Below are positions 1 to 43,417 of a DNA stretch of 43,417 nucleotides, in pieces. Where the stretch lies: NCBI GenBank assembly GCA_002714245.1, contig PAWX01000071.1, positions 1 to 43,417 on the forward strand, written 5' to 3'. Source of the stretch: Gammaproteobacteria bacterium (GTDB lineage Bacteria; Pseudomonadota; Gammaproteobacteria; Pseudomonadales; Litorivicinaceae). The first letter of the stretch is position 1. The number at the start of each line of letters is the position of its first letter. Below the pieces are notes generated by a model. It had not been told where the DNA came from. It saw only the letters and a list, made by a program, of their open reading frames with translations, and did not search any database. The position numbers and the translations under genes are program-made.

Positions 1-29
1 AAGTTACGAATGTGTGACGGGGCTACCAA
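1..29 (-). CDS. lepA: Elongation factor 4 (LepA), 5' end only, runs off the window
   Basis: Minus strand from TTG at 29 reads MVAPSHIRNF, matching the LepA N-terminal 'xHIRNF' motif; AGGAG elements upstream; mucD-lepA is conserved synteny. Not in the ORF track. Confidence 0.75.
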
Positions 30-63
30 AGCTCCTTTGCTCCTAGCAAAAAATCGCGACAGT

Positions 64-1437
64 CTACCCGTCTAAGCGCAGGGTGAGAAAGGTTGAGTTA
101 CCGCCTCGCACAACTAACACAGGAATCGGACGATCAGTCGGCAACGAATCCATCAAACTCTGCAAATCCGAGACCTTATTTGTTTCACGACCACCTACCT
201 GAGTAATAATATCACCTACACGAAGGCCCGCGTTAAGTGCGGGGTTTTGAGTGACTTCCTTTACCAAAATCCCGCCCGGCAGGTTATTCTCCGATTTCAA
301 AGAATCTGGTACTTCATCAACGACCATGCCGAGAAGCCCTTTCGGTTGTGAAGACATCCCCTGCGCAACTTGATCAGCGTCGGGCAATAGTTCGATTGTC
401 ACATCCAAAGTCAACCGATCACCCTGTCGTACCAGCTCGACGGGGACCGAAGAGCCTGGTCGAACAAGACCGACCATCGGTGGAAGGTCTGAAGACCGCT
501 CAACGTTCTTTCCGTTGAACTGCACAATTATATCGCCGGGCTGTATTCCAGCTTTGCCAGCCGGACCAGATTCTGATGCCTGCGCAATCAGTGCTCCCAT
601 AGGTCTCTCAAGTCCAAAACTGAGCGCAAGATCCCTGTTAACTTCTTGGATTAATACTCCTAACCAACCACGACGGACTATACCGTCTTCTTTGATCTGC
701 TCGGCAACACTCATCACTAAATTCATGGGGATGGCAAAAGAGAGGCCCATGAAGCCGCCGGAACGAGTAAAAATCTGAGAGTTGATACCAACGACCTCAC
801 CCTCGAGATTAAAAAGCGGGCCTCCAGAATTTCCTGGGTTGATGGCGACGTCGGTTTGGATGAATGGAACATAACTCTCGTCAGGCAAAGCTCGCCCGGT
901 CGCACTTACGATTCCAGCTGTAACGCTATAATCGAAACCGAATGGAGACCCGATCGCAACCACCCACTGACCACGTTTTACTGACTCACTGTCAGCAATT
1001 TTGACAACGGGCAAGTCAGTGGCATCCAATTTTAGAACAGCAACATCTGAACGCGGGTCTCTGCCAACAAGTGTAGCTATATATTCACGACGATCATTCA
1101 ACCGAACAATGATGGTGTCCGCGCCTTCGATAACGTGATTATTAGTCAGGACATATCCGTCGTTCGAAATAATAAATCCGGAACCAAGAGAACGTCCCTC
1201 ACGCTCCTGAGGCGGCATAGGTACCCCACGTTCAAAAAACTCTCGAAACAATGGTGGAAGTTGTTGTAAATCAGGCATCTGCTGATTTCGTGGTGCAGCC
1301 TGCGATGAACGAGTGGAAATGTTAACAACTGCCGGAGAAACCTCGTCTACCAGCTCCGTGAACTCAGGTAACTGTGCTTGCACGTGAGCACTAAATACCA
1401 TGATGAAACCCACCACAATTTGCGATATTGCCTTCAT
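64..1437 (-). CDS. mucD: Periplasmic HtrA/DegQ-family serine protease (MucD)
   Basis: Signal peptide, TNNHV, GNSGG catalytic motif, two PDZ domains; last gene of the rpoE-mucABC operon. Confidence 0.93.
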   Translation of the reverse strand: MKAISQIVVGFIMVFSAHVQAQLPEFTELVDEVSPAVVNISTRSSQAAPRNQQMPDLQQLPPLFREFFERGVPMPPQEREGRSLGSGFIISNDGYVLTNNHVIEGADTIIVRLNDRREYIATLVGRDPRSDVAVLKLDATDLPVVKIADSESVKRGQWVVAIGSPFGFDYSVTAGIVSATGRALPDESYVPFIQTDVAINPGNSGGPLFNLEGEVVGINSQIFTRSGGFMGLSFAIPMNLVMSVAEQIKEDGIVRRGWLGVLIQEVNRDLALSFGLERPMGALIAQASESGPAGKAGIQPGDIIVQFNGKNVERSSDLPPMVGLVRPGSSVPVELVRQGDRLTLDVTIELLPDADQVAQGMSSQPKGLLGMVVDEVPDSLKSENNLPGGILVKEVTQNPALNAGLRVGDIITQVGGRETNKVSDLQSLMDSLPTDRPIPVLVVRGGNSTFLTLRLDG

Positions 1438-1841
1438 CGATTGACCCTTATTTCAAAGTTTCTTGCCCAGTGACGACTGACCACCCAACTCAGGCTAAGA
1501 CCAAACACTGCGGCACCTGCCTGGACCATTTCATTCCATCCTTGCGATTGCCCGACAATAATAGGCACGATTAAACCTACAAAAATCGGGACGTAAAACT
1601 TAATTAATTGCTGGCTCAAGCGATGTTCATCTAGACTCAATGTCACCGTTTCCCCGACACACACTGAAATGGGATCGCTAATCGGAATTTCAAAGGTCCG
1701 TATCGGAGATTTTTGGCGAAGCCAATCCGAACGACAGTGACCTACCTGCTCACACCCTGGGCACAAAACTTGGGTCACAGGGCGAACCGTTAGGTATCCA
1801 CGATGCACCGCTACAATCTTAACCGTTCGATCACAGCTCAT
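1434..1841 (-). CDS. rseC: RseC/MucC family membrane protein
   Basis: CxxC...C motif, two C-terminal TM helices, position between mucB and mucD with 4-bp overlaps. Confidence 0.8.
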   Translation of the reverse strand: MSCDRTVKIVAVHRGYLTVRPVTQVLCPGCEQVGHCRSDWLRQKSPIRTFEIPISDPISVCVGETVTLSLDEHRLSQQLIKFYVPIFVGLIVPIIVGQSQGWNEMVQAGAAVFGLSLSWVVSRHWARNFEIRVNR

Positions 1842-2809
1842 CGGGCAAGACTTAACAGTCCCTTTAAACCGTCAACATCTAGCGCTTCAATGATTGTCTT
1901 ACCAGTTTTTTGTGGAATTTCTCCCACTAACGTTACTCTCAATGCCCCGCGTGATAGTGCATAATCTTTAGCAAGAGCCACGGTTGGTCCTAGCGTAGCC
2001 TGCATATCGGGTTGTGGGCGAGTGTTGGTCAATTCAAGAAATATTGAAAAACTTCCCAAACCATCGGTATATACGAGCGTATATACGCGATTACTCCCAG
2101 CGCGAGATGGTAAGGCAGATGCAAGCTGGTAACCCGCGGGTAACCAACTCGCCGGGGAAAACTGCAAAATTGAATCAGTTTGAGTAATCGGATACACCTT
2201 CACTTGCATCGACTCCTCTCCCCCCGCAATTTCAACGATTTGTGGACCAACCGATAATTCTGAAAACTCAAATTGCTCTAGAGTCTGGTTTTCCGCATTC
2301 AAGGTTTGCAAACGAAGTAACAAAGAAGTCTCTTCGTCGACCCAAAACTTATATGTGTGTCTGTGTCCATCCATCGACTCAACAAGAACAAGCTGTGCTG
2401 ATCGATCAGCAATCCGTTCGACAGAACCGAGTGTGATTTGATAAGGAGCTTCGAAAATTTGACGAGGTACTGGATTAATAAATCCGGGAAGGGGATAACC
2501 TTGTCTCAGTACGTTAGGACCCGGAACAGCCTCAATCAAAGCATTACCCGATTGTGCTCGTTCCATCGGTTGACCCGAAAGCCGGCGCAATCTGGCTATT
2601 TCCTCACCGTTTATAACATCGTGTTGAAACGCCAAATTAGCTAACACGTCAGCACGCTGATAAACGAGTTTTCCAGAGTAAGATAGAGAACGAACCGCCA
2701 CTGCCATCGAGCGCAGTATTTCTTTTGCTGGTTCCGAACTAATTGCGAAAGCAGATTGAAATGTTAGGCTACATATACAAACGATCGTAACCAAGAGCCT
2801 AACGAGCAT
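1838..2809 (-). CDS. mucB: MucB/RseB periplasmic negative regulator of sigma-E
   Basis: Signal peptide, 'LSYSG', 'WVDEETSLLL', 'YTDGLGSFSIF', 'VGEIP' motifs; synteny. Confidence 0.9.
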   Translation of the reverse strand: MLVRLLVTIVCICSLTFQSAFAISSEPAKEILRSMAVAVRSLSYSGKLVYQRADVLANLAFQHDVINGEEIARLRRLSGQPMERAQSGNALIEAVPGPNVLRQGYPLPGFINPVPRQIFEAPYQITLGSVERIADRSAQLVLVESMDGHRHTYKFWVDEETSLLLRLQTLNAENQTLEQFEFSELSVGPQIVEIAGGEESMQVKVYPITQTDSILQFSPASWLPAGYQLASALPSRAGSNRVYTLVYTDGLGSFSIFLELTNTRPQPDMQATLGPTVALAKDYALSRGALRVTLVGEIPQKTGKTIIEALDVDGLKGLLSLAR

Positions 2810-3474
2810 TACTGGATAGGCTCGTCACGTCCCATAATACGCGCGAGTGGTAACACGGAGGTACCGCTCACTACTGCTGTGTTCTCCGCATGGCGAATTA
2901 GATATGGGCTAAGCCGTTTACTCACGAGCTGTTTCATGTCGTGTTCTGTAAGGATCCTAGCAACTGGACGCCGAGCGATTGCGTCAACTGAACTACTCAC
3001 GCCATCCACAGACACCGTTTCTCTCTGTACTGGCATCTGGAACTTCATGATCTCTAGCGGCTCTGCGGCTGCGACCGCCGGTTGTGTATCTAACGGCGCG
3101 ACAATCTTGACGCCAATAACAATAGCAAACGCTATTGAGGCGGCGACCGCTAACTGCCCGGCAATATTCCCAAATCGGCTGGGCAATGCCTCCCTCGCAG
3201 GAAGCACAGTTACATGTGGCCGAGTCACCTCGTCGCGATAATCGACAATGGGCTTCGCTTCTGTGACGCCATCTAGTTCCGCATTAATTTTGTCAAGCAG
3301 GGAATTACCGAGAACAATTTCCCCGCGCATCGTACTACTGATCGCCTGACATGATCCCCAATACCACTTCAACTCACTGCGCGTTTTGGCCGCATCGAGT
3401 ATTTTGCGTGCTTCAAACTCCGTTGCTTCCTGATCAACCAAAGCTGATAAGGATTGGCGTAAGGTCTCGGTCAT
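2809..3474 (-). CDS. mucA: Anti-sigma-E factor MucA/RseA
   Basis: N-terminal 'SLSALVDQE', TM segment 'QLAVAASIA', C-terminal 'YLIRHAE'; directly downstream of rpoE. Confidence 0.88.
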   Translation of the reverse strand: MTETLRQSLSALVDQEATEFEARKILDAAKTRSELKWYWGSCQAISSTMRGEIVLGNSLLDKINAELDGVTEAKPIVDYRDEVTRPHVTVLPAREALPSRFGNIAGQLAVAASIAFAIVIGVKIVAPLDTQPAVAAAEPLEIMKFQMPVQRETVSVDGVSSSVDAIARRPVARILTEHDMKQLVSKRLSPYLIRHAENTAVVSGTSVLPLARIMGRDEPIQ

Positions 3475-3516
3475 TCAGTCGCTACTCCAATACATACGTC
3501 CATTGTAATACTCCCA

Positions 3517-3544
3517 TTGGACAACTTCACTACAAAAAAGTTCC
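3517..3544 (-). promoter_or_regulatory. Sigma-E (AlgU)-dependent promoter for mucA
   Basis: Minus strand GGAACTT (3544-3538), 16-nt spacer, TCCAA (3521-3517): matches the RpoE/AlgU consensus; overlaps the rpoE 3' end. Confidence 0.75.
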
Positions 3545-4126
3545 GGGAAATTTATGACGAATCTCCTGAACCACATGCTCCCGCGCCCTAAATATCCGCG
3601 AGCGTACGGTGCCGATGGGACAACTCATTGCTAGAGCGATGTCATCATAGCTCATCCCTTCAAGTTCTCGAAGGGTTAATGCGTGCTTCAAATCTTGCGG
3701 TAATTGTTCAATAGCATGCAAAATTGCACGCTGCAATTCTTCAGCACCTGCCTCTTCATCTGGCGCACTCAAATCGTGTAACAAAGATAAATCCGCGGCC
3801 CCATCATCGTCCACAGAGATCCCTTTTGGTTCCTTTGATTTTGACGCCAAGTGATTTTTCGCCGTATTTACCGCGATACGATAAAGCCAAGTATAAAATG
3901 CACTTTCCCCACGAAAGGTGTGTAATGAACGAAATGCTTTTACGAACGTATCCTGTAGTACATCCAACGCATCACTTTGGTTCGGTACAAGCCTTGTCGA
4001 CACAGCCAATAATCGTGATTGATATTTCAGGACAAGGAGATCGAAAGCATGGCGATCACCAAGACGCGCGCGGTCAACCAGTAACTGATCGTTCTCCGCC
4101 TCTACTTTTTGAACCGGTGATTCCAT
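3530..4126 (-). CDS. rpoE: ECF sigma factor RpoE/AlgU
   Basis: 'AFDLLVLKYQ', 'FRGESAFYTWLYRIAVNTAKN', 'CPIGTVRSRIFRAR'. Start moved to ATG 4126 (MESPV) because the longer ORF overlaps nadB. Confidence 0.96.
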   Translation of the reverse strand: MESPVQKVEAENDQLLVDRARLGDRHAFDLLVLKYQSRLLAVSTRLVPNQSDALDVLQDTFVKAFRSLHTFRGESAFYTWLYRIAVNTAKNHLASKSKEPKGISVDDDGAADLSLLHDLSAPDEEAGAEELQRAILHAIEQLPQDLKHALTLRELEGMSYDDIALAMSCPIGTVRSRIFRAREHVVQEIRHKFPGTFL

Positions 4127-4194
4127 ACCTATACACGACTTGTTAGATAATTCATGGACTACAATGACATGAGCCATATCAAAGGACAAGTAAC

Positions 4195-5790
4195 ATGAAT
4201 AGTGAGCCACAACTCCATCAAGTGGATGTGCTGGTTATAGGAGCAGGCGCAGCAGGCTTAACCGCCGCATTATCAGTCCCCAAGCACCTTTCTGTGGCAA
4301 TTCTTACAAAAGACCCGAGCGGAGGCTCAACTCGGTGGGCTCAGGGCGGCGTAGCCGCAGTGATCGATGATGAAGACTCCGTCGAAAGCCATGTTCAAGA
4401 CACCCTGATTGCAGGCGCAGGTCTATGTCATCAAGATGTCGTTGAGCATGTTGTCTCGAATGCGCGTGAGGCAATTGACTGGCTTATCCAAAAAGGTGTC
4501 GCATTTACCAAATCCGATGAATCATTCCACCTCACCCGTGAAGGTGGACATTCGTACCGACGAATTTTACACGCTGCAGACGCTACTGGGTGGGCCATAC
4601 AACACGCATTAGATAGACAGGCAATTAGTGCGAGTAACATCGCTTTCTATCACAACTTCATCGCAGTAGATCTCTGCTTCAACCGAGGACTTGGCCCAAC
4701 GACGCAACGAGTAAGTGGCTGTTACGTGCTTAACAATCAAACCGGTGAGGTTGACACATTTCTTGCGCACGCCGTTATTCTTGCCACCGGTGGCGCTAGC
4801 AAGGTTTACAAATACACATCTAACCCTGATGGGGCTAGCGGTGACGGTATCGCTATGGCGTGGCGCGCTGGATGTCGAGTTGCGAATTTAGAATTCAACC
4901 AATTCCATCCAACGTGTCTTTTCCATCCTGACGCTAAGTCATTCTTGATCTCTGAGGCAGTCCGTGGCGAGGGTGGGATCTTACGACTTCCTGACGGGAC
5001 TCGTTTTATGCCTCGGTTCGATTCACGAGCAGAACTTGCACCGAGGGACATTGTTGCCCGAGCGATTGACCATGAAATAAAGCGTATCGGCGCGGATCAA
5101 GTGTTTCTTGATATCACACACCGAGGCGCACAGTTTATTAAATCTCACTTTCCCACGATATATGAAATATTAATCGGACTAGATATCGATATGACCACCG
5201 ATTGGATACCGGTCGTACCTGCCGCACATTACACCTGTGGCGGTGTTTTAGTCGACGGTCATGGAGAAACCGATCTTCCGGGCTTATATGCCATCGGTGA
5301 GGTAAGTTCGACTGGTTTACACGGCGCGAATAGAATGGCCTCGAATTCACTGCTAGAATGCATAGTTTATGGTCGAGCTACAGCCAAACATATAGCCCAA
5401 ACTAGTCAGACAGACCTTGAGCATGCAACTTTCACCCCTTGGGATGCCTCTCAGGTGGTAAACAGTGATGAAGATGTTGTTATCTCACATAACTGGGCTG
5501 AAATACGCCGATTCATGTGGAACTATGTTGGTATTGTTCGGACTGATAAGCGACTTCAGCGGGCTCTTAATCGGTCCCAGCTTTTGGCGCGTGAAATTCA
5601 GGACTTCTACGCCAACTACCGTGTTACAACTCATTTAATTGAATTGAGGAATTTGGTTGTCGTGGGCGAGCTCATCATTCGCTGCGCTCTCAAACGTAAA
5701 GAATCGCGTGGTCTGCATTTCACACTCGATCATCCTGATTTATCGAAGGATCCATGCGACACCATTCTTAAGCCAGATTTGGACCTTTAA
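4195..5790 (+). CDS. nadB: L-aspartate oxidase
   Basis: GAGAAG FAD motif, 'WAQGG', 'EGGHS', 'QFHPT', 'HYTCGG', 'GANRMASNSLLE'; divergent from rpoE as is typical. Confidence 0.97.
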   Translation: MNSEPQLHQVDVLVIGAGAAGLTAALSVPKHLSVAILTKDPSGGSTRWAQGGVAAVIDDEDSVESHVQDTLIAGAGLCHQDVVEHVVSNAREAIDWLIQKGVAFTKSDESFHLTREGGHSYRRILHAADATGWAIQHALDRQAISASNIAFYHNFIAVDLCFNRGLGPTTQRVSGCYVLNNQTGEVDTFLAHAVILATGGASKVYKYTSNPDGASGDGIAMAWRAGCRVANLEFNQFHPTCLFHPDAKSFLISEAVRGEGGILRLPDGTRFMPRFDSRAELAPRDIVARAIDHEIKRIGADQVFLDITHRGAQFIKSHFPTIYEILIGLDIDMTTDWIPVVPAAHYTCGGVLVDGHGETDLPGLYAIGEVSSTGLHGANRMASNSLLECIVYGRATAKHIAQTSQTDLEHATFTPWDASQVVNSDEDVVISHNWAEIRRFMWNYVGIVRTDKRLQRALNRSQLLAREIQDFYANYRVTTHLIELRNLVVVGELIIRCALKRKESRGLHFTLDHPDLSKDPCDTILKPDLDL

Positions 5791-5794
5791 TTAA

Positions 5795-6008
5795 GCTAAT
5801 CAGCTTTTGCTGAACGCGATGGATTTGTAGCGACCGGCTCAGAATATCAGCCACTGGTTTTGTTCGCTTTTTCTAACACGCAGAACAGCGACTGAGCCAA
5901 CCATTTAGTCCCCAATTTGACGCATCACACTCTTTAATCAAATATCAAATCATACATCCTGAGTTTGTAAATACATTGCATAACTATCGATAGGTCCATC
6001 TGGCACTC
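5795..6008 (-). pseudogene. Possible decayed ygfX-like remnant
   Basis: Occupies the position where ygfX normally lies (between sdhE and nadB). One minus-strand frame reads ...MVGSVAVLRVRKSEQNQWLIF*AGRYKSIAFSKS with several in-frame stops; resemblance is weak. Confidence 0.2.
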
Positions 6009-6284
6009 TCAGGGACCGGCCCGAGTAACGTCTAGATCACCACTGGCCTGTCGAATCTTGAGGACAATAGTTGCAAGTGATTCGTCTGATGGAAGCTGAA
6101 AACCACGCAACCATTCCCAAATATCCTGATCTTCACAATCTAGTAGTCTGCGATATGCTAGTTGATCGGACGGCGGCAAACTCCGGTAGTGATAGCGAGT
6201 GAAAGGCATCAACATAACATCTATCTCCAACATCCCGCGTCTGGAATGCCAAAGTAGTCGATTGAATTCAGTGCGATCGTCCAT
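6009..6284 (-). CDS. sdhE: FAD assembly factor SdhE (YgfY)
   Basis: 'RLLWHSRRGMLEID', 'LLDCEDQD' motifs; ATG 6284 preceded by GGAGGGAG. Confidence 0.92.
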   Translation of the reverse strand: MDDRTEFNRLLWHSRRGMLEIDVMLMPFTRYHYRSLPPSDQLAYRRLLDCEDQDIWEWLRGFQLPSDESLATIVLKIRQASGDLDVTRAGP

Positions 6285-6324
6285 ACTCCCTCCAGTAGAA
6301 AACCAGTTTAGCACTCAAGGACAC

Positions 6325-7122
6325 ATGATGACCTCTCCATTCAGCCTAATTCAGTTTGAGGGCGACAAGACACTTCAAGCCCTTCAAGGCCAGTGCACAC
6401 AGGCAGTCACTGGCCTGACTGATGCAAACGCACTGTTAGTCGCATTTTGCAATCCGAAAGGCAGAATGTATGGCTCAGGTCGACTTCTCAACCATCAAGG
6501 AATAATCAGCTTAATCACACCGCTCGATCAGGCTGAGATTTTGTTGAAACGGCTACGTCCTTTCCTGTTGCTATCAAGAGTAAAAGCAACCTTGACCAGC
6601 ATAGTGACTTCTTTGATCTGCAGCCCGCGTCTTGCTCCAGGCGACGTAGAGTGCACTAATGAGTCAACCATGGCTGGAGAGTTTGGCGAAACCCAGTGGG
6701 TTATAGGTGATGGTAGTCATACCCATGATCCCGAGGCTGATATACAACGACTGCATGCAGGACTCGGATTCGTCCGACAACAATCCTGCGAACTCTGCAT
6801 TCCACAACAAGCGCACTACCAAATGCTTGGTGGAGTAAATTTTAATAAAGGTTGCTACACAGGCCAAGAAGTGATCGCGCGACTAGAACATTTAGGTCAG
6901 GCAAAGAAATATCTTTTTAGGTACCAAAATACGACTACAGCACCAGGTGAAATTATCGATATTGACGGCATGAACTGCACCGTCTTTGATTCGGCCAAAA
7001 CCGAAAAGCAGCAAGTTGCGTTAGTTTTGGCGCCAGTCACTTCAACATCAAAACAATTGACCAGTGTACCCTTTACGATCGCCCGACAAGTTGAGGGGCA
7101 GCGACCAGTCAAGCTCCGATAA
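6325..7122 (+). CDS. ygfZ: Folate-binding Fe-S/tRNA-modification protein YgfZ
   Basis: 'LQGQCT', 'PKGR', signature KGCYTGQE; start moved to ATG 6325 after AAGGA; divergent from sdhE. Confidence 0.9.
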   Translation: MMTSPFSLIQFEGDKTLQALQGQCTQAVTGLTDANALLVAFCNPKGRMYGSGRLLNHQGIISLITPLDQAEILLKRLRPFLLLSRVKATLTSIVTSLICSPRLAPGDVECTNESTMAGEFGETQWVIGDGSHTHDPEADIQRLHAGLGFVRQQSCELCIPQQAHYQMLGGVNFNKGCYTGQEVIARLEHLGQAKKYLFRYQNTTTAPGEIIDIDGMNCTVFDSAKTEKQQVALVLAPVTSTSKQLTSVPFTIARQVEGQRPVKLR

Positions 7123-7764
7123 TCCCTGCTCTCTCAGCAATCGATTTACTGAGGAAAACGGTTTAGATCCGAAGAATCCTCGGTGAGCAGACAACGGGGA
7201 TGGATGCGCTGACTCTATGACCCCGTTACCCACGCTAATTAAAGAAGTGAGTTGTCTGGCGTCGTTACCCCATAAGCAAAAAATACGAAAAATTGAATCA
7301 TCAGAGAGGCGTTTGATGATCAGGTCGGTAAAATACTCCCAACCAAGATTGCGATGACTGCCCGCGTCGCCAGGCAACACCGTCAGTACTCGATTCATCA
7401 AGAGAACACCCCGTCGTGCCCATGCCGTTAGGTCACCGGTCGGGATAGCCGAAATGCCTAGATCAACCTGCCACTCCTGCAAGATATTTCGAAGAGAAGG
7501 GGGTGGTTTCATTGACTGTTTCACAGAAAACGCCAATCCCGTTGCCTGTCCAAGTCCATGGTAGGGATCCTGGCCAACAATGACTACCCGACATGAATCC
7601 GGCGCACACAACTCAAAGGCGCGGAAGCGTTGCTGTCTAGGTGGGTAACTCGTTTCAGTACTTAATCGTTCCGAGCATCTCATGGCTATCGTATCCAGAT
7701 CAGATATTCCTAGAAACGTTCGCCATGGACCCGGAAGATCAGAAAATATTCCTTCTGATTGCAT
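7048..7764 (-). CDS. ung: Uracil-DNA glycosylase, family 1
   Basis: GQDPYH, PPSL and HPSPLS motifs. Confidence 0.95.
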   Translation of the reverse strand: MQSEGIFSDLPGPWRTFLGISDLDTIAMRCSERLSTETSYPPRQQRFRAFELCAPDSCRVVIVGQDPYHGLGQATGLAFSVKQSMKPPPSLRNILQEWQVDLGISAIPTGDLTAWARRGVLLMNRVLTVLPGDAGSHRNLGWEYFTDLIIKRLSDDSIFRIFCLWGNDARQLTSLISVGNGVIESAHPSPLSAHRGFFGSKPFSSVNRLLREQGLSELDWSLPLNLSGDRKGYTGQLF

Positions 7765-7813
7765 TGTTTTGTCCTGTTCTCGTTATAATTACCGTTTGCC
7801 AAAAGGATAACGA

Positions 7814-8953
7814 ATGACCGACATTTCGGATATTGCGCCATACGAGGACGAGGATGTCCCCCATATCATCAATCGACTTATTAACGATGACAGTTTTATT
7901 GAAGCTATAGGCCGATTGAAATTCAAGGGTTGGTATTCCTTGCTCAGTCTATTTCTAAAACCAAAAATTCGTTCATTCGTGAAGTCCCGTGCGAAAAACA
8001 TACATTCAATCCACGACTTCCAGATGGAGGTTGAGCCAATACTTGCGAAGGTTTTATCCAATACCACCGAAGCCTTCACTGTGTCAGGACTCGATAATCT
8101 AAATCCTAATCAGTCTTATGTTTTTTTAAGCAACCACCGCGACATTGCCATGGATCCAACATTCGTTAACTGGGCCCTGCACAAAGGCGGTTTCCAAACG
8201 GTCCGTATCGCAATCGGTGATAATTTGGTGAAACGGCCATTTGTTGGTGACCTGATGCGATTGAATAAGAGCTTTATCGTCAAACGAAATATTTCCGGGC
8301 CACGAGAGATGCTACAAACCTATTCGGCACTTTCGCACTACATTAGAAATTCTATCGAAGAAAAACACTCGATTTGGATCGCACACCGGGAAGGCCGAGC
8401 TAAAAACGGAATTGATCGAACAGATCCCGCAATTCTCAAAATGCTGGCCATGGGCGGCAAATCACGCAAGGAATCATTTCGACGGTCTGTAGAAGCGCTT
8501 CGGATAGTTCCAGTTTCCATCTCTTATGAGTTTGATCCGTGCGCCCCAATGAAAGCGCGCGAATTGGCAATTACAGAGCGTGATGGTGAGTACACCAAAC
8601 AACCTAATGAAGACGAAGTCTCTATCGCCGAAGGAATCATGGGCTGGAAAGGCCGTGTTCATTTGCACTTCGCCCCGCCGCTTGCCGAGGTACCAGAAAA
8701 TCCTCAAGAGTTAGCTACACAGATTGATCATCAAATTATAATCGCCCAACAAGTATTTGACACAGCACGCTTCGCCGAAGCAATCCTGAGGCAGCATGAT
8801 CTTCCCGACGATCTGCTACCAGACGTAAAGGAGCGATTTCAGTCGCTTGTGTCTGGGACACCAGAAAAATATCGTGACAAATTATTAGAGATTTATGCGA
8901 ATCCCCTTCGACAGTTGGCGCTTTACCAGCAGAGCGACCCGCTGCGCCTTTAG
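7814..8953 (+). CDS. Glycerolipid acyltransferase (PlsC-like superfamily)
   Basis: HxxxxD motif (NHRDIAMD), 'IAIGDNL', 'EGRAKNG', 'IVPVSISYE'. Confidence 0.85.
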   Translation: MTDISDIAPYEDEDVPHIINRLINDDSFIEAIGRLKFKGWYSLLSLFLKPKIRSFVKSRAKNIHSIHDFQMEVEPILAKVLSNTTEAFTVSGLDNLNPNQSYVFLSNHRDIAMDPTFVNWALHKGGFQTVRIAIGDNLVKRPFVGDLMRLNKSFIVKRNISGPREMLQTYSALSHYIRNSIEEKHSIWIAHREGRAKNGIDRTDPAILKMLAMGGKSRKESFRRSVEALRIVPVSISYEFDPCAPMKARELAITERDGEYTKQPNEDEVSIAEGIMGWKGRVHLHFAPPLAEVPENPQELATQIDHQIIIAQQVFDTARFAEAILRQHDLPDDLLPDVKERFQSLVSGTPEKYRDKLLEIYANPLRQLALYQQSDPLRL

Positions 8954-9028
8954 ACCAAATTCCCCCACAAATCTAAAATTTCACCGTTATGGTATTATCT
9001 ATGCACTTCGGTCTAGGATGGAACTGTA

Positions 9029-9478
9029 TTGAAGATACTGACCCCACCACCTGGGCTGCTCGAGTTCCTCGAGCGCGCTGGAAGCAATGCCAAGATATAT
9101 GAAGTTAAATCGACCTCTGAGCATTTGGGTTTTTCGCTCGGGTGTCGTGAAGAAGAATTACTCACAACATCATTGATTCTCCACGCAGAAAAGGCTCCAC
9201 GGTTGTCTGTGCATTCCCGCAATCACAAGCCAGAGCTTTTGAGTGGTGAACGTCTCGCAAATTCAGTGCAGATCTATCTGCTGACCGGCTACTCTGCTGA
9301 ATGGATGCCACCCTTTGGCTTGCCGCACTTACTTGAAACGGCTATCGATCCTCGGTGTTTGAAGTCGCCGTGCTTATATGTCCCTGCAGGTATCCTCAAC
9401 GGTTGGATGGCTATCACCCCTGAGGAGCTTACGAGCCTAACTGATTTTAAGTACTGGAGGCGTGTGTTTGCAGCTTAG
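9029..9478 (+). CDS. Divergent YbaK/ProXp-like aminoacyl-tRNA editing domain protein
   Basis: 'TGY....PPFG', 'IDP', 'AG....I.PEEL..LT' pattern of the YbaK/INS superfamily; conserved Lys and GxxxP loop look altered. Confidence 0.55.
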   Translation: MKILTPPPGLLEFLERAGSNAKIYEVKSTSEHLGFSLGCREEELLTTSLILHAEKAPRLSVHSRNHKPELLSGERLANSVQIYLLTGYSAEWMPPFGLPHLLETAIDPRCLKSPCLYVPAGILNGWMAITPEELTSLTDFKYWRRVFAA

Positions 9479-9633
9479 GAGACGGTGAAAAAAAACCCAC
9501 CAACACGAAACACAAGCCAAAAGATGTATCCCAATGCCTTACCCGTTTTTTCAAACCGAGGACTCGAATTTTGTATCAGGAAAGCGTAACTCGACGTCAG
9601 AATGCAACCGGGCCAGGTATTCAACCTCATCAG

Positions 9634-9819
9634 CTACTCGTCATCTCTTCGTACGTTAACCTGAAACTGATGACTGGCGTCAACAGACAGCTCAAAAAGA
9701 ATAGGGCAACAGCATACTTGACAATCCTGCCAGTAGTCCTGATTCCCAGCACTTATATCAACATCCGTCTGTTGAAATTCGCCACAATACGGACACATAA
9801 TCTCAACAATATCCCACAT
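9634..9819 (-). CDS. CPXCG-motif cysteine-rich small protein
   Basis: CPYCGE ... DCQVCCCPI; 61 aa; G-rich SD-like sequence upstream. Confidence 0.85.
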   Translation of the reverse strand: MWDIVEIMCPYCGEFQQTDVDISAGNQDYWQDCQVCCCPILFELSVDASHQFQVNVRRDDE

Positions 9820-10090
9820 TTTTTCGCCCCCTGAAGACTTGCCTCGCTACAGTTCATTCCGAGAGACTAGAAATCCTTCGAGTACAAATCTTTGAGCTCA
9901 ACAAATGATCGCGCTAACCTAAACTATTGTGCCATTAACAAGTACCTAAGCGCTTAATACTCTTCAGATAACAAAAGTTTTTCTTACAAAAATTAATTTA
10001 ACCTTTGAAAAAGTTTGGACTTTTGCTATTGCAGTACCTAAAAAAGCTGAACGAACGGCGTTAGCTATACAAAGTTAGGAACGAATACTG

Positions 10091-10339
10091 GTGCCCAAGG
10101 CAATCACACATGGACTGAGATTTGACGAGAGCATAGTCTACCTTGCTGCATATTTTAGCTTTACAAGCGGTTCGGTTAGCGGCACGAGCTATTCATTTCA
10201 CTACAGATCGGTCATCAGTTACATGATCATCGCAGTATCAAGTTCACACTTTGGAGCTTGGCAATCGGCGGCAATGAACATGATTTTCGTATTCGTTGGT
10301 GTTGCCTTCATCATGAAAAAAGCGATCGCACAACATTGA
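10091..10339 (+). CDS. Small membrane protein, CBU_0592-like (possibly degenerate)
   Basis: 'YLAAYFSFTSGSVSGTSYSFH' and 'GAWQSAAMNMIF' resemble the recalled CBU_0592/PQ-loop-like pattern; N-terminus atypical. Confidence 0.45.
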   Translation: MPKAITHGLRFDESIVYLAAYFSFTSGSVSGTSYSFHYRSVISYMIIAVSSSHFGAWQSAAMNMIFVFVGVAFIMKKAIAQH

Positions 10340-10529
10340 ACGCGTTCCCCATCCTTGATTAATGTACCGGCACTTGGATTCAAAATCGACAAGACTGGAT
10401 TAATCGCGCCAGCATAAGCCCTAGTTTTGAAGTGCCGCTCACGAAGGCCAAAAGGATATAGATTCTTATCAGTCATGATCTATCTAAATATCGAAAAGAA
10501 TAACAATCTGTTATTTGCACATTTTTTCC

Positions 10530-10557
10530 TTGCACCTGAGAAAAAAATAACTACACT
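10530..10557 (+). promoter_or_regulatory. Sigma70-type promoter for speDE
   Basis: TTGCAC (10530-10535), 16 nt, TACACT (10552-10557), followed by a GC-rich discriminator GCGCGC. Confidence 0.55.
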
Positions 10558-10677
10558 GCGCGCTACTTGAGCTGTATACACGAGGATTTATGCTCTTCTA
10601 ATTGCGCGATACTCCGGGGAATTGGGTGTGTCGCATCAGTACTACATCCCAGAAAGATCCAAGAGGTATCACCTGAA

Positions 10678-11124
10678 TTGAGCACGACCTTGACCGCAGT
10701 CGCCGCGCACAACTGGCCACAACATGACCAAATTGAAGATCGTGATCATTCACTCGATCACTTCATATCGCGTGATGGTGAGATTTTCGCCGGTACACAC
10801 TTGATCATCGATCTCTGGGAAGCAACGAATCTTGACAGCCTGGATCGAATGGAAGCAGCGATGCGTGCCTGTATCGAAGAATGCAACGCCACACTTCTTC
10901 ACATTCACCTACATCACTTCACTCCCAACGGCGGGATTAGTGGTGTAGCTGTACTTGCAGAATCCCACATATCAGTCCACACCTGGCCCGAGAAGAACTA
11001 TGCCGCATTTGATGTGTTCATGTGCGGTGACTCCAATCCTCACAGAGCGCTTGAGATTTTAAGCCGCTATTTTCGGCCAAAGCGATCAGAGATAACTGAA
11101 GAGCATCGCGGAAAAATTCGCTAA
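10678..11124 (+). CDS. speD: S-adenosylmethionine decarboxylase proenzyme
   Basis: 'GTHLIIDL', self-cleavage site 'LAESHISVHTWPE', 'DVFMCG'; likely TTG start at 10678 with GAGGT SD (frame open from 10567). Confidence 0.93.
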   Translation: MSTTLTAVAAHNWPQHDQIEDRDHSLDHFISRDGEIFAGTHLIIDLWEATNLDSLDRMEAAMRACIEECNATLLHIHLHHFTPNGGISGVAVLAESHISVHTWPEKNYAAFDVFMCGDSNPHRALEILSRYFRPKRSEITEEHRGKIR

Positions 11125-11963
11125 TGCGTTACCAAGAAACTCTTTTCTCGGAATGGGGACAAAACTTCGAGCGGGGCAAAACCCTATTTGAGGCAGAGAC
11201 CGGACACCAACACCTAATTATTTTTGATAACCCGAGATTCGGCCGTGTGATGGCTCTAGATGGAGTTATTCAAACAACCGAAGTAGATGAGTTCGTATAC
11301 CACGAGATGATGGTACACGTGCCAATGAACACCCATCTAAATCCCAAACATATTCTAATCATTGGTGGTGGAGATGGCGGAATCTTACGTGAGGTGTTGA
11401 AACACGAATCAGTCGAGTCAGTAACTCAGGTCGAAATCGATCGAGCCGTCATCGATATGTGTATTGAATATTTCCCAAATCACTCAAAAGGTGCGTTTGA
11501 TGACCCCCGCCTTAATCTTGTCATTAATGATGGTGCTGCTTTCATAGCGAATAACGAGCGGAAATTCGACGTCATTATCACAGACTCTACAGACCCAATC
11601 GGCCCCGGCGAGGTTCTTTTTGAGTCTGGGTTCTACCAAGGATGTGCTAACGCTTTGTCCGAGAACGGGATATTGGTCACACAAAATGGCGTGCCCTTTA
11701 TGCAAGGCGATGAAGTCGCAAATACCTATCGCCGCTGGAGACCCTACTTTAGAACACGAACATTTTATTTGACATCTGTCCCAACGTACGTCGGTGGCGC
11801 AATGGCCATGGGCTTTGCCAGTAAATCCGAAATCACCGAGCCATCCCATTCTCAGCTCGAAAAGCGTACGAATGAAATACACGACCTGAGATACTACTCA
11901 CCAGAGGTGCATTTGGGGGCATTTGGTCTGCCTACATTTGTTCAGAACTTAATGGTCGACTAG
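11124..11963 (+). CDS. speE: Spermidine synthase (polyamine aminopropyltransferase)
   Basis: 'LDGVIQ', 'YHEM', 'IIGGGDGG', 'DSTDP'; TAATG coupling with speD. Confidence 0.95.
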   Translation: MRYQETLFSEWGQNFERGKTLFEAETGHQHLIIFDNPRFGRVMALDGVIQTTEVDEFVYHEMMVHVPMNTHLNPKHILIIGGGDGGILREVLKHESVESVTQVEIDRAVIDMCIEYFPNHSKGAFDDPRLNLVINDGAAFIANNERKFDVIITDSTDPIGPGEVLFESGFYQGCANALSENGILVTQNGVPFMQGDEVANTYRRWRPYFRTRTFYLTSVPTYVGGAMAMGFASKSEITEPSHSQLEKRTNEIHDLRYYSPEVHLGAFGLPTFVQNLMVD

Positions 11964-12063
11964 TGATAGATGCCAACAAGTAGCCACAACAAGCTAACCA
12001 CTTGAGTGATCAATCGGTGAGACAAACTTTTTCGTTTTGATTTTATTCGGAGAAATGTAATGA

Positions 12064-13266
12064 CTAGGGATTACGTTTAAACTTGTTCCTGATCCGGACC
12101 ATAGTTATCCAAACGATACCTATTACCACCGGCGCTATAGCAGCCTTAACCCATTCTTCGTATCGGGGATCGACGAATGGCTCTACCGTGGGAGAGATCA
12201 GACCCACTGCATAATACGCGATTGCCACAGTCGACAAACCCTCGACTGCTGACTGTAATCGAAGTTGTCGGACCGCACTTTTGTCCAAGCTCTCCAACAG
12301 ATCACGTGTCTGGCTTTGCAAGTTCAACTGTAACTGTGTACGCAGCAGTTGCGCTCGATCATCGATCTGATCGGCAAGCTCGGAGCGGCGACGCATTACA
12401 GTATCTGCCGTCGCTATGGCAGGAGTGAGGCGTCTTTTTAGAAAGTGTCTTATGCCGACAGACTCGTCTCTTCCATGAGCACGTAACTGGACAAGCCGTT
12501 CGAATACCAAATCGTGGTAAGCCTTATTGGCACCGATCCGCCAAGCCAAATTCTCCCAAATCTCATGTAATTCACTTTCTTGATCGGACAAAATAGAGAG
12601 TGTTTTCATCATATCCGAGTGGTCTGAATCGCCCGAATCGCCGTTGGGTAATTCATTCGCGACTCGTTGTAGTGTCGGATGAGCAGCCCGAATGCCATCC
12701 ATTCCCATAACGGCCAGTGTTCTGTAAGTTTCTATTTCTAAAACCATCTGCAGAAGTCGCCCGGCAGCCTCTCTCCCTGGATCGTCTGCAAACGACACCC
12801 ACCAGGCACTGAGACCATTTTGATCAGGTTCAAAACGTACAGCAGTTGTCACTGCGCCATCCCGCATATCACTTATCGCGTCATAATGATCCGGAAGTTT
12901 CAGATTGATCCCCGAACGCAATTCAGTGAGGACCAGTATGTCTTCCGGTGATTTATCTATCCAGCCCTTATCCAAAACGTCCCACGGATCCCAACCACCG
13001 GCAACGGTTTGGGCGATAGAAACGAATTCTGTATGTCGTTCAATCCTTACCCAGGATTTGTTTGCCTCGGTTTCCCAGTGACCCCTAAAGTCGTCAGGAA
13101 AATCGCCCATTTTTTCCTTAATCCAAGCGAGAACGCTCTCCCTAGAAGTTGGGGAAACCCGAACGCAGATATGCACGAGGTGACAACCAGCACTTAGTAC
13201 CGGAAATGGACGCGCATGGAGCTCCCGATTTGCGTCAAGTCGTATTCGGTGTGGATCGTTAGTCAT
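12064..13266 (-). CDS. DUF3422 family membrane protein
   Basis: 'ELHARPF', 'ERHTEF', 'EIETYR', 'QLRLQSAVEGLS..AI.YY', two C-terminal TMs. Confidence 0.85.
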   Translation of the reverse strand: MTNDPHRIRLDANRELHARPFPVLSAGCHLVHICVRVSPTSRESVLAWIKEKMGDFPDDFRGHWETEANKSWVRIERHTEFVSIAQTVAGGWDPWDVLDKGWIDKSPEDILVLTELRSGINLKLPDHYDAISDMRDGAVTTAVRFEPDQNGLSAWWVSFADDPGREAAGRLLQMVLEIETYRTLAVMGMDGIRAAHPTLQRVANELPNGDSGDSDHSDMMKTLSILSDQESELHEIWENLAWRIGANKAYHDLVFERLVQLRAHGRDESVGIRHFLKRRLTPAIATADTVMRRRSELADQIDDRAQLLRTQLQLNLQSQTRDLLESLDKSAVRQLRLQSAVEGLSTVAIAYYAVGLISPTVEPFVDPRYEEWVKAAIAPVVIGIVWITMVRIRNKFKRNP

Positions 13267-13387
13267 CGGTAGCGAGTAAGAAAATTGATACGTAGCCAGC
13301 GATCACAATGGACGCGCACATCAGAGGAAAAAACCGCATTAAATACCCCACAAATAATTTGGATCTATGATTAAACCACATATCCAA

Positions 13388-15541
13388 CTACGGTATCGAA
13401 GATGGATCAAAGAATTGATTCTGTTTGTGAGTCAAAAAGATAACCAAAGAGACCGAAATGGCACCGATCAGATTCATTAACCAATGGAGTGGTATGAAGC
13501 ATAGCACGGCCCCGCCCATGAGGAGCGGCCAATGCCACACCGCCAAGGGCCCTTCGGCAAATCTAGAGATCATCGCGTTGATAGCGTAGATACCAAACAA
13601 GGAAAATAAACCGAGACGTAACATCTCATCAATAGATCCAGTTATCAAAGGCGTGTAAGCAAATAACAGCGGAACTATATACAGACCCTTAGCCGCCCTC
13701 CACGCCTGAAAACCTGTAGCCATCGGAGGGGATTTCGCTATTCCAGCCGCCGTAAACGCGGCCAAGCAGACCGGAGGCGTGACGTTGCTGTCTTGGCTCA
13801 ACCAAAAGATGATCAGGTGAGCGATCAGCAAAAACGCGGTCAACGATTCGACATCTACCAATACCGGTCTCAATGTCATGGCTACCTCAAATGGCAACGC
13901 CGCCACCAAACTCCATGCCTCCTGCTCTGTCATACCTATTGCCACCTTTGCCACCAACGGGCTGTCCACCAGCATAAACAGTGATGCCTGAGCAGGGTCA
14001 GTCAGACCAATCATGAGCTGCTGTACAATGACAGTGTCAGCCAAAATACCGGCCAGTGCAGGCGCACATAGGATGGCCATGATGATATAGGCCGCGGTAA
14101 CTGGCAGGCCCATCCCCAGAACGAGGGATGCTAAAGCTATCAGCAATATGGCTATTACAAGGGATCCCTGGGACCACTGCGCGATCATAAGCGAAAAACC
14201 GTTACCGATACCGCTCGTGACAATAGCGTTATTGATCACGCCTATTGAGACCATCAGAATAGCGGTCAAAATACCACCCCTCACTCCGAATAAGCATGCC
14301 TCACAGATTCGTTTGATGTTCATCACGTTGGATTGCATATCCCGCGAGCCAACGACCTGGCCAATTATCCATGAGATCCATGACGCGCTAATCAGGACAC
14401 CAATCGAGCCAGAGGCGGCGAAGGATGGGGTCACTCCCGCCATCAACAAATAAATCATTACCCCTAATGGGATCACGAAGGTTAGACCGCCCGCGTAAAT
14501 TTTTGCGCGACTTATCGACATGTCTACACCCTCACCAACCCGATGCTTTACTGCCTCAATACGCACAACAAAGGCGACAGAAAGGAAATACAGAAATGCA
14601 GGAATGACCGACACGGCAACGATCGTCGCGTAGGGGATGGAGGTGTAACTCGCCATAACGAAGGCCCCCGCCCCCATGATTGGTGGCATCAACTGACCCC
14701 CGGTCGATGCCGCCGCCTCGATCCCGGCCGCAAACCGTCCCCGGAAGCCACTGGCTTTCATTAGAGGTATTGTGATGACACCCGTAGACGCCGTGTTTGC
14801 AACGGCTGACCCACTGATCGTTCCGGTCAGAGCAGATGACAAGACCGCGACAAAGGCAGCACCGCCCCTGATTCTTCCAGCAACTACCTTCGATATCTCG
14901 ATCACAAAATCACTGGCCCCAGAGACCACAAGGAAGCCCCCAAAAATCATAAACAGAGCAATGTTTGACGAAGAGATATTGGCAAGAATTCCGAACAGGC
15001 CCTCGTCGTTATAGATCGTACGGAACAAGATATCGTCCAACGGCAGGCTCGCGGTACGGAACACCCCCGGCAGATATTCCCCTAAAAAGAGAATGTACGA
15101 GATCGCCACCACAATCAGGACCGGGATTACCCAACCCGAGACACGTCTTGAGAAGTCGAAAGCAGCAAGTATTAATACAAGCCCGGCGACCCAATCGATC
15201 ACATTGAACTGCCAAGACTGACCCGTGATAGCCAAAGTGTCCTCGTAAATCCTCGACTCCGCGGCCACTACCCAGCATGCCGACAGCGCCACCACTAAGC
15301 CATAAATAACGTCTAGCGCCAGAGACGATCGACCAAAGATTTTTGCGGGAAAGATGATACTGGCAAGGAACGCAAACCCACCGAAGTGTATGGCATTCTG
15401 CCAAATAGGAGGCTCGTTAATCAGCAGATTGGTAACAACATGCCAGACGGCAAAGCACACGGCAAAACAAATCAGTAACGATCTCAGAACTGTGAAATCA
15501 GCAGACGATTCATCAAATGACAACCAATGCTCTCGTGTCAT
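13388..15541 (-). CDS. TAXI-type TRAP transporter fused 4TM/12TM permease
   Basis: 'SGSAVAN', 'EAAASTGGQLMPPIMGAGAF', 'LGMGLP', 'TPPVCLAAF'; adjacent to a TAXI binding protein. Confidence 0.93.
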   Translation of the reverse strand: MTREHWLSFDESSADFTVLRSLLICFAVCFAVWHVVTNLLINEPPIWQNAIHFGGFAFLASIIFPAKIFGRSSLALDVIYGLVVALSACWVVAAESRIYEDTLAITGQSWQFNVIDWVAGLVLILAAFDFSRRVSGWVIPVLIVVAISYILFLGEYLPGVFRTASLPLDDILFRTIYNDEGLFGILANISSSNIALFMIFGGFLVVSGASDFVIEISKVVAGRIRGGAAFVAVLSSALTGTISGSAVANTASTGVITIPLMKASGFRGRFAAGIEAAASTGGQLMPPIMGAGAFVMASYTSIPYATIVAVSVIPAFLYFLSVAFVVRIEAVKHRVGEGVDMSISRAKIYAGGLTFVIPLGVMIYLLMAGVTPSFAASGSIGVLISASWISWIIGQVVGSRDMQSNVMNIKRICEACLFGVRGGILTAILMVSIGVINNAIVTSGIGNGFSLMIAQWSQGSLVIAILLIALASLVLGMGLPVTAAYIIMAILCAPALAGILADTVIVQQLMIGLTDPAQASLFMLVDSPLVAKVAIGMTEQEAWSLVAALPFEVAMTLRPVLVDVESLTAFLLIAHLIIFWLSQDSNVTPPVCLAAFTAAGIAKSPPMATGFQAWRAAKGLYIVPLLFAYTPLITGSIDEMLRLGLFSLFGIYAINAMISRFAEGPLAVWHWPLLMGGAVLCFIPLHWLMNLIGAISVSLVIFLTHKQNQFFDPSSIP

Positions 15542-15573
15542 CTACGCCTCCTGGTTAGTCCCAACCGGAAATA

Positions 15574-15605
15574 CAAAAGAGAGACCAGAGTATTCTGGTC
15601 TCTCT
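15574..15605 (-). terminator. Intercistronic stem-loop (terminator or mRNA stabiliser) after the TAXI binding-protein gene
   Basis: Perfect 12-bp inverted repeat AGAGAGACCAGA-GTAT-TCTGGTCTCTCT (15578-15605), followed by a short T-run on the minus strand. Confidence 0.7.
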
Positions 15606-15616
15606 CTGGTTACGCT

Positions 15617-16627
15617 TTATTTGGCGACCAGATGCGATGGGACCTTAAGCCCTACTTCCTTGTAGTACTTGGCAGCGCCAGGATGCAAAGGTACCGGCAG
15701 ACCATTCATCGCCTTCTCAACGGCCATCACCTTTGTCGCTGGGTGAATGGCCTGCAAGAATGGAAGATTCTCATACATGGTCTTGGTCAGAAGATACACA
15801 TGGTTATCATCTACGTTCGCATTTACAGCCAGAAAATTAGGCTGCGCAACGGTCTGGACGTCCTTCGTCTGGCCTGGATAAGTTCCAGCCTTAAGTGTGT
15901 AAGGTGTCCAGAGAAGACGGCCCCCGTCCATCTTCTTCGCCTCGTCTGGGGTAACGTTCAGGATCGTGAATTTTCCTTTGTTCCCCGCCATCAACTTAGT
16001 AATGGCACTGGTTGGTGGGCCAGATGGAATCCCGGCTGCCACGATCTGGCCATTAGCAAGCGCGTCCGCTGTCGGCGTATAGCCCGCATGCATAAGATCG
16101 AAGTCTTTATCCATATCGAGTCCGAGACCAGAAAGCAAAACTCGATTGGAACCAATCGTTCCTGAGTTTTGTTTCCCCATACCAGCACTCTTACCCTTTA
16201 AGCCTATCAGATCAGAAGCCGTTCCATTTTTTACCGCGCTATTCGCGACAACGAACTGCTCCACGTTCTGCCAAAGCATTGTCACCGAGCGCAGGTTTTT
16301 CTGGGGAGCCGAGACCGGACCAGTTCCTGTTGCCGCATAAGAACCAAATAAACCCTGAAGAATCGCGAAGTCAGCAGTACCGGCGCCTAGTGCCTGAACA
16401 TTCGCCCCAGAACCGGCTGAGTTAACCGCGGTTAGGCTAAACTTTTTCTTTGGTAACAACTTTACTTTCGAGAGTGTCGCAATTGCTGTTCCAACAGGGT
16501 GATATGTACCACCGGTGGAGGCTGTATTCAGCACATAGTCTTTCGCGCTGGCAATAGTCATACCAGACATCGTCAGCGAGCCGGCAACAATCGCGGCCCC
16601 AAGTGTGAGTAATGAACGACGTTTCAT
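15617..16627 (-). CDS. TAXI family TRAP solute-binding protein
   Basis: RR-containing signal peptide, 'TASTGGTYHPVG', 'SAGSGAN', 'PLHPGA.KYYKE'. Confidence 0.93.
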   Translation of the reverse strand: MKRRSLLTLGAAIVAGSLTMSGMTIASAKDYVLNTASTGGTYHPVGTAIATLSKVKLLPKKKFSLTAVNSAGSGANVQALGAGTADFAILQGLFGSYAATGTGPVSAPQKNLRSVTMLWQNVEQFVVANSAVKNGTASDLIGLKGKSAGMGKQNSGTIGSNRVLLSGLGLDMDKDFDLMHAGYTPTADALANGQIVAAGIPSGPPTSAITKLMAGNKGKFTILNVTPDEAKKMDGGRLLWTPYTLKAGTYPGQTKDVQTVAQPNFLAVNANVDDNHVYLLTKTMYENLPFLQAIHPATKVMAVEKAMNGLPVPLHPGAAKYYKEVGLKVPSHLVAK

Positions 16628-16679
16628 TATTTGTCTCCGTTTTTTTAATTAATCCAGTAACCCATCTGTACCGGTGAGT

Positions 16680-16696
16680 AGCAACATACCCACCAG
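16680..16696 (-). promoter_or_regulatory. Possible sigma54 (-24/-12) promoter for the TAXI operon
   Basis: Minus strand CTGGTGGGTATGTTGCT gives GG-N10-GC with TTGCT, but the -24 box is imperfect (TGGT rather than TGGC). Confidence 0.3.
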
Positions 16697-16788
16697 TACC
16701 TCCTAATCGGGTCGGTTAAAGATGATCCATCATGCAAACCTGGCCAGATGATAGGCACAGTACCATCACAATATCCAGCATTCTCAAC

Positions 16789-17577
16789 TCATACATTTAC
16801 GGATTTCATGGCACCACCATCCACCCGGGCCTGTATCCCCGTGATATAACTCGCTCTCACGCTCACCAAAAAAACCACCATAGACGCAAATTCATCTGGT
16901 GTCCCGTAGCGGCCCATCGGTATTCCTGCCCAGGATCGGAGACGTATCTCGTCAACCTCGACACCCTCGGCCTTTGCCCCACCCGCGTCAATCGCCTTCG
17001 TGCGTGGTGTATCAATTCTGCCTGGCAATACCATATTGCAGGTCACACCATGAGGGGCCATTTGTTCGGACAGTGTCTTGACGTAACCCGCTAGGGCAGA
17101 TCGTAGGGTATTGGATACCGCCAGCTTTGGAATCGGCATCACAATGCCCGATGACGCAATCACGACGACCCGGCCAAACCCGGCGCTCTTCATTCGCCCG
17201 ACGGAGGTATCAATGATCTCAATAAGACCAAGCACCATCGCATCGAATTCCTTGGTCCAGATATCCGAAGCAATCCCCGGCGCCATCCCCGGGGCCGGAC
17301 CCCCTGAGTTGGCCACCAAGACGTCGATCCTGGGCAGATTCTCGATCAAATCACACAAGGACTGCCTCGACTCTGAATCAAACAAATCACATGTCGCGAT
17401 ATCAGCAGACCCTCCGGCGTCCTGAATCTTCCGCTGTACTTCTCTCAGGGCATCTTCACGCCGCGCGACAAGGATCACGTGCGCGCCCTCCTCCGCAAGC
17501 TGCTTTGCGGACGCCTCACCGAGCCCCTGCGAGGCCCCCATCACGACCGCTGTACGGCCATCTAATCCTAAATCCAC
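16789..17577 (-). CDS. SDR family oxidoreductase with atypical active site
   Basis: GASQGLG, 'NSGGP', 'PGRIDT'; SNTLR in place of YxxxK. Confidence 0.88.
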   Translation of the reverse strand: MDLGLDGRTAVVMGASQGLGEASAKQLAEEGAHVILVARREDALREVQRKIQDAGGSADIATCDLFDSESRQSLCDLIENLPRIDVLVANSGGPAPGMAPGIASDIWTKEFDAMVLGLIEIIDTSVGRMKSAGFGRVVVIASSGIVMPIPKLAVSNTLRSALAGYVKTLSEQMAPHGVTCNMVLPGRIDTPRTKAIDAGGAKAEGVEVDEIRLRSWAGIPMGRYGTPDEFASMVVFLVSVRASYITGIQARVDGGAMKSVNV

Positions 17578-17589
17578 ATCGATTCCTTA

Positions 17590-18789
17590 TTATTTCTGTT
17601 GGTCAAGCACGTATCTGGCAAACGCGAAGCTTGCTGTAAATGCCGGGCTTATCGCATTCAACACATGAATGGTCTTATCATCTTGCAAAACAACAAAATC
17701 GTTTACCAAGTGCTGTCTGTCCGCATCAAATATTTGTGACCGGATACCTACTTTTGCAAGACTGCGCTCAAGATCATCAGGCCCTACGCCCGAGATGATC
17801 TTCGAGAGTTCATTACAGACCCCCTTTAACCGTACCAGCTTCATTTCACGCAAAGCGAGTGTCCGTAAACCATTTGTATTATGGAGCAATTTCTTAACTA
17901 TAGAGGCGCTTAGGCTCAAACCATCCAACCAAGATATGCCTTGAAGTCCCTTATAATTTTCACGACCAATGACGGGGGTGGAGCTGGGTCCAAAATACAC
18001 CTCGCCGTGAGAATTGTGCGCAGTATGCACGCCCAGAAAAGGCAGATCGAGGTCAGGCACCGGATACACCAGACGTCGCATTTTAAAGTGTGTATTTTTG
18101 TGCTTCCAATACTTACCCTTGAAAGGCTGGAAACTGTATCGTGTTTTCAGACCAGCGCGTTTAGCGACCTGATCAGCAAACAATCCCGCCGCGTTAACGA
18201 CCGTTGGAGATTCAAATGTGCCAACTGAGGTCTGCACTGTCCCACATTTTGAGTCGATTGAGCCTGCAGACGCGTTGTAATGAATCACTCCTCCAGCCTC
18301 GATAACGTCTTTTTTAATCCGTTCCACGACCTCCTTCGGATTGACCACCGACGTAATCGGAACAAACAGTACCTGATCAAACTGAGGATTAACGTGCGGT
18401 TCCAGCTCCAGCGCCTCTTTCCCCGTCAATTGATGGATCTCTACACCATTTGCCCTTCCGCGATCGAGAAGGACCTGCATGGACCCAAGCGCCGATTCCG
18501 AGGGTGGCACCAGCAATTTGCCACAATTATCAATCCACAGCCCTCGCTCGGAAACATAATCGCGCATCAGTTGACATCCAGACACACATAGCTGGGCCCT
18601 TAGACTTCCTTCCGTATAATAGATACCCGAATGCACGACACCCGAGTTACGACCACTCCCGTGGGCCACAGAATTCTGCTCTTTCTCCAAGACCACGACA
18701 TCTGATTTCGGATAACGAAGCAGCCACTCGCGGGCGATCGTCAGCCCGACGACCCCACCCCCGATCACCACCAAATCGCATGTGTTCAT
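17590..18789 (-). CDS. lhgO: L-2-hydroxyglutarate oxidase-like FAD oxidoreductase
   Basis: GGGVVG, 'SGRNSGVVHSGIYY', 'YPVPD...PFLGVH', 'HVLNAISPAFTAS'; ATG 18789 overlaps the upstream stop (frame open to 18804). Confidence 0.8.
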   Translation of the reverse strand: MNTCDLVVIGGGVVGLTIAREWLLRYPKSDVVVLEKEQNSVAHGSGRNSGVVHSGIYYTEGSLRAQLCVSGCQLMRDYVSERGLWIDNCGKLLVPPSESALGSMQVLLDRGRANGVEIHQLTGKEALELEPHVNPQFDQVLFVPITSVVNPKEVVERIKKDVIEAGGVIHYNASAGSIDSKCGTVQTSVGTFESPTVVNAAGLFADQVAKRAGLKTRYSFQPFKGKYWKHKNTHFKMRRLVYPVPDLDLPFLGVHTAHNSHGEVYFGPSSTPVIGRENYKGLQGISWLDGLSLSASIVKKLLHNTNGLRTLALREMKLVRLKGVCNELSKIISGVGPDDLERSLAKVGIRSQIFDADRQHLVNDFVVLQDDKTIHVLNAISPAFTASFAFARYVLDQQK

Positions 18790-19721
18790 GTGAGCCTGAT
18801 CCAATTCATACTATCCGCAAACCACAACACCATCGGCACCGACACGATCGACAGGACCGTCTGGACTGCAACAATTCCTGCCATTAATTGGGCATCTCCA
18901 CCCAACTGTCTCGCTAAAATATAGCTCGATGCTGCTGTTGATACGCAAGTCAGGAGCAAACCCACAAGAACCCAATCGTTCGTGAGTCCCATCCAAAACG
19001 CCAAGCCAAGGAACAAGAGTGGCTTCACAAGTAGTTGCGTGACAACCGAGAACAATGTCAATCCGAGCCCAGCCCTTACCGCTTGCCACTGGAGCCCTGC
19101 CCCCAAACACAACACCCCCATCGGAAGCGCGGCCTTCCCAATAAGAGCCAACCCAGAAATTGGGAATCCATCAGCGATTTCCAGCAAGCGGCCCATGCCC
19201 CCAATCGCGCACGCCAAGATCAAGGGATTTTTCGATAATTCGCGACCCACCTGAGCCAGCTCAAATCTGGGATGTTTAGCGGTCATAACCGAGACACAGG
19301 CTATGTTGATGATGACAATGATGATCGCAGCTGCGATAGCGACGTGTGGCAATAAATCGGGGCGAAGACCAGCCGCTAATGCGAGTGATATGAACGTATT
19401 GAAACGGATAATTCCTTGGTACACCGATGTAAATGAGGCGTAACTCGGCCCAAACAGGCCAATCCGCCACACAAGAATTGCAAACACAGTGATGATCCCC
19501 AGCGTGGAATAAACGGAACCGATCAGAGGTCCCCATGGGACCGAAATATCGGGCGCCCGAATGATGACCTCAATCAAAAGGCTTGGCATCAGCACCCAAT
19601 AGGAGACCCACTCGAGGCCGCGCCAGAAAGACTCGCCTACGTTCGAGAAGCGATTGATCGCGAAACCAAGAGCCAATATCCAGGCAATGGGCAGCACCGC
19701 GTCTGCAATTAGACTAACCAT
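18786..19721 (-). CDS. AEC (auxin efflux carrier) family transporter
   Basis: About 10 TMs, 'RFNTFI', 'NPLILAC', 'SYILARQLGGDA.LMA'. Confidence 0.88.
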   Translation of the reverse strand: MVSLIADAVLPIAWILALGFAINRFSNVGESFWRGLEWVSYWVLMPSLLIEVIIRAPDISVPWGPLIGSVYSTLGIITVFAILVWRIGLFGPSYASFTSVYQGIIRFNTFISLALAAGLRPDLLPHVAIAAAIIIVIINIACVSVMTAKHPRFELAQVGRELSKNPLILACAIGGMGRLLEIADGFPISGLALIGKAALPMGVLCLGAGLQWQAVRAGLGLTLFSVVTQLLVKPLLFLGLAFWMGLTNDWVLVGLLLTCVSTAASSYILARQLGGDAQLMAGIVAVQTVLSIVSVPMVLWFADSMNWIRLT

Positions 19722-20601
19722 GTCGCTGTTCTATCGCCGTATTGGCGTAGCGCGTCCGGTAGGTAAATAGACCAACCAACGCAGCAAGTAATACTGCGCC
19801 CCCAATGAAATCATCTTGCCTCGGGACCTCGCCGACCAGAATCCAAACGATGACCGGTCCAATCAGTGTCTCGAGTAGGAGATAAAGACCCACCTCTGGC
19901 GCAGGGAGATATTTGGGGGCGATGGTTATCAGCATAAACGATAGTGAGCAGACAATGCATGCATTGACCGTGAGCAACCAAATCGATTCCCGTGGGACTG
20001 AAACCGAATCGATTACAAACCAGATAACACACGCCATCATGAGATTCGCAGACCCGTACAGTGGCCAGATGTGATCTCTCGGGTAATGACGGGTCAAACT
20101 GATGCCTAATCCGGTCAAACCGGGGACAAAAAAGCACGCGAGATAGCCCGCAAGTGGGGTACCGTCCGGGATCGCGGAACCCGAGATCGATGCGCCGATG
20201 ATTCCGATCACGATCGCGATCCATAACGCGAGGTCGGTTGATTCTCCGAACAGGATCCGGCTTGCAAATGCCGAGGCCAGTGGTGTCAGCGCCACAAACA
20301 CGAGCATGGTCGGTGCCCCCAGAAGAGTGACACCGAAAACGAAGGACATCGAAGACATACCGAAAGAAAGAACGATGCCAACGGACACAGCACTGTGGTG
20401 TGTCAACTGGTAGACGAACTCTGCTGGCGACCGGGCCAATGCCGCTACCCACAAAACCAAACAGATCCCTATCCCTCTCCAGAACGACACCACATAGGGA
20501 TCACCATCAATTAACCGCAAAAGTCCAGAATCTGGCGACAGCACTAAGACGCCAAGAATCATTAATGCGGTACCGTAGGCGTAATTGGATAATTGCTTCA
20601 T
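19714..20601 (-). CDS. DMT/EamA family transporter
   Basis: About 10 TMs, 'LSPD', 'APEVGL..LLE....P..VW...GE.P'; ATG 20601 forms an ATGA overlap with the lysE-family stop. Confidence 0.85.
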   Translation of the reverse strand: MKQLSNYAYGTALMILGVLVLSPDSGLLRLIDGDPYVVSFWRGIGICLVLWVAALARSPAEFVYQLTHHSAVSVGIVLSFGMSSMSFVFGVTLLGAPTMLVFVALTPLASAFASRILFGESTDLALWIAIVIGIIGASISGSAIPDGTPLAGYLACFFVPGLTGLGISLTRHYPRDHIWPLYGSANLMMACVIWFVIDSVSVPRESIWLLTVNACIVCSLSFMLITIAPKYLPAPEVGLYLLLETLIGPVIVWILVGEVPRQDDFIGGAVLLAALVGLFTYRTRYANTAIEQRHG

Positions 20602-21206
20602 GGGACCAGAATCAACCCCGCAGCAGCGGTGAGCGCGGCCGCTGTAAAACGCGATAGCCACTTCGAGCTCTGGCCGTCCTCGAATCTCTCCTGTAACCAA
20701 CGGCCGCCAAACGCATACAACCCGATCGCCGCAATCTCGATGACTATGAATGTGCCACCCATTAGGATGACTTGCGGCACGACCGGTTTCACTGGATCAA
20801 TAAATTGGGGGAAGAATGCATAAAAAATTAGAATCAACTTCGGGTTTGTGAAGGCGACTAGGGCCTCAGATCGAGCCATTAGCCGAAGCGATTTACGTAC
20901 CTCCAAATCAAAATGTGTCGACACAACCGCATGAAGCGACTGCCATGCCATCCACAACAAATAACCAGCACCAATGATCCGCAGCCACTGGAACGCAACT
21001 GCGCTACGCGCCAGAAGCGCTTCTAGCCCAACCGCAAGCAAGACAAGCATAACCATCATGACCGGCAGTCGAGCCAGCCCCGCTACGGTCGCACGCCGCG
21101 CATTTGTGCGGATCCCATGGACTAACGCAACAAGGTTATTCGGTCCCGGAAAAAAATTCATTCCGATACAGGCCGGTAGAAAAATCCACCACTGGGCCAC
21201 ACTCAT
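20598..21206 (-). CDS. LysE/RhtB family translocator
   Basis: 'PGPNN', 'GAGYLLW', 'NPK.ILIF.AFFPQF'. Confidence 0.9.
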   Translation of the reverse strand: MSVAQWWIFLPACIGMNFFPGPNNLVALVHGIRTNARRATVAGLARLPVMMVMLVLLAVGLEALLARSAVAFQWLRIIGAGYLLWMAWQSLHAVVSTHFDLEVRKSLRLMARSEALVAFTNPKLILIFYAFFPQFIDPVKPVVPQVILMGGTFIVIEIAAIGLYAFGGRWLQERFEDGQSSKWLSRFTAAALTAAAGLILVP

Positions 21207-21245
21207 AAACTACCTCGGTAAAACAGACGCGGGAGTGTACATCGG

Positions 21246-21827
21246 ATGGTCAGCAAACATCGGCAATTGTGGTGGTTTTTTGTTATCTGCATGCTCCCTT
21301 TCCAATTTTTACAAGCCCAGACTCAGATCATCAGCCTCAAAGACGCGCTCGAGACTCGTGGTACTGTGATCTTTTTTCGTCACGCTTTGGCACCAGGGTT
21401 CGGTGACCCGTCCAAGTTTCGGGTCGATGATTGCGCCACCCAACGAAATCTCGACCAGCGTGGCCGTGAGCAGTCGAAGCGGATTGGTAACCTATTCAAA
21501 TCTCTAGACTTTGCGACAGATATCGTCCATTCAAGTCCCTGGTGCCGTTGTCTCGAGACCGCACGGCTAATGGATATCGGACGAGTAGAATCGTTCGAGG
21601 GTCTGGGCTCTTTTTTTGAGGGCCACGTGGATCGGCAGGTGACACTCAAACTCCTCTCGGACAAGCTGTTAACGATCTCTAATCGTGACGAAACACCAGC
21701 GATTATGGTCACCCATCAGGTTGTGATCAGCGCAATCACCAAATTATTCACCTCCTCGGGTGACGCGATCTTGTATGATCCTAAGAGAGATATATCGCTA
21801 CGGATCCGACTGACTGAAAATGACTGA
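21246..21827 (+). CDS. Histidine phosphatase family protein, probably exported
   Basis: RHA motif, 'CATQRNL', 'SSPWCRC.ETA', 'VTH'; signal-peptide-like N-terminus. Confidence 0.85.
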   Translation: MVSKHRQLWWFFVICMLPFQFLQAQTQIISLKDALETRGTVIFFRHALAPGFGDPSKFRVDDCATQRNLDQRGREQSKRIGNLFKSLDFATDIVHSSPWCRCLETARLMDIGRVESFEGLGSFFEGHVDRQVTLKLLSDKLLTISNRDETPAIMVTHQVVISAITKLFTSSGDAILYDPKRDISLRIRLTEND

Positions 21828-23415
21828 TCGTCTTCACACAGACACACTGATCATCGGCGCCGGGAGCGCGGGCTGTGTGATTGCGAACCGGTTGTCAGCC
21901 AATCCCGAACACCAGGTAACCCTTGTAGAGGCTGGCGGCAAAGATAATTGGCACTGGATCCATATCCCGGTCGGCTATCTTTACACCATGGGGAATCCCA
22001 AAACAGACTGGTGCTACACAACAACGCCGCAAGAGGGCCTAAATGGCCGCAGCCTCGCATACCCACGTGGACGAGTCTTAGGTGGATGCTCGAGTATTAA
22101 CGGCATGATCTACATGCGTGGACAAAAAGACGACTACACGTCGTGGGGTGAGGGATGGTCATGGGACGACGTACTTCCCTATTACAAGAAGTCGGAGAAC
22201 TACCATCGAGGCGCCGACGACTACCATTCAGATCAGGGGGAGATGCTGGTTCAAGAGCAACGACTCAAGTGGGATGTTCTGGAGACATTTAAAAAAGTTT
22301 GTGAAGAGAACGGCTTCACTGACAGACCCGACTTCAACTGCGGAGATAACAGTGGGGTCGGTTATTTCGAGGTCACACAAAGAAAAGGGATCCGTTGGTC
22401 ATCGGCGCGCGCGTTCTTGCACCCGGTAATGCATCGATCAAACCTCACGGTAATGACCAAGACCTTGACCGTGCGACTCATCTTTGACGGAGACCGTTGC
22501 ATCGGTATGGAAGGAACCCGTCATGGCAAGCCTGTTTCAATTCGAGCAAAGCGTGTCGTTCTGGCCGCCGGCGCTGTCGGTTCACCATCACTCCTTGAGC
22601 GATCCGGGATTGGCTCTGAGGCGGTACTTAAACCACTGGGTATCCCTATCCGTAACCGACTCGAGGGTGTCGGTAAAAACCTACAAGACCATCTTCAGGT
22701 CCGGCTGCAATACCGCCTGGAGGCCGGCGAGACGCTCAACCAACACGCCAACTCATGGCTCGGTCGGATCAAAATGGGCCTGCACTACGCCTATAACCAG
22801 TCAGGGCCCTTGTCAATGGCCCCCAGCCAGCTTGGAGCTTTTTTTAAGTCGAGCGACGAGATCGATCGAGCTGACCTCGAATTCCATATCCAACCAATGA
22901 GCGCCGATAAACTTGGTACCGACCTCCATCCCTTTCCGGGAATGACCGCAAGCGTCTGTCATTTGCGGCCCGAGAGTCGGGGCACGGTCCACATCAGTGG
23001 TACGAACGCGTCGGATGCCCCGATTATTGACCCCAATTATCTATCCGAGACATACGACCGTGACGTCGTATGCAGGGCGATCGAAAAAACCAGAGACCTG
23101 ATGGACCATCCGCTACTCGCTGAGTTCTCACCATCCGAACACAAGCCGGGACGAACGCAGAAAACGGATCGCGACCTTGTCAAGGCCGCTGGTGATGTGG
23201 CGACAACAATTTTCCATCCTGTGGGGACCGCAAAGATGGGACCCGACACCGACGGTGAGGCGGTTGTATCCAGAAAACTCGGCGTCCATGGTTTACGTGA
23301 CCTTTATATCGCTGACGCATCGGTCTTTCCCACAATAACCAGTGGGAACACTCACGCTCCGGTCGTCATGATTGCCGAGCGGCTCGCGGAGTGGCTAGAT
23401 CAATCCGATGATTAG
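21820..23415 (+). CDS. GMC family flavin oxidoreductase (choline dehydrogenase-like)
   Basis: GAGSAG, 'GGCSSINGMIY.RG', 'NLQDHL', 'HPVGT.KMG', 'GNT.AP'. Confidence 0.92.
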   Translation: MTDRLHTDTLIIGAGSAGCVIANRLSANPEHQVTLVEAGGKDNWHWIHIPVGYLYTMGNPKTDWCYTTTPQEGLNGRSLAYPRGRVLGGCSSINGMIYMRGQKDDYTSWGEGWSWDDVLPYYKKSENYHRGADDYHSDQGEMLVQEQRLKWDVLETFKKVCEENGFTDRPDFNCGDNSGVGYFEVTQRKGIRWSSARAFLHPVMHRSNLTVMTKTLTVRLIFDGDRCIGMEGTRHGKPVSIRAKRVVLAAGAVGSPSLLERSGIGSEAVLKPLGIPIRNRLEGVGKNLQDHLQVRLQYRLEAGETLNQHANSWLGRIKMGLHYAYNQSGPLSMAPSQLGAFFKSSDEIDRADLEFHIQPMSADKLGTDLHPFPGMTASVCHLRPESRGTVHISGTNASDAPIIDPNYLSETYDRDVVCRAIEKTRDLMDHPLLAEFSPSEHKPGRTQKTDRDLVKAAGDVATTIFHPVGTAKMGPDTDGEAVVSRKLGVHGLRDLYIADASVFPTITSGNTHAPVVMIAERLAEWLDQSDD

Positions 23416-24439
23416 CGAAGAGCCCCAGATCATTTAAACGCTGATCCAGGCGCGGGAATACCCGCCTAGCGTTACCCTCAAAAAGCTTCTCCAGATCGCC
23501 ACGGGTCAGCCCTAGCTGGTCAATGTATTTCTTGGTATCGTCGAAATACTCCCCAGTGTTTGGATCGATTCCCTTCACCGCACCCAGCATCTCAGAACCA
23601 AACAACACATTGTCTGTGCCAATCACTGACAACAAGAGTTCTATGCCTGGCTTGTGGTAGACACAGGTATCAAAGTACACGTTTGTCATGATGTACTCTG
23701 ATGGCTCTGGTTTACCAAGCATCTGCGCGAGTCCACGGTACCTTCCCCAGTGGTAAGGAATAGCACCCCCGCCATGAGGGATAATAAAACGTAGGTCCGG
23801 GAACTCCGAAAATAAGTCACCCTGCACGAGCTGCATGAAGGCAGACGTGTCACCATTGATGTAGTGCGCGCCTGTCGTGTGGTGGCACTCATTACACGAC
23901 CCGGAGACATGAATCATCGCAGGAACGTCCAGCTCCACCATCACCTCATAAAGCGGGTACCAGTATGGGTCCGTTAATGGCTTCCCTGTCCAGTGGCCGC
24001 CCGAGGGGTCGGGGTTAAGGTTGAATCCAACGAACCCCATCCCGATACACCGGCGTAGCTCGTCGATTGCCGGCCCCAATGACTGGCCTCCCTCCTGCGG
24101 TAGCTGGCAGCCCGGTGCGAAGTTTTTGGGAAACAGCTCACAGACGCGGTGAATCAGGTCGTTACTCTCACGGGCCCAGGCGATAGATGTCTCTAGATCA
24201 GCCTGGTGCTGCCCCATCGCTGACGCCTTGGGGGAGAAAATCGTCATGTCCCCGCCACGTTCCTTGATCAACTTCAACTGATTATTTTCAATCGAATCGA
24301 TTATCTCGTCATCAGAGACTGCCGCCATCTTCGCGAGACTAGTGTCTTTACCCTCCGAAAACAGTCCAAGCTGTTCGTCCCGAAACGCTTGTAGCTTTGG
24401 AGACGATGTCGTGTAGTGGCCATGGCAATCGATAATCAT
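23366..24439 (-). CDS. ligJ: 4-oxalomesaconate (KCH) hydratase, amidohydrolase superfamily
   Basis: 'MIIDCHGHYTT', 'NPDPSGGHW', 'HTTGAHYIN.DT.AFMQ', 'PHGGGA.PYHWGR', 'FGSEM.GAV'. Confidence 0.9.
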   Translation of the reverse strand: MIIDCHGHYTTSSPKLQAFRDEQLGLFSEGKDTSLAKMAAVSDDEIIDSIENNQLKLIKERGGDMTIFSPKASAMGQHQADLETSIAWARESNDLIHRVCELFPKNFAPGCQLPQEGGQSLGPAIDELRRCIGMGFVGFNLNPDPSGGHWTGKPLTDPYWYPLYEVMVELDVPAMIHVSGSCNECHHTTGAHYINGDTSAFMQLVQGDLFSEFPDLRFIIPHGGGAIPYHWGRYRGLAQMLGKPEPSEYIMTNVYFDTCVYHKPGIELLLSVIGTDNVLFGSEMLGAVKGIDPNTGEYFDDTKKYIDQLGLTRGDLEKLFEGNARRVFPRLDQRLNDLGLFANHRIDLATPRAARQS

Positions 24440-24457
24440 TTTATATCCTCCTGTCGA

Positions 24458-25159
24458 TCAGTCTCTGGTCTCTTTGTCTTCGTCGTAGGTCACGTATTGC
24501 AGACCCATATCGAGGAGCCGTTGTCTCATATTGTTCATATCGAGACCCAGGGTCCCGTCCCGATACTTCCCCCTGACACCAGCCTCCCTGTCTTCACGCG
24601 CCTCAGATTTTTGTACCACCGAATCCAGCTCATGCCTACGCACAACGACGACCCCATCGTCGTCGCCGATAACCAGATCACTCGGGTTGACCACCTGCCC
24701 GCCACATACAACCGGGACGTTAACATCGCCAAGGGTCTCTTTAACGGTCCCCTGTGCCGAGATGCATCGACTGAAGACAGGGATATTCATTTGTCGTAGG
24801 TCGGCCAGATCACGGACACCTGAATCGATCACCAGCCCGGCGATCCCTCGAGCCTGCATCAGGGTCGCGAGAAGGTCGCCAAAGTAACCACAGTCTGACC
24901 GTGAGTTGACCGCGACCACCATCACGTCGCCCGGCTCACATTGCTCCATCGCGACGTGGATCATGACGTTATCGCCTGGGGTGGCGAACACGGTCACCGC
25001 CCGTCCGACCAGCTTTAACCCCTCCTTGATAGGCCTGATCTCGGGACTCAACAGACCCACACGGCCCTGAGCCTCGTGCACGGTGGCGACGCTGAGTTCC
25101 TTGTAACGGGTGACCGTCTCCGTTGGGATTGTGGGTATTCCGGTGACTACTTTTGGCAT
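24458..25159 (-). CDS. ligK: 4-carboxy-4-hydroxy-2-oxoadipate (CHA/HMG) aldolase
   Basis: 'VATVHEAQGR.GLL', 'PGDN.MIH', 'GYFGDLLA', 'GVRD', 'GTVKET.G', 'LGLD...MR'. Confidence 0.92.
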   Translation of the reverse strand: MPKVVTGIPTIPTETVTRYKELSVATVHEAQGRVGLLSPEIRPIKEGLKLVGRAVTVFATPGDNVMIHVAMEQCEPGDVMVVAVNSRSDCGYFGDLLATLMQARGIAGLVIDSGVRDLADLRQMNIPVFSRCISAQGTVKETLGDVNVPVVCGGQVVNPSDLVIGDDDGVVVVRRHELDSVVQKSEAREDREAGVRGKYRDGTLGLDMNNMRQRLLDMGLQYVTYDEDKETRD

Positions 25160-26124
25160 ATCGCCGCCTCCGTCTCTTTGTTTTTCAGCGACAGAATCTG
25201 ACCCAACAGGCTATCGACAACGTCGCGTTCGATTCCCCTACCGATGACCACCAAAACGTTCTCGGTGGGCCAACCAGAGTGGTTGTAGTCGAAGGTCACG
25301 TGCCGCCGGACCCCCTGAATAATCATGAATTGGTCACTACCATGCGTGCGGACCGTACCCTTCATCCTGAGAAGCCCGGGGCCAATTTGTTCGATCCATT
25401 CACCAAACAGATCCACAAACTCAGACTCGTCAACCGTCGCCTCCCAACGGATTGTTTGGGTCGTGTAGCCGTGGCCATCGTGGTGATATTCATGTCCGAT
25501 TGGGATCAGGCTCTGGCCTTGCATATAGCAATTTGCCGGACCCAAAAAGGTGTCCGTGGTGGGGAGGAGCTCATCCCTCAAAGACAGGACGTGCACATCG
25601 GAAAGCGGATTCAGGGACTGTAGTTGTTGTTTAAAATGATCTAGGTCCCGGGCTTCATCGTGTCTGTTGATAATAGATACTGATGCCATCGACAACTGCT
25701 CTGCGGCCGATTCTTGCGCCAACAGCCAGTCAAAGCTGTTCCTGCCGTCGACGACTGCCACCACCGACTGAAGCGAATAGGACCTGGAAAGGAACGAGCT
25801 TCCCTCAAAGAGTGGTATCAGGTCAGACGGATTCGAGATTCCACTGGTTTCGATCCAGACCGAGGTCTTGTCAGGGAAAAGGCTGGGAAGCTCGTGCAAG
25901 GTCCTGAGCAGGTCGTCTTTTACCGTACAACAGATGCACCCGCCATCCATCGCACGATAGGCGGTACCGGTCGAACCAATCTGCACAGAATCGAAGGACG
26001 CGTCACCAAAATCGTTCACGATCAAGACCGCATCTTTCAGTTGGCCCGACTGAATCAGTCCAAGCGCGAGCGTCGTCTTCCCGGCACCCAGGAATCCGGT
26101 GACTACACAGACTGGACGAGTCAA
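25147..26124 (-). CDS. COG0523/CobW-family metallochaperone GTPase
   Basis: GFLGAGKT Walker A, GCICC metal motif, ETSG, His-rich linker HEYHHDGH, CobW_C 'LRMKG'. Confidence 0.88.
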   Translation of the reverse strand: MTRPVCVVTGFLGAGKTTLALGLIQSGQLKDAVLIVNDFGDASFDSVQIGSTGTAYRAMDGGCICCTVKDDLLRTLHELPSLFPDKTSVWIETSGISNPSDLIPLFEGSSFLSRSYSLQSVVAVVDGRNSFDWLLAQESAAEQLSMASVSIINRHDEARDLDHFKQQLQSLNPLSDVHVLSLRDELLPTTDTFLGPANCYMQGQSLIPIGHEYHHDGHGYTTQTIRWEATVDESEFVDLFGEWIEQIGPGLLRMKGTVRTHGSDQFMIIQGVRRHVTFDYNHSGWPTENVLVVIGRGIERDVVDSLLGQILSLKNKETEAAICQK

Positions 26125-27239
26125 TGGACAGGCCCATGAGGCAACAACGAGACATGCACCACGTCCTCACTGATCTCCCCAGCCACGGCTCTTACCGCTG
26201 TATCAGCATCTTCCAATGGATAGGTGTGGGTCGTCACCAGATCCAGTGGGAACCGGTTTGAGGCAAGCTGCTCTAACGCTAGCTCACAAGACTGGTAGCC
26301 GTGGCCCCGAGCACTCTTGAAAGTAATCCACTTGACGGTGGCTTTGCCAAGCGGGAAGTTCGGAAACTCTGCCAGCTCGCCTTGTAGCAGGATGGTTCCC
26401 CCTTTCCGCTTGAGGGCCTCAACCCCTAGCATCACCGGGATCGTTCCGGCCCCGGACGTGCATTCAAGCGAGACATCGACCCCGATACCGCCGGTGATCT
26501 CCATAATCCGCTCGAGGGGATCCTCCTCACTCACGTTGATGGTATAATCCGCGCCCAGCTTCTTGGCAACCTCAAGGCGCCTCACGTCTTTGGCGGTGCC
26601 GGTCACGATAATGCACGAGGCACCCGCCTGCTTACAGGCAACGGTCTGAGCCATCCCCTGCTGGCCGGGGCCCTGAATTAATACCGACGAGTTGTAGCCC
26701 ACCCCACAATCGAACAGTGCCCACTCGATCCCGTTCGCCATCGGCGTGACGATCCCGGCGAGCTCTGGTGACACGCCCTTGGGGACCTTGTGCAGGACAG
26801 CGTTCCACGGCAGATACATATACTCAGCGAACCCACCCCAAAGATGAGGCGCAGACTCACACGAGGTGTATCCGTAGCGAATCGCATTGGGGTTATGCCG
26901 CCAGTCCGTTGAGGCACAGTGCCTGTACTCGCCCTTATGGCACCACTCGCACTGCATGCAGGTAACGTAGTGCTCGACGAACACGAGGTCACCTTCCTTT
27001 ACACCTTGACGCTCCGTGAATAATTTGCCGGCCTTTGCGATGTACCCGATGTTCTCGTGACCCATGATGACATGCTCGTCTTTCTGGGGTTTTTTGTACA
27101 TTTTCACGTCTGTGCCACAAATACCCGCCACCACGACTTTCATCAGCGCAGCATCCTCTGGTACGTCCGGCATAGGGTACTCCCGCATCTCCATCTGCGA
27201 CGCACCAACGCGAACCATCGCCTTCACCATCTCCGACAT
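26121..27239 (-). CDS. Zn-dependent medium-chain dehydrogenase
   Basis: GICGTD, GHE, CxxCxxC...C structural zinc site, GPGxxG. Confidence 0.9.
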   Translation of the reverse strand: MSEMVKAMVRVGASQMEMREYPMPDVPEDAALMKVVVAGICGTDVKMYKKPQKDEHVIMGHENIGYIAKAGKLFTERQGVKEGDLVFVEHYVTCMQCEWCHKGEYRHCASTDWRHNPNAIRYGYTSCESAPHLWGGFAEYMYLPWNAVLHKVPKGVSPELAGIVTPMANGIEWALFDCGVGYNSSVLIQGPGQQGMAQTVACKQAGASCIIVTGTAKDVRRLEVAKKLGADYTINVSEEDPLERIMEITGGIGVDVSLECTSGAGTIPVMLGVEALKRKGGTILLQGELAEFPNFPLGKATVKWITFKSARGHGYQSCELALEQLASNRFPLDLVTTHTYPLEDADTAVRAVAGEISEDVVHVSLLPHGPVH

Positions 27240-27374
27240 ACCAATCTCCTAAAATAGAACCCACAGTTTACCGACTCAATTCTCAGGAGCTATATTCAAT
27301 TCGGAACCACTGCAAAACAAACTTGATTGAGCAGAACCCTCGCATCTGCACCACCAAACTGGAACGATATATAT

Positions 27375-27659
27375 ATGAGAAGCGCGCTCAAGCAGCGATC
27401 GGAAGTTTATCGACTAGAGAGATTAATCCTCCAACGATTCGAGCTGCACCCGGGCACGATGCTGTTAATTGAAGAGCATTGGCCACGTGACCCGGGGTTC
27501 CCTGTACGGATGAGCGTGTTCTCGTTTTGGCTTGGGGACGTCCGGCACGGGTTCACGGTATTTAAACGTCTCGAAGAGGTCGACGACGGAGATTTTCCTC
27601 CTGGCTGGATGAAAAATCGACTAATCAGATTTGAGCCAATGGGATGCAGCTGCTGCTGA
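27375..27659 (+). CDS. Small conserved hypothetical protein with C-terminal CxCC
   Basis: 'DPGFP...FW...RH.F.VFK.LEEV...D.PP.W...GCSCC'; resembles a small family often auto-labelled 'nitrate reductase'. Start at ATG 27375 is inferred. Confidence 0.65.
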   Translation: MRSALKQRSEVYRLERLILQRFELHPGTMLLIEEHWPRDPGFPVRMSVFSFWLGDVRHGFTVFKRLEEVDDGDFPPGWMKNRLIRFEPMGCSCC

Positions 27660-27684
27660 GATAACAATAAAAAGGATGGTCAGG

Positions 27685-28626
27685 ATGGGTCTTAAAGCTG
27701 TCTCGCGGAGTCAGGGCGCTAACCAAGACATCAAGAGTGGGCAAATAAAACCAAAAGGGTTCGAGCTTGATTTCGAGGAGTGGCCGGTCCTCGTCAAGGC
27801 CTTCCGTGCGATGGTCCGAGAGCAAGCGTTCGATGTCTGTGAGATGGCCCTGACCACCTACATCTGTGCCCGACAACACGGCGTACCCCTGATCGGGATC
27901 CCTATATTTCTAGTCCGAGGATTTCACCACGATAAGATTAGTGTCGCCAAAGACTCAAACATCCGGAGCGTCGAGGACCTAGCCGGGACAAAAATCGGGG
28001 TGAACCGAGGATACACGGTCACGACAGGTGTGTGGGCGAGAACCATACTAGATAGGGAGGGGTTGGACCTGAACCAAGTGACCTGGGTTCGATCGAGCGA
28101 CGAGCACGTTGAAGCCTATTCACCCCCTAAAAACGTTGAAATGATTCCTGAAGGAAAGTCGCTCGAGGAGATGCTGGTCTCTGGTGAGCTGGGCGCCGTG
28201 GCAGGCATGGCGCCGGACGACTTTAGTTCAGATAAGGTACGAACCTTGATTACAGACCCAGACCAGTCAGCGCTACTCGCGCTCGATCGGAGCGGTTTTT
28301 ATCCAATCAACCACCTGATCGTGATGACGGAATCTATCGTAGAGACGTTCCCGACACTACCCGAGGCGCTATTCGAATGTTTTTCAGAGCAAAAGAGACA
28401 GTACCTGGAAAGCCTGACTGCAAGACCCACGGCGGACAATGACGAAATCGATGCCCGCAACCGGAGACTCCAGTCGTTGGGGTTCGATCCACTACCCTAT
28501 GGGATCGAACCAAACGAGCAGGTACTCAACGAGTTGATTGAGTCTGGGCTGCGCCAGAAAATTTTATCCCCGACCACCGGATGGGGGGACTATTTCTGCG
28601 GCTCGGTGCTTAATCTAAATGGCTAA
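27685..28626 (+). CDS. 4,5-dihydroxyphthalate decarboxylase-like protein (type 2 periplasmic-binding fold, no signal peptide)
   Basis: 'FDVCEMALTTY', 'IPIF..RGFHH', 'GYTVTTGVW.R', 'YPINH', 'DPLPYGIEPN'; ATG 27685 with AAGGA SD. Confidence 0.75.
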   Translation: MGLKAVSRSQGANQDIKSGQIKPKGFELDFEEWPVLVKAFRAMVREQAFDVCEMALTTYICARQHGVPLIGIPIFLVRGFHHDKISVAKDSNIRSVEDLAGTKIGVNRGYTVTTGVWARTILDREGLDLNQVTWVRSSDEHVEAYSPPKNVEMIPEGKSLEEMLVSGELGAVAGMAPDDFSSDKVRTLITDPDQSALLALDRSGFYPINHLIVMTESIVETFPTLPEALFECFSEQKRQYLESLTARPTADNDEIDARNRRLQSLGFDPLPYGIEPNEQVLNELIESGLRQKILSPTTGWGDYFCGSVLNLNG

Positions 28627-29486
28627 GCGCGGTAGAAATCGTCGAAAAATGTAAACACAGAATCGCTGTTCTGGGCATCAATCGGGAGATCCAGGAACCG
28701 CGAGTCTGACAGACATTCCTTCACAAAGTGGGCCGCTGATCGTGCGTGGCTCTCATCAGCCCCTGGCAAAATACACACCGGTCGCGCGATCTGCATCAGT
28801 TCCTCGGGTCTCGGCCCCGGTGCACTGTCACAGTCGAACATGGCCCTGTAGCTTGCCTGTACCAGCCTCCCATAAGCCGCCTCGTCACATGTTCTCAGCG
28901 ACTCAGAGAGCCCCTCATCGACGCGGAGAGAACCGCCCCACGGGCCAAGCGTAGAGTCCTTCGCGAACCCAACCTCGGAGCCAAGCGCTTTCTCGATCAA
29001 GGCCCCGGTCCCGTGTTCTGAGACCCAGGCCAAGTGAGTCGAAAATCGGCCAAAGTTACGGATCCGATACCTCGCCCCACCCACCGGCCAGACAAGGTTA
29101 AGGCTCGTCGTAAGATTCGGATACAGACGTGCGAACTCCGATGCCGGAGCGCACCCGAGGCATCCGCCGATCACATGCGCAGATCGCTGTCCGAGTTGTT
29201 CGAGTACAGCATTTCCGTGTCTTGCCATCCCCGCGAAATCCAGTATCTCTAACCGACCGCCTGATTTGCCGCACTCTCGTCGATCAAACAAGATACAAGT
29301 GAAACGGTCAGCCAAGTAGCTCATGATGTCGATTTTCTTGTAGATGCCAAGATCGGTCCATTTCTCAAGCGTCGCATCAAAACCGCCCGGAGAAAACATC
29401 AAAAGCGGCTCGCCTTTACCGATAACAGATACCCGGGTCGGAATACCATCAGCGTCTAACATTTGAGTCGTAATTTTTGTCATCAC
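28623..29486 (-). CDS. Alpha/beta-fold hydrolase with Cys nucleophile
   Basis: 'PGGF' oxyanion loop, 'FDRRECG.S', elbow GGCLG, 'PG.D.SH'. Confidence 0.85.
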   Translation of the reverse strand: MMTKITTQMLDADGIPTRVSVIGKGEPLLMFSPGGFDATLEKWTDLGIYKKIDIMSYLADRFTCILFDRRECGKSGGRLEILDFAGMARHGNAVLEQLGQRSAHVIGGCLGCAPASEFARLYPNLTTSLNLVWPVGGARYRIRNFGRFSTHLAWVSEHGTGALIEKALGSEVGFAKDSTLGPWGGSLRVDEGLSESLRTCDEAAYGRLVQASYRAMFDCDSAPGPRPEELMQIARPVCILPGADESHARSAAHFVKECLSDSRFLDLPIDAQNSDSVFTFFDDFYRA

Positions 29487-30295
29487 TTTCTACCAAGACC
29501 GCCCTTGATCTGTTTTCCGGATCGGATATCTCCGAGCAACTCGGTCACCGCATCCCGACTCGTCTGGGCAGTGTAGGCGTATGCGCTTGGCGGGTTGTCT
29601 AGGAACTTGGTCCCGTAACCGACCGCTGCGTGAAACATCCGTATCCGACCATCGAGCCACGGACCACCGCCCATGCCCCCAATAACAGGAATACCTACAG
29701 CATCTGTTATAGCCTCACCAATCACGGGCCCGGCGTTTGTCAGATCGATCATGGCCGCACCAGCCTGCTCGCAGACCTGAGCCTCCTGAATCAACTGTTC
29801 CATCATCTCATCAGGAACAAGACTCTCCGGTTGCTGTAGGTCACCAATACTAATCCCATACTTTGAACCCGACTGGGGACTGAGACCCATCTGTGCAAAT
29901 ACAGGAACACCCGCCCGAGTCACAGCAGTAACAGCCTCAGGGAAATCGGGGGCAGCATCAATCTTTACCAGATCAGCCCCTCCCTCCTGGACGAGTCTGA
30001 TCGCGGCACGGACCGCCTCCGTGGGATCGATTTGCACGGGACCGTAGGGAATGTCTGCACACACAAGTGCATCAGGTGCACCACGCCGGACAGCCTTTAC
30101 GGCGACCAGGAAGTCGTCCAGCGTGATCTCCAGATTGTTCGAGTGGCCCCAAAGATTGACCCCAACAGAGTCACCAACGATAAGGAAGTCAGCCCCACAC
30201 TCGTGTGCGATGTGCGCAGTCGGGGCGTCCCAAACAACCAACGCGGCAGACTTCTCGCCGATTCCTTTCATGGCCTGTATCTGGTTGATGTTCAT
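29483..30295 (-). CDS. Divergent PanB-like (ketopantoate hydroxymethyltransferase-fold) enzyme
   Basis: 'VGDSVG', 'ADIPYG', 'VKID', 'MGLSPQ'; residues equivalent to PanB H136 and E181 are changed; ATG 30295 after AGGAG. Confidence 0.8.
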   Translation of the reverse strand: MNINQIQAMKGIGEKSAALVVWDAPTAHIAHECGADFLIVGDSVGVNLWGHSNNLEITLDDFLVAVKAVRRGAPDALVCADIPYGPVQIDPTEAVRAAIRLVQEGGADLVKIDAAPDFPEAVTAVTRAGVPVFAQMGLSPQSGSKYGISIGDLQQPESLVPDEMMEQLIQEAQVCEQAGAAMIDLTNAGPVIGEAITDAVGIPVIGGMGGGPWLDGRIRMFHAAVGYGTKFLDNPPSAYAYTAQTSRDAVTELLGDIRSGKQIKGGLGRK

Positions 30296-30316
30296 ACTCA
30301 CTCCTGAACCTTACAA

Positions 30317-31321
30317 TTAGCCGTAACGATCATAAAATACCTGATCCGACGGGACCCGGTAGTGGCGGACAATCTCCTGCTCTACCGCGCCGGCCATAAG
30401 TGGCGGCCCGGCGAAGTAAAGATCGACCTCATTGAGGCGCTCGTCGAGTTTTTGTTTGGCCAGTTCGTGAACGAATCCCTCAAAGACACGACCATCGTCG
30501 GTACCGGATCTATCAGTCAACGCGACCTCATAATTGATCCAGTCACCATAACTTGGCATAACCGACAAGAACTGCTCACCCGCAATATCTTCCACGGCGC
30601 GGCCACCATAATAAAAGAAAACCTGTTCTGTCGTGCGCGCGCTTGATGCGGCCTCGATGGCTCGCGCAACAGAGACCATGGGGGATAACCCGGAACCTCC
30701 AGCGATTAGCACGATATCTCTACCACGAAACCCTCGAAAATAGCCGCGACCGTAGGGTCCGATGATGTCACACTCGAGTCCCACCTCAGCGTCGTCGAAC
30801 AGAGCCGTGGTCGCGGCACCACCGGGCACTCTCTTGATTTGGAAATCCCAGACACCATCGCCTCCCCCGATGTTACACATCGAGTAAGCTCGGGACCCAG
30901 GGACACCCGGGACGTCAATCAGGGCAAACTGACCGGGCTCAAACGCCTGACTCGAGTGAGTCTCAAAACGAAACTCGGAGATGTCATGGGTAACCTCCTC
31001 TATCGCCACCAGCCGCGAACTAAAACGAGACGGGTTGTGCACAGGCTCGTACTGGTCAAACAGGCGTACCTTGATCTTTAGATCACTCTTCGGTACGCAC
31101 TGACAGGCGAGATGCCGATTCCTCTGCAGGTCTCGCTCGGTGAGGATTTCTGGCTCACCGTTAGGATACTCGATGTCCCCCGATAGCAACTCAAAACGGC
31201 AGTTTCCGCAACTCCCAGACGCGCACTCATACGGAAACCCAAGCCCCTGCTCAAGGGCCGATCGCAGCAAAAAATCGCCACCACAGCCAAAAGAAATCCC
31301 ATCTTTAATTTGTACCTTCAA
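30317..31321 (-). CDS. 2Fe-2S ferredoxin/FAD/NAD(P)H oxidoreductase (oxygenase reductase component, TmoF/XylA-like)
   Basis: CASGSCGNC...C plant-type 2Fe-2S, RAYS flavin motif, GGSGLSP, AGPP, C-terminal 'YDRYG'. Confidence 0.9.
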   Translation of the reverse strand: MKVQIKDGISFGCGGDFLLRSALEQGLGFPYECASGSCGNCRFELLSGDIEYPNGEPEILTERDLQRNRHLACQCVPKSDLKIKVRLFDQYEPVHNPSRFSSRLVAIEEVTHDISEFRFETHSSQAFEPGQFALIDVPGVPGSRAYSMCNIGGGDGVWDFQIKRVPGGAATTALFDDAEVGLECDIIGPYGRGYFRGFRGRDIVLIAGGSGLSPMVSVARAIEAASSARTTEQVFFYYGGRAVEDIAGEQFLSVMPSYGDWINYEVALTDRSGTDDGRVFEGFVHELAKQKLDERLNEVDLYFAGPPLMAGAVEQEIVRHYRVPSDQVFYDRYG

Positions 31322-31339
31322 TGCTACACTCTCCTACCC

Positions 31340-32947
31340 TTAAGACATACCATGACCCTGAAATATCAATGACTTAACAGTCACCGGCACGGTCCGTGAC
31401 GGCAGCCGGATTCGGCCTAGGTCAACAAACTCGAATTCTTTGAAGCGGAGACCGTCGAGCACCAGCAGCGGTCTCCCGATTTCATGTTCAGTCGTCAGAA
31501 TCCGCCCCACACTTTGGGCGAGATCCCGGTCGAACAACAAATAAAGCGCTGAGTCGCGGTGCTCTGTGTCCGACTCTATGTAACCAACAATGGAATCACA
31601 AAAACGCTTCAGTAGCTCATAGTCAAAATCGCCTAACCACTCAAACGCCAGAGCAAATTCTTCGTAGTCAGTTAAATCAAACTCGGTAACTGACCGTATT
31701 AACCGACACTTAAGGTCATCAGAAGTAAGATTTCCTGCGTCAACCGTCAGCCGTATCACTGGCATATTTTTCCGTGGCAACAATAGCCCGGGATCCGACA
31801 AATAACCGGTATTTCCGCTGACCTGAATATTGAACTCAGATGCTCCCAGTGCCGTCGCCCGTATCCCTCCTCGCGCAGCCTCGAATCGAATATTACTCTT
31901 CCATTCATTGAGCGCGTTCAGAAGCTGGTTACCGAGTGACTGGCCAATATCGTTGTGTCCATCAGCATCAGCATCAGCAATGTACTCGGACACGCCACCA
32001 GAGAAAATGACGGTACCGACATCGGGCGGGATCTCCAGCGGATTGGTCAGCCACCGGGCATCGGAACGCTGCTTGCCTGTGACAATGTCGAAAATGATAC
32101 TCGACAAGTGTTCGCCTAGCGCGGTGATCATCGTATCCGAAACCATATCGCCCAACCCAATCTCATGGCCGAGGTCAGACAGTACCTCGGCGGCACGTGG
32201 CTCTATCCGACTGATCTGGCCCTGTGCGTCCCAGACAAATAATCGGCCACCGACATGGAACGCCGCGGTCTGGATCAAGCTACCGTCTCGAATCAGCGCG
32301 AGCTTGGTGGTTCCCCCACCGATATCCACGTTGAGCACGCACGATGACTCTTTGCCCGATAATTCCACCGCACCTGAACCATGTGCCGCAAGATTGGACT
32401 CCATATGATGACCCGCGCTGGCGCTCAGAAAGTCTCCACCCTTGTGAGCGATCACGTGCGCTATCCCCTCCGCATTTTGGCGCCTCAATGCCTCCCCAGT
32501 CAGTAGCACGACCCCGATATCGACGTCGTGTGGCGTCACGTCAGCCTCTCGATAGGCCTGATCGATCAGCGAGCCCAGCGCCCGAGCATCGATTTCAGTG
32601 GCATCCGCGTAGGGAGTAAAGAAAATTGGTGACTGATACAACAACCGTCTGTCGACAACTACGTAGCGGGAGCTCAGTGCCTCTCCCTGCCGCTCAAGAT
32701 GAACCTGAGAAAAGACTACCTGTGTACTGCTTGAGCCGATATCGACCCCGACAGTGGACAGGAAGATATTGTCCTGCTGCCACAGCGGATTATCTTCAAG
32801 CGGACCGTCATCAAAATCGTCATCATGATCATGATCGTAGTGATGCCCCGGTACATGAGTGTGCTCATTAAAAATACCGTATTCGTGATCTGAAAGTGCG
32901 TGCCCAGCGTCGTCGGCGTCTGCACTCTTATTATTTGGCTTCGCCAA
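31340..32947 (-). CDS. eutA: EutA-like ASKHA-fold ATPase with His/Asp-rich N-terminus
   Basis: 'VGVDIGSSSTQ', 'LLTGEA', 'NVDIGGGTT', 'FSGGVSE', 'IRAT.LGA', 'VPVTVKSLIF'. Likely TTG start at 32947 (frame open to 33001). Confidence 0.82.
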   Translation of the reverse strand: MAKPNNKSADADDAGHALSDHEYGIFNEHTHVPGHHYDHDHDDDFDDGPLEDNPLWQQDNIFLSTVGVDIGSSSTQVVFSQVHLERQGEALSSRYVVVDRRLLYQSPIFFTPYADATEIDARALGSLIDQAYREADVTPHDVDIGVVLLTGEALRRQNAEGIAHVIAHKGGDFLSASAGHHMESNLAAHGSGAVELSGKESSCVLNVDIGGGTTKLALIRDGSLIQTAAFHVGGRLFVWDAQGQISRIEPRAAEVLSDLGHEIGLGDMVSDTMITALGEHLSSIIFDIVTGKQRSDARWLTNPLEIPPDVGTVIFSGGVSEYIADADADGHNDIGQSLGNQLLNALNEWKSNIRFEAARGGIRATALGASEFNIQVSGNTGYLSDPGLLLPRKNMPVIRLTVDAGNLTSDDLKCRLIRSVTEFDLTDYEEFALAFEWLGDFDYELLKRFCDSIVGYIESDTEHRDSALYLLFDRDLAQSVGRILTTEHEIGRPLLVLDGLRFKEFEFVDLGRIRLPSRTVPVTVKSLIFQGHGMS

Positions 32948-33107
32948 AGATGTTCGCCCCCATAGCAAGAATGTTTCGTTCCTATCGTCCTCTGGACACA
33001 CTTTTTCTGAGTATCATTGCTACCATCGAATCCAAGCCTGTTGAAGACATATTTTTATCTGGCGGGTGAATTTGTTCACTTCGCCATGGAGGTTTTTGAG
33101 GAATATC

Positions 33108-34226
33108 ATGAGTAAAAATGCCATCGTTTCAGACGATCTAGCAAAAAAATTCGCGAAGGAAAAGGATACCCCATACCTAAAATGGGTCCGCGATCAGGGG
33201 CTCGATATCATTGACGCTCTATACGTCAAGAATCTGAACCATGTCGAGCTCAAACCCTGGCCCCGCCGCGGTGGCTCGGGTGTATACATAAACCATGATG
33301 CGTCTCGCACGACCAATGACTGTTATGTGTGTGAGATCCCCGCCGGAAAAAAACTGGAACCCCAGAGCCAGTTATTCGAAGAAACTGTGATGATCCTGTC
33401 GGGACACGGGAAAACGACAGTCAAAAACTTTGCGGGACAGGAGGTCGAGTTCGAGTGGGGTCCCGGGGCTCTGTTCGCCATCCCGCTGAATACACTACAT
33501 CAACACTTCAACCTATCAGGATCTCAGCCGGCTCGGTATGTCGCGGTAACCAATGCGCCACCAATATTAAATACCTACGGTGACCCAGAGTTCGTCTTCA
33601 ACACCCGCCACGACTTCCCAGAGCGCTTCAGCGGTGACCCTGAGTTTTTCTCAGGCAAGGGCGAACAGAAAGGCCTGCTGTTGGAGACTAACTTTGTTCC
33701 GGACGGCGTCAATTTACCGCTGATTGAGGCAAAAGAGCGCGGCGCCGGGGGCGGCCATATCCGTTTCAATTTCGCGAAGAGTTCATTGAATAGCCACATC
33801 TCGCAGTTCCCCTTAGGTACCTACAAGAAGGCACACGCTCACGGCCCGGGCGCTCATGTGATTATTCTCAGTGGGTCCGGTTACTCTCTGATGTGGCCCG
33901 AGGGCGCCGAGCCTGAGCGCTTCGATTGGGAAGTTGGCTCGATGATCGTGCCACCTAATATGTGGTACCACCAACACTTCAACACGGGCACCACACCCGC
34001 GCGTTATCTGGCATTCAAATATGAGGGAGTCGCGATCCGAAACGCACAGGGGGTTCCCAAGGCGTGGATCAGTAAACGCATCGGCGGTCATCAGATCGAC
34101 TACGCTGATGAGACCCAAGAGGTGCGTGATCTATTTGAAAAAGCACTCGCTATGAACGGTCTATCCACTCAGATGACCGAGGCCTATGAGAGAGAACTAG
34201 AGGACCTTCCGCCAAAACCTGCATAA
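33108..34226 (+). CDS. Bicupin-domain protein (gentisate dioxygenase-like fold), function unknown
   Basis: Two cupin repeats: 'QLFEE..ILSG.G.T...HQHFN' and 'HAHGPGAH.IILSG.GYS...HQHFN'; ATG 33108 after GAGGA. Confidence 0.85.
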   Translation: MSKNAIVSDDLAKKFAKEKDTPYLKWVRDQGLDIIDALYVKNLNHVELKPWPRRGGSGVYINHDASRTTNDCYVCEIPAGKKLEPQSQLFEETVMILSGHGKTTVKNFAGQEVEFEWGPGALFAIPLNTLHQHFNLSGSQPARYVAVTNAPPILNTYGDPEFVFNTRHDFPERFSGDPEFFSGKGEQKGLLLETNFVPDGVNLPLIEAKERGAGGGHIRFNFAKSSLNSHISQFPLGTYKKAHAHGPGAHVIILSGSGYSLMWPEGAEPERFDWEVGSMIVPPNMWYHQHFNTGTTPARYLAFKYEGVAIRNAQGVPKAWISKRIGGHQIDYADETQEVRDLFEKALAMNGLSTQMTEAYERELEDLPPKPA

Positions 34227-34228
34227 AC

Positions 34229-34254
34229 AAAAAGGGCCGCAGATGCGGCCCTTT
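34229..34254. terminator. Bidirectional intrinsic terminator
   Basis: AAAGGGCCGC-AGAT-GCGGCCCTTT perfect hairpin with A/T tails, between the convergent cupin and small membrane protein genes. Confidence 0.85.
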
Positions 34255-34268
34255 CCATACATTAGGTA

Positions 34269-34463
34269 TCAACTCTTTTTCGCGACACGACCGATCAGCA
34301 AGAAAGAGACAGCAACTGCACCAAGCACGAGAAGTAAGTGCTCGCCGCTAAGCACATGCCCGACCAGCTGGGCAATCATCATGGAGCCATGGTCGCCATG
34401 AGCAAGCACTGGGGCAGCAACTGAAGAGAGGCCCGCGACGGATAGAACGCTTGTAGGTTTCAT
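34269..34463 (-). CDS. Small His-containing membrane protein resembling the HupE/UreJ N-terminus
   Basis: Signal peptide ending AxA-H, then HGDHG, 'GHVLSGEHLL' and a TM helix; GAGGT SD; followed by a terminator. Confidence 0.65.
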   Translation of the reverse strand: MKPTSVLSVAGLSSVAAPVLAHGDHGSMMIAQLVGHVLSGEHLLLVLGAVAVSFLLIGRVAKKS

Positions 34464-34712
34464 TGACTTACCTCATTCATTGTCTAAATCAGACTCGATG
34501 CAGATTAGTTCGCCAACTGCCAGCCTACCAATTTTATTCTGATTTGGTTGGCATTAACAGATTGTTTACCTGTTCCTGCTCGATCACCACACCAATGGCC
34601 GAAAATCAATAAACCCTCGACCCTCTCAGCCCCGTATGCCCAACCGACCACTGATTCCAATTTATGAACAATTACCACGATGACTAACACACAACGTCTG
34701 TACCAGCGCTAC

Positions 34713-36434
34713 CTAAACCTCATTCCCGATCCAGAGAAAACGATAGGGGGCCAGACAGAGAGGGCCGCTTCGATCAGTGACGCTGGCTCCTTCAACTAGA
34801 TCGATCCAAGCCTGATCGATAGTTAGATTCAAATTACCAACGTCTAGCATTCTCGTCTCATTAGTGACATTGAATACAGCAAAAATATTTTGTCCACGAT
34901 CCAGGCTTTGCCTCCAGAACCCAAACAAACCGGGGCCAAGATGAAGCGTCAACATTGTTGCGTTCGGATGAAAGGCCTTCTGCTTCTTCCTCACCCGGAT
35001 AAGCGCGAGGAGCCTCGTTAGCACACGACTGTGCCGAGAATCTCCATTAGCCAGATGCGATTCCAGTTGTTCTTGGTCCCAAACGTGTCTATTGATCGAG
35101 CGCAGGTTGCCGGTATTTTCGACCCGTGAAAGATCATTCTCTGTCGCCACAAGGCTGTGTACATAGATCGCCGGGATACCCTCCAGCGCCAGTAATATGG
35201 CGTGCGCACAGATGAAACGATGAAACTGATACTTATCCTTACCCTGCTCAACCGTCCCAGCCAGCGCGTCCCAGAGCGAAATATTGATCTCGTAGGGCTG
35301 CGCATCACTCGCTTGCGTGGCCCGGTAGCTCAATCGACCACCAAATCCTACCATGGTGTCGGTCAGTCTCTTAAGTTCGGTAGCCGACAGGAGACCTTCT
35401 ACAGGCCTGAGACCTATCCCATCGTGAGACGCCAAAAAATTAAAATATGCGGTCCCCATCCGGGCCGGTGGCATCGTCATCATCCACCGCTTGAGCTGAG
35501 AATAGTCACCGGTAATCAAGGTATTCAGCAAAAGCGGTGGCAACGAAAAATTATAGATCAGATGAGCCTCGTCCTGGTCCCCGAAATAACTCAAATTCTC
35601 AATATTTGGAATATTTGTCTCCGTGATTACTACTGATTTTTTTGATTTATTTTCAACAAGTAGTCGGATTAATTTAATAACAGTATGAGTTTTTGGAAGA
35701 TTGATACATGAAGTACCCAGCTCTTTCCAGACAAAACCAACTGCGTCCAGCCTGAACCAAGAAATTCCCTTCTCCAAATATCGGTGAATAATTTTCAGGA
35801 ACTCCAATAAAACCATTGGATTTTTAAAGTTGAGGTCAACCTGATCGTGGCTAAACGTGCACCAAACCAGAATCTCTCCAAGATCCGTACGGGTCGGCCT
35901 AAGAAGTTCTGATGTACGCGGCCTGACAACCTGATCAATCGCCGCATCAGGTACCACTGTAATAAAGAAATCTTTTCCGGGATCCCTCCCCTTCTTAAAA
36001 TTTTCAAACCACAGACTACGTGTCGAGCAATGGTTCAAGACAAGGTCTCCCATAATCTTGAAGTGCTCCCCGACGGCCTCGAGTTGACCCCAATTACCAT
36101 GGCTCGGATTCACGCTTGAGTAGTCAATCACGCTGAAACCGTCGTCGGAACTGTACGGAAAGAACGGTAAAATATGTACAACCGAAAAGATTTCTTTCAG
36201 GTGACGATCGACAAACTGCTTGAGCGTCTCTAGCGGGGTTCTGGACGCCGAGGTGATGCTGTCGGCATAGGTAATCAATACGATATCGTCACTGTTCCAG
36301 AGCGCCGCATTAGAATCGGATAGCAACATACTCCCGTCGATGTCCATCGCCTCGAGGCATTGATCGGTCAATGCTAAGATATCGTGGTCAGGGTACAGTT
36401 CCGCGAGATGCGCGGTTACATTTTGAACCAGCAA
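34713..36434 (-). CDS. Glucosylglycerate phosphorylase (GH13_18 sucrose phosphorylase family)
   Basis: 'SSDDGF', 'WCTFS.DQ.DL', nucleophile RLDAV, acid/base ITETN, 'ASHDGIG', 'PYEIN'; ETN and YEIN are glucosylglycerate-type signatures. Confidence 0.85.
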   Translation of the reverse strand: MLVQNVTAHLAELYPDHDILALTDQCLEAMDIDGSMLLSDSNAALWNSDDIVLITYADSITSASRTPLETLKQFVDRHLKEIFSVVHILPFFPYSSDDGFSVIDYSSVNPSHGNWGQLEAVGEHFKIMGDLVLNHCSTRSLWFENFKKGRDPGKDFFITVVPDAAIDQVVRPRTSELLRPTRTDLGEILVWCTFSHDQVDLNFKNPMVLLEFLKIIHRYLEKGISWFRLDAVGFVWKELGTSCINLPKTHTVIKLIRLLVENKSKKSVVITETNIPNIENLSYFGDQDEAHLIYNFSLPPLLLNTLITGDYSQLKRWMMTMPPARMGTAYFNFLASHDGIGLRPVEGLLSATELKRLTDTMVGFGGRLSYRATQASDAQPYEINISLWDALAGTVEQGKDKYQFHRFICAHAILLALEGIPAIYVHSLVATENDLSRVENTGNLRSINRHVWDQEQLESHLANGDSRHSRVLTRLLALIRVRKKQKAFHPNATMLTLHLGPGLFGFWRQSLDRGQNIFAVFNVTNETRMLDVGNLNLTIDQAWIDLVEGASVTDRSGPLCLAPYRFLWIGNEV

Positions 36435-36446
36435 TGAATCCCTCTC

Positions 36447-37667
36447 CTAGCTGAACTCTTTCATATCTGCGTCGACACTAACCAACAGCTCGTCCATAAG
36501 ACCCGGTAAAGCACTGCTGACTCGATTCCAACTCGGAATAAATGGCCGCTCGGTCGGGTTTTCAAGAAAATGCGTCCCGGCTTTCATCAGGTTCAAAGCA
36601 AATAATTCCACGGCCTTCTCTTCCCTGTGCAAGTCGAGGTCGAGCCCATTTATGGCAGAGTCGCTTTTGTAGTGATCGACAAAATCGAGCGCGACACGGT
36701 AATAAGTCGCCTTTATCGTTCTGAATGTTTCCTGATTGAAAACTATTCCGTTGGTCGCGAGTTTCCTGAAGATTGCCTTGCTGATGTCGATCGACATCCT
36801 GGACAGTCCCGTACTCTCGTCGTCTTGCGATAAATCTTGATGCTTATGATCGTAAGTGTCGGCAATATCAACCTGACATAGTCGGTTATTGGAATAGTTC
36901 CGGGTCATTTCGCTCAAGATACCGATCTCTAGGCCCCAATCTGATGGGATCCGTAGGTCTTTGATTACGTCTCGGCTAAAAGACATTTCCCCGGCGAGTG
37001 GGTACCTGAAGCTGTCGAGATAATCCAAGTATTCCAATGACCCAAATATCCGCTTGAGAGTCTGTAACAGTGGGGTCACTAGCAGCCGTGTTACCCTACC
37101 GTTCATTTTACCGTTAGCGACACGGGCATAGTAGCCCTTGCAAAACTCGTAGTTAAATTGTGGGTGGGCGACTGGATACAAAAGACGGGCAAGTAGCGAG
37201 CGATCATAGGTAACAATGTCGCAATCGTGAATAGCAAGCGCATCGGCCTGATTCGAGCCTAGGGCATACCCCATGCAAAACCACACATTACGTCCCTTCC
37301 CCATCTGATCCGGTGAAAGCTTTGCGTCCCTCAATTTCTGGTCTACCGCACGCAACCTTGGCCCGTCATGCCAAAGTACTTTTACGTTCTGAGGGAGTTG
37401 GTTAAAAACGAGCAGCGCTTTCTTGTATTCTTCTAGGGTCGCGCAATCGAGCCCAATGATTAATTGATCAAGATACGGAACGTGGCTTAGCTCTTTGACG
37501 ATCTTAGGCATCGATTCCGTTTCAAGCTCGGAATATAGACATGGGAGTATTAACCCTAGCCGCTTTTCCTTTGAAAACCGCAAGAGCTCGGACTCCAGTG
37601 CATCCGTGCCACGCTGAGCTAGGTTGTGAAGCGTGGTCACAATTCCGTTTTGATAGAAATCACCCAT
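36447..37667 (-). CDS. gpgS: Glucosyl-3-phosphoglycerate synthase
   Basis: 'MGDFYQNG..TTLH', 'GKGRNVW', 'HDCDI', 'GRVTRL', 'YPLAGE', 'DWGLEIG', 'YDHKHQ'. Confidence 0.88.
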   Translation of the reverse strand: MGDFYQNGIVTTLHNLAQRGTDALESELLRFSKEKRLGLILPCLYSELETESMPKIVKELSHVPYLDQLIIGLDCATLEEYKKALLVFNQLPQNVKVLWHDGPRLRAVDQKLRDAKLSPDQMGKGRNVWFCMGYALGSNQADALAIHDCDIVTYDRSLLARLLYPVAHPQFNYEFCKGYYARVANGKMNGRVTRLLVTPLLQTLKRIFGSLEYLDYLDSFRYPLAGEMSFSRDVIKDLRIPSDWGLEIGILSEMTRNYSNNRLCQVDIADTYDHKHQDLSQDDESTGLSRMSIDISKAIFRKLATNGIVFNQETFRTIKATYYRVALDFVDHYKSDSAINGLDLDLHREEKAVELFALNLMKAGTHFLENPTERPFIPSWNRVSSALPGLMDELLVSVDADMKEFS

Positions 37668-37678
37668 CCGCTAGATCC

Positions 37679-38503
37679 TCAAATTAGTTCTCTTAAAACA
37701 ATTGTTCTGACGGCCTCGTACCAACCACTTGGTCCGGTGCGTTTGGTGCGATAGACCGGTGATTTCGTTTCTATGTCGGGAAAACCATGCCTCTCCGACC
37801 TGATTAATACGGGATAGTCGGCGTCCGCTAACATTTGCGCGTCATTCTCACTATCTCCCAAGGCCATTATCTTGTAGTCTTTTTCGTGGACTAGCCTCAT
37901 CCGGTTGACTAACCAACGTTGGGCCAGATTTTTATCTGTATCTCCCATAAGGTGAACAAAACGTCCCCCCATCACCAGGCGTAACCCCTCGGACAACGCC
38001 ATGTCTGATAATTTCTTTAAAGAAGCTTCGCTGTCACGCCAAAGAAGCGGCTCTGAGAACTCACGCGTCTGCGCCATTAGAACATCGTATCCGCTTAGAC
38101 CGGTAACCGACGCACATTCTGCCTCTGACATCTGAGTCAACGCAGTGTACTTGAAAGCCTCGCCCGCCGAGTTCACGAAGTCTTTGATTCGTTGGTGCGA
38201 TACGCCTAACACACAACGGAGGTAGCTGTGGGCCGGTTCAAGCCCCTTAGTGCCAGCGATCTCATGATCGAGTGGCACGTAAACCGCGGATCCATTCTCA
38301 ACAACAAACGGTTGATGATTACCCATCGAACGCCTGATCTTGAGCATCTCCGGAAAGGTTTTGCTTGAATTAAAGACCACCGGTATACCCTGAGTGTTCA
38401 AGGTCTCAAACAGTGAGTCAGCCGGAGAGGCCCTATAAGTCTCATCGTCCAAGAGCGATCCATCGAGATCGGTGAAAATAATCAGATCCTTCATACACCT
38501 CAT
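37679..38503 (-). CDS. gpgP: Glucosyl/mannosyl-3-phosphoglycerate phosphatase (HAD-IIB)
   Basis: DLDGSLLD, SSKT, ENG, 'REFSEP', 'GGRF.H', GDSEND; first gene of the operon. Confidence 0.85.
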   Translation of the reverse strand: MRCMKDLIIFTDLDGSLLDDETYRASPADSLFETLNTQGIPVVFNSSKTFPEMLKIRRSMGNHQPFVVENGSAVYVPLDHEIAGTKGLEPAHSYLRCVLGVSHQRIKDFVNSAGEAFKYTALTQMSEAECASVTGLSGYDVLMAQTREFSEPLLWRDSEASLKKLSDMALSEGLRLVMGGRFVHLMGDTDKNLAQRWLVNRMRLVHEKDYKIMALGDSENDAQMLADADYPVLIRSERHGFPDIETKSPVYRTKRTGPSGWYEAVRTIVLRELI

Positions 38504-38523
38504 CTTGTTTCCGTAGTCGAGTC

Positions 38524-38540
38524 AGCAAGAGCGATGCCAA
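38524..38540 (-). promoter_or_regulatory. Sigma54 (-24/-12) promoter of the gpgP-gpgS-phosphorylase operon
   Basis: Minus strand TTGGCATCGCTCTTGCT = TGGCA-N6-TTGC (GG-N10-GC), about 20 bp upstream of gpgP. Confidence 0.8.
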
Positions 38541-38624
38541 AGCAAACTGACTCCGACAAACCCGCTCAAAAGCTACTTAATCCATTCATTTTAGATCACA
38601 GAAATGCACCGCAACACGAAAAAT

Positions 38625-38681
38625 TGAACTAATTTAGTGCACACTCAAAAAAAAAAGAGATACACGAACCGAGACGGTGCA
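38625..38681. promoter_or_regulatory. Two NtrC-like enhancer boxes
   Basis: TGAACTAATTTAGTGCA (38625-38641) and CGAACCGAGACGGTGCA (38665-38681) resemble TGCAC-N7-GTGCA; extra TGCACC half-site at 38605. Confidence 0.6.
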
Positions 38682-38782
38682 CCCCAAAAATACCAAAATC
38701 TTCTCGAGACCTACCACCTTGAGTCGGATTTCGAATAACCTAAATCCGATCCTATAAATGATAATCACTGATAGGTAACAGC

Positions 38783-39631
38783 GTGCTCGAAAATAAATAT
38801 GGACTGATAACCGGAGCCAGCAGAGGTCTAGGAATGGAGATGGCGGTCGCGTTGGCCGAGTCGGGGCTGTCAGGAATAACAATCACGGCGGCGCCAGGAT
38901 CCGACGAGACCATTGCCGAGATCGAAGAGGAGCTAAAACAAGCCAAGGCGACTCTCAAAAAAGCTGGGATAAAGGTAAACGCCAAATTATCCGACGTAGG
39001 CGTCGCGATAGATTGTAAGAGAGCTATCGAGGCCCATATGGATATCTTTCCCTCTATGGACATTCTGATAAATAACGCTGGAAAGGCTGGCAGGTACGCC
39101 CACTTGGGCGATACCGACAATGATATCTCGAGCCATAACCCGGCGGGTGTGAGCGAAATCATAGCGACAAACCTGAGTGGCCCCTATTTCATGCTCCACC
39201 ACGCGCTTCCATACATGAGACGGTTAACAAGGGGCCGTATAATTAATGTCTCCAAGCGAACTGAATCAATGCACCGGAAGGCTTGGACCCCCTACGGCCC
39301 CACAAAGGCCGCGCTCGAGGCGGCGACGATCGCGTGGGCAGAATCCTTGGCCGAGACGGGAATCACCGTAAACACCTTGTCACCCGGTGGGGCGGTCAAC
39401 ACAAAGTTTGGGACGGGCACAATCACCGGGCACGGAATCGATCCGCAGACGATTCGACCAATGACCGTCTGGCTCGCCTCGAGCGACTCCGATGAATTCA
39501 ATGGATGCAGATTCGTGGCGGATCGATGGGATCCATCGGTTACGACAACAGAGGCCGCGCTTGGTTGCCAGGAGAGTCAGATTTTTCCAGAGCCAGAACG
39601 AGACACGCCTCTGAAGAGAGCCTGGTTCTGA
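38783..39631 (+). CDS. SDR family oxidoreductase
   Basis: TGASRGLG, NNAG, YGPTK (YxxxK), 'PGG.V.T'. Confidence 0.88.
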   Translation: MLENKYGLITGASRGLGMEMAVALAESGLSGITITAAPGSDETIAEIEEELKQAKATLKKAGIKVNAKLSDVGVAIDCKRAIEAHMDIFPSMDILINNAGKAGRYAHLGDTDNDISSHNPAGVSEIIATNLSGPYFMLHHALPYMRRLTRGRIINVSKRTESMHRKAWTPYGPTKAALEAATIAWAESLAETGITVNTLSPGGAVNTKFGTGTITGHGIDPQTIRPMTVWLASSDSDEFNGCRFVADRWDPSVTTTEAALGCQESQIFPEPERDTPLKRAWF

Positions 39632-39635
39632 TCGA

Positions 39636-40427
39636 CTAGTCGCTCAGGCGATACCGCCGCTCTACCATCACCGCAAGCAGAACAACTAATGCGACGGTGC
39701 AGATAAGGAGGCCCAACAGGTGGATGAGAACCGGTCCAGCCTCCACACCCAGGATACCGTACCTAAACGAACTCACTACCATGAGTATAGGATTCAACTC
39801 CGCGATTGGCTGTATCACAGCTGGCAGTGATGTCATCGGGAAAAACACACCCCCCATATAAGTCAACGGAGTAATCACAAAGTTATTGACCCAGTTCGCC
39901 TCGTCGTGGTTATCAGCAATGATCGCATTGATCATACCCAACGCAGAAAAAATAACTGCAGTATTGAACGCAACACAGGTGAGTACAAAGATGTTGTGGA
40001 TGCTGAAGGGATTAAAAAGGTAGACAACAACAGAGACGAGACACATCACTATTAACCCGCGGCACACCCCACCAGACAGGTAACCCAAGACGATCGACAC
40101 ACTCGGTATCGGCGTCACAAACATCTCCTCGTAAACACGATGATTCTTTGCGCTAAAAAAGGAACTACTGACGTTTGAGTAGGCGCTATTAATCAAGGCC
40201 ATCGCGATGATACCTGGCCCGATAAACTGCACATACGGCATATCGAGCAGCGTCCCAACCTTGCGGCCAATAATCGAACCAAAAATATATAGATACAGCA
40301 CCATCGTGATCACAGGTGGCACGAGGGTCTGGCTCTTTATCCTCATGAAACGCCGTATCTCGGTCCTGACTATCGTCACATAACCGGTCCAGGCGATCTC
40401 TTGCATCGAGCGAAAGTTAGGCATCAT
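39636..40427 (-). CDS. ABC-2 type permease (YadH-like)
   Basis: 'QTLVPPVIT..LY..IFG', 'AYSNVSSSFF', 'ITPLTYMGGVF', 'NPI...V..FRYG.LG'. Confidence 0.88.
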   Translation of the reverse strand: MMPNFRSMQEIAWTGYVTIVRTEIRRFMRIKSQTLVPPVITMVLYLYIFGSIIGRKVGTLLDMPYVQFIGPGIIAMALINSAYSNVSSSFFSAKNHRVYEEMFVTPIPSVSIVLGYLSGGVCRGLIVMCLVSVVVYLFNPFSIHNIFVLTCVAFNTAVIFSALGMINAIIADNHDEANWVNNFVITPLTYMGGVFFPMTSLPAVIQPIAELNPILMVVSSFRYGILGVEAGPVLIHLLGLLICTVALVVLLAVMVERRYRLSD

Positions 40428-41653
40428 GTGCCTCGCAATGCTTCAATATTCTCAACACGATCAAGTTCTCGAATCTCTTTAAAAGTGAACCATCCCCAGA
40501 CGGACACAGCCAGACCAATACAACCACCTAGCACGGCTGTTGGCACCGGACCAACAACAGACGCCAGCCAGCCCGCTCGGAATGTGCCGAGATGATTCGA
40601 GGACGATGTACACAAAGAGTTAACCGCGTTGACACGGCCTCGCAAGTCATCAGGCGTACCCAGTTGTACCATCGACATTCTAATATTTACGCTCACCATG
40701 TCGACCGCACCATACACGACCAAGGCGAGGCAACTCAGCCAGAGCATCTCAGAAAAAGCGAACGCAAGGATTGAGAACGAGAATAAGACCAGAACAACGA
40801 ACAGCTTCTGTCCGACGCGGCGCATCGGGCTAATTCTCGCTAACGTAAAACCAACCATAACAGACCCGAGCGCTGGCATTGCCCTCAGTAACCCGAGACC
40901 ATCGGCATCTGTTTCTAGAATATCAACCGCATAGATTGGCAAAAGAGCGATCACCGAGCCAAAAAGGACTATCACCAGATCGAAAAGGATCGCACCCAAA
41001 ACCATCATGTTGGCCCGCAGATAGTGAATTCCTGCGAATATCGCTTCGAACGTCCTCGAATTCTCAGATACAGGCACTGGTATGTTCGGCAGAAGACTGT
41101 AGAGTACCGGACAAATTAGAACGACAGCAGTCATTAACCAGTAAACGTCTCGGTCAATCACCGTAATCAAAATACCGGCCACGAACGGTCCGACAGTGGT
41201 CGCAAGATGCCCCATAGTGGCATTCAAGGCGATCGCTTTGGGAAGAATCGTTGGCGACACCAGATTGGCGAGAAACGCCGATTGGGTGGGTGCAAAGAAC
41301 GCGTGTGCGATCCCGTGGACGAAGATAAAAAAATAGACCCAATTAAGCGACACTGCGTCTGAGGTCAACGCGACCGCCATCCCTACAAACGCGACCGCGT
41401 CAATAGAAGTCGCCGCGATGAGGATATCTCTCCGTCTGAACCGATCTATCACGAATCCTGTAAGGAAGAAGAAAACGAATATGGGAAGAACAAACACCAG
41501 CCCCACCAGCGCGAGCTTGAAGGCATCGCCTGTGATCTCATAGATATGCCAACCGATTGCGACCGCTACCATTTGCATTGACAGGCCAAAGCAAATCCGG
41601 GATCCCAAAAACGCTAGTACGGGCAGACCAAACTTTTCGAACGGTGTGTGCAT
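40424..41653 (-). CDS. MFS transporter (DHA3/EntS-like)
   Basis: About 12 TMs, 'VAIGW..Y..T', 'DRF.RR', 'TPD.LRGRV.AVN'. Confidence 0.88.
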   Translation of the reverse strand: MHTPFEKFGLPVLAFLGSRICFGLSMQMVAVAIGWHIYEITGDAFKLALVGLVFVLPIFVFFFLTGFVIDRFRRRDILIAATSIDAVAFVGMAVALTSDAVSLNWVYFFIFVHGIAHAFFAPTQSAFLANLVSPTILPKAIALNATMGHLATTVGPFVAGILITVIDRDVYWLMTAVVLICPVLYSLLPNIPVPVSENSRTFEAIFAGIHYLRANMMVLGAILFDLVIVLFGSVIALLPIYAVDILETDADGLGLLRAMPALGSVMVGFTLARISPMRRVGQKLFVVLVLFSFSILAFAFSEMLWLSCLALVVYGAVDMVSVNIRMSMVQLGTPDDLRGRVNAVNSLCTSSSNHLGTFRAGWLASVVGPVPTAVLGGCIGLAVSVWGWFTFKEIRELDRVENIEALRGT

Positions 41654-41803
41654 AAAGAGCTACATTGTTAGAAGCCACCATGATAACCCGCGGTGATAAA
41701 CACCACGCGTTCTTGATAAACCGATTTGAACTCTAGGGCACTATGAAAAAACTTCGAGAAGAGATCGAGGGTCCCGTATCCTTCATCTTTTAAGGAGATC
41801 AAT

Positions 41804-42991
41804 TTGGAAAAAACTAGCCACCAGTGGTCCCCTCCAATCTGGATACTCTCGCTGGGAGCAGGGTTGGCACCTTTTGCCGTTACACTGGTGGCACCGGCCA
41901 TCCCATCGATGGCTATCGATCTCAACGCCGACTCAAACATCACACAACTCACACTAACCACCCTTTTACTATCAATTGCGTTTGGACAACTGATCGCGGG
42001 ACCGCTATCCGACAGACTCGGAAGAAAGCCGCTGTTCCTTGGTGGCGCGGTTGTCTATTGTGCGGCAGGTTTTGGAGCGGCGCTCTCACACACAATCGAG
42101 GTAATTATTTTTTTCCGGGTGATCCAAGGTTTTGGAGCCGCTGCGGCCGTCGCAATGTCCCGATCAATCGTGGTTGATTTCTATGGCCGTGACCAGGCAG
42201 CTGGTGTGATGTCGACCATCATCGCAATGATGGCAATCATACCCGTATTTGGAACAGCACTTGGCGGGGTGTTGACCGATTTCGTGGGATGGCAGGGCTC
42301 TTTCTGGATGTTGGCCATGACGGGACTGATACTGACTTATTTTGTAAATGCTGGGATTCAGGAAACCCATAGCCCGGAACACGTGTTTACTTTTAAGGAT
42401 GCTTTAGCCGGCTATGCCAAACTTCTAAGCACCGCGAAGTTCCTGTCAAGCGCACTCACCACAGCGTTTCAAACCGCGGTCTTCTTCGCGATGATGGGAT
42501 TTATCGGATACTCGTTCGAGCGCATGGAAATCAGCGCGAAAGAGTTTGGTGTGTGGATGGCGACTACCTCCGTCGGCTACATACTCGGAAACCTAGCGAA
42601 CAAACGCCTCCTCAAACATTATCGGATCGACCTCATCACGTCGGTCGGCGCAGCCGCGTCGCTGGCCAGCCTAATCATCATGGAAATCTGGCACATAAAT
42701 AGCCCCTCGTCACCAATCGGATTGGCCGTGCCCATGATCTTCGTCGGTCTCTCCAACGGCGTCATCATAGCGAATTCGATCATAGTCGCGTCATCAGCCA
42801 TCCCAAGACTGAGAGGCTCTGCCACGGGGCTGGTCGGTGCCATGCAAATGGGTGCCGGAGGGGTGTCCGGGACAATCGCTATCTGGCTCGGCGCTGATCA
42901 GAATACCAGTGTGGGGATAATTACCCTGATCGTGATTAGTTTCTTCTCACTAATCTCAGCCTGGTGGTCGACCCGTCTCCAGCGAATCTAG
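41804..42991 (+). CDS. Bcr/CflA family MFS efflux transporter
   Basis: 'GQL..GPLSDRLGRKP', 'FRVIQGFG', 'ETH', 'G.A.GL.GA.Q'. Confidence 0.88.
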   Translation: MEKTSHQWSPPIWILSLGAGLAPFAVTLVAPAIPSMAIDLNADSNITQLTLTTLLLSIAFGQLIAGPLSDRLGRKPLFLGGAVVYCAAGFGAALSHTIEVIIFFRVIQGFGAAAAVAMSRSIVVDFYGRDQAAGVMSTIIAMMAIIPVFGTALGGVLTDFVGWQGSFWMLAMTGLILTYFVNAGIQETHSPEHVFTFKDALAGYAKLLSTAKFLSSALTTAFQTAVFFAMMGFIGYSFERMEISAKEFGVWMATTSVGYILGNLANKRLLKHYRIDLITSVGAAASLASLIIMEIWHINSPSSPIGLAVPMIFVGLSNGVIIANSIIVASSAIPRLRGSATGLVGAMQMGAGGVSGTIAIWLGADQNTSVGIITLIVISFFSLISAWWSTRLQRI

Positions 42992-43088
42992 TAAATTCAA
43001 ATCAGTAGAACGGGCATTTCAAATTGTTTGTCGTACTGGTGAACAAATGCTTGCACTATTAGCACGAAGAAAGTCTAGAGGAGCGTCC

Positions 43089-43417
43089 GTGGATCGAAAT
43101 AAATACGAAAAATATCAGTCCGATATCATCGTTGATTTGCTACAGCAGTACGACATCAAACATATCTCGATGAATCCAGGAGCAAGCTTCCGGGGTCTCC
43201 ACGACTCTGTCATCAACTACGGGGCAAATGACCCAGAGCTGATGGTCTGCCAGCACGAAGAAATAGCGGTACAGATCGCCCACGGGTACGCCAGAGCGAC
43301 CGGCAAACCTATGGGCGTCATCCTTCACAATCTGGTCTGTATGCTGCATGCCCATATGGCGGTCTACTACGCCTACATAGACAGGGCTCCCATCTTTATA
43401 ATGGGTGCCACCGGCCC
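43089..43417 (+). CDS. Thiamine diphosphate-dependent enzyme, 5' part only, runs off the window
   Basis: GTG at 43089 after GAGGAG reads ...SDIIVDLLQQYDIKHISMNPGASFRGLHDS...CQHEEIAVQIAHGYARATGKP...GATG (ThDP PYR domain with catalytic HE). Not in the ORF track. Confidence 0.88.
   Translation, partial: MDRNKYEKYQSDIIVDLLQQYDIKHISMNPGASFRGLHDSVINYGANDPELMVCQHEEIAVQIAHGYARATGKPMGVILHNLVCMLHAHMAVYYAYIDRAPIFIMGATG

Follow-up and report, generated by a model that had tools for sequence, protein, structure and literature searches.

Transporters of the TctABC/TctC type and IclR regulators are typical of the known iph and tph systems. In the Comamonas isophthalate system, the TctC-type receptor IphC and the IclR regulator IphR accompany a two-component isophthalate dioxygenase (IphA/IPDO; PDB 9INA), the reductase IphD, and the PdxA-type dehydrogenase IphB. 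In the dioxygenase, R234 and H257 bind carboxylate (PMC12445078). The protocatechuate/gallate 4,5-cleavage lower pathway, described in Sphingobium sp. SYK-6, combines LigJ and LigK with the products of ligAB, ligC, ligI, and ligU. The cluster reported here lies in a window of 43,417 nucleotides that represents one contig (C71) of a 78%-complete gammaproteobacterial assembly, and it resembles both systems. As in the iph system, the route ends in enzymes of the protocatechuate 4,5-cleavage lower pathway, and genes for TctABC/TctC transporters (TctC and TctA among them) and IclR regulators recur near related loci. Unlike in the SYK-6-type pathway, however, ligJ and ligK of the window are unaccompanied by ligAB, ligC, ligI, and ligU, all of which are located on another contig (C3). 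Genes for a PanB-like protein, a Cys-hydrolase, a small CxCC protein, a bicupin, and a EutA-like protein are present in addition to the iph-type set. In agreement with an earlier note on this DNA, family profiles and the literature contained no characterised homologous pathway or curated family that matches this gene set.

Gene content and conservation of the cluster

The cluster is composed of 12 tightly packed ORFs at positions 23366–34463 (Table 1), which form four or five transcription units. ORF analysis and family searches bore out the two divergent pairs described in the earlier note, with junctions between the Zn-ADH and small-protein genes and between the EutA-like and bicupin genes. 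Start codons were corrected to ATG at 33108 (bicupin), 27685 (decarboxylase-like protein), and 27375 (small protein), the last one fixed from an upstream stop codon in a relative (L004). LigB, PrpF, and Rieske families had no match anywhere on C71, so the earlier statement that the window has neither a Rieske oxygenase nor lig ring-cleavage genes holds. Seawater metatranscriptome contigs (at least 99% identity) span most of the cluster genes, but this evidence is weak because DNA carry-over is possible.

Table 1. Positions of the cluster genes and of a truncated gene at the contig end
Feature	Position	Strand	Basis or remark
ligJ paralogue (4-oxalomesaconate/KCH hydratase, Amidohydro_2)	23366..24439	-	Pfam PF04909, E 1.6e-54
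ligK paralogue (4-carboxy-4-hydroxy-2-oxoadipate aldolase / oxaloacetate decarboxylase, RraA-like)	24458..25159	-	NF006731
COG0523/CobW-family GTPase, putative metallochaperone	25147..26124	-	Pfam cobW and CobW_C
Zn-dependent medium-chain dehydrogenase (Zn-ADH)	26121..27239	-	Pfam ADH_N and ADH_zinc_N
Small ~94-aa protein, C-terminal CSCC	27375..27659	+	First gene of its unit, divergent from Zn-ADH
Binding-protein-fold protein, 4,5-dihydroxyphthalate-decarboxylase-related	27685..28626	+	PDB 9jp7; weak Pfam NMT1
Alpha/beta-fold hydrolase, Cys nucleophile elbow	28623..29486	-	Pfam Abhydrolase_1
PanB-like protein, altered active site	29483..30301	-	Pfam Pantoate_transf, E 1e-56
Fer2-FAD-NAD reductase (BenC/MmoC/CarAd architecture)	30317..31321	-	Pfam Fer2, FAD_binding_6, NAD_binding_1
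EutA-like ASKHA ATPase, His/Asp-rich N-terminal tract	31340..33001	-	Pfam EutA, E 3e-100
Bicupin	33108..34226	+	Pfam Cupin_2
64-aa His-rich single-pass membrane protein, possibly metal-related	34269..34463	-	Sequence
TPP-dependent enzyme N-terminus, truncated by contig end	43107..43415	+	tblastn

The identification of ligJ and ligK in the earlier note was confirmed by structure matches and an equivalog score. LigJ of the window aligns from end to end with solved LigJ structures (6dxq/6dwv, E 1.5e-137, residues 1–340 aligned; 2gwg, E 1.2e-133), and LigK scores 308.4 bits against the NF006731 equivalog cut-off of 179 (its TIGR02798 score, 290.6, is slightly below 304.5). Second copies of LigJ and LigK (55% and 52% identical, respectively) are encoded on C3 in a complete ligABC-JKUI operon. 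Since this operon has its own ligJK, the window genes are dedicated extra copies that serve another feed. The earlier note had reserved the case that ligABCIU and a Rieske oxygenase elsewhere in the genome account for the cluster genes. Both do exist, but the C3 operon, having its own ligJK, leaves ligJK of the window unexplained, along with the PanB-like and hydrolase genes.

Co-occurrence in other genomes, which the earlier note had expected, was found. The full set is present in marine relatives (L004, L101, L103, and L105), eight of the cluster genes are present in Rhodobacteraceae (L077 and L079), and a core of PanB-like, hydrolase, decarboxylase-like, Zn-ADH, LigK, and LigJ genes is present in a member of the Pseudonocardiaceae (L100) and in L098, L141, L147, and L153. 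Since these genes are also grouped in other phyla, their clustering is not due to chance. Two modules can be distinguished. Module A, which may or may not include LigK-LigJ, comprises the PanB-like protein, Cys-hydrolase, small CxCC protein, decarboxylase-like protein, and Zn-ADH; it was found again in Actinobacteria and Alphaproteobacteria as well as on many metagenome contigs. Module B comprises the bicupin and the EutA-like ATPase. For all tallies, loci were taken from the 80 top-scoring matches out of many more, which biases the tallies to close relatives.

Among 18 well-flanked PanB-seeded loci (best 80 of many more), genes for Zn-ADH were found in 16, the decarboxylase-like protein in 12–13, the small protein and the hydrolase in 11 each, a Rieske oxygenase in nine, LigK in six, and LigJ in five. 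In the five core loci listed above, the order is Rieske oxygenase, 170-aa, PanB-like, and hydrolase, followed by the decarboxylase-like gene and then by Zn-ADH, LigK, and LigJ. Zn-ADH has a median identity of 72% among the 18 loci (best 80 of many more) and is about 70–98% identical across lineages. The small CSCC protein had no Pfam or NCBIfam match, and its homologues are divergent from Zn-ADH in 11 of the 18 loci (best 80 of many more). The decarboxylase-like protein is related to PDB 9jp7 by overall similarity only (E 3.2e-29, about 30% identity), and its orthologues are 45–48% identical across PanB-seeded loci.

The hydrolase gene is translationally coupled to the PanB-like gene and directly follows it on the 3′ side in 11 of the 18 loci (best 80 of many more). 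Its Cys elbow, GGC[LM]GC (GGCLG in the window), is kept in L004, L077, and L079, as are the active-site changes of the PanB-like protein. The latter belongs to the fold family of E. coli PanB (1M3U), and in the alignment with this structure D45, S46, D84, and K112 are retained, which includes the metal/2-oxo-acid ligands D45, D84, and K112, and E114 is conservatively replaced with Asp. However, H136 is replaced with Gln and the catalytic E181 with Thr, and the scores are under the NCBIfam cut-offs (TIGR00222, 152 vs 207.55; NF001452, 182 vs 272), so the assignment as a true PanB (ketopantoate hydroxymethyltransferase) was rejected. Also unlike PanB, the PanB-like gene resides in catabolic loci beside the Cys-hydrolase and Zn-ADH genes, with no panC or panD.

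Rieske oxygenase partner and its substrate pocket

A Rieske oxygenase and a Rieske ferredoxin of the same genome are encoded on contig C4. The closest relative of the oxygenase is isophthalate dioxygenase (9INA; E 1.2e-147), and it is 69–73% identical to copies that adjoin a bicupin or PanB-like gene in other genomes; the Rieske oxygenases beside module A and those beside module B form one orthologue group. The assembly encodes no other reductase of this type than that of the window, which the earlier note had regarded as an orphan and whose orthologues adjoin Rieske ferredoxin and oxygenase genes in L092–L094. In L092, a CobW gene also adjoins the ferredoxin gene, and in L095 a Zn-ADH gene is located directly 3′ of the oxygenase gene. 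Most likely, the reductase thus has a conventional Rieske partner, since the C4 oxygenase and ferredoxin are conserved partners that account for it, although in this genome the two are encoded apart, with the Rieske genes on C4 and none on C71. The upper pathway is therefore most likely Rieske-initiated rather than cupin-based. The proposal in the earlier note of a pathway built on a metal-matured cupin enzyme, without a Rieske oxygenase, was not supported, as each half of the cluster has an IPDO-like oxygenase with its ferredoxin as its conserved partner.

The C4 oxygenase and its orthologues share G172, V178, R234, I246/V, H257, and I294/V with IPDO. The carboxylate-binding residues R234 and H257 are retained in all 43 orthologues, including the C4 copy. 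In contrast, F249 is replaced with Arg in 41 of the 43, T175 is Ser, and F333 is often Ile, so that the full isophthalate specificity set including F249 is not retained. The retained carboxylate ligands together with the Arg in place of F249 suggest a meta-dicarboxylated ring as substrate, which probably carries one more polar or anionic group.

These features bear on the possibility, in our view quite unlikely, that the cluster belongs to an ordinary isophthalate/phthalate upper pathway that leads to protocatechuate and from there into the C3 ligABC-JKUI operon, with ligJK of the window being redundant and the PanB-like, hydrolase, and bicupin genes being passengers. The relationship to isophthalate dioxygenase and the retained carboxylate ligands would fit this, as would the joint presence of a reductase, a dehydrogenase, and a dihydroxyphthalate-decarboxylase-like protein and the complete lig operon on C3. 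However, the synteny of the PanB-like, hydrolase, Zn-ADH, LigK, and LigJ genes with the oxygenase gene extends across phyla, as would not be expected of passengers, and Arg at F249 argues against plain isophthalate. The PdxA-type diol dehydrogenase of iph/tph systems is also absent from the cluster, in which Zn-ADH and the binding-protein-fold protein are found instead (the sole PdxA of the genome is encoded on C29). Finally, IPDO has two components, whereas the present system has three, among them a Rieske ferredoxin and a reductase with an N-terminal plant-type Fer2 domain.

Bicupin and EutA-like ATPase

The bicupin has more than 5,900 homologues and is 72–77% identical across phyla (mean column identity of 81% in alignment A1). 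His residues are invariant in both barrels, with the motif NH[DE]AS but no HxH in the N-terminal barrel and HxH(x4)H...HxH in the C-terminal one. The two-cupin build of about 370 aa and His clusters in both barrels are shared with gentisate 1,2-dioxygenase (GDO) and oxalate decarboxylase (OxdC). The protein matched no curated family and is about 14–17% identical to any solved bicupin; Foldseek searches with a structure model returned only the generic bicupin fold, with OxdC, vicilins, and GDO as top matches. Gentisate 1,2-dioxygenase was rejected because of the lack of a TIGR02272 match and of an N-terminal 3-His site and an E value of only 0.002 to the GDO structure 3bu7. Known bicupin enzymes need no ATPase partner, whereas the window bicupin has one. 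The EutA-like protein shares a full-length Pfam match (PF06277) and the ASKHA ATPase fold with EutA, the reactivase of an adenosylcobalamin-dependent enzyme, but its constant neighbor is the bicupin rather than a B12 enzyme. Its best NCBIfam score (286 vs a cut-off of 598) is below all EutA equivalog cut-offs and EutB was not found in the 78%-complete assembly, so the ethanolamine ammonia-lyase reactivase was also rejected. His-rich N-termini, and often C-termini, are kept among its orthologues. The CobW protein scores below all NCBIfam equivalog cut-offs and is conserved in L004, L101, L103, and L105. The 64-aa membrane protein had no family match and is 70% identical in L003, where it lies beside the bicupin.

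In 48 well-flanked bicupin-seeded loci (best 80 of many more), the EutA-like gene was present in 42, the Rieske oxygenase in 20, the Rieske ferredoxin in 17, IclR in 16, the reductase in 14, and a TPP enzyme in 13. The TPP enzyme fragment of the window is 66% identical to that of L095 (tblastn), and in L004 and L077 the TPP enzyme adjoins MFS_3. The bicupin/EutA-like pair is an add-on rather than part of the core, since it occurs in only two of the 18 PanB-seeded loci (best 80 of many more). This could also mean that the modules are neighbors without a functional relationship, with module A as a catabolic operon and the bicupin, EutA-like ATPase, CobW, and small membrane protein as a metal-dependent enzyme or metal-handling system of its own that happens to adjoin it in this lineage; we consider this unlikely. 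The PanB-like, hydrolase, and Zn-ADH genes occur in only three of the 48 bicupin-seeded loci (best 80 of many more), bicupin orthologues are also found beside Fbp/Pot-type ABC transporters, TctABC, NicO, and chromate-transporter-like genes, and the genome has two more bicupin/EutA-like pairs beside TauD-family genes. A peripheral catabolic role does not easily explain such high cross-phylum identity in very different neighborhoods. Against a fortuitous juxtaposition, both modules are independently tied to one orthologous Rieske oxygenase with the same pocket signature (20 of 48 bicupin-seeded and nine of 18 PanB-seeded loci; best 80 of many more in each case). Moreover, in Rhodobacteraceae L077 the bicupin and oxygenase genes are adjacent on one strand next to the PanB-like, hydrolase, and Zn-ADH genes, and in the window the EutA-like gene is co-stranded with the reductase, PanB-like, and hydrolase genes, with gaps of 16–19 bp.

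Proposed catabolic role

The role of the cluster is most likely the breakdown of a carboxylated aromatic acid. The more specific reading, to which we give about even weight for and against, is that the cluster forms the part present in this genome of a widespread, uncharacterised system that degrades a meta-dicarboxylated aromatic or hetero-aromatic acid. In such a system, the ring would be attacked by a three-component IPDO-family Rieske dioxygenase, with oxygenase and ferredoxin from C4 and the reductase from the window, and the oxygenated product would then be processed by Zn-ADH and the dihydroxyphthalate-decarboxylase-like protein. A lactone/amide and a 2-oxo-acid intermediate may be handled by the Cys-hydrolase and by the PanB-like protein, in which the Mg/2-oxo-acid binding residues are retained and the catalytic base is lost. 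The dedicated LigJ and LigK would hydrate and split a 4-oxalomesaconate/CHA-type tricarboxylate to pyruvate and oxaloacetate. The bicupin may belong to the same regulon as an accessory metal enzyme that probably cleaves a ring or uses oxygen in some other way, with its metal centre served by the His-rich EutA-like ATPase, perhaps together with CobW and the small membrane protein. Several observations weigh against this reading: the separate contigs of oxygenase and cluster, the high conservation of the bicupin in such varied neighborhoods and its absence from most PanB-seeded loci, the low identity of the decarboxylase-like protein to a solved enzyme, the presence of LigJ/LigK in only 5–6 of 18 PanB-seeded and one of 48 bicupin-seeded loci (best 80 of many more), and a core without a recognised ring-cleavage dioxygenase, unless a cupin provides one.

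The last point, given the dedicated LigJ/LigK, would fit a pathway that degrades or salvages a pyridine or pyrone dicarboxylate as an isophthalate isostere, e.g. 2,4-pyridinedicarboxylate (2,4-PDCA), an explanation that we regard as the least probable of the alternatives. In this scheme, dioxygenation beside the heteroatom would itself lead to ring opening, with no need for a further cleavage dioxygenase, and the Cys-hydrolase would serve as amidase or lactonase. The carbon skeleton would map directly onto oxalomesaconate/CHA for LigJ/LigK; 2,4-PDCA (C7, branched at C4) has the same skeleton as CHA. The oxygenase is a member of the LigXa_C/carbazole-dioxygenase group, in which angular dioxygenation leads to spontaneous opening of the hetero-ring, and its pocket retains two meta-carboxylate ligands and gains an Arg. 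The genome also has LigAB, the source of CHMS, which reacts spontaneously with ammonium to form 2,4-PDCA (PMC12417764). However, a route from C7 to C7 would have no need of the decarboxylase-like protein, neither a deaminase nor a recognisable amidase is present, and no report of such a pathway was found in the literature.

In summary, the cluster is real, widely conserved, and hitherto uncharacterised, and it joins two conserved modules.

Cluster organization and gene identities

The gene labels proposed in the earlier note were borne out by Pfam, NCBIfam and PDB sequence searches. LigJ matched solved 4-oxalomesaconate hydratases with an E-value of 1.5e-137 (PDB sequence search) and LigK scored above the NF006731 cut-off, in agreement with the claim that the cluster ends in LigJ/LigK chemistry. 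The binding-protein-fold (decarboxylase-like) protein resembled the 4,5-dihydroxyphthalate decarboxylase 9jp7 (E 3e-29, PDB sequence search), and the reductase has a Fer2-FAD-NAD architecture in Pfam. The EutA-like protein gave a Pfam EutA match, yet it matched none of the EutA equivalogs; a His/Asp-rich N-terminus is common to its orthologues, many of which also end in a His-rich tail. For the bicupin, Pfam returned a weak Cupin_2 match and nothing beyond it. The 'rewired' PanB and the Cys-hydrolase were also confirmed: D45, S46, D84 and K112 of Escherichia coli PanB are retained alongside the changes E114D, H136Q and E181T, with the same pattern in orthologues, and the elbow GGC[LM]GC is present in the hydrolase and kept in its orthologues. 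Since the 2-oxo-acid and Mg ligands of the PanB-like protein are kept and the base is lost, a LigU-like tautomerase or lyase role is plausible.

The genes upstream of ligJ (GMC oxidoreductase, histidine phosphatase, LysE, L-2-hydroxyglutarate oxidase-like, SDR and TAXI-TRAP) have no counterpart in any related locus and were therefore left out of the system. On the other side, an inserted three-gene set, likely a compatible-solute (glucosylglycerate-type) unit, is missing from the relative L004. In L004, the closest relative with complete flanks, a frameshift or a misassembly may account for the split reductase reading frame.

Features of the cluster, its surroundings and related loci (C3, C4, C20 and C71, the window, are contigs of one assembly)
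Feature	Location	Orientation or position	Details
Complete cluster	C71 23366–34463		12 tightly spaced ORFs
ligJ, ligK, CobW-family GTPase, Zn-ADH	C71; ligJ 23366–24439	minus strand	overlaps of 13 and 4 bp
Small protein, decarboxylase-like protein	C71; starts 27375 and 27685 (revised from alignments)	divergent from ligJ-ligK-CobW-Zn-ADH unit	
Hydrolase, PanB-like, reductase, EutA-like	C71	minus strand	overlap of 4 bp, gaps of 16 and 19 bp
Bicupin	C71; start 33108 (revised from alignments)	divergent from EutA-like gene	
His-rich membrane protein	C71	next after bicupin, opposite strand	64 aa
GMC (choline-dehydrogenase-like) oxidoreductase	C71 21820–23415	convergent with ligJ	3′ ends overlap by 50 bp
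Sucrose-phosphorylase-like GH13, glucosyl-3-phosphoglycerate synthase, HAD phosphatase	C71 34713–38503	between bicupin and SDR/ABC-2/MFS genes	synthase: NF040724, E 1e-101, under cut-off
Two short ORFs	L004 6713–7923	reductase position	226 and 147 aa, versus one 334-aa gene
Complete canonical protocatechuate 4,5-cleavage operon	C3 10571–17589 (L089)		LigA, LigB, LigC, DUF1932, LigJ, LigK, PrpF/LigU, LigI-like amidohydrolase
Second bicupin/EutA-like pair	C3 33573–36226 (L090 13573–16226)	beside TauD-family dioxygenase gene	
Third bicupin/EutA-like pair	C20 21269–23987 (L091 9270–11988)	beside TauD-family dioxygenase gene	
167–182-aa protein	L096 (C4) 3734–4246; L098 9487–9999; L100 5855–6358	always immediately downstream of isophthalate-dioxygenase-like oxygenase gene	
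Two small cupins	L096 (C4) 6109–7265	adjoining	188 and 191 aa; up to 83% identity across phyla

Related genes elsewhere in the genome

The window is an entire contig of a 1.87 Mb assembly (78% complete), and the closest relatives are uncultured marine Gammaproteobacteria/Pseudomonadales. The lig operon on contig C3, which is followed by a DctP-type transporter gene, includes a separate ligJ (55% identity to the window copy) and ligK (52%), so the copies in the window are extra, dedicated ones. This genome of less than 2.5 Mb also encodes two further bicupin/EutA-like pairs that are 30–37% identical to the window pair; OCD/mu-crystallin, TctA, aldo-keto reductase and aldehyde dehydrogenase genes lie near them. 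Neither EutB nor, in a tblastn search with the PanB-like protein, a second panB was found in the 78%-complete assembly; either a true panB is absent from the assembled part, or the organism relies on external pantothenate.

The earlier note envisaged a pathway without a Rieske oxygenase. This part of the proposal was overturned, as contig C4 encodes an orthologue (69–73% identity) of the Rieske oxygenase that accompanies the bicupin in other genomes, together with a Rieske ferredoxin. The two genes are divergent, exactly as in the related loci L092–L094, and the same unannotated 170-aa gene directly follows the oxygenase gene. Proteins of this family have no Pfam or NCBIfam match and nothing credible in the ESM Atlas, and may represent an unrecognized subunit or accessory factor of the oxygenase. 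Around them lie genes for a dienelactone hydrolase, two small cupins and a further decarboxylase-like protein. Each of the small cupins resembles a single gentisate 1,2-dioxygenase barrel, and side by side they have the appearance of a bicupin split in two; the pair is present in ∼40% of bicupin loci. No other reductase of this type occurs in the assembly, and the one in the window is most simply the third component of the C4 oxygenase, rather than an orphan.

The best solved relative of the C4 oxygenase is isophthalate dioxygenase from Comamonas testosteroni KF1 (9INA/9IOY, E 1.2e-147), with the phthalate-family oxygenases 7FHR and 7FJL next. When the specificity residues of isophthalate dioxygenase (PMC12445078) were transferred by alignment to 43 orthologues, the carboxylate anchors R234 and H257 were retained in all 43, G172 in 42 and V178 in 41, and I294 was either unchanged or replaced by a similar residue. 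Arg takes the place of F249 in 41 of the 43. In isophthalate dioxygenase, the F249H substitution gives the ortho face a new contact to carboxylate (PMC12445078), and Arg at this position suggests a meta-dicarboxylate substrate with another anionic or polar group.

Neighborhoods of the PanB-like and bicupin families

An independent test of the earlier proposal was provided by using the PanB-like gene as a seed. Thousands of proteins belong to this large family (∼55% identity), every one of them carrying the annotation PanB. In L098 and L100 (Pseudonocardiaceae), a block of Rieske oxygenase, 170-aa protein, PanB-like and hydrolase genes is followed by divergent RpiB-like and decarboxylase-like genes and then by Zn-ADH, LigK-like and LigJ-like genes. 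A metagenome scan with the same seed gave 80 further loci, the best-scoring of many more matches; the L098 gene order recurs in L141, L147 and L153, and the window order in L101, L103 and L105. Among the 18 PanB-seeded loci with at least 5 kb on each side, Zn-ADH was present in 16 (median identity 72%), the decarboxylase-like protein in 12–13, the small CxCC protein and the hydrolase in 11 each, the Rieske oxygenase in 9, LigK in 6, LigJ in 5, and the bicupin and EutA-like protein in 2 each. The joint recurrence of these genes and of the window order supports the view that they belong together; the proposal that the pathway is built on the cupin did not hold, as the bicupin is found in 2/18 of the loci and the Rieske oxygenase in 9/18.

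Bicupin homologues are very numerous (more than 5900 scored) and unusually well conserved, with 70–97% identity in the best 120, which come from Alpha-, Beta- and Gammaproteobacteria, Actinobacteria and others. In 48 loci with at least 8 kb on each side of a bicupin orthologue (the best-scoring of many more matches), the EutA-like gene was present in 42, a LigXa_C-type Rieske oxygenase in 20, two small GDO-like cupins in 19–22, a Rieske ferredoxin in 17, an IclR regulator and a decarboxylase-like paralogue in 16 each, the reductase in 14 and a TPP enzyme in 13. The PanB-like, hydrolase and Zn-ADH genes were found in only three of the 48, and LigJ/K in only one. Cultured organisms that carry the bicupin/EutA-like/Rieske set include Limnohabitans sp. 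15K, Methylocella sp. CPCC 101449, Phyllobacterium spp. and Aromatoleum toluclasticum. A plasmid collection contained bicupin paralogues only (37% identity), and the ESM Atlas returned only unnamed cupin clusters. The AlphaFold2 bicupin model from a shallow alignment (mean pLDDT 64.5) matched only generic bicupins in Foldseek (TM ∼0.46), and the predicted EutA-like/bicupin complex scored 0.61 (control, 0.73).

The cluster is a fusion of two conserved modules. In module A the PanB-like protein, hydrolase, small protein, decarboxylase-like protein and Zn-ADH are sometimes joined by LigK/LigJ; module B pairs the bicupin with the EutA-like ATPase, at times alongside metal-related genes. They are linked via a shared isophthalate-dioxygenase-like Rieske system.

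Several seawater metagenome studies contain near-identical DNA. In three studies, seawater RNA libraries yielded contigs that cover most cluster genes at ≥99% identity, although such contigs are blind to strand, level and operon structure, may reflect DNA carry-over, and their uncovered bins do not mean silence; they hint at expression of the cluster in situ.

Proposed pathway and significance

In the most economical scheme, we infer that Rieske dioxygenation of a meta-dicarboxylated ring would come first, after which Zn-ADH and the decarboxylase-like protein would oxidize and perhaps decarboxylate the product. The Cys-hydrolase, a proposed analogue of the LigI lactonase, and the PanB-like protein would then convert it, and LigJ and then LigK would complete the route. 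In lineages with a bicupin, this protein may be the one that cleaves the ring. Its association with an ATPase, CobW, the His-rich membrane protein and, elsewhere, NicO-, ArsP- or Fbp-type transporters suggests a demanding metal center.

An unlikely alternative is that the conserved core is an undescribed route for an isophthalate isostere (2,4-pyridinedicarboxylate, pyrone dicarboxylate or benzene tricarboxylate). Carbazole-dioxygenase-like ipso or angular Rieske attack would then replace the ring-cleavage dioxygenase, the rewired PanB would serve as a tautomerase or lyase for a 2-oxo acid, the hydrolase would open a lactam or lactone, and the EutA-derived ATPase would insert or renew the metal of the bicupin, a new metalloenzyme in this reading. 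2,4-Pyridinedicarboxylate is an attractive but unproven alternative substrate: it arises spontaneously from the LigAB product of protocatechuate 4,5-cleavage and ammonium (PMC12417764), and its carbon skeleton is that of the LigK substrate 4-carboxy-4-hydroxy-2-oxoadipate.

Literature searches yielded no description of the gene set, consistent with the earlier note's statement that no characterized system matches it. In summary, this is a real, conserved and uncharacterized catabolic system, a new variant of the Rieske-initiated aromatic-acid pathways that feed LigJ/LigK, with several enzyme families of unassigned function and a defined entry enzyme. It ties together three previously separate puzzles: the very widespread bicupin/EutA-like pair, a large group of PanB paralogues with altered catalytic sites, labelled in databases as pantothenate biosynthesis enzymes, and a Zn-ADH held at ∼70% identity across phyla. 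All three share one defined way in, through a relative of isophthalate dioxygenase whose substrate pocket can be read, and one defined way out, through LigJ/LigK, so the chemistry is directly testable. The system points to the turnover of a common carboxylated compound, aromatic or heteroaromatic, in seawater, lakes and soils.

Follow-up and report, generated by a model that had tools for sequence, protein, structure and literature searches.

A EutA-family ATPase head-to-head with a bicupin

The window analysed here, a 43,417-nucleotide stretch of contig PAWX01000071.1, comes from a 78%-complete metagenome-assembled genome (MAG) of the gammaproteobacterial family Litorivicinaceae. On its reverse strand, an open reading frame at 31340–33001 encodes a 553-residue ASKHA ATPase of the EutA family, of type I of the cupin-linked clade described below; an alternative TTG start at 32947 would give 535 residues. 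Pfam family PF06277 matches the protein over the full length of the family (E = 3e-100, profile positions 3–475 of 475), in agreement with an earlier note on this DNA that had called it EutA-like. It nonetheless falls short of the cut-offs of all four NCBIfam EutA equivalog models, scoring 286 bits against 598 for the best model (NF007992) and 178–229 bits against 769–952 for the other three. In our alignments, cupin-linked and canonical EutA proteins share invariant ASKHA phosphate-1, phosphate-2 and adenosine motifs, and D87/G89, D226-G-G-G-T231 and G335-G336 of the window protein are invariant in 46 aligned sequences; judged from sequence, the ATPase core is intact. An AF2 model (pLDDT 81) has ASKHA-type matches in the PDB, namely PPX/GppA, PilM, ROK kinases and MreB, with sugar kinases and HgdC-type activators also listed. 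The Foldseek matches to this model are generic for the ASKHA fold, with no solved EutA among them, and neither the translation nor the alignment contains a conserved cysteine cluster or Fe–S motif.

The ends of the protein set type I apart. Residues 34–59 (32825–32902, reverse strand) form a His/Asp-rich segment with 8 His, which lies within a stretch predicted to be disordered (residues 1–65, pLDDT < 50). Between this segment and the ASKHA core is the motif GPLEDNPLWQQDN (32768–32806, reverse strand), which alignments and a motif scan find kept in type I orthologues. Relative to canonical EutA proteins, which have no such N-terminal extension in the alignment, type I proteins thus add a His/Asp-rich N-terminus, a GPxEDNPxW motif and often a His-rich C-terminal tail; orthologues carry 6–19 His in the N-terminal segment and/or up to 27 His in the tail. 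The His-rich ends are confined to type I. Type II EutA-like proteins, which do not have them, are likewise linked to bicupins.

A divergent intergenic region of 106 bp (33002–33107) separates the EutA-like gene from a bicupin gene on the forward strand, so the head-to-head arrangement in the earlier note is confirmed. A single weak promoter-like match occurs at 33081–33109 on the forward strand, no more than is expected by chance. The bicupin open reading frame begins at 33066, with a probable ATG start at 33108 preceded by GGAGG, and ends at 34226, giving a Cupin_2 protein of 372 residues with a gentisate/salicylate-dioxygenase-like fold, the probable client enzyme of the ATPase. This family is extremely conserved, at 70–77% identity (about 73% overall) across Alpha-, Beta- and Gammaproteobacteria, Actinomycetota, Acidobacteriota and Chloroflexi.

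The AF2 model of the bicupin (pLDDT 85) consists of two β-barrels. In an exhaustive VIA search, its closest solved structures were a salicylate and a gentisate 1,2-dioxygenase, 2phd and 3bu7 (Z 20.8, about 260 residues aligned, 12–17% identity), and matches to bicupin enzymes at Z 17–21 cover residues 16–335; the Z-scores of the gentisate and salicylate dioxygenases are only 1–2 units above those of seed storage proteins and oxalate decarboxylase. Foldseek placed oxalate decarboxylase and vicilins on top with low TM-scores, phmmer detected weak similarity to 3bu7 (E = 0.002), the ESM Atlas returned only "cupin domain-containing protein", and no NCBIfam equivalog matched, the sole hit scoring 25 bits against a cut-off of 650. 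In the C-terminal barrel, four histidines, H243, H245, H250 and H288 (33834–33971, forward strand), occupy the positions of cupin motifs 1 and 2 and form a candidate metal site. All four are invariant in the alignment of 33 orthologue sequences, and H250 is missing only from the divergent C20 paralogue. The equivalent positions of the N-terminal barrel are Q86, Q88, E92 and H131. Enzymes of the gentisate/salicylate 1,2-dioxygenase family bind Fe(II) through three His of the N-terminal barrel. In gentisate dioxygenase the N-terminal barrel is catalytic, whereas the bicupin has Gln-x-Gln there and its full set of histidines in the C-terminal barrel. These dioxygenases are its closest solved folds and share its aromatic catabolic gene context; the bicupin is probably a dioxygenase of the ring-cleaving type. 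The replacement of the catalytic N-terminal His by Gln is a counterpoint to that assignment.

The surrounding island and its reductase

The EutA-like operon includes a PanB-like protein of the ketopantoate hydroxymethyltransferase family (29483–30301, reverse strand; PF02548, E = 1e-56), which scores under the NCBIfam PanB cut-offs and whose gene is syntenic in marine gamma- and alphaproteobacterial loci, and an α/β hydrolase (28623–29486, reverse strand) whose gene overlaps the PanB-like gene by 4 bp. Next to these, on the forward strand, is a cytoplasmic protein resembling 4,5-dihydroxyphthalate decarboxylase (27631–28626; phmmer to PDB 9jp7, E = 3e-29), with homologues in 14 of 49 loci. We had considered this last protein as a periplasmic solute-binding protein and rejected that assignment, since it matches the decarboxylase and no signal peptide is visible. 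Further along, all on the reverse strand, are a Zn-dependent alcohol dehydrogenase family protein (26121–27239), a COG0523 (CobW-type) GTPase metallochaperone with a GCICC motif (25147–26124; Pfam cobW and CobW_C; syntenic in 8 of 49 loci), a LigK-type 4-carboxy-4-hydroxy-2-oxoadipate aldolase (24458–25159; NF006731, 308 bits against a cut-off of 179) and an Amidohydro_2 enzyme of the LigJ/LigI/decarboxylase family (23366–24439; PF04909, E = 1.6e-54). From the hydrolases, the dihydroxyphthalate-decarboxylase-like enzyme, the LigJ-family and LigK-type enzymes and the Rieske oxygenase and reductase described below, we infer that the bicupin belongs to a gene island for the breakdown of an aromatic carboxylate.

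The next gene of the operon, immediately downstream of the EutA-like gene, starts 18 bp past the stop codon of the latter and encodes a BenC/MmoC-like 2Fe-2S/FAD/NAD(P)H reductase (30317–31321, reverse strand; Fer2, FAD_binding_6 and NAD_binding_1 by Pfam and NCBIfam). The earlier note had correctly placed a 2Fe-2S reductase here, and had likened the pairing to ATP-driven reductive activators of the RACo/RACE type. If the two proteins formed an ATP-coupled activator of this kind, like RACo or the activators of 2-hydroxyacyl-CoA dehydratases, they would re-reduce the oxidised metal of the cupin. Ring-cleaving Fe(II) dioxygenases do require reductive reactivation, for example by XylT-type ferredoxins; HgdC-type activators are among the ASKHA fold matches; and the reductase gene follows the EutA-like gene in loci from Litoricolaceae, SAR116 and Rhodobacteraceae. 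However, just 9 of the 49 well-flanked loci have a homologue of the reductase within 10 kb, and the reductase is built like those of class III Rieske oxygenases, with an N-terminal plant-type Fer2 domain followed by FAD and NAD domains. RACo itself, the reductive activator of the corrinoid iron–sulfur protein, combines a 2Fe-2S domain and an ASKHA ATPase in one fused protein. The present system resembles it in having an ASKHA ATPase that would reactivate a metal cofactor and a 2Fe-2S protein encoded beside it, but the EutA-like protein has neither an Fe–S domain nor a cysteine motif, and the reductase, a FAD/NAD enzyme in its own right, is found in a minority of loci. We therefore regard a reductive activator as improbable, and the likeness to RACo is not supported.

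A more likely partner for the reductase is encoded in the same MAG. Contig C4 carries a 432-residue LigXa-like Rieske oxygenase and a 102-residue Rieske ferredoxin with no reductase for them on that contig, and the reductase in the window is the only one of its kind found in the MAG. Together, the reductase, Rieske ferredoxin and Rieske oxygenase would make up a class III Rieske chain. A Rieske oxygenase gene is present in 8 of 13 reductase-bearing loci, and related alphaproteobacterial loci have a matching LigXa-like oxygenase directly after the bicupin. The gene contents compared here suggest that the reductase most likely serves the Rieske oxygenase of contig C4, and not the EutA-like protein.

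Conservation of the pairing and separation from canonical EutA

The pairing of EutA-like and bicupin genes is seen again in hundreds of genomes, far beyond chance. By tblastn, 42 of 49 well-flanked bicupin loci, drawn from several phyla, have an EutA-like gene no more than 10 kb from the bicupin, so the linkage to the cupin is strongly conserved; the linked gene may be upstream, downstream or divergent. In all five of the exceptions tested, an EutA-like gene is present elsewhere in the genome, apparently 12–20 kb away on the same contig in three of them. The MAG alone has three EutA-like genes, each adjoining a bicupin and one separated from it by only 8 bp. We found no published work on this module in the literature searched; the name "EutA" in papers on ectoine refers to an unrelated gene.

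No partner of a canonical EutA came to light at any of these loci. Pfam searches of nearly all open reading frames of at least 120 residues found no EutB, EutC or B12-binding domain in the window, which bears out the absence of eutBC claimed in the earlier note. EutBC is likewise missing beside all three EutA-like/bicupin pairs of the MAG and within 10 kb of every one of 80 bicupin loci checked. Neither an HMM nor a tblastn search with a fused EutBC found EutB in the MAG as a whole, which at 78% completeness is not proof of absence. The description of the gene as an orphan in the earlier note has to be corrected, given the three pairs of the MAG and the recurrence of the pairing.

Phylogeny, which the earlier note had proposed as a check, separates the two kinds of EutA. 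In a FastTree analysis, all 53+3 cupin-linked proteins fall in one clade (SH-like support 99), and an IQ-TREE analysis of a reduced sequence set under LG+G4 recovers the same for 24+3 of them (SH-aLRT 99). Both trees place the window protein within this clade, and the six proteins outside it with known gene context all adjoin EutB/EutC. On these alignments, the cupin-linked branch is monophyletic and apart from EutBC-linked EutA; the window protein does not cluster with canonical EutA, and no eutBC was found with it. With the conserved linkage to the bicupin, neither of the two outcomes that the earlier note had named as refuting its reading was observed. A phylum-wide PF06277 search of 300 genomes gave mostly short, spurious ASKHA matches and only three true EutA genes, all linked to EutBC, and was of little use for prevalence.

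These results bear on the simplest alternative, that the protein is a conventional EutA, or that it reactivates some other adenosylcobalamin enzyme whose gene lies elsewhere, and that its adjacency to the cupin is meaningless. The Pfam match is strong, two proteins with B12-binding domains are encoded on other contigs of the MAG, and a B12 enzyme could lie in the missing 22% of the genome. Yet three paralogues each beside a bicupin, linkage in most loci across phyla with EutBC at none, the failed equivalog cut-offs and a clade apart from the EutBC-linked proteins leave this explanation with very little probability.

Other features of the loci allow the EutA-like protein to be considered as a catalytic subunit, which would use ATP to phosphorylate or adenylate a substrate that the cupin then converts, as in enzymes of the acetone carboxylase/hydantoinase type. 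The ASKHA fold is mainly a kinase/ATPase fold, sugar kinases and PPX/GppA being among the PDB matches, and the 8-bp gap in one MAG pair suggests translational coupling and a fixed stoichiometry. In at least 13 loci, ABC genes are interspersed among those for the EutA-like protein and the bicupin, and at least eight distinct proteins or clusters (1144–1198 residues, type I, from Burkholderiales where named) fuse the EutA-like protein, through a His-rich linker of 70–90 residues, to an ABC permease. A catalytic subunit fused in this way could couple uptake to immediate activation of an imported organic substrate. Against the models of all named transporter families, the importer scores far below the cut-off. 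Its binding protein is FbpA-like, with PDB sequence matches that are mostly ferric-iron binding proteins (E = 3e-15), and the FbpA-like family also has members that bind organic ligands such as pyridoxal phosphate and 2-aminoethylphosphonate; it is ambiguous whether the Tyr-Tyr iron ligands are conserved, and the cargo could be an organic substrate instead of iron.

Several observations nevertheless make a catalytic subunit unlikely. To our knowledge, the only function characterised for the EutA family is to exchange the cofactor of a client enzyme, as opposed to phosphorylating a substrate. Over loci whose bicupins are about 73% identical, the ATPases are only about 43% identical, and this faster divergence is typical of an accessory factor. 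The disordered, length-variable His-rich ends have no obvious role in substrate activation, and at some loci a single ATPase accompanies two or three cupins.

A proposed metal-centre helper and its relatives

On balance, we lean towards the EutA-like protein being an ATP-driven maturation or reactivation factor for the metal centre of a cupin of the ring-cleaving type, encoded in a catabolic island for aromatic acids. In canonical EutA, ATP is used to open the client so that damaged cofactor can be exchanged. By analogy, the EutA-like protein would bind the bicupin and spend ATP to load the four-His metal centre of its barrel, most likely with iron, or to supply a fresh metal ion in place of one that has been oxidised or lost, and the His-rich segment may act as a metal-holding arm. 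In favour are the conserved linkage, the separate clade, the faster divergence of the ATPase, the His-rich ends of type I, the permease fusions with an FbpA-like binding protein in the importer, and the dioxygenase-like fold and invariant four-His site of the bicupin. The bicupin-linked type II proteins have no such His-rich ends, so metal holding by His tails cannot be the entire mechanism. Of the roles the earlier note had offered, the inferred one of an ATP-dependent activase, reactivase or metal-insertion factor for the cupin is the best supported. COG0523 GTPases are a recognised kind of metal-insertion factor, and the one already encoded in the island is a counterpoint to a helper role for the EutA-like protein.

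A broader proposal, which we would sooner doubt than assert, is that cupin-linked EutA proteins form a new class of actin-fold metallochaperone or reactivase, in which His arms gather metal and ATP drives its insertion or replacement in the four-His site. Some lineages would then gather iron or another metal at the cytoplasmic face of a fused, dedicated FbpABC-like importer, and the clients would be a widespread and unstudied family of bicupin oxygenases. Within the literature searched, we found no description of an ASKHA ATPase in metal-centre assembly.

The maturation-factor reading has implications for annotation and metabolism. Thousands of database proteins bear the name "ethanolamine ammonia-lyase reactivating factor EutA", and some cupin neighbours of such proteins are labelled "ethanolamine ammonia lyase-activating protein"; entries of this kind are probably unrelated to ethanolamine or B12. 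If the reading is correct, a family of cofactor-exchange ATPases has been recruited to a metal centre that contains no corrinoid. Such a factor for the maturation or repair of metalloenzymes would be of a new type, and would account for the upkeep of activity in a very widespread and extremely conserved family of bicupin oxygenases. Relatives of the bicupin are encoded in more than 540 stretches of a one-genome-per-species collection, including the abundant marine Litoricolaceae, SAR116 and Rhodobacteraceae. The system would also offer a handle on an uncharacterised route of aromatic-carboxylate degradation in seawater and soil. Cultured carriers include Marinobacter algicola DG893, Brevirhabdus pacifica DSM 27767, Saccharospirillum alexandrii, Phyllobacterium and Nocardioides.

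Among known systems, the closest relative is canonical EutA, with which the cupin-linked proteins share their Pfam family over its full length, the nucleotide-binding motifs and the C-terminal domain; presumably they too are ATP-driven and act on the cofactor site of a partner enzyme. They differ in forming a separate clade below the equivalog cut-offs, in having a bicupin as the probable client and, for some members, in being fused to an ABC permease. The Hsp70-like reactivases of diol and glycerol dehydratases (DdrAB, PduGH and GdrAB) offer a functional analogy only. These actin-fold ATPases bind the damaged enzyme, free the dead cofactor and admit a fresh one, but they are two-subunit factors with B12 enzymes as clients and have no detectable sequence relation to the EutA-like protein. 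In other respects, the protein recalls UreE/UreG, HypB, CooJ and the COG0523 GTPases, which have variable, disordered His-rich ends, are encoded beside their client metalloenzymes, evolve faster than these clients and couple nucleotide hydrolysis to metal delivery. The difference lies in the engine, which in those systems is a G3E P-loop GTPase and in the EutA-like protein an ASKHA ATPase.

Linkage of the EutA-like gene to a bicupin

The EutA-like ATPase gene (31340–33001, − strand; 553 aa) matches the whole Pfam EutA profile (PF06277; E 3e-100) and is divergent from a Cupin_2 bicupin gene (ORF 33066–34226, + strand), whose likely start, an ATG at 33108 behind a GGAGG, gives a product of 372 aa. 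A Fer2/FAD_binding_6/NAD_binding_1 reductase gene begins 18 bases past the EutA-like stop and is followed on the same strand by a PanB-like gene and then an alpha/beta hydrolase gene, with spacings of 15 bp and −4 bp. Pfam searches of nearly all ORFs of at least 120 aa found no B12 enzyme in the window, and neither HMM nor tblastn searches found EutB in the source MAG (1.87 Mb, 73 contigs, 78% complete), where only two proteins carry a B12-binding domain, both on contigs other than that of the window. These results bear out the arrangement described in the earlier note, in which the EutA-like gene stands head-to-head with the bicupin and upstream of the reductase, without a B12 enzyme. Loci near-identical to this one come from marine Litoricola/Litorivicinus-like MAGs, and the source is probably a gammaproteobacterium of this kind. 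The first 10 kb of the window hold housekeeping genes (a degP-type protease, rseB/rseC, sigma-factor genes and a FAD flavoprotein), and at 36447–37667 (− strand) an ORF of 406 aa without a Pfam match separates an alpha-amylase-family gene from a HAD phosphatase gene.

The gene had also been called an orphan, a description that does not hold: the MAG has three EutA-family genes, each adjoining a bicupin of 369–397 aa, and the pairing recurs across phyla. The two further pairs resemble type II, the second of two subclades of cupin-linked EutA-like proteins. On contig C3 (33573–36226; L006:9574–12227) the EutA-like gene is followed after 8 bp by the bicupin, and on contig C20 (21269–23987; L007:9270–11988), where many ambiguous bases are translated as X, the bicupin is followed after 70 bp by the EutA-like gene. 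Each pair is clustered with a TauD-family dioxygenase, a 3-hydroxyisobutyrate-dehydrogenase-like gene and transporters (TctABC or EamA). A Hydantoinase_B/oxoprolinase gene lies a few genes from the ATPase on contig C3 (L006:5335–6909), with no Hydantoinase_A partner among the annotated nearby ORFs.

The bicupin is 70–77% identical in Alpha-, Beta- and Gammaproteobacteria, Actinomycetota, Acidobacteriota and Chloroflexi, and at least 542 stretches in a one-genome-per-species collection encode a relative. The best 80 of these at least 542 loci include 49 in which the bicupin is flanked by 4 kb or more in each direction, and an EutA-family gene lies within 10 kb in 42 of the 49 (43 at a looser threshold). 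Across the 80 loci, the EutA-like gene is upstream and co-directional in 25, downstream and co-directional in 20 and divergent in 14; EutBC was found in none. Genome-wide searches of five exceptions recovered an EutA-like gene in all five, in three of them 12–20 kb from the bicupin on a like-numbered contig, taken from the numbering to be the same contig. That the two genes stay linked across phyla despite such reshuffling argues strongly for a functional pair, and the EutA-like protein is probably an accessory ATPase dedicated to the bicupin. Our literature searches found no paper on such a module. Three bicupin orthologues (P0127, P0218 and P0233) are named 'ethanolamine ammonia lyase-activating protein' in NCBI records, a label probably transferred from the neighbouring EutA annotation.

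Separation from canonical EutA

All three MAG paralogues score far under the cut-offs of four NCBIfam EutA equivalog models (286 bits against 598 for the window protein). The earlier note had proposed a EutA phylogeny split by eutBC, and we collected 150 representatives with an EutBC-adjacent EutA as query before building trees that included the cupin-linked proteins. The 53 cupin-linked proteins and the three from the MAG form one separate clade with support 99 (FastTree, 102 rows), and the split was recovered in a reduced IQ-TREE LG+G4 run (SH-aLRT 99), the trees being midpoint-rooted and the supports SH-type rather than bootstraps. Outside the clade, every protein with a fully visible context adjoins EutB/EutC (G295, G217, G256, P0378, P0348 and P0318); for P0267 the next gene is cut off by the contig end, and the nearest row, P0330, is on a 5.5-kb contig that is uninformative on context. 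Five proteins retrieved with the canonical query (P0256, P0342, P0346, P0360 and P0375) are 650–690 aa long and have an extra N-terminal domain of ~170–210 residues.

The phosphate-1, phosphate-2 and adenosine motifs of the ASKHA fold are invariant across cupin-linked and canonical EutA proteins, so ATP binding is expected from sequence. Given the separate clade and the EutBC-free loci, a true B12 reactivase is extremely improbable. The AF2 model (pLDDT 81) has an ASKHA core and an alpha/beta C-terminal domain, and its PDB matches are generic (PPX/GppA, PilM, ROK kinases, HgdC and MreB), with no solved EutA structure among them.

Within the clade, type I comprises 42 rows including the window protein, to which members outside its own lineage are ~41–47% identical, and type II comprises 13 rows including the C20 paralogue, with the C3 paralogue branching nearby. 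Residues 34–59 of the window protein are rich in Asp, include 8 His and are predicted to be disordered; the conserved GPLEDNPLWQQDN motif comes next after this His/Asp-rich segment in type I proteins. Across loci, type I proteins have 6–19 His in the N-terminal segment, as many as 27 His in a C-terminal tail of 40–77 residues, or both, and type II proteins have no such His-rich ends.

Two betaproteobacterial loci have the type I gene and the gene after it joined in a single reading frame (1198 and 1180 aa), and a search for longer relatives gave at least 8 distinct proteins of 1144–1198 aa with PF06277 and BPD_transp_1. These consist of the EutA-like domain, a linker of 70–90 residues that is almost wholly His/Asp/Gly, and a duplicated, FbpB-like ABC permease. 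At least 13 loci have the order EutA-like gene, permease, ABC ATPase, bicupin, binding protein and small cupins. The transporter scores far under the cut-offs of all named families, the best being the 'putative 2-aminoethylphosphonate' PhnS2/T2/U2 models. Most solved-structure matches of the binding protein are ferric-iron binding proteins (HitA, FbpA, SfuA and YfuA; E down to 3e-15), and it is ambiguous whether the Tyr pair that binds iron is conserved. These similarities point to iron as the putative cargo, which may instead be an organic substrate. P0402 (1001 aa) and P0401 (1142 aa) are further long EutA-like fusions, one bearing SAM-methyltransferase domains and the other an unannotated 600-residue C-terminal part.

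The surrounding island and its reductase

The island runs from an Amidohydro_2 gene through a LigK-type aldolase (NF006731, 308 bits against a cut-off of 179), a COG0523 GTPase, a Zn-ADH, a small GCSCC-ending protein, a 4,5-dihydroxyphthalate-decarboxylase-like protein (PDB 9jp7, E 3e-29), the hydrolase, the PanB-like gene and the reductase to the EutA-like gene, from which the bicupin gene diverges. Litoricolaceae MAGs, one SAR116 genome and Rhodobacteraceae including Brevirhabdus pacifica have these genes in the same order. The COG0523 gene is of the CobW type (25147–26124, − strand), and its product has a GCICC motif and a small patch rich in His; in marine Gamma- and Alphaproteobacteria the gene keeps its synteny with the island. 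Possible clients are the Zn-ADH, the Amidohydro_2 enzyme and the cupin. The small ORF with the GCSCC end (27327–27659, + strand; 110 aa) immediately precedes the decarboxylase-like gene, is conserved in 8 related loci and may encode a small metal- or thiol-binding protein.

Alphaproteobacterial versions carry a LigXa-like Rieske oxygenase 1.3 kb downstream of the bicupin. Its MAG equivalent, 71% identical to the counterpart in related loci, is on contig C4 (L095:999–8570) with an Amidohydro_2 gene, a 102-aa Rieske ferredoxin and a 170-aa protein of unassigned family. The contig further carries a dienelactone hydrolase, a second 4,5-dihydroxyphthalate-decarboxylase-like gene and two ~190-aa monocupins, one of which shares an HQHFN signature with the bicupin. 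Because such genes adjoin the bicupin and EutA-like genes in other genomes, the module is taken to be split over two contigs here.

Contig C4 has no reductase, and the search of the MAG found no BenC/MmoC-type reductase other than that of the window. The latter has an N-terminal Fer2 + FAD + NAD build, which in combination with a Rieske ferredoxin makes up a class III Rieske-oxygenase system. Of the 49 well-flanked loci, 9 have a reductase homologue, and a Rieske gene is also present in 8 of 13 reductase-bearing loci. Taken together, these observations are best explained if the reductase serves the Rieske oxygenase. The earlier note had likened the adjacent ATPase and 2Fe-2S reductase to a RACo-type pair; with homologues in so few loci and a better-fitting Rieske partner, that comparison finds little support, and a joint role as reductive activator is very unlikely. 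Taken as a whole, the island looks like a pathway for an aromatic carboxylate, through oxygenation, decarboxylation, ring cleavage, hydrolysis, hydration and aldol cleavage, with the bicupin as the candidate ring-cleaving enzyme.

The candidate bicupin metal site and the proposed role of the ATPase

The AF2 model of the bicupin (pLDDT 85, pTM 0.87) has as its top matches in an exhaustive structural search salicylate 1,2-dioxygenase (2phd, Z 20.8), gentisate 1,2-dioxygenase (3bu7, Z 20.8; also matched by phmmer, E 0.002) and an E. coli relative (2d40, Z 19.7), followed by vicilins and oxalate decarboxylase (Z 18.9–19.7). The cupin motif positions of the C-terminal barrel are H243, H245, H250 and H288, none of which varies across 33 sequences; the corresponding N-terminal positions are Q86, Q88, E92 and H131, and the HQHFN signature is kept in both barrels. 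These matches and the His/Gln placement indicate a fold like that of gentisate dioxygenase, but with a different distribution of ligands.

The earlier proposal of a cupin activase, reactivase or metal-insertion factor gains from the separate clade, the near-obligate bicupin linkage and the intact ATPase core; its metal-loading step remains an analogy. The ATPase evolves faster than the bicupin (43% against 73% identity), and we regard a role for the EutA-like protein as a catalytic, ATP-dependent subunit as rather unlikely. For an accessory ATPase, we lean slightly towards a mechanism in which it would dock on the bicupin and spend ATP to load or replace the metal, probably iron, of the four-His site, by analogy with EutA and with His-rich metal-delivery factors. 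Type II members without His tails, the COG0523 chaperone already in the island and an importer that may carry substrate weaken this metal-loading reading. Canonical EutA carries out ATP-driven cofactor exchange and lacks the N-terminal extension of type I proteins; the protein studied here is best viewed as a probable reactivase or chaperone of the EutA family whose client is a cupin and not a B12 enzyme.

Follow-up and report, generated by a model that had tools for sequence, protein, structure and literature searches.

In Sphingobium SYK-6, the lignin biphenyl DDVA is processed through a LigXa/LigZ/LigY/LigW route, which operates alongside the LigAB 4,5-cleavage pathway. Dedicated helpers are known for several metalloenzymes: XylT-type ferredoxins reduce inactivated catechol 2,3-dioxygenase, and the GTPases UreG, HypB, and CobW are metal-centre helpers with His-rich partners. 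Gentisate and salicylate dioxygenases (GDO and SDO) are bicupins that cleave aromatic rings at a 3-His Fe(II) site, which lies in the N-terminal cupin and consists of His119, His121, and His160 (PMC4019311). In this study, we analyzed a bicupin encoded on a 43,417-nucleotide stretch of gammaproteobacterial DNA, the whole of which is hereafter termed the window, together with the EutA-like ATPase encoded next to it. The pairing of these two proteins points to an undescribed helper-plus-enzyme system.

The bicupin gene (P0001) occupies positions 33108–34226 of the plus strand, and its translation runs without internal stops to a product of 372 amino acids; homologues and an AlphaFold2 model are further evidence for this coding sequence. 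The ATG at 33108 agrees with the length of the homologues, and the Shine–Dalgarno sequence announced in the original prediction corresponds to a Shine–Dalgarno-like GAGGAA (33098–33103, plus strand), 6 nt ahead of this ATG by direct reading of the sequence. The original prediction also named a terminator belonging to the gene. Directly 3′ of the stop codon, folding yields a stable GC-rich hairpin (34231–34254, plus strand; −19.1 kcal/mol, z −5.5), which is a probable terminator; however, its U tract is short (UUUCC), and a consensus scan did not call a terminator at this position.

The AlphaFold2 model shows a confident two-barrel structure (pLDDT 92.4, pTM 0.90). The bicupin architecture is further indicated by Pfam, which matches Cupin_2 alone (residues 75–147), and by the bicupins at the top of both structure searches. 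The best solved structural match is the salicylate 1,2-dioxygenase 2phd (Z 21.0, rmsd 4.8, 273 aligned), followed by the gentisate dioxygenases 3bu7 (Z 20.3) and 2d40 (Z 19.8), all of them distant relatives, with identities to GDO/SDO of 12–17%. The family profile searched against the PDB also gave 3bu7 as the best match (E 1.3e-12), with the HxH and W-x-H-x-H motifs of the C-terminal barrel matched; this similarity covers one barrel only, which counts against a dioxygenase reading. With the single sequence, the PDB search returned weak matches only. Seed-storage vicilins and oxalate decarboxylase follow close behind the dioxygenases (Z ~19), and because they score nearly as well, dioxygenase chemistry cannot be read from the fold alone. 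Foldseek likewise listed bicupins of all kinds at similar scores (TM ~0.48) and did not discriminate among them. The cupin is uncharacterized and has no close counterpart among characterized non-oxygenase cupins.

The two barrels, both with a spacing that agrees with the cupin motif G-x5-[HQ]-x-[HQ]-x3/4-[EH]-x6-G, differ at their metal-binding positions. In the N-terminal barrel (approximately residues 49–148, 33252–33551; strands taken from the model), both motif-1 His are replaced by Gln. Its motif 1 reads Q86-S-Q88-L-F-E91-E92 in translation (33363–33383), and its motif 2, from translation and homologue alignment, reads H131-Q-H133-F-N (33498–33512). The C-terminal barrel (approximately residues 216–305, 33753–34022) is the portion that matches 3bu7 and, from the model and its conservation, presumably holds the catalytic metal site. 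Its motif 1 is Y239-K-K-A-H243-A-H245-G-P-G-A-H250 (33822–33857, with H243–H250 at 33834–33857), and its motif 2 is W-Y-H288-Q-H290-F-N (33963–33983, with H288-Q-H290-F-N at 33969–33983), aligned to W-H-E-H of 3bu7. An additional His, H230 (33795–33797), lies on the strand preceding C-barrel motif 1; all these elements are on the plus strand. The C-terminal His set thus comprises H243, H245, H250, H288, and H290, plus the conserved H230. Within it, the canonical ligand positions of a cupin are filled by H243, H245, and H288, with no carboxylate among them, and the motif-1 Glu position is His250. The translation therefore contains the asymmetry that had been predicted, namely, a full His set in the C barrel against a Gln pair and a Glu pair in the N barrel.

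To describe the conservation of these motifs, two sets of homologues were compared. Among 121 close homologues (identity of at least 72%), the C motif YKK[AG]H[ARC]HGPGAHV, HQHFN, and H230 (121/121) are essentially invariant, and the N motif fixed in the subfamily is PQRQLFEE (79/121, with a near variant in the others). In a wider set of 69 relatives with identities down to 32%, H230 (66/69), Y239, H243, H245, H288, Q289, and H290 are each present in at least 91% of the sequences, H250 in only 39 of them, and the N-barrel motif positions are variable. Judging from these alignments, the asymmetry between the barrels is fixed throughout the subfamily and hence not due to chance. Since the N-barrel Gln, Glu, and His are conserved within the subfamily, this barrel may bind something rather than act as a passive platform.

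Divergent from the bicupin gene lies a gene for an EutA-like ASKHA ATPase (31340–33001, minus strand; longest ORF, with the true start possibly further in). The protein matches PF06277 (EutA) with E 3e-100 over profile positions 3–475 of 475, and the best EutA equivalog in NCBIfam gives 286 bits against a cut-off of 598. The nucleotide-binding motifs DxGSS, DIGGGTTK, and SGGV.E are invariant in the EutA-like ATPases. A His/Asp-rich tract, DHDHD followed by LEDNPLWQQDN (32800–32905, minus strand), is conserved in the partner ATPases and disordered in the model; a second type of EutA-like partner has no His-rich tract. The most constant neighbor of the bicupin is the EutA-like gene: 60 of 84 loci carry one at a distance of 10 kb or less, and loci without one within reach include L053, L066, and L083. 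The source genome (1.87 Mb, 78% completeness) encodes three bicupins, which are diverged copies, and exactly three EutA-family genes, each adjoining one of them. EutB was not found in this 78% complete genome, and no B12 enzyme was recognized among the neighbors of the EutA-like gene. Moreover, the two families diversify together: EutA-like proteins are 40–49% identical beside bicupins of 70–75% identity and 32–38% identical beside bicupins of 30–33%. The original prediction did not include this specific pairing, which is the strongest signal at the locus. As a small two-gene unit, the pair is amenable to co-expression.

A complex of the bicupin and the EutA-like ATPase was predicted with a passing score of 0.65, compared with 0.00 for the best control; of 80 solved complexes, 58 reach this mark, as do 2 of 110 mismatched pairs. 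Between runs, at least 53% of the contacts recur, and the pLDDT of the partner does not fall below 84. A sequence search found no EutA structure in the PDB, so the pass does not derive from a known structure. The predicted interface lies on the Gln-type N barrel and involves bicupin residues 79–82, 100–104, 114–118, and 134–139. In neither protein does the conservation of these contact positions exceed that of the remaining residues, and it thus gives the interface no independent support.

Beyond the ATPase gene, the cluster continues with a gene for a 2Fe-2S/FAD/NAD reductase (30317–31321, minus strand), assigned by family matches and context, and one for a PanB-like protein that stays under the NCBIfam cut-offs and is syntenic in marine clusters (29483–30301, minus strand). 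These are followed by an alpha/beta hydrolase (28623–29486, minus strand), identified by family match and locus comparison; an NMT1-fold protein related to 4,5-dihydroxyphthalate decarboxylase (27631–28626, plus strand; 9jp7, E 3e-29); and a member of the Zn-dependent alcohol dehydrogenase family (26121–27239, minus strand) with 68–72% identity in alphaproteobacterial clusters. Family matches identify a GTPase of the CobW metallochaperone family (25147–26124, minus strand). A metal theme recurs here, in that the DHDHD tract conserved in partner ATPases and the CobW-family gene occur in the same cluster. The last two genes are second genome copies: a LigK-type 4-carboxy-4-hydroxy-2-oxoadipate aldolase (24458–25159, minus strand; NF006731, 308 bits with the cut-off at 179) and a LigJ-type 4-oxalomesaconate hydratase (23366–24439, minus strand; 6dxq, E 1.5e-137), which are 53% and 55% identical, respectively, to their copies on contig C3.

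No LigAB-type dioxygenase, LigI, or LigU was found in the window beside this second LigJ/LigK pair. In contrast to the operon on C3, the window cluster also holds no LigU/GalD-type tautomerase. The C3 operon comprises ligA, ligB, a ligC-like gene, a LigJ paralogue, LigK, an OMA tautomerase, and a LigI-like hydrolase, and with this full lig operon in the organism, the bicupin does not replace LigAB as the earlier proposal had allowed. Among the 84 bicupin loci, none contains a LigB-type dioxygenase, and LigJ/LigK occur in 9–10, most loci being without them; L083 has the order bicupin-ZnADH-LigK-LigJ on one strand. Of the 84 loci, 30 contain a LigXa-like Rieske oxygenase gene, and in six syntenic alphaproteobacterial marine clusters this gene comes immediately after the bicupin. 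The window holds no Rieske gene, and contig C4 carries a Rieske ferredoxin and a LigXa-like Rieske oxygenase that is 71% identical to those in bicupin loci. Transporters vary between loci (TctABC, PhnS2/T2/U2-like ABC, TonB receptor) and indicate no single compound.

The bicupin subfamily has thousands of members at 70–77% identity in several phyla, and the family comprises more than 5,800 clusters at 90% identity. Identity is ~70% even between Actinomycetota, Acidobacteriota, and Pseudomonadota. Carriers are marine, freshwater, and soil bacteria, with the genes in aromatic-acid catabolic clusters; among the cultured ones are Marinobacter algicola DG893, Saccharospirillum alexandrii, Brevirhabdus pacifica, Phyllobacterium, and Nocardioides. 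The distribution is sporadic, as none of 196 sampled good-quality Pseudomonadota genomes contained a match. No specific name was found for any member, the source names of close and distant members all being generic; a few members are named 'ethanolamine ammonia lyase-activating protein', presumably inherited from the adjoining gene. A Protein Atlas search returned cupin clusters only, and our literature search found no paper on the family or on a link between EutA and cupins.

Based on these observations, we tentatively favor, at somewhat under an even chance, the reading that the bicupin is the catalytic, O2-using ring-opening subunit of a two-protein system whose metal is serviced by the EutA-like ATPase. 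The observations behind this reading are the two-barrel fold, the conservation of the C-barrel site, the pairing of the two genes, and the predicted complex. The C-terminal barrel would hold a mononuclear metal centre with H243, H245, and H288 as ligands, surrounded by H230, H250, and H290. If it acts as the 3-His cupin dioxygenases do, it would most likely open a hydroxylated aromatic carboxylate with O2. The substrate would probably come from the LigXa-like Rieske oxygenase that neighbors the bicupin in related clusters, and the ring-opening product would pass to the second LigJ/LigK pair. Gentisate-type C1–C2 cleavage has no obvious route to 4-oxalomesaconate, and the link to LigJ/LigK would thus need intermediate steps. 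The N-terminal barrel would not form a second catalytic iron site but a docking platform for the ATPase. The ATPase, with its His/Asp-rich tail, may drive the loading, exchange, or repair of the bicupin metal centre at the expense of ATP, a task modeled on that of EutA for the cofactor of ethanolamine ammonia-lyase. More specifically, an EutA-type ATPase may have been recruited as a maturation or repair factor for a cupin oxygenase, with the N barrel having lost its ligands for docking and the metal, possibly not iron, being passed via the DHDHD tail; we consider this scenario plausible but less likely than not. With a second LigJ/LigK pair and no LigAB-type dioxygenase nearby, the bicupin is the best ring-opening candidate for the window cluster. 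The oxygenase or ring-cleaver claim is thus partly supported, as the nearest solved relatives are 3-His ring-cleaving dioxygenases, a single His-rich C-barrel site is conserved, and the gene context fits, whereas the proposed replacement of LigAB is not supported and the partnership with a reductase is unlikely.

An alternative, which we consider unlikely, is that the C-terminal site belongs to a non-oxygenase cupin and carries out isomerization, tautomerization, decarboxylation, or hydration of a ring or open-chain intermediate, such as the tautomerase step before LigJ. Cupin-type phosphoglucose isomerases are the next sequence matches, and oxalate decarboxylase, ureidoglycine aminohydrolase, and KduI appear at Z 15–19; the tautomerase present in the C3 operon and missing from the window cluster would leave such a step vacant. 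However, ring-cleaving dioxygenases are the best matches by both profile and structure, and the all-His site resembles that of 3-His oxygenases (PMC4019311). Furthermore, the bicupin often lies beside a Rieske oxygenase with no other ring-cleaver in the locus, and LigJ/LigK are missing from most bicupin loci. It is also most improbable that the protein is simply an orthologue of the gentisate or salicylate 1,2-dioxygenases, despite the structural and profile matches that favor this assignment. The only NCBIfam match, to MabB (NF049978), scores 25.5 bits where the cut-off is 650, with no gentisate model reported, and the low identity and the lack of a maleylpyruvate isomerase or hydrolase context add to this. 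The 3-His site that defines GDO/SDO is absent from the N-terminal barrel, where Q86 and Q88 stand; with the metal site of its relatives in the opposite barrel, the bicupin is not a gentisate dioxygenase.

The tight pairing and the predicted complex would also suit an ATP-dependent heteromeric enzyme, in which the ASKHA protein does catalytic work of its own, such as phosphorylation or carboxylation of the substrate, with the bicupin as a second subunit. ASKHA folds include kinases, the best structural matches of the EutA-like protein are exopolyphosphatase/GppA-type enzymes (Z 13–16), and DxGSS and DIGGGTTK are invariant. We consider this role distinctly unlikely. The full-length PF06277 match argues against it, as the one PF06277 protein studied to our knowledge, EutA, acts as a reactivase; metal handling is suggested by the conserved His/Asp tract, and some bicupin loci have no ATPase. 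A further alternative is an NAD(P)H-dependent cupin mono-oxygenase that draws electrons from the neighboring 2Fe-2S/FAD/NAD reductase, as the original prediction had suggested for this 'orphan' protein. The reductase does lie in the same cluster, in a window devoid of Rieske genes, but it occurs in only 14–16 of ~80 bicupin loci, leaving ~80% without one. In addition, 10 of 16 reductase-bearing loci also hold a Rieske oxygenase, the remainder being mostly cut contigs. With the Rieske oxygenase and ferredoxin on C4, the reductase most likely serves that LigXa-like oxygenase, and we regard its union with the cupin as very unlikely. Finally, the bicupin might be a non-enzymatic protein for metal storage, buffering, or sensing, in a metal-trafficking set that also includes the ATPase and CobW. 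Foldseek matches include MncA, a Mn-binding bicupin of cyanobacteria, the partners are His-rich with metal-chaperone-type neighbors, and many bicupin operons contain Fe(III)/2-AEP-type ABC importers. This explanation has little probability in our view, given that the genes belong to catabolic clusters that also encode Rieske oxygenases, decarboxylases, and LigJ/LigK, that the outer-shell residues Y239, Q289, and H290 are conserved as in enzymes, and that three diverged copies in a 1.9-Mb genome better fit substrate diversification.

The ring-opening reading with ATPase service of the metal concerns a very large and unusually conserved family without a studied member. If the bicupin is a ring-opener, it would fill an unassigned ring-opening step in LigJ/LigK-ending pathways that have no LigAB-type dioxygenase in the cluster, which would be relevant to the turnover of lignin- and plankton-derived carbon and to annotation. 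If the EutA-like ATPase services the metal centre, it would represent the first case of an ATPase that assists a cupin enzyme, and a new class of metalloenzyme helper; our literature search found no description of an ATPase or other such metal-centre helper for cupin enzymes. Such a role would give a function to widespread 'orphan EutA' genes and explain the thousands of genes misnamed 'EutA' in genomes without ethanolamine lyase.

Compared with GDO/SDO (3bu7, 2phd, and 2d40), the bicupin shares the fold including the N-terminal extension (Z 20–21), the HxH and W-x-H-x-H metal motif, in which another His stands two positions past the ligand (His162 in GDO, H290 here), and a single catalytic barrel, presumed here. 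H290 aligns with this GDO His, and H230 may sit at the place of Gln108. In contrast, the His triad lies in the C-terminal barrel here and in the N-terminal barrel of GDO/SDO, the N barrel here has Gln at both positions, and the bicupin has an additional His at the motif Glu position (H250) and the conserved H230. We know of no ATPase partner for GDO. The order of functions resembles the SYK-6 route, namely, a Rieske O-demethylase with ferredoxin and reductase, ring cleavage, hydrolase, decarboxylase, LigJ, and LigK; however, the bicupin stands in place of the LigB-type extradiol enzymes LigZ or LigAB, an alpha/beta hydrolase replaces LigY, and an NMT1-fold protein replaces LigW. Similar to XylT and the UreG/HypB/CobW helpers, the ATPase would be a dedicated accessory for an enzyme metal, with a His-rich tract and a CobW-family gene in the cluster, although it is an ASKHA ATPase and neither a ferredoxin nor a G3E GTPase. 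It resembles EutA in matching PF06277 end to end and in keeping the ASKHA nucleotide motifs, and it differs in missing the EutA equivalog cut-off, in its extra His/Asp-rich N-terminal tract, and in the lack of a detected EutB in the genome. EutA is the source of the idea that an ATP-driven helper binds the enzyme it serves; the client of EutA is a B12 enzyme, whereas the client here would be a cupin.

Translation of the ORF at 33108–34226 (+) gives the 372-residue bicupin with zero stops. An in-frame GTG at 33066 was rejected as the start, because near-identical homologues of 371–372 aa share the initial Met of the shorter frame. A Shine-Dalgarno-like GAGGAA, read from the sequence, lies 6 nt 5' of the ATG on the same strand. 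Directly 3' of the stop, a GC-rich hairpin (34231–34254) folds with −19.1 kcal/mol (z −5.5). Of the gene's own terminator in the original prediction, this stable hairpin was confirmed, but it has only a short U tract and is absent from the terminators listed by the consensus scan. The region 3' of the bicupin, 34713–38503 (−), holds an unrelated compatible-solute set of a sucrose-phosphorylase-family enzyme, a glucosyl-3-phosphoglycerate synthase and an MPGP-family phosphatase, which points to glucosylglycerate metabolism.

Every motif string quoted originally is found in the translation. The N-terminal barrel carries Q86-S-Q88-LF-E91-E92 and H131-Q-H133-F-N, and the C-terminal barrel carries H243-A-H245-GPGA-H250 and H288-Q-H290-F-N. 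A single Cupin_2 domain is the sole Pfam call, and none of the NCBIfam models comes near its own cut-off. The AlphaFold2 model confidently shows two barrels (pLDDT 92.4, pTM 0.90). In 121 close homologues, the N barrel carries PQRQLFEE or a near variant of it, while YKK[AG]H[ARC]HGPGAHV and HQHFN of the C barrel, together with His230, are essentially invariant. When 69 relatives with identities as low as 32% are aligned, H230, Y239, H243, H245, H288, Q289 and H290 are each kept in at least 91%, H250 is present in just 39, and the N-barrel ligand positions drift (86 is Q/E, 88 is H/Q, and 131 is H/Y). Since the C barrel keeps those seven His, Tyr and Gln residues while the N-barrel ligand positions drift, the catalytic centre presumably lies in the C-terminal barrel, as a putative 3-His site at the canonical cupin positions with further His around it. 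Judged from these alignments, the asymmetry of the barrels is a trait of the whole family.

This family is populous yet sporadic. More than 5,800 clusters (90% identity) match the bicupin, the best 120 being 71–96% identical to it, and no match was found in any of 196 good-quality genomes sampled across Pseudomonadota. Carriers occur in Alpha-, Beta- and Gammaproteobacteria, Actinomycetota and Acidobacteriota, all at about 70–75% identity; this high identity across phyla and the patchy occurrence suggest horizontal spread. In the source records, every name found for a close or distant member is generic.

The divergent neighbouring gene, 31340–33001 (−), is a full-length match to Pfam EutA (E 3e-100) and reaches none of the NCBIfam EutA cut-offs. 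An EutA-like gene lies inside the fetched 10-kb flanks of 60 of the 84 close-bicupin loci, many of which are on cut contigs. The source genome (1.87 Mb, 78% complete) has exactly three EutA-family genes, each adjoining one of three bicupin paralogues (the window pair and those at C3:33573-36226 and C20:21269-23987 on two other contigs); EutB was not found in this 78% complete assembly. The C3 and C20 bicupins share 39% and 32% identity with that of the window, and each combines a degenerate N barrel with a C barrel bearing HxH; H230 is missing from the C20 bicupin and the His-rich tract from its partner. Furthermore, the two families pair by subfamily: EutA-like proteins 40–49% identical to the window's adjoin bicupins at 70–75%, those at 32–38% adjoin bicupins at 30–33%, and two Nocardioides loci hold both pair types side by side. 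Collectively, these results indicate that the bicupin and an EutA-like ATPase form a specifically coupled pair, and we found no literature linking any cupin, this family included, to an EutA-like protein.

Partners of the close subfamily share an N-terminal tract, H-x-L-x-D-H ... H-x-H ... D-H-D-H-D followed by LEDNPLWQQDN. This His/Asp-rich tract, disordered in the model and missing from the second partner type, is a putative metal-binding tail. The ASKHA nucleotide motifs are invariant, and the partner is putatively ATPase-competent. In many alpha- and betaproteobacterial loci (L002–L004, L013, L014 and L017, e.g., L002:5337-12396), a fused-permease ABC importer of the PhnS2/T2/U2 (Fe(III)/2-AEP-like) type shares an operon with a His-rich EutA-like gene and one or two bicupins, a possible clue to the substrate or to metal supply. 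Among the control genomes, Bacillus subtilis, Caulobacter vibrioides, Thermus thermophilus and Deinococcus radiodurans carry the Pfam EutA family, and EutB occurs in E. coli only; these model organisms, which could serve for genetics, thus have orphan EutA-like genes.

Complex prediction supports binding between the two proteins, with a score of 0.65 (runs 0.54, 0.65 and 0.66) and 0.00 for all three controls. The 0.65 mark is reached by 58/80 solved complexes versus 2/110 mismatched pairs, counts that hold only roughly here, as each protein was supplied with its own alignment. The runs have at least 53% of contacts in common, with partner pLDDT of at least 84. Such a score could also reflect recall of a solved complex; this is unlikely because a PDB sequence search returned no EutA structure and the ATPase model resembles generic ASKHA proteins only. 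The confident contacts involve residues 79–82, 100–104, 114–118 and 134–139 of the Gln-type barrel and 396–398, 458–465, 492–505 and 534 in the C-terminal part of the ATPase. In this model, the ATPase likely docks on the degenerate N-terminal barrel, and the barrel without His ligands might be a docking module, which would give the asymmetry a meaning. Docking stays a prediction because the contact residues are not above average in conservation.

The original prediction had the bicupin either replacing LigAB or forming an oxygenase with the orphan 2Fe-2S/FAD/NAD-type reductase at 30317–31321 (−). The reductase most likely has a conventional partner, a Rieske oxygenase: contig C4 carries a LigXa-like Rieske oxygenase with a small, divergent Rieske ferredoxin, this Rieske oxygenase gene occurs in 10 of the 16 reductase-bearing loci, and a reductase is missing from most bicupin loci. 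In six syntenic clusters from marine Alphaproteobacteria, about 100 bp separate the bicupin from the start of the downstream Rieske gene. Alongside the C4 Rieske genes are ArsP-type permease halves, monocupins and an NMT1-fold gene, a set that accompanies the bicupin elsewhere. Together with the Rieske and ArsP-type genes, the regions C4:2031-7265 and C15:5916-7081 contain two tandem monocupin pairs; one gene of each pair retains HxH...HQHFN while its neighbour is degenerate, which is the bicupin's asymmetry split over two genes in reversed order. Nor is LigAB replaced in this organism, as C3:10500-17600 (L086 4572-11590) holds a complete canonical protocatechuate 4,5-cleavage operon (ligA, ligB, a ligC-like dehydrogenase, a LigJ paralogue, LigK, 4-oxalomesaconate (OMA) tautomerase and a LigI-like hydrolase). 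The window LigK (24458–25159, −; above its NCBIfam cut-off) and LigJ (23366–24439, −; E 1.5e-137 to 6dxq) share about 54% identity with their C3 counterparts and thus form a second, diverged set that no LigAB, LigI or LigU accompanies. LigJ/LigK occur in 9–10 bicupin loci and a LigB-type enzyme in none, and in L083 the order bicupin-ZnADH-LigK-LigJ runs along a single strand. Based on this duplication, the absence of LigB and the L083 order, the bicupin is the best candidate for ring opening in a parallel branch. What survives of the earlier reading is thus an unstudied cupin, a probable 3-His oxygenase and a ring-opening candidate, without the LigAB replacement and the reductase coupling.

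All 11 genes of the set in the window are conserved, from Litoricolaceae through to SAR116 and Rhodobacteraceae relatives. With low confidence, we infer a route in which a Rieske O-demethylase or hydroxylase with ferredoxin and reductase would act before an NMT1-fold decarboxylase related to 4,5-dihydroxyphthalate decarboxylase; the bicupin with its ATPase would then open the ring, followed by the alpha/beta hydrolase and Zn-dehydrogenase and finally by LigJ and then LigK. This order is reminiscent of the LigX/LigZ/LigY/LigW and phthalate routes. To our knowledge, 4-oxalomesaconate is not a direct product of gentisate-type cleavage. Transporters differ in type between bicupin loci and indicate no single substrate. 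The catabolic cluster also contains a PanB-like protein (29483–30301, −), below both NCBIfam PanB cut-offs and 47–50% identical in syntenic alphaproteobacterial clusters. A small ORF of about 110 aa without a Pfam family (27327–27659, +) lies between the Zn-dehydrogenase and NMT1-fold genes; Litoricolaceae loci, L018 and L072 have an ORF comparable in size and position.

Among solved cupins, the single sequence barely reaches gentisate 1,2-dioxygenase 3bu7 (E 0.002), and the family profile matches it at E 1.3e-12 over the C barrel only, with HxH and W-x-H-x-H aligned. Structurally, the leading matches of the model are salicylate 1,2-dioxygenase 2phd (Z 21.0), gentisate dioxygenases 3bu7 (Z 20.3) and 2d40 (Z 19.8), and vicilins, oxalate decarboxylase and others (Z ~19); Foldseek does not discriminate among bicupins. 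The bicupin belongs to an unstudied family and most probably works as a 3-His metal oxygenase, and among studied enzymes the gentisate/salicylate dioxygenases resemble it most. In these dioxygenases, it is the N-terminal barrel that contains the 3-His iron site (His119, His121 and His160), and Gln108, His162 and Asp175 are in its outer shell (PMC4019311). In contrast, the equivalent site of the window bicupin sits in the C barrel, which places it outside that family and rules out a gentisate dioxygenase identity.
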